Source of the DNA: Auanema rhodensis
Lineage: Eukaryota; Animalia; Nematoda
Assembly: GCA_964057225.1 (NCBI GenBank)
Contig: OZ059896.1
Span: 8,742,001-8,806,000 of the forward strand
Direction of reading: 5' to 3'
DNA: 64,000 nt
The notes beneath the pieces were generated by a model that saw only the letters and a list, made by a program, of their open reading frames with translations, was not told the origin of the DNA and made no database searches. Both the position numbers and the translations under genes were made by a program. The first letter of the stretch is position 1. Each line of letters begins with the position of its first letter. Below are positions 1 to 64,000 of the stretch, piece by piece.

Positions 1-423
1 GTGATATGGTATAATTAGAACTTCGAAAAAGCTAAAATCTATATTTTTTCTGCTGTGAAAGTTGCCAATATTTCAAAACCTTGTTTCATACAGAAGAAAG
101 AAAGCTTTTATTGATATTTATCTTAGCAATAATATATGAGAAAGTAAGAAAAAGACATATGAGAGATTATGTTTCAAAATTTCTAGAATATTATCTGAAT
201 TTGAGAAAAACGTAAAAGTATTCGAATAATATTTTATACATAGCCATAGAAGTAGTAAAGAGCTTTCAAATTGCGTAATATACCCCACTTCTCCTGTAAC
301 AACTTACTAATAATAAATTGAAAATAATTGACATTCGACATGTTTATGAGTAATTTAGATATAAATTCATCTGAAAATTAACAAATATTTTCAAAATATT
401 CAGAAACAATTGAAATATTTTAG

Positions 424-1440
424 TGTACACCATATGCAAATGGAAGGGCTGTTGTATGTTCTAACTATTGTTGCTGTACAAAACCTCAGGCAACAACTCC
501 ACCAAATCTTGGAAATTTAGGTAATTTAAATGATTTTGTATTTTAAAACCTAACAGTTGACTGAAAATGTATACACTCATAATACTACATCAAATATATT
601 CAGCATTTTGTCACAATGGTCAAAGATCTAATGTTCGATGCAACTCAAATGCTGGATGTAGCACTGGACAGACGTGTATGAACGGATTATGCTGCTCAAC
701 TACTGGAAATGAATGGCAAGGTAGACAAAATTACAAAAAACTTATTCAACAACATATTGATAATGTTGGATTATCATTGACGAAGTAAAATCAAGCCAAC
801 GTTTGAAAATCTTAAGATAATGCATATAGTATGTATAATCCTACTTTTAATCCAAATACGTATATATGTGTGTAAACATTAGTAGATTTTATGTTATTAA
901 AAGATATCTTTAGCATGAATAATTCAAAATTTGAATCTAATTTTAGGAGCATGTGGAGGACTTGCAGCTTTATCCGTTTGTAATAGTAATTCTTGTGGAC
1001 AATATATCTGTTCAACATCAAATTTCTGCTGTGAATGCCAATATGGACGAACAAGTGGAATATGCACAAATGTATTTCAGATTTATATTTATTGATATAT
1101 AAGCTTTTATTTTCGAATTATGTTATGATAGAAAAGATATTGTTCAATATTTTACTTATTATTATTTTTTGCAGGGCTGTCCTTCGGGATATTCTTGTTC
1201 TAGCAACGGTTATTGCTGCCCATTCTGTCCAAACGGTAATTTGCTTTCATTTTTTTAATTTTTGAAAATATGCTTATACTTTAAAAATACCTAATTAAGT
1301 TTTTTTTTCTTGAAATTAGTATAAAAACAACAATCATTGTTTTTTCTATTGCAGGACAAGCTCCATTTGGAACATGCTATAACGGTCAATGTGCTGCGGG
1401 ATATACCTGTCGAGCAGGAAACATCTGTTGTAATTCATAA
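424..1440 (+). CDS. 3' part of a Cys-rich, probably extracellular protein built of six-Cys modules ending in CC (CC-domain/WR1-like nematode repeat protein); 5' end not identified
   Basis: GT-AG exons 424-520, 604-720, 947-1071, 1175-1235 and 1355-1440 join in frame (486 nt, TAA at 1438-1440). Translation: CTPYANGRAVVCSNYCCCTKPQATTPPNLGNLAFCHNGQRSNVRCNSNAGCSTGQTCMNGLCCSTTGNEWQGACGGLAALSVCNSNSCGQYICSTSNFCCECQYGRTSGICTNGCPSGYSCSSNGYCCPFCPNGQAPFGTCYNGQCAAGYTCRAGNICCNS. This has 29 Cys in 161 aa. AATAAA at 1439-1444 overlaps the stop. The family name is inferred from the Cys pattern. Confidence 0.85.
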
Positions 1441-2141
1441 TAAAATATAATAATTACATGTGATAAGAATGCATTGAAGCTTTATTACTAGTCTTTTACC
1501 TCTTTACGTCATGACTGATAATCATTTTTGGATACTTTTGTTTACTTCCGTTTATTGTATTATAAGAAAAATAATATTTTTATGTCAGTTGTAGCTGATT
1601 ATACGAGAAAATTGTAATAAATCTTATGATAACATTAATGTTTTTCATTCAATAACATATAATCTATTTCTTTCCATGCATAATGAAAGCTGAAGTAGAA
1701 AAATATTTCCTGTGGCTTCATCTAAAAATGGTTTTCACTTCTTTGTTTCGATTCGAATTCCCTTTTGATGAGATAAATAAAATATGAAAAGCAGATCAAC
1801 TGATTGTTATTACTTTATAAATTAGAATTTGATCATTTGAAAAAGAAAAAATAGTTATAATAGTTATACAGATGTATTCATATGTATCTAAGAGGAAATG
1901 TTCATTTACAGTTTATTCTTAGTTATTTTCAATGAAATAATAATTGATATCATTATTCCAAGAGCTTCAGCTCAAATTATATATTATATAATTTATAGAG
2001 AAATATCGATGACATCGTCTGTTATAGGCTGATGAAGAGGTGCCTTTTAAGTATGGATCCTATTGACGCACAAGTTTGATTAAGCAATTCTCTCTAACTT
2101 AATATTTCATAGTCTTTTTCATTAGATCTCTCTCTCTCTCT

Positions 2142-2204
2142 TTCTTCCTCTCTCTTACTCTTTCTCTCTCTCATTCTTCCTCTCTCTTACTCTTTCTCTC
2201 TCTC
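2142..2204. repeat. Two-copy 32-bp direct repeat inside a CT-rich tract
   Basis: ttcttcctctctcttactctttctctctctc occurs at 2142-2172 and 2174-2204. Confidence 0.8.
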
Positions 2205-2239
2205 TTTTTCTCTCTCAATTCTTTATTTCCAATCTTACC

Positions 2240-3160
2240 TCTTCCTTGCTCTCCTTTCACGCACCCTCAATCAATTTCAATCTCTATCTCTGTCTTCAGT
2301 TTCAGTTCTATGAAGCAATATTTCCATATATTGAAAGGAAGCTGAGAGCTAGAAATCGATTTGAGATGGAAACAGCAGCTGCTTGCTCAAAGCTTGTGTA
2401 CATGTATGCGTGTGTGTCGAAAGCGGGAGAAACGAAGGATTCACCACCCAGTCCCACGGATGGACGTCCAGACTTGCCCGAACAATTTTCTCTACCTCTC
2501 TGATTCCCTTTCCTATAGCTTTACGCACTCTCACTAATTCTGTGTTTTACTTTATTTCTCCCTCTCTCCCTCTCTCTCTCTCTCCTTCTCTCTCTCTCTC
2601 TCTCTCTACCCTCTTTTCCTCATTTCTTTCTCTCTATTCTTTTCTCTTCCTTGGCACAATTATGCAGGAGGCTTTGAAGTCCCCACTGTCCAGTAGTTGT
2701 CTTCTCCTTATTCCTATTCATTTTAGCCTCCCCTTTTCCACTCTATGTCCGCATTCCTGGTCCTCTCTTACTTTCCAGAGGCAGGCTCCTTCTCTAGCTC
2801 CATCTTGTTTTACTTCTATGTCTTTCACTCATTCCCACCCAGCGTACCACCTCTCATCTATTCGAGCTCACACCCTCTATCCTATGGCTCTCAAGAGAGA
2901 AAGCAGTTTTCAACGTATAAAGGGGGTATACTTTACTCAGAATCTCCTTTTTCTTGTGTTCGTTCTAGCACTGGCTAGACCACTCTCTATCTCTCTCTCT
3001 CCCTTTCTCTCTCTGCTCATTGTACTGGAAATATGGCATCACAATTCGAAGCTTCTCGTGGATGATTTCATAAACTTCAACTTAGTCTAGTACTACCCCT
3101 ACCTCCATGTATTCGATGCTGTTCGCTTTACGTACTGCTGTATTACCATTATTTCCAAAA
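2240..3160 (+). promoter_or_regulatory. GC-richer island bracketed by CT tracts; candidate distal promoter or enhancer upstream of jnk-1
   Basis: GC is visibly higher than in the flanks. CT microsatellites lie at about 2127-2215, 2560-2610 and 2985-3013. Donor-like sites follow at 3161/3162 and 3708/3709. Function is inferred. Confidence 0.35.
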
Positions 3161-4381
3161 GGTAATGCAAAATTGACATATGGATCATCTCAAATTTATT
3201 GAAATTAATATTAAAGCTTAATGATATTTCTCATTTTATCTGATATTATAACATTTTTTCCACATTCTAATATGCTTAACGAATATATTGAAATATTCTT
3301 CAAACTCATTTGAATCTGTTGTCTATTTAAACTTTCAAGCTGATTGTTTATATTCTCAAATTCTATAGAACTATTTAGTCAAAGTCATCAAAAGTCATGT
3401 TAGCTTTTTGGCAATCAGCTCGCGACTAAGTTTCCAATCCGTTACTTCCAACGCAAATCACGAGAGGACTAATCCAAAATTCACAAGATTCTCTTCAGAT
3501 GTACAATGACGATGATGACGAATGATCTGCGTCTTTCACAGAATGAACTCTATCTCTCTAGCTTTGAACATCGTTTGAGAAACTTCTTTTCGTTCCAATC
3601 ATTCATTCCTTCAAAGTATGAGGGAAATATTTAATTTGGTATATATGCCACTGACATCATTGGAATTTATTTTAATTTCAGCTAGCTCTTTCATATATAT
3701 GAAACAAGGTATATCCTTGTCATATAATTGATTTTTTTTTGTTATTTCTTCTTCTTTTCATGTTATATGTATCTTGCGTTCATTTGTCCTTCTATTTTCG
3801 GAATATGTAAACATCTATTCCACTACTGCTTGTAGCCGTCTTCAAATGGCATAATGCTGTTTTTCTATTCAAAATGCTTATACATCAAGACAAAAAAAGA
3901 GAGAATTACACAAAATATTACTAAAAGTGAAGAGAAAAGAAAAATGAATGACGGAAGCTACAATATGAAGAAACATCATATTGCTATGCTAAGAGGAGAT
4001 GCTATCAATCTTTATCCTAGATGTAGTAAAGAGTACTGACCTAAAATATTGCCATTTTTTTTTCTGAACCATTGATTTCAGAGCAAAAAAAGAGACGTTT
4101 TTCTTTCTTTTTAGAGTTTTTTTTGTTTAGTTCACAATAAATACTTAGTCTCTTCATCTTATAATCTGCTTCTATTTTTCATTTTCCTTATTTGGCAACA
4201 AAGTTTGTTTGATTTCCTTCTCATTCAGTTTCCGACTCATCTCGTGTTTCTTTTCGTCTCTGTATTATCTTTTCCTCACTTCTAATATATTTTTTTCATA
4301 TTACGTGCTATTTCATGTGATATATTATGAAAAGCTTATTCCTTCCGACGTATGTATGTTCTTATAAATCGGTTTTTTTGG

Positions 4382-4413
<32 letters not shown>

Positions 4414-7400
4414 TCTCTCTTTCTCTTTCTCTCTTTCTATTTCTCTGTGTATTTCTTTTGTCTTCCTAAATTATCGTATTTGCACAAATTTAGCCCAAAA
4501 AACTTTCTACACAATATTTAGCTTTGAAAACAAATCATTCTCTATTTAAATTCACATCGTTTACTGATTTTATTTTTTAAAATGTAGTAGTTTGTCCTTT
4601 TCATATGTATGAGTACCAAATGTATTTGTGAACTTATTTTAAATTCAAATTCAATACAATAAGACGACGTCATTTCTTGAGATCTTTTTTTAATCCTTTT
4701 CCTTTTAATTTTCTTTTAATTTGCATCATTTCCATATTTTACTTATTCGATCATCCAAAGAATTGAATAATAATATAATACAAAAAATTATCATATTAAT
4801 ATAGTTATTTAAATTTTGTTTATGAGATTTTCATTTTCTAAGGATTTCTAACATATTCACAACATCCTATGTATGTAAAATTCTTTTGTTTCCAAAAAAA
4901 AACACATACACAATGAAGAGTAGAAAACGAAAAATAAATTCCTGGAGGTATTCAAGGAAATTTCAACATAATTTAATGGAACAGAAGATTTAGAAGTATC
5001 ACCCTGATCCGTTAGATTGGTAGGAGATTAACAGGGAGACTAGAAGGTAACGGAAAAGGAAACATAATTCAGCCAAGCAGATTCGGTGTCTTTTACCTTA
5101 TTAGTTGACGTTGGTGTTATTGCAACTTCAAGTTCAAAATGGTTGTTCGTTTATAACATTTTGTTCTATTCTATTGCAACTTTATTATTCAAATTATGTT
5201 TATTTTAAATTAATATATGAATATATATATGTATATATTTATATAATATGTACTATAATTTGTATATAAATATTATATTTACATACATATATATACATAC
5301 ATACATATGTATATTTTATAAATATTAATTCATTATACTTATAATACTTTAAATTATAATATATGAATATCCCTATATTCAAATGTAATGCTACTAATCA
5401 TTCATGTTTCAACATCATCATCATCATCATCATCAGCATCTTGAAGGATTTTCTTCTTAAAAGTATTTTTTCTATTTTGTACTTCTTCATGACATCACTC
5501 TATGTCATTCTTTCATCAGTAAAATAACTTCAAATAATTATAAAATAAGAAATATATATATTTAGAATAGAAATTATGAATTTATATTTTACATATAAAT
5601 CTATATTATATACTATGTATATAGTTAGACAATATAAATATATATTTAATATTTAATTAATACTGAAAAGATAGAAGGGAGTTTTCGTATAATATTTAAT
5701 AAATAATTCAAATTCTTAATTCAATGTTATATCTTAAGAATAAAAAAAGTTAGGATTCAAACTAAAACAACCACAAAACCCTCTTTTCTTATTTATTATA
5801 TGTATATGTATATATTATATTTATATATTTTATTCTCATCATTTTCGCATGATTTTTCCTTTTAAACCTGCTCTAATGAACATGCGCATAAGCTTGTAAT
5901 ACAGAAAATTATCGAAGGTTTTCAATTAATCAACTTTAGTTATATGAAGCCTTTCAGCTTCACCTGCATATATTGGGATAATCTTTTTGATCAAGCATAA
6001 GAGCAAAGATCAATAGCATGTAACGTAGTAATGTTTATAAAATTCTTCTAATCTTCTTATTTGTTCTATATATAATTAAATATTATATAAAAGTATAAAT
6101 GTGTATACGTATTTTATAAAATTTATTTTATTCTCGTTTTTTCCAAAGTTTTGCAAGACGAGAAATTTCTTCAACTTACTAGATGTGATGTGCAGGAAAG
6201 ATGAGAACATGTTAAATGAAATGAGTAGGTGGGAAATCAATTTAAGGATAGCATTTACTCTTCTATCTATACTTCTTTGTATAAAATATTTAATTCTCTT
6301 TCTATTTTCTTATCTTTTCATGTATGGAAAAAAAATTAGACCTTTTATGCTTAAATTCGTTGGTAAAGCTCGAATTTCAAAGTTGCGGATTTGGATGCCC
6401 TATTGCTTCAACAAGAATGTGCATAGAAATAGCTTCCGTTCTAAAATCTCAACATTTTCATTTTGTTGAACTTATTTTCACCTATTCAATAGAAAGTATA
6501 CTCTATACACATAAGCATATGATATAGTATATTGCTTAGAATAGTATTTCATTGATTTCTATTCATTCATCGTATATTTTCATATATTTTTTCCCATTAA
6601 AATAGCCGCCTTATTTCAGTAAACCAGGTTTTTTTCAATTAAAAATGATCGTTTTCGTCATTTTGATACAATTATATTGAGTATTTTTGAAATTGTGTAA
6701 ATGAGGTTAATTCCATGTATTTTAATGATACTGCTTATTTAATTGAAAACATGATTAGAATTGTTCTCAAATTCAACTCTATACATATAGTATTACATTT
6801 TTTTTGTTGGAAATATCAAATAGGCTACTACTGCTTATAAATTTGTAATTTTTCTTTTTTTTTATTCTATATATCATGGATGTTGCATAAAATGATTAGC
6901 CATATTTCAAGATGTTCTCAGCTTTTACTTGACATTTTCTCCCAATCTGCGAATGTGTCATCTGGTGCCCCAGATATCCTACTCTCTCTCTCGCTCTCTT
7001 TCTATATATCTTTCTATCTCTCTTTCTCTCTCGATACATAAATACGCATCTATCAATTCATTTGATTCTCTAATGCTCGTTTTCCTCTCTTCATTCACTT
7101 TTACTCGAAACGCAAGATCATTGTTAGTGAGATAGAGGGTGGTCGCATCACAATTCAAATGAAGAATGAAGGCTTACAAGCCTAATAAGGCTGTGAGCTA
7201 CTGCTATTTGACCCTATTAGATCAGCAAATGAACGTTAACCTCCTTCTCTGCATTTCCCTCTTCCACCTCTTATGAGTTGTTGTCGTTCAATAGATTATA
7301 TGAATTTATAAATATAACACGCAATACCCCATATCTATAGTTTTTTTTGAAACTATGAATTTGCAGGATGAATGTTTTGCATACTTTTTTTATTTTAAAT

Positions 7401-8238
7401 GTGTTTGTATGTAATGTGAAATTCATTTTGCCTAAGCTTTGTGTTACGAAGTCAATTTTACCTATTTAAGAAGAAGAAGAAGAAGAAAAAAAATGAAATA
7501 ACATATGTATTTCATTGTTAATTGATACGAAAGCTTATAACACTAAATAAAAAATAAAACATTTTTTATTTGACATTCCTTGCCCCATTGTTCCGACTTC
7601 CGAATTTACGTATAGAGTTATGATCTTTCAGATGCAATTTGAATTTTGTATATTTAATTTTACTTAGTCTCAAAACGAAAATACAATTTGTGGATACTAA
7701 TATTCACAAAATTATAATATTTTCTTCAATTTATCCGTCTCTAGTATCGTTATCCCTCTCTGATGATATACATACGTTATACTTCCTGATATTTGTGTCC
7801 ATCTGGAGATTGGGCCTGCCAATTGCATCAATTTGCTAAAGAAAAAAAAGGAAATGAGATCTAATCTTCAACCGAGTCCATCAATTTAAAATATTATTTT
7901 ATAATATTTAAAATATATGAAAACTAATAACTAATAATATTTATTATTTGAAAGACAATTTTTTTTGACTTCCAGCTACGTGGATATGATATAGAAAAAT
8001 AAATATAAGCTTATTTAGCATAAATATTATAATTTATATTATTATATTTATATAATATAATATTTATATATTTATTTTAAGTCATATAAAATCTTTTTTT
8101 TTACCTTTTTATAATAATATCTAAATTATATACTCATACATTCATTCATTTTAGAAAAAAAATCTCGCGTTTGACTTATAAATATATTCACATACATATA
8201 ATATATAATTAGTTACTTGTATGAGCATTTTTTAAAGT

Positions 8239-8276
<38 letters not shown>

Positions 8277-10269
8277 CGTGCCAAGTTATAAAGTTTTAAT
8301 CAAACCCTTTTGAATCTTTCACGCTGGTATCGTTGGCCTTCCCTTTCATTCTAATTATATTAGGAAAATATTAATTTCATATAGAGTAGGTACTCGTTTA
8401 CACTGATATATCAAAGATTAAATCTTATTTATAAATTTGTTTTGTAATGAAATGTGAATGAAGTGAATCGGAATCTCTCATATTCTAAGCATTAGAATTA
8501 GATATTCTTATATAGTAAAAGTCACAAAAGAGTCAACTACTTATGATGTTTCTGTTTCACGTATTTTCTATTATTTGTTTTTTTTATTTTTATAATGTGT
8601 AGAACATATTTATACAACAAGAATTGCAAAAGACTATGTATTTCTCATCAACTTCGCTATCAAACATTTCCTTTTTTGCTCTTCTTGCATCAGCAGCTAT
8701 TCTTAAATATATTCAAATGCTGCTCATCGGTTTCATCCTTTTTAGTTTTATAATGATGCTTAATCGAAATTTCTTGATCAACTGTTTCTTTTGATGTACG
8801 TCTTTCGTTTTCCTTTATATCCTGTCGTACTTTCAATGTCGTTTTGTTTCAATCATTTCTCTGTACGTCTTTCTATTTTCGAATAAAGAAGTAGGTTTTT
8901 GCTGTTGAATTTTGATCCTTAGTTGCCCCGTGCGACTCTTACTTACTTTTCCTTCTCTTCTCCTTCCTTTGCATATCTCGTCGCATATTTTCGCACATTC
9001 AATCCAGCTTTTCAATTTTTTTTATCTAGATTCTCTTAAATGTTCCAACGTACTTTTCAGAACTTTTTCATTAAAGAATTATATGAGATTCTGTTCACAA
9101 TTCACATAATTTTTCCTCATATTGCCTAGAAATTCACATATTAAGGGAACATTTTTTCGCAATCGATCTGTTATTATGTTCTATCCTACCCTTTTTTTCT
9201 GTAGCTCAACTTTTCTTTCATTTCAATAAAAAATATGAAGTAGTCGTTAGTGCATAACATTACTTCTGATCACATATTGTACCCCCCACCCCCCCCAAAA
9301 AAAAAAAAGAATTCAAGCTTTTCTTAAAAAAGCTTTTTTAAATATAATTTACATATACAATATATATAGTTATATATGTATTTTTTACTTTTCTTTCAAT
9401 TAAATTTATTTTTTTTCTGCTTCACAATATGTACAGCAAGTTCATTCGTTTTTCAAGTTTACAAGTTGCTCAAAAAAGAGTTTCTTACTAGTTGTATTTG
9501 ATTGTTCAAATATAACATCAACTTTATTTCGTTATTGCTCGCCTATCTTGTTTTTTGGTCAGAACATTGTTGATAAAATCACATTCAAGGCGCAATTCAC
9601 AAGCTGAAATGTGCAAATTTTATTTTAAAAGTTTTTCGAAAATCTTTAACTTTATACTTTACTTTTTTATAATTATACATAAATATATATATATATATAT
9701 ATGTGAATGATTTTGTATTCATTACAATTATATATAATATTTTAAGATTCTATATACATTTTTGACGATGTGATATATAAATGACAGGAAACATACATAG
9801 TATACTCAAATTCAAAACAAATAACGAAAAACCTCTTAATCTTTTTGAAAAGAATTCTTATGATCACCGTAAGCTCTTTGTTGCATATTGTTTAAAACTT
9901 CCATTCTTTGGTTCTCATTTCTATATTTGTTTTTTCCCTAATTCAATTCAACTTAAGTCTGAGAAATCTTAAAGTTTTTTTTGTCATTGTCTTTAAGTCA
10001 GCTACATCTTGATTGAAATTTGTTTTTATACTTTCTTAAGATACTACATATGGGAATATATTAAACCTTTATCTTTTTCGCTTTTGTTTTCTTCTTATGT
10101 TCTTCTCTTTCTTTTTTCTATTTGTATTTTATATGAATACAGAATTGTCAATACATTTCAGGAAACATTTATCTAGTAAACTGTTTGTATATTTCAAATT
10201 TTCAAGGAAAAGTTTGTTCATTGAACAACTTTAATTCGGATTCACGGCTCCGGCAATCAACTAGAGAAC

Positions 10270-16350
<6,081 letters not shown>

Positions 16351-16654
16351 AATAAAGACTTGGTGTCATATACTCTTCCAACAGTTATATTCATTCCTGT
16401 TCATCACTAAATAGTCTTTCATCTGGGTTTTCTAAAACCAAGCTCAGCTCTGCTGGTTGCACCATCAGACATATTTTCTCGTCTTCTGCTCACAGTAGCA
16501 TTCTCAATTTGCGAAATCCATGTGCCTTCAAAATGTATACAGTATCAAAAAAATCTCATCTGTTACGTTTGTGTCAGCTAGTTAACTTATTACTAGTCTT
16601 TATTTGATTCCTAGTCCATTTATATCTTGACATTCTTACAATGAATTGAATAAA
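16351..16654 (+). other. jnk-1 3' UTR with two AATAAA signals
   Basis: AATAAA at 16351-16356, immediately after the stop, and at 16649-16654. Confidence 0.55.
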
Positions 16655-19600
16655 TTCTCTAAAACTTTGATTTCTGTTAGTGCAGACAACTTCTCATCCA
16701 AATGCATTCTCAAATTTTGTGTATGTATAAATTATTCATAATAGGAAGAAAAAGCTTTATTATAATATGACTACGTTTGATCCAATTTCTTGTGATATTT
16801 GTGTTATTAATAATTGTGCAAAAGTAAAAACGTGATAATTAATTTTCGTTCTTTCGTTTAAAATGTAGAGTGTCGTTTGAAAAGCTGGGGGAATAATTAT
16901 CGTCAGAGCATTGTGATAAAAGAAATTCGAAGCACTTATCTTTAAAAATTCGAAAGTATTTTCTATTTTTATCACTAATAAGTATTGAAATATTTAAACT
17001 TTTGTACTCTGAAATTCAGTTCATACTAAGAACAAGATAACTAGTTAAAGAACTAGGCTAATAAGTTATAATTATTTTTATATACATATATAGCAAAATA
17101 TGAATTTTTGACAAAAATTGATTTTCGTTTTGATAACTTATTCTGATCCCCCATTTTTCTTTTAATGTCTAATAATTATGATAATGAATAAGTCTCTTTA
17201 TTCATCTCCTTGTTTTTCAATTTCTGATACTTTATCAAGGTCCCATGCTGATGATACTTCAAGACAATCATCTAAATCAGAAGAATAAAATGATGAAATA
17301 GAACAAAACGCTCATCAATCATGTCATTTATCCTATTTCCTCTCTCATGTCATTCATATCTACTCGTTCCTCTTCCATCTTTCTTATAAAAGTAGTTGGC
17401 TTCATATGGTGAGTTTAAGATTAATGGCAAAAAGCTTAAATGGTCTAAAGCTTACTTACAATATCTTCATCATATTCAGAATGCACAAGTCATTAGTATG
17501 AGTCAATGCTGAAGAATTTATTTTTAATAGAAACAAACATACATGTCCCATTCTATATATATTTTTCTTAAAAAGATCATGATGTAATATTTATATTTAT
17601 AAATATAATAAATATGAAAAGAATATAAAATATAGTTAGATATGAATAAAAATACTTCCATTTATAGTCAGCGGCTTATTTATCAAAGAAATTATAGTAT
17701 ACTTTAAGGTCGTTATCAAGTTGTTTTATGATATATACAAGTTATATAATATGTATATATGTAGAGGATCAGTATAAAATATCTTTGATCCACCTAAATC
17801 AGACATCTTTTTATTCAAAAGTATCATAAATGAACTTTAACATATACTACTATATATGCATATTTTATACAAATAGTATATATTTATATAAATATTACTT
17901 AATATTATATTTAAACTTACAGCATTGTTTTATACAGAAATATACTACAGTATGCAACTGGCTATGCTGGCAACTAACTTGAATTCTATTTTGAGAAAAG
18001 GTTAATTATTGACTTTAATTGTGAGTATTTCCCTCAAAAACTTTATTTCTTTATCGTCATCTTTCTTTTCTTTGTGCTGATGGATCAGAGTGATAGTTAT
18101 CGTCAGGCTGTCGGTTGATTCAAGCACGATAGAAGTCATAAATCAGTTGGCCAACGATCGCTTTGCACGACTTCTGGCGTTGAGATCAGCATTCCCATAG
18201 TCATACATCATCTGACTGAATTACATTCCAGATGACAAAGAGAGACGACGTCAGGCTGTTTTCAGAAGCTATTTAGAAACTTTTGTTCAGCAGGTCGCTA
18301 ACGTCGGCACATCACTTTAGTGATTTCACGGATCAATATCTGTATCTGAAATGTCTTCTTTTTAGAAACAAAAAAACACAAATGAAACTTTAAATATATG
18401 TTATAAATCAGACAATAATTTAAATGTTTTTCTATGTTTCCAGTTTATATAGGCCTCTTGTTAAGATATATGACTTCTATTATTTGTGTATATATTCTCT
18501 CAAAGAACTTTCTTACTTGAACTGTAGATATTTTTATATATTTTCTCTACTCTACACATACATACATAAATTTCTTTTCTTATTTTTTTGAAAAACCCCT
18601 TGAGTATCTCCGAAACAATACAATAAAGTTAAATAAGAAGAAGAAGGGTGGTTTGAAAGGAGAAGTGAAGCGACGGGACCAGGTGGTCTAACGCCTAATT
18701 CAAACTGACACATCGCAGCTGAACTGTCTTTCATCTTACCGCCAATAAACAATTTCTTTACCTCGTTTTCTGGTCAGAAGTACTTCCGAATACTTTCCAT
18801 TTCATAGTGATCAAAAAAAGTTCTAAATGCTGATTGATTTATAATATAATTCAATAATACGAATGAATATGTGTATAAAATTAATTTTACACATACATAA
18901 TAGATGTATAATTTTATTTATTTTATTCAAAATTGTATATCTTTTCTCAATTATTTTGTTGTTGGACAGGTGTAAACCTCATATATGTATTGGAATATTA
19001 AGATCGTTCCATAACAATATCAGAAGTCTTCAGAAGCTTCGTCGACGTCATTCATCTGTAACGTACATCTGATTGATGACTTTTCACGCTCATAATCTTG
19101 CTTTTCAATCGAAAAAATCTTGGTTCAATAAGTTAAAATCTGTTCGTTTTACGTCCTCTAAAAGAACCTGGATCAGTTAGAAAATCTATGTGAACATTCT
19201 TATATTTCTGTAACCTTTCGTTACATCTCTTTTTCTATAACTATTTAGACTTTTGTCATCCATATTTCCAGGTTTTCTTATCTATGCTGGTCAACAGCAT
19301 AATTAATCATGCTATGTAGCTTAACGATTCAGTTTTCTTTTTTCTTCTTAGAAGTATCCGATGATGATCATCATATACGACAAAATGTTCTTCTAACTTG
19401 TCAACATAGAAAGATTTGAAATTAATCATTTTTGCGCAATTATATTTTTTTTTAACTTATAATTTCAAAAAACAAAGATTGAAATTGAATAGTTTAGAGA
19501 ATAAACTTAACTATACTCCCTCTACCCTCCTAGTTATTCGTGTACATATGTAGGTTATTAAAGCTGATCATGGAAGATAGATGAGAAGATGATGAGACTG

Positions 19601-22600
19601 ACGTGAACCAATGTTTGAAGCGTCTGTCATCCGCCATCTGAACTGATAGATAAAAGGAGACCGGCATCAAATGGAGTTGATTCAGATGACACTTCATTCT
19701 TCAAATCTTAGATGAAAGCAACAGTCAAAGAAGTATTCTGATTGATAGAATGAGCGCTTTATTGGATCTTATTTGAATAGATATCAATTCAATTTGATTT
19801 AAAATTAGATTGAATATATCTTGTGTAAAGCTTCAAAAGATTCCCTATTAAAACTAAAATTATTCTATTTTATAATATTATTATATTGTAAATCCCTAGT
19901 TAACGTATATAGTATTAGAAATCTAATAATATAAAATATTTTTGTTCATTCTTTACTTTAACCATATCTTGTTAAGATTATAAAAATGTCACAGTTATAT
20001 CATTATGACCTCTATAAGTCGTAAATATTCAAATATAATTAAATAACTAACTATATAGATATCTGTGATATACGGTCATATTACGGTACAGGTTATAACA
20101 TCGGCGAAAAAAAAAAAACTTTATTACAATGTGCTTTATATGGATTAAGAAAGTCATAAAAACATCTTTGTTGTCGGCATTTCTCTTTGAAAAATATTAT
20201 GTATACTATATGTCACATAATGATTAACCTTAACGAGATTAAAGATAATATTCCCATTTCTTAATGTTTAATCTTAAGTAAATAATAGAAATAGTGTGCT
20301 ATAATGTTTTCTCATTTCAAATATTCCATCTATTTAGTTTATTTGGCTTAGGCTTACTTTGGCTCATATACTCGTAGATTTCTTTTCTGCTGTTCTGACT
20401 TTAAACATGAAGATAGTCCCTCGTTTCTTATTTTCGTATGATGAAACGTCAACGAGAACATCATTTCCAAACATGATGATCAGAACGACGTTAAGCTGGC
20501 AAATTTTTCACCAACCACCGCAGAGGAACAGAGGAGAAACGATGAGTCTGATGTTTCGACAGTGAATCGTACGAAGTCTCATCACATGTCATGCGAACTA
20601 GGCATGATGATGATGGATGAATGTCTTGAGGTGTCATCACAAGGTCATCTCAAGTATACATGATGCTTGTCATGTTCTGTTGTTCTTCCTTTTTTCCTTT
20701 ATAGTTTCAGTTTTTCCGCTTTCATTCAGATAACTTTTCAATTTTTACCGCAAAGTGACATCATTAAGCTTATCAATATTCATGAATTCGATATGCCCCT
20801 TGAAAATTATAGTTAATCTATGAAATTATACAGAAGAAATATGATAAAATCATAATATTTGATTAAGATTAAACAACTAGCTATTTTAATTATTAAATTT
20901 CTTTGAATATGTATAAATATAAAAGAACAAGTTTTTTTTCTCCATCGAAATGTCTAGAAAAAGCAATAAAAAGGTTGTGTGATGACTTAGCGAGGAATAT
21001 TCTTTAGTTGATTTTCATCTATTTAAGATACTATAAACCTCCAAATTTTGAAATCAAAAACTTGATCAGATCAGTCAAAAAGAGATGAGTGATGTCCCAT
21101 GTACAAAGCAGGAACTTCTTAAAATTACTTGCAAACGAAGAAAAACATTTTGATGAAGATGCATTAGAAATTTTCAAGTATTTGCCAAAAAGAAAAGACA
21201 TTTCTGAAGGTAATTTACTGATGTATCACAGGAACACGACAAGAATCTTCTAAAAACTTATTGTTAAATAGAAAGAATGCATAACGAATTGCTAAAGAAC
21301 TAAAGAGATAATAATCTTTGGGAAATCCTTTGAAATATTTTAAATAGTTTCATTCATTTAATTTGTATTTATATATAAAGTATAATTTAATTAATATAAT
21401 ACTATAATCTTTCTATTATATCTACGAATCTGTTTGTAATATTATATACCATATGTATAATTAACTTAATTAAAATATATAATTTCTTCCGTATTCTGGA
21501 GAATAAAAATTCAAGTTTTGACTAATATTTTAAACATTTCTACATTTTATAAAAAGTTCTTTATATTATTGTGGAAGTGAAGGGAAGTCAATTGATTGCC
21601 TTATGCTTTGCTATGTGAGATGTCTCATCACTCAACTCTCAGATGTCTCTTATACAACTATCACTTTGTCGTTGTTCTATGCAATAGACAGGGATAATAG
21701 CCAATATAAGCATGTTAATGGATTGATAGTAGTCAACTTGAATGACTTGAGCGTTCATCTAGCTTGTTTCTGAACTCGCTTACTTCACTACTTTCCAGCT
21801 CCGACAGACGTCTGAGCTAGTTGTGTCAGTTCCTTTATAACCAGATGACCTTTCACAACTCGTCGTAATCGTCAAGCATTTTGACGAATGTGCGCTGACA
21901 TGCTGAAGCTTCATGTGCCATGTCGAATTCACGGCTATGTAGCCTGATGATGTGGAAACGACGTCGTCAACATCAAATCGCCGTTGTCGTCGTCAGTGTT
22001 GTCGTCAGTCAGTCAGTCAGTCATTCAGTTAAATTTTTTTAGAATCGACTGTTCCAGACATCGTGTGATCAGAACGGAAAAATTCTCAATAGCCTTATGC
22101 GTCTATATTACATCGTCACCTGTCCATCTGAATCATTACGAAAACTCAATCTGACATTTTGAAATATTAAGATTTCCATATATACATATACATATAGTAT
22201 AAGATATGTGAGTTGAATTTATGACCTAACAATTTGACGTTCATTTGAATCAAAAAAAAGATGCAAAAAAAGAAAAATATAAGACTTCATCTTGAATTTT
22301 CAAATTGGTCATCAACTACGTGTTTTTAGTTCGTTCGGTCTTTTTTTTCTTTTCTTTTTTAAATTTAATTTTTTTTTCAATATTCTATATTGAAGAGGTG
22401 ACCATATCTAAAAACGATCTGTCATTTAATTTAGAAATCGGTAGAGATGTCCCATTTTTCACGGAAATTTCTGAAATTAGAAAAATAATGCTTAGATGTT
22501 ATCATATTGATTAGATTTCAAGTTTCAAAACATATTTTAATATAATTTCTATTATATTTGATATTCAATGACTCTTTCCACTTCTGTAATTCCCTTAATA

Positions 22601-25600
22601 TCACTTTGATAAATCTTTTCTTCAATTTATTTCGTCGGCGTTGTTAAAAAGTGAAAAAAGAAAAAAGAAGAATAGGTAGAAAACTGCTTCTTATGTACAC
22701 GTGATCATAAAATTGTTTAACAAACTTTGCTACCTGCTCATATTTTCAAATTAAGATTGTTATAAGGGTTAGAATAAACATAGATAACAAGAAAAAGATA
22801 ATATGGGAAGAACATGGTAGAATAATAAAAAAAATTGAATTGATCTCCGAAATAAGACAAGAAAAATTGATGAAAAGAAACTTTGCAAACTGTTTTTAAA
22901 AATTATTTTTTTCTTAATAATTGCAGCTTTATATCAACTAATTACTTCATAATCATATAACTATATATTCAAGATTCACTAAATATTTCAGTAACTATAA
23001 ATTCTATGATGGACAGAAAAAAAGTTTTTATGAATCTTCTTCCATGTCTTCTGATCGCCTATAAGTCATAGTGTTGACAGATAGATAGGCTCTAAACGGA
23101 TGGATTACCATCGTTCTGGGACCGAAAAAACATAAACGAAAGATTTACTGTTTCAACTCAAAGCTACCGCCACTTGCAGTTTATATCGTAAATAGCCTTC
23201 TTCTTGTTCTTTTATTTCCTCTTTATCTCATCGTATTCTCTTTTCTCTAGATGTTCATTTCATCTTATCTTCACCTCCCCAAACGATATAAGTACTCATT
23301 CAAAACTAATTCTAAACTTCTTTTGATTTAATTTTTATTTAATTTTAAAATAAAAATAAAATTGAAATAAAATTAAAAATCATACATCATGAACAATAGA
23401 ATCCTTAAAAAAACATAAATTATATAAGAAATAATGTTTGTTTTCAACTGAATTCATAGAGCATATAACTATGATTATCATGAACACTTCCGTATGTATA
23501 CTAAGTTCCCTTTCTCTCTCTCCCTGTCTCTCTCTCCCCCCTCTCTCTCTCTGTGAAAAGAGAGAAGGAAAGTGTTCATAAACTTACCATTTAGGTCCCT
23601 CAAATTTAAAATCGTAACAATTGCGGTCAAATAGACATAAACACGGGTAATACTGGATTTTCATTTAAGAATGGTTTACAACCCCCCATCAACTTGCTAG
23701 CAAATCGGCAAAATGCTATGAACCCAAATGTTAATTTCTTCATTTTAATTATTATATTGACTATATAAACTAGATGTAACATGTCTTTGATGCTGCCGTT
23801 CATAAAACTATTTTATCTTCATTCAAATGTTCTGTCATAAAAAAAAAATAATAAATACAAAAATATTTGTTTAAAGATTCTTGATCGGCAAAATAATAAT
23901 TTTTTTTCATATAAATGTAGTTATTTATTTACTTTTATAAGAGAAAGTATTGAATTATTATGTTCATAATTCATTTTTTTTATAATTTAAGGAATAACAA
24001 TGAATATAATATTTAAATATTTAAATATATACATTTATAAATATCTAAATTATATCCAAATTATTTATAAATTATCTAAATATTTCTATATATGTATATG
24101 TGCATATTTTTTGTTAATTATAAAAGTTTGTATGAAAGATTTGAGGTCAGTCCCCCCTATTGAGTGAAGTAGTTGCATAGAGGTCTTTTGGCACCTTTTT
24201 CATTCTTGTTTATCCTTACCCTATTTCCTTTTTTGTTACCTTCTGTCGTTATATCTATTGAGATGACCTTAGTTATTAAATCATTTAAAGGATGTTGATA
24301 TACTTTCCGGAACTATTGTATTCGAATAGAAAGAGCTGCTGAGCTGATGACCAAATGTCATTTAGTTAATTGACCCTTGATTCAAACAATTACCGTAATC
24401 CAAGGGGCAAGAAGATATGGAGAATTAGATTGTTTGAATAGGATAAGTATTATGATGAGATAGTTATTACGTAATATACAGTGAAGCAGCTTCTAATTCA
24501 TTTCGTTTACCGTGGGTAGCACTTCTTACGTAATTCTACTTCCCCTTCCTATCTATGCCGATTACTGAAGTAGTTGTAAGTCATAGACATTGCTGAGATA
24601 CTTAGAAAGTGGATGACAGATCTAGAAAGAGTGTGTGTAAGAGATTCGGAGAGAAAGAGAGAAATGTTGGCAAAGAAAAGAAGAGTAGATGAGACAGTTT
24701 ATGATGTAAAGCCATTCTAGTAATTTCACTATCAGATTTTTCGGTAAGATGAAATAATGCTGAAATTTCAAAATAACTGTAGTTGACAACATCCTCATGA
24801 TGTTTAACCTAATTTCAAATTACCTTTATTTCGAAAAACATTTCTTCTCCCATTTCTTTCTATAATTTGGCTTAACTGATTCGAACTTTATTCATTTCAC
24901 ATAAAATATAATTTTAAAATGAAATCGATGAATTCTATTATTGTGACTTATATCCTCCTATAGTATCCCATAGTACCTCATAAATCTTCAAGTTGTGAGC
25001 TATTATTATCTGAGAGAATGAAAAAGAAAATTATGTTTTAGATGCATTAAGATAATCCCGGGCAAAGAAAAGATAAAGAGTGAGAGAGAAAGAGAAAGAA
25101 AAAAATAATTTTTGAATAATTTATTATTGAAAGTATGTGAATATTAGGAGATATTAGAAGGTACGTGGCACAGATAGCCTATTATTATACTTCAAAAGAC
25201 AAATTACAAATATAGTGACATCTGTCCACTTATCGTTGATTCGCATCTTCTTGATCGTCTTCATCGTTTTCTAGAGAAAAGAATTGTCGAAAGACTTATA
25301 CATACATACACACAGATAATTAAAGATAAAGAGGATTATAAAAAGAAATAGATAGAGATAGATTGAGAGAGAGAGAAAAGGAGAGAGAGAGAGAGAGAGA
25401 ATGTTGAGAAAAGCAAATTGGTCCCCCTTTTATTCCTTATTAATTGAATACAACAAATGTATGTAGACGTACATGTATACTCATGTAACTTTACTTTTTA
25501 CTTCTCATCTTTAATTCTTATTGGCTCAAATAATTGACAACACATTATTGGCAATTGAAGCAGGTGTGAAAGAAAATTTCCTCTTTTACATGTAATTTCA

Positions 25601-26803
25601 ATAAGTATGATTAGCAACAATTCGTAGAGTTGAAAAGAAATAAATTTCAATTTATAATATGTACATATAGACGGATATGTATGTATATATAATCATATAG
25701 TTTAATCTTTATTTGAATTATATGTATAATGATTGAAGAATATTGACGAGGATCAGGATGATGAGCTCTTTTCATCGGATTTCTTTTGTGTCGTGCGAAA
25801 GAATAATCAAAATCATTCAGTTACAGCAACATTTCAAATCATAAATCGAGAAGATTAACATGAAACTGATACACAATTGCTCAATTGAATTGGCTAAAAC
25901 GAAAAAGAGAAATCAAAGAGATATAAGGATGATGAAAGATTAAGAGGGAAAAGAGAGAGAGAGAGGAGAGAGAGAGAGAGTTTAATGAGAATCTACATAA
26001 AAGACATTTTTCAATCTACTCATTTAAGATTGAAACAGTAGTCTTATGTAATAGATAGTCAGAATATGGTTTGGTGTAAAATCATTGATCAACCAGTTGT
26101 CAGTTAAATTTCCAATATGCTTAATGGTGTTGCTTCAAATTTGTCGGAATCGCATTTTGTACGATATATCTATGTATATGACATTCAATCTTATTTCATA
26201 GCTTTGAATGAATTCAATATTCATCGTGGATATCTGTATGTTGCATATAACATGACATATGAATCTCAATTGTCTTCAGTCCTCTTCTTTCTGACGTCAA
26301 ACAACGACATGAATCGCTCAAATACAGAAAAGGTTCGCCTCTGGTGATGAATGACTGATTCAACACAGTTTGATGACGATGATGATATGAAATAGATAAG
26401 AGACGACAGATAAAAGACTTACCGCGGCCATCATAGACAGCATCCAAAGACATAAGAATCTTAGATGAACAACGATGCCGAACAATTTGAAGAAGTTGAT
26501 ATAGTTGATGATGAAGAAGCTGAGAAAAGGGCGTTAAAATCCGAGAAGCGAATATGTTTTTTTTAAATTTGAAAATCAGATAGTTGTGTGGATCTTCACA
26601 CAATCTATCCCCTCTCTATTCAGGTATACAGTGTGGTTGTGAGAGTGTGTGATATAGTCTTCTTATCTTCTCCAGCCATCATAACAACGATGAATATCGG
26701 GATAATGATGTACATAAGAAGAAGTTGATAGAATGACTGCTGAGGTAAGACATACTGTTTATATCCATGTTTCATCCTCAAATCATCATAGTTTCGTTCA
26801 CTG

Positions 26804-26837
<34 letters not shown>
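26804..26837. repeat. (TCA)n trinucleotide microsatellite
   Basis: Run of tcatcatca; it explains the poly-D and poly-I ORFs in the track. Confidence 0.9.
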
Positions 26838-29800
26838 AATGATCATTGACGTGATAGTAGTAGTTGTCGTCTTCTTCATTATCATCATCATCATATTCCT
26901 TCATTTTCTGTTTCCAGTAGTACCGTATTGCCGTCATCAGCATTTGATTCCACGTTATCCGTTAAGGAAAACGATGTGACAGATAGACAAAGCAGATGAT
27001 CAGACAGAATGACATGATGTGACAGGACACATAAATTTGTTTGAATTATCAAGCAGAAACTAAGAAGCAGATGATGATGAAATAGGCATTGTAAGATCTG
27101 ATTCAAAAAAAAATCAGAACAAACCAACAAACATGGATTGGATTCTGGCTGCAACACTAAACTCTCATACTCCAATTCTGTAATGATCAATTTTCTATCT
27201 TCATTGCATTTGAAAAGTTTTTTTGATAATTTTCATAGCTGTCTGCTTAATTACTTTGTTTTAATCTAATTGACAACAGCTTCCTGTTCTGATTTTACAT
27301 GATAAGTTAATGATAAATCTCTTGTTTGAGAGTCAAAGATTAGATTTTATTCATATAAATATTTTCGAAAAGATTAACATGTTTCAAAATTATATAAATA
27401 TTATTGCCAACCCTTTACTTATATACTATATATATAGTATAAGTATCTATACATAATATGTAATTGTAATGAATTATATATTCTTGTTGGTGAAAAGAAA
27501 AAGAACTTTTCATATTATGATTATGGAAAAGTTGAAGAATTGGACAAATCATCTAATGCTCAAGAATATGATGAAGAGGAAAGGAGGAAGAAGACGAAGA
27601 CATGTGTCATTAGAAGTCCTTGAGAATCTTTGTTCAATCATAAGTAATCTACTTGTAACACAAGGATCTCTTTGTACAAATTTCTAATTACTACTATTTC
27701 CCTTTTAATTGTTTTCGTTCTCTCTTTTTCTCTCTATCTCTATCTATCTATTTTTTTTCTTTTTAAGTTTCCCTCCCTCTTATTCACTCTTTCGCAATCT
27801 CTTATACTCTTATGAGCAGATGATAGAATTGCTGTTGAATTTACTTAACTTTGACACCTATTGTTACACAGCAGGAGATTGAGATGACCATGTTATATTG
27901 AATACTTTGAAGTATATTTTCTATGTCAATTTGAATAGGTATAGAAAACATAATATATAATACATAAACTATATCATATAGTATAGATTTGTATTTCCTT
28001 GTTCCTCTTCTGTTTATTAATGAACAATGAATCATCTCTTTCTATATTTCTACAGTTAATAGATACCGTATACTCTACAACATTAGTTGATTGTTTAAGC
28101 AATAAAGCATTATTCTGACCTAAAATTTATGAATTTTTAAACTTTTATGAGATATAATGAATATAATCCTTTAATATAATAGTTATAATTAAATCAATTT
28201 TTTAATTGAATTCTTTAATAGTTTGATGATCCACAAACTTTTATAATGATAAGATAAGGTTATTAATTAACTTATTCTTAATACATTTTATGTTTATTAA
28301 TAGCAATTATTAATTATATTATGATCATTAGCATTTTATAATTTGGTATAAAATTTAAAATTTGAACAAATGATCATATTTTATGGTTTTAATTATACAT
28401 ATATACATTGATAACTGTTGTCATTTTTCTTATATCTTTGACTTCAATTCAATGGAACTCCCAGTTAAAACGTTTTTTCCCTCTTATTTTCTCAACGTTC
28501 TTCTGTTCACATCTTGTTGACTTCAGAAGATATGTTTGAATAAAAGTTGAATGAAGATCGACAAGAGATGAAGCTAAAAGCAGCTCATAGACTGATGGCC
28601 TGATGAATGGCCGACATTGCTCATCATATTTGACATCTAATAAACGTGTCCCATGAGAATCTGTGGATGTCAGATAGACTCGATCTCGCAGGTCCCTGTT
28701 CTCCAACTCTTCATCTTCCATGACTCTTTCTTTTCACTTTTCTGGACAGCTCTGAAAGGAGTCGTTTGTCAGTATGTGAACTGTGATAGATGACCATCTT
28801 TCAGCTTCTTTAACTTCTTCAGTCTTGTCTTGACAGCCGTCTGCGTGTCGCCATCGTCGTCATAGTGTCATTCTGTCGGCAATCATTGTGGCCATGAAGA
28901 GTTGTGGATGAGCATTGAATATGAATATGGAATAGTTAATAGACAAATCAAATATATTGTAATAAGTTAGTATAAAGAAATATTATAAGAAAATGGAAAG
29001 TTGATGAGATCATACATCTAATGAAAATCATGTTAATTGGCTTAGCCTAAGAAACGAAGTCCTTTCTATTATGTATTATATAACGAAATATTGTAAATAT
29101 CGTACAATAAGGAAGTTAAAAACATAAAAGATGAAAAAGCAGCGGTTGGTGATGCAAATCGGAAGTTGTCCTCCATCCGCCCTTCTGCTACTCGTTCGGA
29201 TTCCGATGATTGAAGACACGGCCGCAGGAGCCATGTGAGAAAACAACACACTTACATAGATAGATGGACTGACAAATAGAAAGACAAACGAAGGAAGAGT
29301 TTTTGCCATTTTTTAGCCGGATGCAGTCTGAAGAAACAATATGAAGCTTGGATGTTGAAAGAAACTAGAAGATATAATGGTGATCAGTCACTGCCTTTCC
29401 TCGCACATCTAATTCGGCATTTTTGAACAAACGTTCACTATACTTCCAACTTCATTCAAAAAAAGTTTTTTCTTTTTCATAATTGGCTGTAAGGGAATTT
29501 ACTTTCACCTAATCATAACATTCAATGATTGATTAATCTTATCAGATTCTTATAGCTCATTATATTTCATTTTTAATTACTATGTTGTATAGTTTAATAT
29601 GCTTAATACATAAATTTAATTACTTTTTTCTACTTTTTGCCGAAACTGTATCAAATTCTTGACGTTCCTTTTCCATCTTCATACTACATCTTGTTTTCTT
29701 CGTTATGAATAATAAAATTTTAGCTTGAAATCCGTCATGAAAGTTAGATGATTAACTCATATCTTCTTGCATCGGCATGCCATGGATAAGACACTCGATT

Positions 29801-30747
29801 TAGTCACAAAGCTTTCATTAAGAGTTCAGAGACTTGTCAAGAAATGAAACTTGTCCATCCATATAAACGAGGATAGGCATTTGACACTTCTCAACCTACC
29901 GCCTTAATGCATCCTGTCACCTATTGTGACAATAGACCAAATATGGAATGATGAGAACCGATCGACGTGACCCTTAACGCCCTCATCTATGGCTCACTCT
30001 ATATCTGTCTCTCTCTCCCTCTCTCTTTCTATTCCATGTACATCAGTTGCATCCTGAAAATAACTTAAAATTAACGATTTCAAGATGATTGCATATAATA
30101 TCAACGATATCATTCAACAACCAATATTATATAAACTATATAAACTATATAATTATAGATTTATCTGTTTATATACTATACGTATAAGATATTATGAAAA
30201 CAAATCTATATTAGTACAACCTGTTATCAAACGAGATCAACCGTTCTTTAGATTTAAAAAATGAAAAATGAAATTACCCTATATAACATGCATATCTATT
30301 ATATTCTTCTATATTATTATATAATTTGTAATAAATTAATCTATAATAATGAACTTTTTTATAAAAAAAATATGAATATATAGATATAACTATATGATAT
30401 AGTTATATATCTCTAGGTTAAATAGTTACAATATTATAACATATCATATACTCTTTCTTGTACTTTTGTCATTTCATATCCGCATTACTATTGCCAATGG
30501 CAATATGACATAATGACTTTCTAATGATTAATCAACAAACATATAAGACTGATATAACCATAAGATACAAAAAAAAGCACAAAATTGATATGAAAACAAA
30601 CTAAATGAAATTGCTATTAGGTTAATAAAGATATAAATGAGTGTAAAAAGTCTAATCAATAGCCTAATCAAAGTTGGGAAAAAGAGAAATATTATTGAAA
30701 CAATACTATAAACTATATACATATATCTAAACATAATAATATTTAAT

Positions 30748-30779
<32 letters not shown>

Positions 30780-31719
30780 TATTTGAAATAAACTATATAT
30801 ACTTTTTATATTTGATCAGATAAAAATGAAATAGCTTTGTCATATTGTATTAATCGTTCTCATTCGGAAAAGCAGATGTTTCGTGTTTATAGCATTTACA
30901 ACTTTAAAGATTTTAATCTACATTCTTGTATAGTTTTTATGAACTTTTTAAGTTTTAAATTTTATTATTTATTATAAACATAATATTAAATAAAAATTTA
31001 TATTTGAGTTCATATTAAAAAATATTTGAAAATAATAAAGCAGAATATAGTAATATATTTATAAAATTGTTCAAATATGGGGTTGAAAAAGGATAGAAAA
31101 ATCAAAATAAATGGCAACATATATATCTTCCATTTTCTTCAACAATTTACTTTTACAAGGACTATTTTCATAAAAAAAAAGAAAAAGAGAAAAGAATGAA
31201 AAATTGTGAAATACCTAATTTCACCATAGCATTTTAAAACATAAATTTTGATGTTCTAAAAGAATAAAACAAGCATTATTTCATAAACATTGATTAAATT
31301 ATGATATATAGTTAGAAGATAAATTATGTCAAAGCTTGTTAGAATGAATTATGTTATTTTGGTTGAAAAGCTCTTTTTAGGATTTACTGCTTCATTATTA
31401 CCTGAATAGAGTGATGGACATACGACAGATAGCATACAATCATCCATCTTTTCTTCATCACAATCATCATCTTATCCAAATTTTTGCTCTTCTTTTGGAT
31501 AAATCTCATCACTCATTCATTGTTTCCTTCTGATATATCCTCTCTATTCATCTTATAACCTCTATAAACTCTTCTTGTCACTTTCTAAATATGTTAGAAG
31601 TGAGGTATAATGGAATCTGTTGATAATGCCGAGAAATCACAGAAAACTATCTCTATTCAGACATTATATAGATACCTTTATACCATTAAGATTTCAAGAG
31701 ATTGCAGAACAAAATGTCC

Positions 31720-32040
31720 GACCAAGGGTGGGGGAGAGATGGGGACTGGGGGCCATACGGTCTTGTAACTCAGTCATAAATCTCTCCATCTCCTTCTCCT
31801 CACTGTCAATAGTGCCTGACAGATCATAAATTTCCTGATATATGTATGTTTCCGAGGCGCTCCATCATTCGAGAGAGGCGTGGCTACGCTATCTCATTGG
31901 CTGACCACGCCTCGTCGCTCGACCGCTTTGATGAGACCGCTGTCGGCTGGCCCCGCCCCTCGAGTAGCATCAGTCTTAGCCTTGTGTTCGTGCCGCCCTG
32001 TTGGCTGTCGTCGTCGTTGATCGTCGTCGTCAGGATCACA
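31720..32040 (+). promoter_or_regulatory. tlp-1 proximal promoter (GC/CpG-rich)
   Basis: Reverse CCAAT (ATTGG 31896-31900), Sp/KLF-type GGCGTGG at about 31877 and CCACGCC at about 31905, GC box CCCCGCCCC 31951-31959, Inr-like TCAGT 31970-31974, TCATAAAT twice, CTGTCA 31803-31808 and TGACAG 31817-31822. It lies about 340 bp upstream of the ATG. Confidence 0.65.
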
Positions 32041-32310
32041 TAGCATTATAATACAGTTGACATCGAGAATCCTAGAATATCGTCGTCATAATCGCCTGTT
32101 TGCAATCATTATACAGGAAATCTGCATTTCGATTGAGATACTTTCAAGAAACACTTGCTTCTTGAAGAGATATTCCTGTGGATATTTGGTACTATAAGCC
32201 AAAAATCAAAAAAGAAGAAAGAATAACAAGCTATATTCTAACTATAATATTATTAGATTCCTAGCTATTCATTCTGTTCTTTAAACTAAATTCCATTAAA
32301 TTCTACACAA

Positions 32311-32969
32311 ATGGTTTCTACTCATACTCAACAGTATATTACGGATTTCGTACCTAATACGGTTAGTTCAATACTTTTTCTTTTCTTTTTTATTATTTTT
32401 TATAAATTTTATTATTATTAAATACTATTATTATTTTATTTTTAATAATATTCTTTTTTATATATTTATAATTATATTTAAAATTCTAATAGATTATTAA
32501 AGATTCTCTTAAACTTTTCTTCTATTTTAATCAAATTTCTTTTGGATATATACATTTTGATTTTATTTTCTTTAATCATCATTCATTCATTCATTCATTT
32601 TTTTCTATTGATTCTATGTAATGATTTTTGTACTTTAATTCCTCAATATGTGACCTAGCTATGAGGCTCATCTATCATCTGTGTCTACCTCTCTAACATG
32701 CTCCATATATTCTATCATCTTGTTTTATCTCTGTTTTTTCTTTAAATTTTGTAATTTTCACGTGTAATTAGTTGCTTTTATATCTTTTTACAACTTTTTA
32801 TCAGATATTAACTCATCGGCTACCTCTTTCATTATTTTGACTTCATTGCCTTCTTAAATTTTCTAAGACCCTTTCTTTCTTTTTTCCCTCTCAAATAACT
32901 CTCTAGTTCATCATCATCTTGCCAATATTTCAAAAGAATTCTAGAGTTTTACTCCTTCTCTCCTTTTTT

Positions 32970-33063
<94 letters not shown>

Positions 33064-34863
33064 GCTCTCCTTTCTCTAAATTATATCGTTGTCTGTTCAC
33101 TGTCTGTCATAAAATAACCCATTGGACCTCTAATTAATTTGGATAATAAAAAAAGGTGGACTTTTATGGCTTTTTGTGTGGCGGCTTCTTATCAATTGTC
33201 GATTTTGCATGATGCTTCGTCAAATGAGCTTATTTATGAGTTCCTTAATTACTTTTCTGATTTGTCTTGTTAATAACTGCAGTCTATAAACTATTAAGAA
33301 ATATTATTTGTTTATAATCAGTTAATTATAATTAACTATGTTTACATAGTTACATCTAAACTTTTTCTTTCAATATTTGTAATATCATTTCACTCATTCT
33401 CATCTTTGTTTCCATGTACTTTCATTTTTTTTTCAAATCCTTTTTCACATTGTCATTTCTTTATGAATTCACAAAGAAATTATAAAAAATAGAATTTTCT
33501 TGTTATTCATCCATCTCGAATCTTTTTCCTTTCTTCTCTGTTATCTTTAAAAAATATTTTTTTATTGTAATATTATTCATTCTTTTGTTTCAAATCAAAT
33601 CAAAGAAAATAAAAAAAACTATTTTATATATTTTTGTTTCATTTTACTCTTTTCAGATTGATGGCAAAAGTCCACTGGCCATGCTGGCTAAAACTTGTGA
33701 AACCATCGGATTACCTGATGTTCCAACAATGAAGAAGAGCCCATTACTTGCTTCTGGTGACGGCAAAACTTCAATGGGAACTAGTCCAGATCTTGGAATG
33801 AAACACAAATCTGATTCTCCTAATGATAAGAAGAAGGAGAGATGTTCACCTCGAGTTACTCCCTCAACTTCTAAGGTATATTGTTCTCATATAACCAAAA
33901 GCTTATTCATTTTGTTTCAGTCTGAACCTTTAACCTCCACATCTTTACCTGGATTAGCAGCAGTAGGAAAAGCTCCATTTGGTGCTCTAGGCTTTCCAAC
34001 AGCATTCCCCTTCTACCCAGGAGCTACAGCTATGATGAGCCCCTTCGGTATGACTACTGCTGCTTTCCCTGGATTCGGTATGGCTCCCGCTCCACCTGCA
34101 TTCATGGGAGGTCGAGTTCCATGCCCAGCTGCTTTGATGCGTCAACCATGTATCACTCCTGGCTGTACTACATGCGCAACCAATGGAGCTTCAGCAGCCG
34201 ATATGTTCACAAATCCCCTGTTTTCTGCTTATGCAGCTATGATGCCTACTGTGTCCGGAGCAAGGTAAATCATATTATAGTTTTTATTTATTTAATATTT
34301 AATCTTACAGTGCTGGTATGCCATCTTATCAAGCTCTTCTGGCTTCCGCTGCTGCCGCTGCTTCAGCTAACGCCGCTGTCGCAGCCAGTTCATCCTCAGC
34401 TTCCGTACCAACTTCAGGCATTTGTGCCACAACTCCAATGGGCTCAGTTAGACATACATGTAGCTGGATGGATAGTAACACTGGAATGTGTGGAAAACAG
34501 TTTTGTAATACGGACGAGCTTACTCATCACATGAAAAGCCATGCCATCGCTTCCGTAGCCATTTCAAATACAGCTCAATCTCCCATCAGTAGCCCAGTTC
34601 CCAGTAGTAATTCATCCGGTAGTATCAATACTCCAGATAAGCAAAACGGAAAAGCTCCCAATAGCGCTACCTCCACTCCAAGCATGCGTTTCAACCCCTA
34701 TGGAAAGTCCATGAACCCCAACATGATGGCTCCAGCTGGCGCAGCAGTAGCTGCTGCCGCTGCTGCCGCCGCAGGTATGCAATCTCTTCCACCAATGCCC
34801 TTCAACCCCATGGCTTTACATGCCATGTATGCTCAACGTATGATGACAATGCCTCATCCATGA
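32311..34863 (+). CDS. tlp-1: NET-family (NocA/Elbow/TLP-1, ZNF503/703-like) single-C2H2 zinc-finger transcriptional regulator, about 388 aa
   Basis: Exons 32311-32361 (MVSTHTQQYITDFVPNT), 33657-33875, 33921-34264 and 34311-34863 total 1167 nt in frame. Sp motif KSPLAMLAKTCETIG, buttonhead-like box CITPGCTTC, zinc finger CSWMDSNTGMCGKQFCNTDELTHHMKSH, C-terminal RFNPY (NET RYHPY-like) and poly-Ala tracts. Confidence 0.92.
32973..33060. repeat. (TC)44 microsatellite in tlp-1 intron 1
   Basis: Uninterrupted 88-bp TC run. Confidence 0.95.
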
Positions 34864-37800
34864 ACCGCATCTGTTATATATCGTTGAAGCTTAGGTTGAT
34901 GCCCTGCTACCTGACTCTTTCTTAATCTAGCCCATCGTTGTTGTTACGGTTATTTCTCTTCAGAAATGTTTCTATATTTTTATTATTGTATTATACACAA
35001 CATTATCGTACAATGATTCTGATATTATCTGATTCACAATCATTTTTTCTTTTTGTCGTCTGTTCGGCTTTAACATCTCATCAGAATCTTGTGAATCTGT
35101 CTGCCTCCGACGAAGTGATCACATTTACGGGTTTCTAACTGGTGCCACATCTGTTTTGTATTCTTTAAAATCCCATCCATCTTTTCAGCCTCAATCCTTG
35201 ATATAGATTCTCTTGGTCTCTCTTGGCAAATAATCTGTTATATCTCACAAATTGATAGAATTATTGAAGATTTTATTGTATAGTTAACTGAAAATGTTTT
35301 GAACTCAGAATGACAAGTCTTTAATGCTTATGTTTCTCATTTTGCCAAAAGTGATTTCCATTGTTTAATATAAGAGAAAATGGAAGAAAAATCTTTGTTA
35401 TGAAAATGTATTTTGTTTACCAAAAAAATAATTATTTTAAATTAGCAACTAACAAGCAATACTTTTGATCATCTGTTTCTTTCTTTTCAATCTCCTTCAT
35501 CTCTTCTCTTCTTTCTGATAATTTTTTTATCTGTTATGTTCATTACGAGTCTTCTAACCATATATATCTATATCTATATTATGTTAACTATATACATATA
35601 AACTTTATATGTATATACATTCAAAAGAAACAGAACAAATCAATTAATAAATTTTATGAAAATAATCTTTTGTCTTGTTCATATCACGTATATACCACAT
35701 GAAATGGAAGAACTATGTTTTTCTAATAACAGAGGGAGGTTCATATATCATATCAACTGTCTTTTTGAACATCAACATCATCATCCATGTCTTCATTCAT
35801 TAAATAAAATCAAAAAGACAACAGTCGTAATCAATTGGATAAGATATACTAATAATATCTGAGCAATATATCATCAAATTTCATCAATCAACAGCTTTAA
35901 GAATTTCTTAGCAAAATTTCTAAATATTTTCATTTTCTGTACTTCTATGATGGAATTGAGAGGTTATCTACATATTATAAGTAGAAAAACATTACTCATT
36001 CGATAGAGAGGGAGAGAGAGAGACAGAGAGGGAAACTGATAATAAAGTGCTGAAAAATGGTAAATGTTGAAGTATTTTGTTTCAAAACTATCAGAAGTTG
36101 CATGGCTAGTACATAAAATCCAAACTTTTCTCACATAAAACTATACATTGAAGGGATGTTTTATGATTTTTTTTGATGGAATGAAAAGAAATATCAAGAC
36201 AAACTGATAGAGAATGAGATGAATGTGTTTTGTTGCAGAAACCCGTCGTCAGCCTAGTCAAAATGTTCTGATGTCGTCGTTAACAGTCGTTTTTCTAGTC
36301 ACAAAATCATTTCTGTAAATAGTTTTATTATTCATTTATCATGGTTTGGTTAAGGCTCATTGATGACATTGAGATGAAAATCAGAAGACGACGACATTAA
36401 ATCATAAAATAGCTTTTAGTGATTCTAAAAACCACAATCAGTTTGATTCAAAGATGAAAATACATATGTTTATACATATGTATGTATGCATGTATGTATG
36501 TATAGTATACATGTTGACATATAAATATATATTTTATTTTTTCTTCAATAATAAGCTTCATAATCATGCTGATGATGATGATGATGATCTTCTTGCAGAG
36601 ATTGGTTTATCAGAAGTTTGTTGAAAGACAACTGAATGGCATGAGTGTGTATGAAGCCTGATGAATGATTGATAACCATCGTCAACGCACAAGGTATATA
36701 ACAAGAGAAGCTATTGACTCTTAAAGAAAAATTTAGTTGAAATGGTGATTATAGATTAAAGAAAATTCAATTTTCAATAGAATATTGACGAAGAAAATGA
36801 AACATTCATTTACTCATATATTCATATGAAAAGAGAAAATAACGAAAAAAGCTTCACAAGAAGACTTGAATAATCATAATATTATTCTTTCATTTATTTA
36901 TATTTATATGTATAGTTATGTATATTTTATATAATAGATATAGCTAGATCTGAAGCTATCATCACATCCACTTTGACAGATTTGAGAAGTCTGTACCAAA
37001 CCAGCAGGGGGCTTCGGTTCAACGGTGTATGGTGGTGGTGTAAGCGGTGGTAGGTTATAGGGATGGGAAGAGTTGAAGATGATAATCTGAAAAGACTTCA
37101 GATATCAATAACGATGATGACAGTTTGTTGATGGTGTCATAGCTAAGAATGATATTAAAAAGATATCAATGATAAATTGTATTCAATACAATCAATTGAT
37201 TTTCATTGTTTTTATCCAAAAAAAAAAGAAGGAAAAACTTTAAAAATTTTCATCAAATAAATGATTAATTATATAAATTTTATAATTGTATTCAGTACTT
37301 TTCTTTTTTCCATACATTATAGATTGATTTTGCTTGTGCAGTACTCTCATCATCTTATTCCTATCAAAATGTTCGAATAGAACAAAAAATCTCTTCATAT
37401 AAAATGAGAATGATGGATGGATATGTTTCAAATTCTTATATTAGTATCTGATTTTTGTCTTTTTCATATTTAATTTAGCAAGTTAATGTCCATCCATCAA
37501 ATCATTTTATGACTTTGCCTTTATTTCGTCTTCGTTGCCGCCATTAGACGACTGATGACTGATAGCTTTTGGAAAAAATGTAACTGTGTGTGATCATCTG
37601 ATCTATTAAAAGCTTCTCATTCAAATTTTATATTTGATTTCCAAATTTTTTTATGAATTTTTATTAAATTCTGTTATCTTATTGAAATATTTTATTAATA
37701 AAATTTGCGAATATTTTAGATGAAGACGATGGAATGAAAAAGAAAAAGAAGAAGAAGAAGAAGAATAACGAGATGATGATGATGATGACGAATTTCATTA

Positions 37801-40800
37801 TTAAAAGTATTCAAATATTATTATCTTAATGAATTAATTCATTAGATAATGATAGAAAGATCTAGATATTTCAACTCAATATAACACGTTATATCACACC
37901 TTATCACCAGCTATCGCTACCCTTTTCTCATCATCAGAACTACCGTAATCATTCTATTTGTTTCGGTTTCATCTGTTAGAACTAGGTAGAAGCATCACAA
38001 TCAAGTAGCTTATATATCTTTAATCTTGTTCATTTGGCATTTTCTTCGACTGATCACGTATATCTCGTGATAGATGAGGCAACAGCTTGCCTGAATTAGT
38101 CTTGCTTATCAGTCAAATGTTGTATGAATTTGATCTGAAGTCCTTTTTCCTCCTGTCAAGATTCACGAAAACATACATAGATGTTCACAGAACCTGCACA
38201 ACTGTCCTGAGATTAATGGTCTATCTGGTCAGTTGATTAAAAGCCTTTAGTAGGAGAAGGAAGATAACTTTTTCTTCTTCCTGCTTCTTCTAACGCTGCT
38301 GCTTCTTCATCTTTGTTAGAAGAAATCATAGATTAATGATTTGACTCACGTCGTTTATCATTGTGTTTCAAAAGAACTGAGCACAACTGCATAACGTCAA
38401 GATAAGATGTCTATATACAGGAAATAGCTCAAAATGTGCAACAAAGGCTGTTTCTTCTTAACGTTCTTATAAGCCCATAACGATGATAGTGTTAATACCG
38501 TAATACTTTGCCTCTCGGGCTCTGTGCTTAGTGAACAGATGCTAACGCAGCTTCAAGTAGAAAGCTTTAGTTGTGATAAAAGCTTCACTAATCGGTTATT
38601 AAAGAGTTACATGAGATCAGTTGTCTTTTCGATAAGATCATTGTTGAATTGACACATGTCCTCTAGTCAGCTCACTACGACTCAATACATCAAGCTGATT
38701 CATGACAACTCTAAACAACCGTCTCTAGATTCTGTCATTATCATCTGAAGCTCTAGTCGAAATGCTCGATGCAAGACGATGATAGATTGATTATCAGCAA
38801 TGAGTACCACTATCAGCATTCATGACTACCGATGGGAGGTAAAGATAAAGATTTTTAAAAATTGAGTGGGTGGAGGCTAATAAAGAGGGAAACTACATGT
38901 GTGTTATTTCACAATTTGGCATGCATTTTGTTATGATAATTGGTAGTTGTACTAGAGAATTGTTGATAATATCTATCATTTGAACTGAAAACAAGGAAGC
39001 AGATTCTGTATTTCAAAATGAGAAAGGTTACCTAAACACACATAAACATTTATGTTTCTTATATTGAGTAGTCTTACATAGTGTCAATTACTCGTTATGC
39101 TTATACTCCCCCCTGTAAATGGCGGACACGCTAATAAATCACTTAAAGTCTTGACATTCAATGTATAGATCGAAAGAATTCTGACAGTCAATCAACTTAT
39201 TCGCTCTTTCTCTCTTTCTTGTTCTCTCTCTCTCTCCCTCTCTCTCTCTCTCTCTTCTTTCTATCTAACTGTGTACATTATAATTATATAATTGTAGAAC
39301 AGCTATCAAAGTTTGAAAAACATTTAAATCATTCTTGATAATACATAAAATCTTTTTTATTTCGTCCATTTCTCAATTTACGAAAGAATTTTTTGTTTTT
39401 TTTTTTGCAAATAAAACAAAAATAACAAAAAAAAACTTTTTTTTACAAAGAAAATAACCCTTTTTCTGTTTAAGCATATGAAGTAGGGAAAGAAAAATAT
39501 ATTTTTTCGTTCTGTCCTTCGTTTTTTTTAGAAAAAAAACTGAGAAATGATTGAGAAGGATGAAGAGGTGGGGGGCATGTCTAGAAAAAGAATAAGAGAA
39601 AGATGTGTCGAATTGATGTGCTAAAGTGTTCAGAACTTCTCCATCTACAGATCGTTTTAAAAGTTTTTGTGATACGTTTACTTATAGACTTTACACAATT
39701 GATATCGTGAACATGCTGAATAATTAAAAAAAAAGGAAAATTGAGTGTCTTCATTCAATCTATTCTCTCTCTTTCTTTCTCCTATCTGTTTTGTGTGTCT
39801 TTCACAGAGGAAAGCTTACGTATCAAAGTTGACGAATGGTCGGAAAGCTTTGTTGTTTCCGGATGTTTAATACGATTATTGGCCTATTAAACCATCACTT
39901 TGAAGAGAAGAAGCCTATTGGTTTCAAGTCTTATGATTGGTATAAAGCTTCTTGATAATGTATGTATCTGTATAACTATTATTCATATTTCACAACAACC
40001 AGCCAGATTTTCTACTTTAACTTTCCACTTCTTCATGATCATTCATATGGATATTGACATGAGATTGACGTCGGCAGCATTAGAAGACAAAGATGTCTGG
40101 TGACAGTAACAGATGATGGGAACTATGTAAAGAAAGTTGAGGTCACAATCACAATTTTGGATTTAAGATGTCAAACAGCAGTTGCAATCTAGTATTAAAG
40201 TCATTTATTGAATAAATATAATGATTGACAATATGTGATGAGAAAAGTCAGATGATCATACATGAAGTAATACATTTAGTGTCAACTCATCCTTCAAGTA
40301 CACCAGCTCACTATGATGTCATATTAACCTCGTTTTTCGTAATTTTTGTTCTAAAACTTCTAGAATAAACCATAATGATTAATCCTTTTTTTCTCAATTA
40401 AAAGTACTGAATTTCCATTTGAATGATACATCTTCTCAATAGCTTTTCAACACTTTTCACAGTGATTTCTACTACTGATTAATAGCTTAGAGAAAACGAT
40501 AAAGATGAAAAAGAAGACAATAAAGAAACAGGAGAAAAAAATGAAAAAAGAAATTCCTGGATAAGAAATAAGAAAAACGAATGAGAGAGTTTGAATGCTT
40601 GATGGATTAGCTAACAACCATGGACCAGATGACAACCGAATGAAAAGTTTTCACCGTTTCCTGTTTCTGATTTTTATCGTTTTTTTCATTAAAAAATTCT
40701 ATATCTTTTTTTTTTCATTTATATTTTTGATTTTTGAGATTAAAATCTGTGACAATTCTCCCACGTTAACTTCCTTTTCAATCTGTTTTTTTTAGAATTT

Positions 40801-42079
40801 TTAAATGATTAATAGTTGAAGAACAATTCTCACACACTTGTCATCAACGATCGACTAAGTTTGAAGATGTTCAGATAGTTCCCAAGCTTATGACGTATAC
40901 GTAAGCGAATGTGTATAGTTTACTGTCAATTTTTGAAATATTATTGACAAACTTTCAACTTCATGTCATTTATGTAGATCGTTGAATGATGAGTTAAGGA
41001 AGAACCAGAGTTCCGTTTGGGACCGTTTTAGAAGAAGTTCAATTTCAGTTTTGTATCTGAGCTCATTTCTCTTCGGTACTTCTCTCAATTCTTACTTCAA
41101 GAATCGTTGAGAGATGATGAGACATGCTGAGTCTTAGAATCTTTGACAGATGAACGACATCATGGCCACGTTACGTGATTTACGAGATGCCATGTCGCTC
41201 TGAGAGCCCACGGTATTTCTCTCTCGCACTCCATCTATCTCTCTTTCTATTCCTAATATCTTGAACAGAGTGTGATGATCATTCTAATAGTTCAACAACA
41301 ATTTATTTTGTAAACTAACTATACATTATAGTTACATAGAGTTAATATAATATACACAAACTTATATAACAATATTACAAAGATGAAGCTAACTGAGCAA
41401 AAATCTGAGAAAAAAATGTTGTATACACATACACATACCACCAAATTTTCTCATTCATCATCACTTTTCTGTCAGAATCTGTTTTAAAAATTCTTAAAAA
41501 TACTGACCCGTTTAAAAGAAATAGCAACAAGACAATTCGTCTTGTTTTAGTTTCTTTTCGGTTTTCCTTCTCCAAGAAAAGTTTGATTGACGACCTCCTT
41601 CAGCTCCAAATTTCAGCTTTTCAAAATCTTCTTACTGTTACTTGAAATTCCAGTGAATTATTCATCATTCCATTGACAATTCATATACATCAACAGAACA
41701 GATTTCTTGTAATCTTCCAGCAGTTCATTCTGACATCTTGAAGTTGTCATCGTAATGTCTTTGGTGCATACCGCCTACCGAGAGAGGCGAGGTCGTTGTC
41801 AGGGATTTCGCTCATCTCCCATTATAACAATAACAAATGTTTTTCACGATGACAATAATGATTAGGGATTGTTAAACTTGATAAATTCTAGAAAAAAGTC
41901 AAGAACAGTGCTTCCATTTAAGGGAAATGAAATATAAATATTAAGCTCTCTCAAACCCTTCTCCCCTCTCTCTCTTTCTCTCTCTCTCTCTTTTTCTCTT
42001 TCTCTATCTTATTCTCGCTTTCTTGATCGCTTCTGTAATTCTTCTATCTACCTATCTGCAATCGTTTTCATATCTCGTC

Positions 42080-42390
42080 CTCCTATCCGTGTTGCTCTGG
42101 CCACTGCTCAAACTGCCTGACAGGCCAATCTGTCCGTGTCCGTCCGTCTGTGTCACTCGTCTTCTCAACAATTACAGTAGACAGAGTGAGTGTCTGATTG
42201 ACGGCCGACCGGCGGCAGTTCAAACGCATCTTTTATCTGACACATGTAATCCATCACCCTGCCTGTCAGACCAATGGCCTCTCTTCATTCCCGCTATGCT
42301 ATCGGTTCTTGCGTGTTGTCTTCATCGTCTTCATCGTCGTCGCCGTTGTCGTCGTCATCATCGCTGTAGTTGTCGACGGCATCAGTCATA
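42080..42390. promoter_or_regulatory. Candidate TALE (Pbx/Meis)-Hox enhancer about 7 kb downstream of tlp-1
   Basis: GC-rich island with TGACAG 42118-42123 next to CCAAT 42125-42129, TGATTGACGG 42195-42204, TAATCCATCA 42247-42256, and CTGTCA 42263-42268 next to CCAAT 42271-42275. Confidence 0.5.
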
Positions 42391-44077
42391 CAAACTTGGA
42401 ATAGAATTGTTGATTTCTTGAATACTTTAAGTAGAAAATGGCTTACGATGGTATCAGTTGTTCGATGTCGAAGATGTTTGCTTGTTAAACATCTGTTTCC
42501 TTTGGTATATATGAATTCCATTGGGCAAATGTCTGATAATTTACATAAATATTTTGAAAAGTATTATTCAAGAAGAGAGAGAGTAATTGCACTTATCATT
42601 TATATTGTTGATACAATCTATTCCTCCCTCTCTCTCTCAAACTCAGTCTCTCTGAAACTTTTGGAGTAGATTCTTATCAACTTGCAATAATCAAGCAATT
42701 TCTTACTATAAGAAAAAAAGTATTTTCTGAAAACTTTAAATGATAGATTGTGATAGAAATATTCCAAATTTGTACAAAAAAAAATAAACAAAAAACTTTT
42801 GACCTGTTTATGAACAAATACAATAAAATGTATAGAGAAATAGAAAGTTCCAACAAATGTATGTTGATTCATGATCAAACATTATATTTTCTGTAAAATG
42901 TTCCCGAAGCTCATAAATAGTGAAATTTATTTGAGGACATTAACTATTGAATGTCAAACATTTTCAAAACTTAAGGTTTTATAAACCTATTGTCGTGACG
43001 ATGTGGAGAAATTATCAGATACCATTCTACAGTTGTCTTGATAGTTGTACAATCTCTGAGATGCTGTTGACGACATCAACGATGACCTAAACATCTAGAA
43101 TCTGTCATTTTCATAAGAATGTAAGATACTTAATTGTGTTAAAGGAATAACGATCATCAGAATCTCGTGTTGTATAAGATCGGTTGTTTCGAATATTCAG
43201 TCACAGTTTATGTGACCATCTTGTCAACTCATTTATGACTTTTTGTCTTCTGAAATTACCATCATATTGCCGTTCAACTGATTATATTGTCGTCATTTGA
43301 AATAGCTCAACGACATCATAAGCGAAGAAGAGAGAAAGAGGAAATACAGAGAGAAATTAAGAGAGTAGAGAGAGAGGGGGCTGCAATTTAAATCAGTTTT
43401 CTGTCGGTTAAAGTCGTCATAGTTTCCATCGTTATCTTTATCGTCTTCATTGTCTCTCTTTTACTCACCTTAATAATCTTCCTCTATTGAGCTAAAAGAA
43501 TTTTTTTATTTTCTAAGAATGTCTTTAAGTGTCCATATTATGTTTCCTATCATCTTGACAACCATCAGACGGCTGATCATCTGCTGAAATACCTCGTAAA
43601 GAAGCCAGATTTGTATGAACTGTAGTCATTTTATGAAGCTAGAAATATACTATTTTTCTTTAATTTTCTTTACAATTTTAATAAAATAAGGGATTTTTCA
43701 ATATAATATTTTAAAGTTATATAAATAATTGAATAAATAAAATATATTTATCTTGATTTCTAGATATGTTTCAACTGATCTTTAAGCAATTCTCAAGATC
43801 TTATTCGTTTCTATTGTAAAAAAAAAACTTTTTTTCTCATGTTATCTTATTCATAAATTGTTTTTCCTTTCTTTTCGGCATTATTTGATGTTATAACAAG
43901 AAAAAGGTGAAAAATAGTATGATTATATGGATATAATATAAAGAACGATAAGAAGGTTTACTTCTTTAATTATGCAATGATTATGACGTCATCTGAAAGA
44001 TTTACATGGCATATTCCGCATTATTTTATGTAAAGATAATCTGATATATTATATTTGTATTTATATAATATATTAAG

Positions 44078-44115
<38 letters not shown>

Positions 44116-45687
44116 TTATAATATAAAATAATAATCAATATGACCTTTAAATTGGAAGAAAAAAAAATATTACTGACACCGTCTGAATTTGTCTGAATAA
44201 TTTGAACATATCAACCATCTGTTGAATCTTTTGTTAATTCATTTTATGAAAATTTCAATTAAATTAACAGAAACTGGGATTTGAGATTTAAAATTCAAAT
44301 ATATTTTTATTTTTACATAATTGAAAGCTTAAGTTTGACGTGAAGCTATGTTAGCTTATAGCTTTTCTCTACTTTAGATGTCAGATTGGAGATGGATGAG
44401 TTGGCGCATTTTCAAAAATCTAAAACTCTTAGTTGATGATGATGATACAGCTGATGATGATGAAGCACCATAATTGATTGATAATATTTAGAAATGTCAT
44501 TTCTAAATATAAGAAAGAATCAATTTATCATTTTTAATGATAAAACTTATTAAAATCTTTATAAGTATAAGGTAAGTTGAATGATTCATCAAAATCAGTT
44601 GTTGCTATTTGATGACGATGATGATTCTTCTTCTTCTTCTTGTTTTTCTAATCGATTTTAAAATTATTAAATGAATTCTCATATGATGTCATGCTTGTTG
44701 ATTATAATGAATAAGTTAATGACAATAATTTATATAATTTAGAAGTTAACATCATCTTCTTATAATTGAAATGATGTTTCTCCAATCTCCAGAATCATCA
44801 CTAAAACTACAGAAATAACCAGAACCATGTACATGACTGATGTCGTCACCCACCTCATCATCATAATCAATGTCATTGCAGTCATTTTGCTGACTGTCGA
44901 AGGGGGTGGTCGTCGTTGCCATCAGACGTAATGGCGCTGGCCATCTGATGGCAATTCAGATGCGCTTGTCCGGTTTCTGAACTTAAGAAGACATATGTGT
45001 CATGTCATAAATAAAGTCAATAAGAAGCCAAAAGAAGTTGAGGGCCACCTAAAACTCATCGTATTTTCGTCGCAAAAATTTATGTGACTGAGACGAACAA
45101 TACAATTGTCAGTAACGAAGCCATACCGACGACAGATGAGGTTAACGGCTGTTGAATAGATGAGAAAAATGATTCATTAAATAGATGTGTCCTCATCTGA
45201 TTCTGAATGGTTTTAGTCGTTTTCTCATCTTCTTTTCATTCGGATTCCTATTAATTTTCACGAAGAAAAGTTACGATGTGTGCTGTTAGAACAGACGGAA
45301 TTAGCTTTTGATAAATGCCGACAGATGAAAGGAAGTGTTAAAAGAAGATGCCGTCGTTGTTGACGATGATTTAACGTTGACAACAACAATTTCATCTGAT
45401 TTGTATTGTATTTATAAACAATAAAAGAGAAAATCGTGCGAATGATGAGGCATAACAGTAACATCTAACATGTATTTCAATGCGATTTAGTATACTCAAT
45501 GTTACAGAATATTCTCATTTGAAAAAAGCTTTATGAGCATCATTATGTCTTTATTGCTTCACATATTCTTTTGAAAAGCATGGTCATCATCATCAACATG
45601 TTCTTTTTCTTCTGAATACCGACAACGATGAAATAAAACGAAAATGATATCTGAGAGAAACACAGCTGCTTTCATCTATGACTGTAA

Positions 45688-45729
45688 CGTCGTCGTCGTC
45701 GTCGTCATCATCATCATCATCATCATCAT
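45688..45729. repeat. Compound (CGT)n(CAT)n microsatellite
   Basis: cgtcgtcgt run followed by catcatcat run. Confidence 0.85.
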
Positions 45730-47095
45730 TGTCGGTTGACGGTTCATCATCATCTACACAACATTTTCCATCATTAATCTCCAGCCGGCTATTCATTTAG
45801 CTCGTTCTCTCTTGTCAAACGTTGTATCTTTCTAATTAATCAGATCGTTCGGTTGAATCCTCATTCTCAAGTTTACTAAGAGACTAATCAACGCACACAT
45901 TCTCAAAGCGAAATCTCAAAAATAATTTGAGTTTTGTGTAAATTTTAGGGGCGAAATCAAATATTCTATATATATACATATAAGTTATATATAACATATA
46001 GTATTAATGTTATATGTAAACTTTGAAATGTATTCTAGATGATGTTAAACTTGGATGATATTCTTGATAAGCTCATTCAAACTCAGAATTTTCGAAAAAA
46101 ATTAAATAATATATAAGATTATATGTATAATTATATATTTATAAGTTATATATATAATAATAATTTATAATATTATCTTATAAAGAACATATAAGTTTAT
46201 GTAATGAACACTTGTAAACTGGTGTATATACAAGTCGTTTTGTTTTTATAATACCGGTATACTATACTCATTACATCTTATTTTTAATTTATTTTTTAAA
46301 ATATTATATATTTATGTATATCTATATACACATAGATATTTTAATTTTATTTCTCTAAATATTGAATATAATCTAATTTTTGTAATAAATTATATAATAA
46401 GATATTACACATGTATCTATATATCATTGTATAATATAGTATATAAACACTGTATTTACAGTAAATAATATAATATATTACAATATAGTTAATAAAACAG
46501 TCAATAATTCGTTCTTTTAGTCAGCTCATTAATTGAGCTTCTGTTGTTGTCATTAATCAAAATCTTTTTTCTAAGCAGTTATAAACGGAAAAGGAGAGAG
46601 AGAGAGAGTTGGTAAAAAGAAAAGATCGAAGAAGAAGAAGAGAATGAAGAGTACGAAAGAAGAAAAAAAGAAAGAACGAATAGATAAGAGAGATGAACCG
46701 TTTTGCACGTTTTCAGCACAGTTGTATACAATAATCTATTTGATATTATAAAGAATATATATATATTTTAATTATATATATTATATTTTAATTTTTCTAT
46801 AATTTATATTTTAAAAAATAAAATAATATAAATCATTATATAGTATAGTATTAACTATATATATGTATATGTATATATTGACCTTGATGTGATATTTAAA
46901 TTGAAAGGTAAAAATGAAATATATTTGACAAGATTTACCATTCATTTGAGTAATTGCATTGATATTTACTTTAAAAATTTACAACCACATCTATCTATGG
47001 GTCAGAGAGTCATACATTGCTCTTAACCAATGAATTATATCTTTATTCTGTCATAAGAGTAAAGAAGCAAATCAGGGTTGAAAAGTGACTAAAGC

Positions 47096-47130
<35 letters not shown>

Positions 47131-47648
47131 GAGACTAGAAATGAAGAGAGAGGATGGGAGTGGAAGGGGGGCTGAAAGAAGTAGCGAAATGTATATGTTC
47201 ATATTCATTTGAATGTATATCTACTTCTCAAATTACATATTTTCCTTTTATTATTTGAAAATTCAAATATTACTGTGGAAAATAAATTATTTTTGAAATA
47301 TGTTGCCATAAAAGTCAATTATCAACATCTTGATGTGTTCGCAAATGAGAAAATGGTATGTCGGCAAGATCAAAGAAAAGCAATATGTCTTGAATCTGAT
47401 TGATTTGACCATATTAGGTAACGTAACTCCTTCTACTGGACGGGTTTAATGGTAACATGAAAAGACTGATGAGCTAAGTAAGGGTAAACCTTCATACGAT
47501 AAGACCATTTGAAGAAATAATTCTTTGAAAGGGTTAAAGGGATGGGGAGTTGATAATATTATTTATAATTAAAGAAAAGTAAGAACTTTTCTTAGACTAA
47601 AAATGCTTTATATTTAAATAAATATGAATAATTAAGAGGGAAATATAC

Positions 47649-47652
<4 letters not shown>

Positions 47653-47698
<46 letters not shown>
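47653..47698. repeat. (AG)23 microsatellite
   Basis: Uninterrupted AG run. Confidence 0.95.
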
Positions 47699-47705
<7 letters not shown>

Positions 47706-50700
47706 TGTAGTACTGGCTGATGATAAATTCTTCCATTGGTCTATCTATCATTCACATCCAAATCACTCATTCCTATCCTTCTATCTATCCATCAAATAAC
47801 CCAACAACCAACTATTTTCTCTTTTTTTTTCTTTTCAGCCCACACCGTCACATTATCACAACTAACTTTGAGATCTATCACTTGTCGCAAAAGTGTTGTG
47901 AATAGAATGAAGAAGATAGTTATAAGAAAGAAGAGGGAGAGAAAGAGAGAGAGAGAGAGGGGGGGAATAGATAGATAGATAATGAGAGATGAAGAGATAT
48001 ATAGAGAGAGACATAGATAATGAACAGAAATTGAAGCTTAATCACTTATGAGTTTCAGTTTTCTTTTCATATCAAGTCATTCATCTATCATGGTTTTTAA
48101 AGAAAAAAATCATTTTAAATTAATTTTTTTAATTTATTTCCTGAATAATTCAAATAAATTTCTTGTAAAACTGTATTTTCAATTTGGTAATGTAATCCTT
48201 TTATTATACTAATATATCATTATAAATATGTTTTGTTGAGTAATAAATAAAATTTTCAAAAGAATAAGATGAAAAGCTTATATATGAGCGGAATATGAGT
48301 TGTCCAGATGGTTGAGTAGTTGAAGGATTTGTGGGAATGGAAGAAGAAAAAGAAGAAGAACAGAAGATGAAATAAGCAAAAGTAGACGAAAGAGGGTAGA
48401 GAAGGAAGAAGATTAACTAATTTTCATGAATTATTATAAATTATATTTCTATTTAAATATCTCATAAACAACATATTTTTGAAATATTTCTAATAAAAAT
48501 ATTATCTGTTTATACAATTTCAATTTTTCTTTTCATTTAACATTAAGACAAAATGATGGATTGATCACAAATCTCTATCTAGCTTTTGACATGAACATAC
48601 ACACATATCTACCAATCGTTTTGATGATAATCAACATGATTATCATCATTATTATCATAGCAGCATTGACCAATTGAATTTTCTTAAAAGCATACGGTAA
48701 CTCAAAAAAACTTTATCGGATATGTGAAGAAAAATTGAATTTATATAAATCATTATCATCATTTAATTCTTCTAATGCTGCTACTGTTGATGATGATTGT
48801 TGTCTGTCTGGGGGTGTGAAACATGCTGTAAACTATTTAATCAGATTGTAATGATTTAATGATCTAAATATTGTAATATTTAAATTAAAAAATCAAATAT
48901 TAGAAATTTATTTTCAAATATAACTATATGTATAAAATTTTAAATAAAATTATGCTGTTTCATTATGTTTTTTTTTAAATTAAAATTAAAAAAAAACAAT
49001 GATATTTCTAAAATTTCGAAAAAGAGACAGGGAAAGACGGAAAGAGAGCAAACTCTTGGTTTTGATAATTAGCGTTCACATCCCTTTTTTCTATGATTTT
49101 ATCAATTAATCATTCATAAATTCCGAAAACTGTTTGATATGTTGTTAGTGTGAAAAGGTGCGAAGAAGACGAGTATTTCTTAAGATCATAAATCTATTCT
49201 AGACGTCGATCACATCATCGTTGACGTTGTTATAGTCAAGTCATCCTCATCACCTTTTTTTGAGAGAAAATCGTCGTTCTTTTCATTTTTTTCACCTGAC
49301 GATAAGATTTTTGAACAATATATTTCCCCAGTAAAAAAAAATAAATACAGAGTTAATAAGGAATTAAAGTTTTATTTTTTATTTTATAATAAAATATAAA
49401 TTAAATAGTTCGTTGATATTTGGTGATTGTTGAAACTGAAAAAAAAATTGAAAAGAGAGGGAAAACGAAAGAAGAAGATGAATGATCTGATTGACAGGAA
49501 AAAAGCACTTGAATCTACACAATGAGCTAAAGATTTGACTGAACACCTTTTTTGCTATTGACCCGTTATCAGGGGACCTGATCTTTTTAAAAATAAAAAA
49601 AGAAACAAAGGAATTTGAATCTCATGATCTTTAATTTATAAGAATAATTTACATAATATATATGTATATATAGATTATACTATATGATATTTCTTCTATT
49701 AATTTAAATATTGTTTGAAAGAAGAAGAAATGTTTTACTTCCGTATATCTCCCTCTCTCTCCCTCTCTCTCTCTCTCTTTATTTCATTCTTAAATGATCT
49801 AATCGATTAAGTTAGAATGATTATCTGATTTGAGTTGTTTGTTAAGTAATGATAATAAAACTGTTATAACTTCATCATCATCACTTCAAAATGATTTGTC
49901 ATTTTAAAAATGTTTTTCTAGTAGTTTGTACTGACTGATCATAGTTAAGCTAGAAAAATTGACAACTATGAATGATGATGAAAAAGTTGTTTTAAATAAA
50001 ATAATTTAATAGAAAAGAAAACTTTATTCTTTACTCTTATGTTATTCCTCTGTAAAAATATTTTTTAAAATAAAACAATAAGTGGAGATAAGGGAGAGGA
50101 AGAAGAAAGTGAGAGGGGGGGGGATGGGTTAGGGTAGAGGAACAGTTTATCCAAGTATTACGGAAGTTGTCGGGAAAAAAAATATTTTGAGATAATTCAT
50201 TAAATGAAAAAGTGCTCTCAATGAATTAAATGAATAATTGATTTAAAGTTTAGTAAGAATAATGACATTACATCTTGTCTTTTTGCACGAAAAAAAAAGT
50301 TTTTTTTTTAAAACTAAAACAAGTGAAGATTAATAGAATGATATTTGAGCCTTTGATTGAAGTTTAAAAAAAAAAGAAACATTTCAGATCATTGATATTG
50401 AACGTTTTATCGATGTATATGTATGAAGATAAATAAGAAAAATCAATATATATCATATACATATTCATTTAATTATTATATTTTTTTAATTTATTCAATT
50501 TGTTTTATAGAAATTTATAAAAACACATTTACAATATATATATGTAACTTCCGTTTATCATTAATAATAAAATTCAGAATCCCATGTCAGTTGAAGGAAA
50601 ACTACAGTGATACCACTGTTGATTACGGTACCACTTGACAGCACTGTCTGCATTCAGTCGTTCAAGTAAGTCAGTTTTCGTTGGTATTCGCTCTTTCAAT

Positions 50701-53489
50701 TGATAATGTCGTTTTTCATCTTCATCGTCAATTTATCATCTTAGAATAACATTCTCGGCTATCATAGAACCGGTTCATCGTTACCTTCTGTCATCAGATG
50801 ACGATGAACAACGACGTCTTCCATCATTAACTGTCGACATCGTCAGGATAGATAAAATGGAGACGGAAGAGAAAGCAAAAAAAAAAAGGAGAACAGAACA
50901 GAATAGATAACGATGATGATGATGATGATGATGACGACGACGATAGAATACGTCGACGTCAATTTCGAGGAAAGAATAAGAACATCTGGTAGTATTTGGC
51001 AAATAAACAAATAAATAATATTTCTTTTTGTTCTGTATCGATAGAGAGAATATCATGATGATGTTTCATTCATTTATAAAGAAATATCTTATATATTCTT
51101 CCAGATCAACTTGATTTTGCAATCAATATACATAAATATAATTATAATTATATATTTCATAATATTTAAAATTTTAAAAATGTCATTTATTTGCATTTTA
51201 AGCAAAAATTTTTGTTTTTCTTGGTTGTATTCCGTTGACGACATCAACTATAATTTGAAAGCAATAAACGACGAAAGACAATGATGGATTGGAGCTGAAA
51301 TCAGTCATATATTTCTTTTTCATTATCTTTTCTTCTTTTTTTTCTAGTTATTTGAAGAACAACTCTTCATATTAGCAAAACTTTTAAACATAAACATCTA
51401 TCAATTCTTATCAGTCAGTTCTAATTATTTCTTATCATTTATCTAACTATTGTCTTTTTTTTTCCAAAATATCTTAAAAATACTTGTCTTATAATTTATA
51501 ATTTCAAAGAAAATGATAATTATATACATATATTACTATATAAAGAGTAAATATACAACTATTTTTATAAATCATACTGTAATATTAGAATGAAAGATCG
51601 CTCACAAAGAACACCGGTCACATCTGAAACAACCATATTTTCTGAATTAGAGGTACTGTATTCGTTAATAAATCTTTTTTTTTTGGAAAAAAGAAAATAA
51701 TAGACATTATAATTATATTTCAATTACTGTAGATTAAAGGATTAAATAAGGCAGATTTTCACGTATTTGCTTGATAAATAGGTATAGAGAGTATGATTTA
51801 CTTTTCTTCTTCTTTTCCCTTTTTTTTCTTTTCTATCATTTTTTTTCATTTAAACTTCAATTCATTCCTTCATTTATCTCTCCAGCTTTTCATTTACTTT
51901 TAAATTTATTAGATTAATCGTAGTTTCTTGCTTAGTCACACACAACTATGTATATGATTTTCAAAATAATTTATAAGATTTATATAATAATTAATATAAA
52001 TAAATAAATATTATAATTATAATATTATATATATATAGTATAATACAAATTATATTTTATGCTTTATTTTAGTTTACTTTAATTGAGATACTTAAAGCTG
52101 ATTTACTGGTAGTTGTATTCAAATTAAATATAAAATATGTTTTATATTTATAATTATAATAACTATAAAAAGAATATTATATATTAATATAAATATTCAT
52201 AAAATATTTCAAAGTTTCCGAATCAAATATAAAAACTCAAACACGTGTATATGATGTATATATTTAGTTTTATTGAAATTATATTTCATGGACAGTCATG
52301 GATGATTAGAGTAACACAACACCAAATAACAAATTCCTTATATCATATATTCAAATATTTATAAGCTTGTTTAAGCTTATTTTAGTGTTAAAACATCTGA
52401 TAATAGCCATATGAATGAGTTAAAATTAATTTTTTTCTTAATTCTCTATAGGTATTCAACTTTCATTACTCATAACTGTATATACAGATAATCTATTATC
52501 TGTTTAACTATGTATATGTATCTTATAAGATTATATCAAAAGGGTGATGAATGTTAACCAATTGGAATATGACTGAATGAGATACACAGCACGACAAAGA
52601 AGAATGATTAACTTAAAGGATAGACTAGCTTCGGCAAAATATTTATGAGCGATTATGATCTATTAGAATTTCTGTTGATGATGACGAGGGAAGAGCAGAT
52701 GATAGATTTATCATATACAACCCTTCTTCTCATAAGTCTCGAACAACCTCTTATAAACGTTTCATTGTGATTTCTCTCTCTCTCTCTCTCTCTCTTTCTA
52801 TAAGGTTTTCTATAGAAATGTTGTAGCTAATAGATATAATGCTCATCAATAAATAACTAAAACCTCTAAGAATGTGTTAAAATTCAATAGAAAATGATAT
52901 GGAAATTCATCTATTATGATTGATATGATGATTGAATAGAAAATGATGTAAATCTTAGAATCAAACGCATTGTCATATAGATATGAATGATATGTTTAAA
53001 TAGAAAATCATAAAGACTATCATAATCATTCATTTCTTAAAGCTTTATGTGTCTTTTCAACTTTTGAATTAGCTTAATATCGAAATAGAAAGGCTGAAGG
53101 GGGGGGGGTTAATATAATTAAATAAATTAAATATATAATATATACTGTATACTACTACTACTACTACATCTACATGAACATTACTTCATTAACAGCAATA
53201 TCAATCATTCATTCATATCATTTGTTCAGTTTATTTTTAAAATAAAACTTTTTTTTTAGATTTTTTATCATTTAAAATTATATTTCTTGTTTTTTTTTTT
53301 AATTTTAATTATTTTACTGTATTTAATAAAATTGTTGTACAACCGTTCTGCTGAATACATACACGTCATCATAAAAAATACGTGATTAACACGTCAAAAA
53401 GTGACGTGAAATTTAAATAAAAAAATTTAATTAACTATATACATATAGTAAAAAATATATAAATATATGTATATTGTAAAGTAAATATG

Positions 53490-53493
<4 letters not shown>

Positions 53494-53543
<50 letters not shown>
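53494..53543. repeat. (AT)25 microsatellite
   Basis: Uninterrupted AT run. Shorter AT runs occur at about 8224-8252, 30755-30779 and 44082-44110. Confidence 0.9.
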
Positions 53544-53545
<2 letters not shown>

Positions 53546-54769
53546 CTAAACGTATCTTCATCATATACCTAGAAATACTTGTAAAAAATAGTTTTAGTAA
53601 TATATTTTATGTCTCTTCTTAACATAATACTTGTTCTGTTTTGATAAATGTCTTTTTTTAACCTGCAGAAAGCTGAATATAAACTAGTTTTATCGAGTCA
53701 CAGTTAGTTCGTTTCATCTATAAATCAGCTTCCGAAATAGCTTTTAACCAAGCTTTTCCCACAGCGATCCATCTGTCCAGAAGACTTGCCGACCGATGCT
53801 TAAGAGTCAGATCGTCATTGAGCAGCCGGGAGGCAGATTTATGAGTATTCCGGTTGAAAAAGTCGTAAACGAATCCATCTGACATATGAAGACAGGAGCA
53901 AAAGTTTGGAAGGGACCATCTATTACAGATATCCAGAACTATTAAAATAATACAAAATTAATAAATAAGTTTAAAGAACATTAACTATAATATAGTTAAT
54001 AATATTGAATTTGAATAATAAGAAATTTAAATAAGAAATTAGAAGAATTAAGTTTGAAAAATTAAAAAATATTATTGTTCAACAGTTGAAAATAATACTT
54101 TTATCTTCTTCTATATTAAAAGAAAAAATATTTAATCTTATATATATCGTTTGAAATCGTATTTTTACGATTTGAAATACAGAAAGTTTGGCAACATTTA
54201 CAGCTTATCTGTGATGTGATCAACTCGTTTTATTTTAATGATTATCGTTTCAATAGACATCATAAATCTATTTCAAGACGATTTGAAGCACATTAGAATT
54301 CGTTCTTCTGAATCCTCAACAGCCGCTAGAAGAAAACTGTCAGTCATTTGTTCTTTAGTCGAATAAAAGATTTTTCGAGATCTGTGTGAAATCAGTGGTT
54401 GTTTTAACAAAAAATACAAGATGAAGAAAAATGAGAAGAGAAAATGGTCAATAGCTTTTCTCTTATCTTTTTCACAAAAGTAATTTAAAGTTAAAAAAAG
54501 AATATAATAAAAGAAAAGATAGTTAATGAGATTTGAATAGATGAAGAGAGAGAGAGAAATTTAGTGAGAGAGAAAGAGAGAGAGAGAGGGAAAGATAAAA
54601 AGAGATAATGATAGAGAGAGAAATGAGATTTATGCGGTATTCACCTCATTTTCACAAACATATAAATCAGTTACAGCCAATTGACTGATGCTCATTGAAG
54701 ATTAATGTTTTTTTTATTCATTTTCTTTTGGTTCTCCGATTGTAATTGAAAGCATTTTTGAGAAAATAG

Positions 54770-54775
54770 TTTATT
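54770..54775 (-). other. Probable polyadenylation signal of the collagen gene
   Basis: AATAAA on the minus strand (TTTATT on +), about 60 nt after the stop codon. Confidence 0.55.
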
Positions 54776-54834
54776 AACTTCATTATGTATGTACAATATT
54801 ATAATTTGAATTATAATTACATAGATTGGAGTAT

Positions 54835-57800
54835 TTAGAGAAGATAAGGTGTGGCACGAGGTGGTGATGAAGGAGGTTTTGGACGATCATGACGTATGGT
54901 TTTGCGACGAACTCCTATGATATATGGAATTGGTCGATCGTTATTATCTTTTGGCTGAAAATAGTTCATACGGTAGAGATCGTTTGGTCGTGGCGAAGGA
55001 TTTGAGGAAGGAGTACTAGATTGAATTGAATCATATGGATTTGGCGGTGAATCTACAGGAGGCTGATCTTCTGTTTTAGGTGGTTCATTTGGATACACAT
55101 AGCTTGGAGCTGTTGTAGACGGCTGAGAAGGCGCCGGTGTAGTCTCTGCATTGTCATATGGAAGAGGGGATGGAGTAGAGTCTGGTGAATCAGGCGGACT
55201 GTAAGGTTGCTCAGGATATGCATTCTCAGGAGCTGCAGTGGTTGTTGTTGTTGTCTGTTCCACGGGATTGAATGGAGGGTAAGGATAATTGAAAGGAGGA
55301 TAAGGATAACCGTAAGGCGATGGTGGCGATGGTTTGTTATGCACAGTTGGAGGACTGTATGGAGGATAAGGATAGCCATAAGGAGGAGGAGGCCATGGGA
55401 AGCTTGGATAACTTGGATTGGGATATCTAGGGTATGGAGGAGGTAGATAATAGTCACGAGGAGGATTTGATGGGTATTGAGGATATGGTGAATTTGGATA
55501 CTCATGACTTTCACAGCCTGGGAATCCACAATTTTTCGGTGAAGGCTTCTTGGAAGGCTGGCACCAGTCTTCATTACATGGTGTTTCAGGTATCAGAGGG
55601 CCTCGTGTGTTCGTGTGATTACGGCATCCAGGTCCATGACACGGTGGTGCAGGTTCAGTTGCGTGCCCTGGTTGAGGAAGACAGTTTCGTCCCTCACATG
55701 GTTCTTCAGGTTCGAATGGTTCTGGTGTTGGACGTGGTCGTGGGCGAGGATGACAGTTTGGTCCCTCACATGGTTCTTCAGGTTCGAATGGTTCTGGTGT
55801 TGGACGTGGTCTTGGACGAGGATGACAGTTTGGTCCTTCACATGGTTCTTCAGGTTCGAATGGTTCTGGTGTTGGACGTGGTCGTGGACGAGGATGACAG
55901 TTTGGTCCCTCACATGGTTCTTCAGGTTCGAATGGTTCTGGTGTTGGACGTGGTCTTGGACGAGGATGGCAGTTTGGTCCTTCACATGGTTCTTCAGGCT
56001 CAAATGGTTCTGGGGTTGGACGTGGTCGTGGATGGTGATGGCAGTTCGGTCCCTCACATGGTTCTTCAGGTTCGAATGGCTCTGGTGTTGGGCGTGGTCG
56101 TGGACGAGGATGGCAGTTTGGTCCTTCACATGGTTCTTCAGGCTCAAATGGTTCTGGGGTTGGACGTGGTCGTGGACGAGGATGACAGTTTGGTCCCTCA
56201 CATGGTTCTTCAGGTTCGAATGGCTCTGGTGTTGGGCGTGGTCGTGGACGAGGATGGCAGTTTGGTCCTTCACATGGTTCTTCAGGTTCGAATGGCTTTG
56301 GTGTTGGACGTGGTCGTGGATGGTGATGGCAGTTCGGTCCTTCACATGGTTCTTCAGGCTCAAATGGCTCTGGTGTTGGGCGTGGTCGTGGACGAGAATG
56401 GCAGTTTGGTCCTTCACATGGTTCTTCAGGTTCGAATGGCTCTGGTGTTGGACGTGGCCGTGGATGATGATGGCAGTTTGGTCCTACACATGGTTCTTCA
56501 GGTTCGAATGGTTCTGGTGTTGGACGTGGCCGTGGATGATGATGGCAGTTTGGTCCTTCACATGGTTCTTCAGGTTCGAATGGCTCTGGTGTTGGGCGTG
56601 GCCGTGGATGATGATGGCAGTTTGGTCCTTCACATGGTTCTTCAGGTTCGAATGGCTCTGGTGTTGGGCGTGGTCGTGGACGAGAATGGCAGTTCGGTCC
56701 TTCACATGGTTCTTCAGGCTCAAATGGCTCTGGTGTTGGGCGTGGTCGTGGACGAGAATGGCAGTTTGGTCCTTCACATGGTTCTTCAGGTTCGAATGGC
56801 TCTGGTGTTGGGCGTGGTCGTGGACGAGAATGGCAGTTTGGTCCTTCACATGGTTCTTCAGGTTCGAATGGCTCTGGTGTTGGGCGTGGTCGTGGATGGT
56901 GATGGCAGTTTGGTCCTTCACATGGTTCTTCAGGCTCAAATGGCTCTGGTGTTGGGCGTGGTCGTGGACGAGAATGGCAGTTTGGTCCTTCACATGGTTC
57001 TTCAGGTTCGAATGGTTCTGGTGTTGGACGTGGTCGTGGGCGAGGATGACAGTTTGGTCCCTCACATGGTTCTTCAGGTTCGAATGGCTCTGGTGTTGGG
57101 CGTGGTCGTGGACGAGGATGACAGTTTGGTCCCTCACATGGTTCTTCAGGTTCGAATGGTTCTGGTGTTGGGCGTGGTCGTGGATGGTGATGGCAGTCGG
57201 GTCCTTCACATGGTTCTTCAGGCTCAAATGGTTCAGGTGTTGGACGTGGTCGTGGATGGTGATGGCAGTTTGGTCCTTCACATGGTTCTTCAGGTTCGAA
57301 TGGTTCTGGTGTTGGACGTGGTCGTGGACGAGAATGGCAGTTTGGTCCTTCACATGGTTCTTCAGGTTCGAATGGCTCTGGTGTTGGGCGTGGCCGTGGA
57401 TGGTGATGGCAGTTTGGTCCTTCACATGGTTCTTCAGGTTCGAATGGCTCTGGTGTTGGGCGTGGCCGTGGACGAGAATGGCAGTTTGGTCCTTCACATG
57501 GTTCTTCAGGCTCAAATGGTTCAGGTGTTGGACGTGGTCGTGGATAGTGATGGCAGTTTGGTCCTTCACATGGTTCTTCAGGCTCAAATGGTTCAGGTGT
57601 TGGACGTGGTCGTGGATGGTGATGGCAGTTTGGTCCTTCACATGGTTCTTCAGGTTCGAATGGTTCTGGTGTTGGACGTGGTCGTGGACGAGAATGGCAG
57701 TTTGGTCCTTCACATGGTTCTTCAGGTTCGAATGGCTCTGGTGTTGGGCGTGGCCGTGGATGGTGATGGCAGTTTGGTCCCTCACATGGTTCTTCAGGTT

Positions 57801-60800
57801 CGAATGGTTCTGGTGTTGGACGTGGTCGTGGACAGTTTGGTCCCTCACATGGTTCTTCAGGCTCAAATGGTTCTGGGGTTGGACGTGGTCGTGGACGAGG
57901 ATGACAGTTTCGTCCCTCACATGGTTCTTCAGGTTCGAATGGCTCTGGTGTTGGGCGTGGTCGTGGACGAGGATGACAGTTTGGTCCCTCACATGGTTCT
58001 TCAGGTTCGAATGGTTCTGGTGTTGGACGTGGTCGTGGACAGTTTGGTCCCTCACATGGTTCTTCAGGCTCAAATGGTTCTGGGGTTGGACGTGGTCGTG
58101 GACGAGGATGACAGTTTCGTCCCTCACATGGTTCTTCAGGTTCGAATGGCTCTGGTGTTGGGCGTGGTCGTGGACGAGGATGACAGTTTGGTCCCTCACA
58201 TGGTTCTTCAGGTTCGAATGGTTCTGGTGTTGGACGTGGTCGTGGACGAGGATGACAGTTTGGTCCCTCACATGGTTCTTCAGGTTCGAATGGTTCTGGT
58301 GTTGGACGTGGTCGTGGACGGGGATGACAGTTTGGTCCCTCACATGGTTCTTCAAGTTCGAATGGTTCTGGTGTTGGACGTGGTCGTGGAGGAGGATGAC
58401 AGTTTGGTCCTTCACATGGTTCTTCAGGTTCGAATGGTTCTGGTGTTGGACGTGGTCGTGGACGAGGATGACAGTTTGGTCCCTCACATGGTTCTTCAGG
58501 TTCGAATGGTTCTGGTGTTGGACGTGGTCGTGGACAGTTTGGTCCTTCACATGGTTCTTCAGGCTCAAATGGTTCTGGGGTTGGACGTGGTCGTGGACGG
58601 GGATGACAGTTTGGTCCCTCACATGGTTCTTCAGGTTCGAATGGCTCTGGTGTTGGGCGTGGTCGTGGACGAGGATGGCAGTTTGGTCCTTCACATGGTT
58701 CTTCAGGCTCAAATGGTTCTGGTGTTGGACGTGGTCGTGGACGAGGATGACAGTTTGGTCCTTCACATGGTTCTTCAGGCTCAAATGGTTCTGGTGTTGG
58801 GCGTGGCCGTGGATGATGATGGCAGTTTGGTCCTTCACATGGTTCTTCAGGTTCAAATGGTTCTGGGGTTGGACGTGGTCGTGGATGGTGATGGCAGTTT
58901 GGTCCTTCACATGGTTCTTCAGGCTCAACTGGTTGTGGACGTGGGAAGCATTCCGGTCCTTCACATGGTTCTTCTGGCTCTATTGGCTGTGGAGTTGGGC
59001 GAGGGAAGCATTCTGGTCCTTCACATGGTTGTTCTGGCTCTGTTGGCTGTGGAGTTGGGCGAGGGAAGCATTCTGGCCCTTCACATGGTTGTTCTGGCTC
59101 TGTTGGCTGTGGAGTTGGACGAGGGAAGCATTGGGGTCCTTCACATGGTTTTTCAGGTTCAAAAGGCTCTTGTGTTGGACGTGGACGTGGATGATGTTGG
59201 CAGTTTGGTCCTTCACATGGCTGTTCTGGCTCTGTTGGCTGTGGAGTTGGGCGAGGGAAGCATTCGGGTCCTTCACACGGCTGTTCTGGCTCTGTTGGCT
59301 GTGGAGTTGGGCTAGGGAAGCATTCGGGTCCTTCACATGGCTGTTCTGGCTCTGTTGGCTGTAGAGTTGGGCGAGGGAAGCATTCTGGTCCTTCACATGA
59401 TTGCTCTGGCTCTGTTGGCTGTGGAGTTGGGCGAGGGAAGCATTCTGGCCCTTCACATGATTGCTCTGGCTCTGTTGGCTGTGGAGTTGGGCGAGGGAAG
59501 CATTCTGGTCCTTCACATGATTGCTCTGGCTCTGTTGGCTGTGGAGTTGGGCGAGGGAAGCATTCTGGCCCTTCACATGATTGCTCTGGCTCTGTTGGCT
59601 GTGGAGTTGGGCGAGGGAAGCATTCTGGCCCTTCACATGGTTGTTCTGGCTCTGTTGGCTGTGGAGTTGGGCGAGGGAAGCATTCTGGCCCTTCACATGG
59701 CTGTTCTGGCTCTGTTGGCTGTGGAGTTGGGCTAGGGAAGCATTCTGGCCCTTCACATGGTTGTTCTGGCTCTGTTGGCTCTGGAGTAGGATGAAGGAGG
59801 CATTCGGGTCCTTCACATGGTTTTTCAGGTTCAAATGGTTCTTGTGTTGGACGTGGACGTGGATGATGTTGGCAGTTTGGTCCTTCACATGGTTCTTCAG
59901 GTTCGAATGGTTCTGGTGTTGGACGTGGTCCTGGACGAGGAAGACAGTTTGGTCCTTCACATGGTTCTTCAGGTTCGAATGGTTCTGGTGTTGGACGTGG
60001 TCCTGGACGAGGATGGCAGTTTGGTCCTTCACATGGTTCTTCAGGTTCGAATGGTTCAGGTGTTGGTCGGGGTCCTGGACGAGGATGGCAGTTTGGTCCT
60101 TCACATGGTTCTTCAGGTTCGAATGGTTCTGGTGTTGGACGTGGTCCTGGGCGAGGATGGCAGTTTGGTCCTTCACATGGTTCTTCAGGTTCGAATGGTT
60201 CTGGTGTTGGACGTGGTCCTGGACGAGGATGGCAGTTTGGTCCTTCACATGGTTCTTCAGGTTCGAATGGCTTCGGTGTTGGACGGGGTCCTGGACGAGG
60301 ATGACAGTTTCGTCCCTCACATGGTTCTTCAGGTTCGAATGGTTCAGGTGTTGGACGGGGTCCTGGACGAGGATGGCAGTTTGGTCCTTCACATGGTTCT
60401 TCAGGTTCGAATGGTTCAGGTGTTGGACGTGGTCCTGGACGAGGATGACAGTTTGGTCCTTCACATGGTTCTTCAGGTTCAAATGGTTCAGGTGTTGGAC
60501 GGGGTCCTGGACGAGGATGGCAGTTTGGTCCTTCACATGGTTCTTCAGGTTCGAATGGTTCAGGTGTTGGACGTGGTCCTGGACGAGGATGGCAGTTTGG
60601 TTCTTCACATGGTTCTTCAGGTTCGAATGGTTCAGGTGTTGGACGTGGTCCTGGACGAGGATGACAGTTTGGTCCTTCACATGGTTCTTCAGGTTCAAAT
60701 GGTTCAGGTGTTGGACGGGGTCCTGGACGAGGATGGCAGTTTGGTCCTTCACATGGTTCTTCAGGTTCGAATGGTTCAGGTGTTGGACGGGGTCCTGGAC

Positions 60801-62556
60801 GAGGATGGCAGTTTGGTCCTTCACATGGTTCTTCAGGTTCGAATGGTTCAGGTGTTGGACGGGGTCCTGGACGAGGATGACAGTTTGGTCCTTCACATGG
60901 TTCTTCAGGTTCGAATGGTTCAGGTGTTGGACGGGGTCCTGGACGAGGATGGCAGTTTGGTGCTTCACATGGTTCTTCAGGTTCGAATGGTTCAGGTGTT
61001 GGACGGGGTCCTGGACGAGGATGGCAGTTTGGTCCTTCACATGGTTCTTCAGGTTCGAATGGTTCAGGTGTTGGACGGGGTCCTGGACGAGGATGACAGT
61101 TTGGTCCTTCACATGGTTCTTCAGGTTCGAATGGTTCAGGTGTTGGACGGGGTCCTGGACGAGGATGGCAGTTTGGTGCTTCACATGGTTCTTCAGGTTC
61201 GAATGGTTCAGGTGTTGGACGGGGTCCTGGACGAGGATGGCAGTTTGGTCCTTCACATGGTTCTTCAGGTTCGAATGGCTCTGGTGTTGGGCGTGAAGGA
61301 TGGTAGCATTCAGGCCCTTGGCATGATTGTTCAGGTTCGAATGGTTCTGGTGTTGGACGTGGTCGTGGATGATGATGGCAGTTTGGTCCTTCGCATGGTT
61401 CTGTTGGTCCCGTAGGCTGTGGAGTTGTAGTATCAGGGTGGCAATCACGTCCATAACATGGTTCTACTATTTTTGGACTATATGTTGTTACAACGATTGG
61501 AATATCTGAAGTTTCTTCTTCTGGTTCAAAAGTTTTGTTAGAATCATCTTCTGGTACAAGATGATTCGTTCGTTTAGGGCATGTACAATAAATTCCGTCT
61601 ACTCCTGTAGAGCCTGCTTCACCTGTTGGTCCAACCAAGCCGTCCAGTCCACGTGGGCCTGATCGACCACGTACTCCTTCTGCCCCCAACGCTCCGGGCA
61701 TTCCTGGATTTCCAGTTTTTCCTGGAGGACCTGTTGTTCCTTGAGGACCTGTTTGACCAGGTGGACCTGGGACGCCAATCGATCTGATGACCTTGCGGCC
61801 GTTTCTTCCAGATGGACCAATTAATCCTTGTGGTCCAACATCTCCTTGAATTCCTTCATCTCCAGCTTCACCCAGCACTCCTTTTTCTCCTGGTCTTCCT
61901 GGATGTCCTGGAAGACCTGCTAATCCGGGAACTCCATCAACACCTCTCAATCCACTTCGACCAGGTGGTCCAGCAGGACCAGCAGGACATAGGTAACACT
62001 TTGTAGGATAGTTGGGTTTCCTATATAACTTTCGAGCATAATTACCCTTCTTTCCCGGTTTTCCTGATTTGCCAGGTGAGCCAGGCCATCCATCTTTCCC
62101 AGGTGAACCTGGAGGTCCCGGAGGACAGGTATTTCTTCCAGAAGAACAGGAAGCACAAATATCATTAGATCGTTTCTTACGTCCTAGTATGGCATCTAAC
62201 TCTTTGCTAGCTTTTTGAATTCCGAATCCATTATTAGTTCGGATCATCTCACGCCAAGCATCATCAGCAAAAGTCTACAAAACAAGAAAATTTAAATAAA
62301 ATATAAATTATACATATATATGCATATAGTTAATAATAAAATTATAATTAAGTATTTGTTATAATTAAATAAATTAAGAAAATAAATAAAAAAATTTTTT
62401 TTAAAAACTCACACGGAAATCAATCATATCCATCATTACATCATCATATAGTTTATTCATTTGTGTGAATATAGATATAAGCATTGTCATTGCCAATGCA
62501 ATGACAATACCAGATGCCACGCATCCGGCTATCACGAGTGTTCGAGTAGCTGACAT
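54835..62556 (-). CDS. Giant nematode cuticle collagen (2527 aa): Col_cuticle_N region, RKKR site, interrupted Gly-X-Y domain and a Pro/Glu/Arg/Cys repeat tail of about 2240 aa
   Basis: Exon 1 is 62556-62413 (MSATRTLVIAGCVASGIVIALAMTMLISIFTQMNKLYDDVMMDMIDFR, donor GTGAGT). The 138-nt intron is followed by exon 2, 62274-54835 (acceptor TTGTAG, starts TFADDAWREM, 7440 nt open). Cuticle-collagen hallmarks: hydrophobic anchor plus the F-x4-D-A-W-x-E-M block, RKKR (62170-62181), CASC-x6-CPPGPPG, internal CYLCPAGPAG, three Gly-X-Y blocks, and terminal YCTCPKR (61570-61590). Confidence 0.93.
55680..61460 (-). repeat. Coding minisatellite of about 5.8 kb: 72-bp (24-aa) and 60-bp (20-aa) units, 84 C-x4-C units
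   Basis: Type A unit CEGPNC-(HPR/HHH/HSR)-P(G/R)PRPTPEPFEPEEP is 72 bp. Type B unit CEGPECFPRPTPQPTEPEQP is 60 bp. Three 63-bp and one 54-bp variants occur. My count from unit spacing is 3 + 20 + 15 + 46. Confidence 0.95.
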
Positions 62557-63751
62557 ATCAGCTACTCGAGAAAAGAATTCAGAATGAACTATCCGAAAAC
62601 AATAATGTTTCTTCACTGCTTTTAAAGCATTTTCAAATACGGATGTGAGATTTTTAAGTTTTTTCAACTTGTGATTTTCTCGATTCATTCATCAGTTTTT
62701 TAGATTATAAAAAGTAGTCGCTATCGGGTAACCCCTGAACTGATGGGACGTTTTTCATTCATTTACAAGCAGTATTCAAGATTTTCGATGAAAATATTCA
62801 AATATTTTCATTATTCTTTCAAAGAATTTAATATGAAAATGAGAAATAACGAGAAATATATCGAGGGAAAAGTGAAAGGAAAAAAAATGATCTGACAACA
62901 CTTTAAATAGATCATTCAACATCACTTGTGATCCGATTTTGGTGACGACATTCTTTTGGTATTTGATTTATAACAATGATATCATTTGCTTTATTGTATA
63001 TTTCTTATAACTATATTATTATTATTACATTTAAATTATTTTTTAAAAAAAGTTTTATTCAAAACTAAATTATTATTATTATAATTCATCTCCATATTAT
63101 TATAATTTATCACAGAGATTGGCACTACAATATAAGGAAAGAAATTATTTGTTTATTCATTTGTTGTTGTTTTTGTTGTTGTTGTTGAACAAATTTTTGA
63201 AAAAAAAATTGGATAAGAGCTGATGAAAAAGAAAAAAAAATTAATATAAGCTCCTAAATACATATAACAATTTAAATTAATTTTTTTATAAAACATTTTG
63301 TTTATTATTTAAGTAAATATAAATAAAAATGACTTGCAATTGAGAAAAACCGGTATGTAGTCAAAGATTTCCTATACTCAGAATAGATATACACAGAAAA
63401 AGTCAAAATTTTAGACAAAAAAAAAATTAAAATAGTGGATCTGAGATCAAGCTGAATAATGCTAGAAGGGTAGGATGTGATGAATGATCTTTTAAAGAAA
63501 ATGGGCTATGCCCAAAAAAAATTTCACAAAATCTCGCTGTTGGGTATAAAGCTTATATGGTTCTTTAGGAATGTTTGCATAAGATCATTAAAACTTGAAG
63601 CATTTTACTATGCCTAAACCTAAGCTTTGGGAGAGATTTTTGAATATTTTTGAATAAAAAGAAACTAAAAACTCTCTTTCTTTCATCTATATTTGAATTA
63701 TTAAAGAAATATAATTAAAGCCTAACTATAATGATTTGGAAATCATATTGT

Positions 63752-64000
63752 TTAGACTGTTTTTAAGGTTGCAAGTTGTTGTTTTAAGGATTTGATGATG
63801 TTGTCTTGTTCAATCAGCTGACGACGAAGAGCGTCATTCTCACGAATCAATGCTTCTTTTGCTTCATCTTCATTATGAGCTGTTTCCTAAATTATATATT
63901 ATTATTATTATTATTATAAAATATTTATTATACTAACCTGTTCAACAAATTGACGAAGTTGTTGAAGTTGAGCTTTAATATCTTTAACTTCATTTAATCC
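63752..64000 (-). CDS. Last two exons of an unidentified coiled-coil protein (runs off the window)
   Basis: 64000-63938 gives GLNEVKDIKAQLQQLRQFVEQ, then a 51-nt intron (GTTAGT...TTTAG), then 63886-63752 gives ETAHNEDEAKEALIRENDALRRQLIEQDNIIKSLKQQLATLKTV-stop. In frame, with a heptad pattern. Confidence 0.8.

What the first reader, a model, noticed from the sequence alone, without database searches (positions are those of the whole stretch)
54835..62556. A 2527-aa cuticle collagen: normal collagen head on a giant Cys-loop, charge-alternating repeat tail
Seen: a complete canonical cuticle collagen ends at YCTCPKR (about aa 280), but the frame stays open for about 2240 more residues in the same exon. 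Known: most nematode cuticle collagens are about 300 aa with short C-termini, and even the long Pro-rich ones such as the C. elegans strut collagen BLI-1 are, as I recall, well under half this length. Inference: trimerisation would display three very long extended arms, each with about 170 Cys. This could be a lineage-specific cuticle spacer, strut or surface-coat polymer, conceptually like cnidarian minicollagens or mussel preCols (collagen plus cross-linking flanks). I do not recognise this repeat from any described protein.
Basis: partly seen in the sequence, partly recalled or inferred. Interest (0 to 1): 0.9.

Follow-up and report, generated by a model that had tools for sequence, protein, structure and literature searches.

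The report
Giant nematode cuticle collagen, orphan tail
A worm skin-collagen gene of normal design runs on, in the same exon and the same transcript, into about 2,240 extra residues of proline-rich repeats that each carry a cysteine pair; nothing like this tail was found in any searched database, which makes it an unusual but not revolutionary structural protein.

Summary
On the minus strand a two-exon gene (ATG 62556, 138-nt GT..AG intron 62412-62275, stop 54837-54835) encodes 2,527 aa.

- **Head (aa 1-283):** a textbook nematode cuticle collagen. It has Col_cuticle_N, an RKKR furin site, a 9-triplet pro-helix, 21+21 Gly-X-Y triplets and flanking Cys knots.
- **Tail:** 87 C-x4-C pairs account for all 174 tail Cys. 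They sit in 24-aa or 20-aa Pro/Arg/Glu units. The protein ends in a Tyr/Pro-rich domain of about 225 aa.
- **Transcript:** cDNA-type contigs from two public runs remove the intron exactly. They run without mismatch from the 5'UTR through YCTCPKR and 207 nt into the tail.
- **Selection and assembly:** the units show purifying selection (pN/pS 0.16), 44 distinct DNA versions among 64 units, and no exact internal repeat longer than 316 nt. Exon 2 contains no intron-like island.
- **Homology:** the tail has no Pfam, PDB or ESM Atlas match, and no real homologue among 1.84 billion representative proteins.

Not shown: a read spanning the whole array, the protein itself, and its place in the cuticle.

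Best reading: a lineage-specific chimeric cuticle collagen whose trimeric head carries three very long, extended tails that can be cross-linked (a tether, spacer or strut). This is a new variant of a known kind.

The scan also noted this same stretch once more (s1-407228).

The parts
62557..62599 (-). 5' untranslated region as far as the cDNA-type contigs reach
   Evidence: Contigs of X10 and X11 end at 62599 and 62589; depth is zero upstream in those runs, while DNA run X2 stays covered.
62413..62556 (-). Exon 1, 48 codons: start codon, hydrophobic membrane anchor (aa 6-29), most of the Col_cuticle_N domain
   Evidence: Sequence read; Pfam PF01484 E 3.8e-6, 27.4 bits against a cut-off of 23.5.
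62275..62412 (-). Intron, 138 nt, GTGAGT...TTGTAG, 10% GC
   Evidence: Removed exactly in contigs of X10 (1,099 nt) and X11 (1,089 nt), which join 62413 to 62274 with 0 mismatches. Present in the DNA contig of X2. GC content.
61570..62274 (-). Collagen head within exon 2 (aa 49-283): RKKR furin site (aa 80-83, 62170-62181), Cys cluster CASCx6C, 9-triplet N-pro-helix, 19-aa gap with the CYLC knot, 21 + 21 Gly-X-Y triplets split by 5 aa, CTC knot, PKR
   Evidence: Pfam Collagen E 1e-23; block parsing; layout matches cluster B of PMC7852208.
61459..61569 (-). Unique acidic linker (aa 284-320) with an NKT sequon and a first FEPEE motif
   Evidence: Its first 32 aa align to the C-terminal extension of an Aphelenchoides bicaudatus collagen (44% identity, E 1e-6 pairwise). 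Covered by the cDNA-type contigs.
55699..61458 (-). Main repeat array (aa 321-2240): 83 units, each starting with C-x4-C. 24-aa units have the form CEGPNC-H(P/H/S)(R/H)P(G/R)PRPTPEPFEPEEP. The sub-families lie in blocks.
   Evidence: Unit map; TRF period 72, 81.4 copies; pN/pS 0.157, 44 of 64 units distinct at DNA level; longest exact internal repeat 316 nt.
58912..59817 (-). Inner block of 20-aa units (CEGPECFPRPTPQPTEPEQP type), aa 868-1169, interrupted once by a 24-aa unit
   Evidence: TRF rows with period 60, 120 and 180 at 58900-59826.
55513..55698 (-). Four degenerate terminal C-x4-C units (aa 2241-2302) with an NHT sequon
   Evidence: Degenerate edge units also open the array (aa 321-387), as expected for a natural tandem array.
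54838..55512 (-). Unique Tyr/Pro-rich C-terminal domain (aa 2303-2527): YGYPYPP motifs, a TTTTTT run, a basic end
   Evidence: Over aa 2260-2527 the composition is 28% Pro, 10% Tyr, 10% Ser. Twenty-eight of the protein's 37 Tyr lie at or after aa 2307. No Pfam match.
54835..54837 (-). Stop codon TAA
54770..54775 (-). AATAAA, the likely polyadenylation signal about 60 nt after the stop
   Evidence: Read directly; not tested with reads.

Best explanation
This is a genuine, expressed, lineage-specific chimeric cuticle collagen of 2,527 aa (282 kDa, pI 4.9).

Shown here: the head has every feature of an ordinary nematode cuticle collagen. The same exon and the same mRNA continue into the tail. The tail units are kept by purifying selection at the protein level.

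Inferred mechanism: the head is made as a membrane-anchored pro-collagen, cut at RKKR, and trimerised through its Gly-X-Y domains and Cys knots, as in other cuticle collagens. Trimerisation brings three tails together in register. Each tail is a proline-rich (35% Pro), net-acidic polyampholyte without a folded structure and has a contour length of up to about 0.7 micrometres. Basic Pro-Arg arms alternate with acidic Pro-Glu arms, which could pair neighbouring chains electrostatically. The 87 evenly spaced C-x4-C pairs could then lock this arrangement by disulfides. Those disulfides could be small intrachain rings or, in a trimer, interchain knots in the way two Cys per chain staple collagen helices. 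The Tyr/Pro-rich end (YxY motifs) is a likely substrate for the peroxidase-driven tyrosine cross-linking of nematode cuticle. The molecule would therefore be fixed at both ends. It would act as a long, reducible tether, spacer or strut within or across cuticle layers.
For: Gene structure and length.

Head features: Col_cuticle_N and Collagen; RKKR, 9-triplet pro-helix, 19-aa gap, 21+5aa+21 triplets, CYLC and CTC knots. These match the definition and cluster B of PMC7852208.

Transcript: X10 and X11 contigs lie on 61363-62274 plus 62413-62599 with 0 mismatches. The intron is removed and the transcript passes YCTCPKR (ends 61570) by 207 nt. Intron depth is 0 in these runs but 60 in DNA run X2. 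Repeat words are at least as abundant relative to the unique head in these runs (about 150x) as in DNA runs (about 46-94x). This is a rough figure from summed contig depths.

No hidden intron: the minimum GC of any 60-nt window in exon 2 is 30%, against 10% in the intron. There is no GTAAGT or GTGAGT in exon 2.

Selection: third-position variation is 0.115, against 0.024 and 0.030 at positions 1 and 2; pN/pS is 0.157. Every unit keeps C-x4-C.

Natural array: 44 of 64 units differ in DNA, identity decays with distance, edge units are degenerate, and the longest exact repeat is 316 nt.

Disorder: AlphaFold2 gives pLDDT 50 and no secondary structure.

Cuticle chemistry: disulfide and tyrosine cross-links and reductive molting are described in PMC11304992.
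Against: - No read or contig spans the 5.8-kb array, so its exact length and its continuity in the mRNA are not directly shown. Short-read contigs break at 61340-61363 in every run.
- The run type of X10 and X11 is a guess by the tool; I infer cDNA from the exact intron removal.
- There is no protein-level evidence and no localisation.
- Whether the Cys pairs bond within or between chains is unknown.
- The PKR directly after the C-terminal knot could be a cleavage site that frees the tail.
- The search among very long proteins was swamped by vertebrate type VII collagens, so other giant nematode collagens with different tails cannot be excluded.
Confidence: 0.65

Rival explanations
1. The collagen head serves only as a carrier. 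The tail is cut off at or near the PKR that follows the C-terminal Cys knot. It then acts on its own as a secreted, acidic, probably O-glycosylated proline-rich polymer, for example a mucin-like surface coat or lubricant.
For: A dibasic KR lies at aa 282-283, exactly at the head/tail border. There are 81 T-P-x-P motifs, one per unit, a context known from general knowledge to favour mucin-type O-glycosylation. C-terminal processing occurs in at least one cuticle collagen, SQT-3 by DPY-31 (PMC11304992).
Against: The CPxR motif after the knot is common in ordinary cuticle collagens retrieved here, so the KR may be incidental. There is no R at P4 for furin. [quoted passage not shown]
Confidence: 0.15
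2. The array length is an assembly artefact, or is highly variable, and the real protein is much shorter.
For: No independent contig crosses the array. Arrays of 72-nt units are hard to assemble.
Against: Units are diverse: 44 DNA versions among 64 units. Sub-families lie in ordered blocks. The longest exact internal repeat is only 316 nt, so ordinary long reads can anchor it. Summed repeat depth in DNA runs is roughly 46-94 times the single-copy depth, the order expected for about 87 units (a rough figure).
Confidence: 0.1
3. The open frame is real, but most mRNAs end or are spliced within the array, so the full 282-kDa protein is rare or absent.
For: Short-read contigs cannot show continuity through the array.
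Against: Exon 2 has no AT-rich island and no consensus donor. The only TTTTCAG lies about 125 nt before the stop. Repeat words are abundant in the cDNA-type runs. Purifying selection acts on units all along the array.
Confidence: 0.07
4. The tail is a neutral runaway repeat expansion that is tolerated but has no function.
For: It is low in complexity and has no homologues.
Against: pN/pS is 0.157. All 87 Cys pairs are invariant. Every indel preserves the frame. There are zero stops in 6.7 kb.
Confidence: 0.03

Closest known systems
Ordinary nematode cuticle collagens (Pfam Col_cuticle_N + Collagen; group 4, cluster B of Teuscher et al. 2019, PMC7852208)
   Same: The N-terminal anchor, RxxR site, N-pro-helix, 42-triplet main domain with one short interruption, and flanking Cys knots are all present. 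The best full-head matches are ordinary-length collagens at 33-41% identity.
   Different: After the last Gly-X-Y run the C-terminus is about 2,250 aa. The median in the 138 nematode collagens retrieved here is 53 aa and the maximum is 775 aa. No close orthologue (over 45% identity) was seen.
BLI-1, the strut collagen of C. elegans, and BLI-1-like strongylid collagens (PMC10657453)
   Same: It is an unusually large cuticle collagen with a charged C-terminal extension that lacks known motifs. BLI-1 is proposed to link cuticle layers.
   Different: BLI-1's size comes from both an extended N-terminus and an extended C-terminus; here the N-terminus is standard. BLI-1-like proteins of 880-1,101 aa score lower against this head (49-79 bits) than ordinary collagens do (94-136 bits). 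Their tails have no C-x4-C arrays. BLI-1 is roughly 960 aa by my recollection, which fits the 125-kDa tagged monomer reported in the paper.
Cnidarian minicollagens and mussel byssal preCols (collagen core with cross-linking flanks)
   Same: The concept is shared: a collagen trimer that carries non-collagen, Pro-rich, Cys-rich or His-rich cross-linking domains.
   Different: There is no sequence relation. The minicollagen six-Cys domain is absent, since only isolated C-x4-C pairs occur. The tail here is about ten times longer than the collagen part and lies on one side only. This comparison rests on general knowledge.
Proline-rich extended polymers: titin PEVK, plant extensins, IgG3 hinge
   Same: It shares high Pro content, alternating basic and acidic modules (PEVK), YxY motifs for tyrosine cross-links (extensins), and Cys pairs in a polyproline context that bridge chains (IgG3 hinge).
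   Different: These are analogies of composition only, taken from general knowledge. No homology was detected.
P0244, an unnamed 275-aa protein from a public read assembly (Calx-beta domain followed by 22-aa Pro-rich units with CPGPTC)
   Same: Among 1.84 billion representatives it is the only hit with the same logic: C-x4-C pairs at regular spacing in a Pro/Arg/Lys-rich repeat (53% identity over 143 aa, E 2.5e-6).
   Different: It has no collagen domain and no acidic arm, its organism is unknown, and the match is weak and compositional. It is probably convergent.

Membership tests
Nematode cuticle collagen | Col_cuticle_N domain (PF01484) at the N-terminus | tested here: met
   Exon 1 alone scores 27.4 bits against a gathering cut-off of 23.5, E 3.8e-6.
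Nematode cuticle collagen | RxxR subtilisin/furin site (homology box A) before the Gly-X-Y regions | tested here: met
   RKKR at aa 80-83; the feature is described in PMC10657453.
Nematode cuticle collagen | N-pro-helix of about 10 triplets, 12-31 residues before a main collagen domain of 37-43 triplets flanked by Cys knots (PMC7852208) | tested here: met
   Nine triplets (aa 101-127), a 19-aa gap holding CYLC, then 21 + 21 triplets split by 5 aa (cluster B pattern), then CTC.
Nematode cuticle collagen | Short non-collagen C-terminus (typical rather than defining) | tested here: not met
   About 2,250 aa follow the last Gly-X-Y run, against a median of 53 aa in 138 retrieved collagens.
BLI-1-type strut collagen | Extended N-terminal domain required for function, and closest similarity to BLI-1-like proteins | tested here: not met
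   The N-terminus is of standard length, with RKKR at aa 80. BLI-1-like strongylid proteins rank below ordinary collagens by BLAST. C. elegans BLI-1 itself was not retrieved, and no tree was built.
Minicollagen | Six-Cys cysteine-rich domains flanking a short collagen core | tested here: not met
   All 174 tail Cys are in isolated C-x4-C pairs 14-18 residues apart. The pattern of the minicollagen domain is from general knowledge.
Mucin-like (PTS) secreted polymer | Dense O-glycosylation of Thr/Ser in a Pro-rich context | not testable with these tools
   The tail has 81 T-P-x-P motifs. Glycosylation itself needs biochemistry.
Any known protein family for the tail | Detectable sequence or profile similarity | tested here: not met
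   Pfam gave none, PDB none at E up to 1, and ESM Atlas no usable hit. phmmer against 1.84e9 representatives gave only 7 weak low-complexity hits. The metagenome scan found none.

The most novel reading that the evidence does not exclude
The three tails of one collagen trimer are stapled to each other at every unit by interchain disulfides. Each C-x4-C would act like the two-Cys-per-chain knot that closes collagen helices. The result would be a rope-ladder cable about 0.6 micrometres long that is nucleated by a collagen head, anchored by tyrosine cross-links at its far end, and opened reductively at each molt. The unit may even have arisen by repeated duplication of the collagen's own 24-aa 'C-terminal knot plus acidic linker' segment. 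That segment resembles the unit consensus slightly more than chance (codon-shuffle p about 0.004, protein shuffle p about 0.02). This would be a new structural principle for extracellular cables.
Probability: 0.15. Interest if true: 0.8.

Novelty: new variant of a known kind. Interest (0 to 1): 0.6.

Why it matters
Nematode cuticle collagens are a very large but uniform family of roughly 300-aa proteins. How particular members build special structures such as struts, layers and surface is an open question, and so far BLI-1 has been the one outsized example.

This protein has a standard head and a tail about 2,240 aa long that is under selection, rich in cysteine pairs and charge-patterned. It is about 2.6 times the size of BLI-1.

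It offers a natural test of how a collagen trimer can be used to deliver or organise a long disordered polymer in an apical matrix. Its regular design, with a disulfide pair every 24 residues between alternating basic and acidic proline arms and a tyrosine-rich end, may also interest protein-materials researchers.

The tail has no detectable relatives, so it is also an example of lineage-specific matrix innovation by repeat expansion.

Tried and rejected
1. Searching very long proteins (1,363-4,338 aa) with the head region returned only Gly-X-Y-driven matches to vertebrate type VII and other collagens. It says nothing about giant nematode collagens.
2. The mid-length search (495-1,575 aa) with the N-terminal 110 residues of exon 2 found BLI-1-like and fused gene models but no orthologue.
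3. The metagenome scan with the linker and first repeats found 29 pattern matches, none confirmed.
4. ESM Atlas and PDB searches of the tail gave nothing.
5. AlphaFold2 on the linker plus eight units gave no confident structure, which I read as disorder rather than as a fold.
6. The supplementary table of C-terminus lengths in PMC7852208 is not held.
7. The long ORFs on the plus strand (1,293 and 1,249 aa) were rejected as mirror effects of a stop-poor repeat, because the GT..AG intron fixes the transcript to the minus strand.
8. The 'skips 251' joint at 61714-61966 in the cDNA-type runs was rejected as a splice of this gene. Its ends on the gene's strand are not GT..AG and its shorter side is only 23 nt. 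Its depth (74-103) exceeds the gene's own (17-25), and the gene's own contig runs straight through. It most likely comes from a more highly expressed paralogous collagen.
9. I did not try to identify the coded organism. The only placement I can give is 'nematode with about 25-30% GC outside genes'.
Full report
**What is there**

The minus strand between 62556 and 54835 holds a two-exon gene.
- Exon 1 (62556-62413) starts with ATG and encodes 48 residues.
- A 138-nt intron (62412-62275) begins GTGAGT, ends TTGTAG, and is 10% GC.
- Exon 2 (62274-54835) is open for 2,479 codons and ends in TAA.
It has a mass of 282 kDa and a pI of 4.9.
- An AATAAA lies about 60 nt after the stop.
- The gene is 50-55% GC in a region of about 25% GC.

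**The head**

Pfam finds Col_cuticle_N in exon 1 (27.4 bits, cut-off 23.5) and the collagen triple-helix repeat in the next 235 residues (E 1e-23). Parsing the sequence gives, in order:
- a hydrophobic anchor at aa 6-29;
- RKKR at aa 80-83;
- a CASCx6C cluster;
- a 9-triplet Gly-X-Y run (aa 101-127);
- a 19-residue gap holding CYLC;
- 21 triplets, a 5-residue break, and 21 more triplets;
- CTC, within YCTCPKR at aa 277-283.

This matches the definition of cuticular collagens in Teuscher et al. (PMC7852208): 37-43 triplets between Cys knots, with an N-pro-helix of about 10 triplets lying 12-31 residues upstream. The single short interruption places it in their cluster B. The head is therefore an ordinary cuticle collagen.

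Its best matches are ordinary-length collagens from many nematode clades at 33-41% identity, so no close orthologue was seen. BLI-1-like strongylid collagens of 880-1,101 aa score lower against it.

**The tail**

After a 37-residue acidic linker come 87 C-x4-C pairs, which account for all 174 tail cysteines.
- Sixty-five units are 24 aa, of the form CEGPNC-H-P/H/S-R/H-P-G/R-PRPTPEPFEPEEP.
- Thirteen units are 20 aa, of the form CEGPECFPRPTPQPTEPEQP, and lie in one inner block (aa 868-1169).
- A few units are 18, 21 or 22 aa.
- The first three and last four units are degenerate.

Tandem Repeats Finder reports a period of 72 nt, 81.4 copies and 88% matches. The array is 35% Pro, 20% Glu, 9% Arg, 9% Cys and 5% His, with a net charge of about -217.

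The last 225 residues or so are unique. They are Tyr/Pro-rich, with YGYPYPP motifs, a Thr run and a basic end; aa 2260-2527 are 10% Tyr and 28% Pro. There is one T-P-x-P motif per unit, 81 in all. The tail has two N-glycosylation sequons.

**Is the frame real?**

- Across the array the coding frame has no stop, whereas the other frames have 2, 189, 7, 47 and 5.
- All unit-length variants are multiples of three.
- Among the 64 24-aa units there are 44 DNA versions but only 16 protein versions.
- Variation is 0.115 at third codon positions, against 0.024 and 0.030 at the first two positions.
- Mean pS is 0.246 and mean pN is 0.039, a ratio of 0.157.

The protein sequence of the units is therefore under purifying selection.

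**Is it transcribed as one unit?**

Fourteen public runs from four studies hold the head region. In two runs that the tool guesses to be RNA (X10 and X11), one contig each (1,099 and 1,089 nt) lies on 61363-62274 and continues at 62413-62599 or 62413-62589, with no mismatch. The intron is thus removed at exactly the predicted borders. The transcript runs from the 5'UTR through the whole collagen head, past YCTCPKR (which ends at 61570), and 207 nt into the tail. It stops only where short-read assembly breaks on the repeat.

Depth in the intron and upstream of 62612 is zero in these runs, whereas DNA run X2 covers both at 60x. I take this as proof that these runs are cDNA and that the transcript neither ends nor splices before the array.

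Words of the repeat are very deep in the cDNA-type runs. Averaged over the five array bins, summed depth is about 150 times the unique head depth, against about 46-94 times in DNA runs X2 and X9. The tool warns that contig depths are a poor measure. I use this only as a rough sign that the array is present in RNA, and that its genomic copy number is of the order of the assembled 87 units.

Exon 2 has no AT-rich island (minimum GC 30% in any 60-nt window) and no GTAAGT or GTGAGT. Its only TTTTCAG lies about 125 nt before the stop. A hidden intron is therefore unlikely.

No read spans the array, so full continuity remains to be shown.

**Is the array an assembly artefact?**

Four observations fit a natural array that long reads can resolve:
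- the units are diverse;
- sub-families lie in ordered blocks;
- identity decays with distance, from 0.935 at lag 1 to 0.893 at lag 40;
- the longest exact internal repeat is 316 nt.

I put the chance of a serious length error at about 10%.

**Relatives of the tail**

- Pfam finds nothing.
- PDB finds nothing at E up to 1.
- ESM Atlas gives no usable hit.
- A metagenome scan gives nothing.
- An exhaustive phmmer search used the last 521 residues (nine and a half units plus the unique end) against 1.84 billion representative proteins. It gave seven hits at E up to 0.001. All are low-complexity repeats and none is a collagen.

The only hit with a similar design is P0244. It is an unnamed 275-aa protein from a public read assembly, with a Calx-beta domain followed by 22-aa Pro-rich units holding CPGPTC. 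It is probably convergent.

The source species' own protein is not in these libraries. Unannotated relatives in sister genomes therefore cannot be excluded.

Among 138 nematode collagens retrieved, the longest C-terminus is 775 aa and none has a C-x4-C array. Full-text searches found no description of such a protein. Adams et al. call BLI-1 the largest cuticle collagen of C. elegans (PMC10657453).

**Origin**

The first 32 residues after the last triplets align with the C-terminal extension of an Aphelenchoides bicaudatus collagen (44% identity). The linker already holds FEPEE, which is the acidic motif of the unit.

The 24 residues from the CTC knot to this FEPEE resemble the unit consensus slightly more than shuffles do (DNA p about 0.004, protein p about 0.02). 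This hints that the array grew out of the collagen's own C-terminal segment rather than by fusion with a foreign gene. The evidence is weak.

**How it most likely works (inference)**

The steps known for cuticle collagens are membrane-anchored synthesis, cleavage at RxxR, trimerisation, disulfide knots, and later tyrosine cross-linking; disulfides are reduced at molting (PMC11304992). Applied here, these steps would produce a trimer with three tails in register.

AlphaFold2 sees no fold in the tail (pLDDT 50, no secondary structure). With 35% Pro, this suggests an extended chain with a contour of up to about 0.7 micrometres at 0.31 nm per residue. That length is comparable with or greater than the thickness of a small nematode's cuticle.

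- Alternating basic and acidic arms could align chains.
- The Cys pairs could lock them, either as intrachain rings (the oxytocin ring is also C-x4-C) or as interchain knots.
- The YxY-rich end could be fixed by tyrosine cross-links.

I therefore favour a long, reducible tether, spacer or strut. The main rival is that the tail is cut off at PKR and acts alone as a mucin-like polymer (about 15%).

**Verdict**

It is a new variant of a known kind. Interest is moderate to high for cuticle and biomaterial specialists.

Noticed in passing
window 61100-61400 (table 2): Relative to the single-copy head, repeat words are about 1.6-3 times more abundant in the two cDNA-type runs than in the DNA runs. 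This could reflect 3' bias, assembly effects, or a second expressed gene with the same repeat elsewhere in the genome.
   Followed up: no
window 61714-61966, 61884-61939, 62108-62163: Short, deeper contig pieces and a non-canonical 'skips 251' joint lie on the Gly-X-Y part in the cDNA-type runs. They most likely come from more highly expressed paralogous collagens.
   Followed up: partly
P0244 (Logan contig of sample ERR14875856): An unnamed protein has a Calx-beta domain followed by 22-aa Pro/Arg/Lys-rich units that each hold a CPGPTC pair. It has the same C-x4-C-in-polyproline logic in a non-collagen context, and its organism is unknown.
   Followed up: partly
P0122, Aphelenchoides bicaudatus collagen: Its C-terminal extension shares the first 32 linker residues with this gene. 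It then carries its own short tandem repeat (QQNLLKQKCQL-like), so repeat growth in this collagen C-terminus may have happened more than once.
   Followed up: partly
P0121 (Nippostrongylus), P0248 (Pristionchus), P0124, P0128: Several 'long' database collagens are two adjacent collagen genes merged into one model, with duplicated N-terminal domains. They are not truly long collagens.
   Followed up: no
window 54545-54621: A (CT/AG)n-rich low-complexity tract lies about 200 nt downstream of the gene's stop.
   Followed up: no
window 55434-59315 and 55615-59364, plus strand: Antisense ORFs of 1,293 and 1,249 aa exist only because the repeat is poor in stop codons. They are not evidence of a gene.
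   Followed up: yes
window 34318-34863, plus strand: An ORF here has a weak, sub-threshold C2H2 zinc-finger match (E 0.0025). The other large ORFs in the window had no Pfam match, and the 14 kb downstream of the collagen gene's 3' end (window 40000-54800) is almost free of long ORFs.
   Followed up: no
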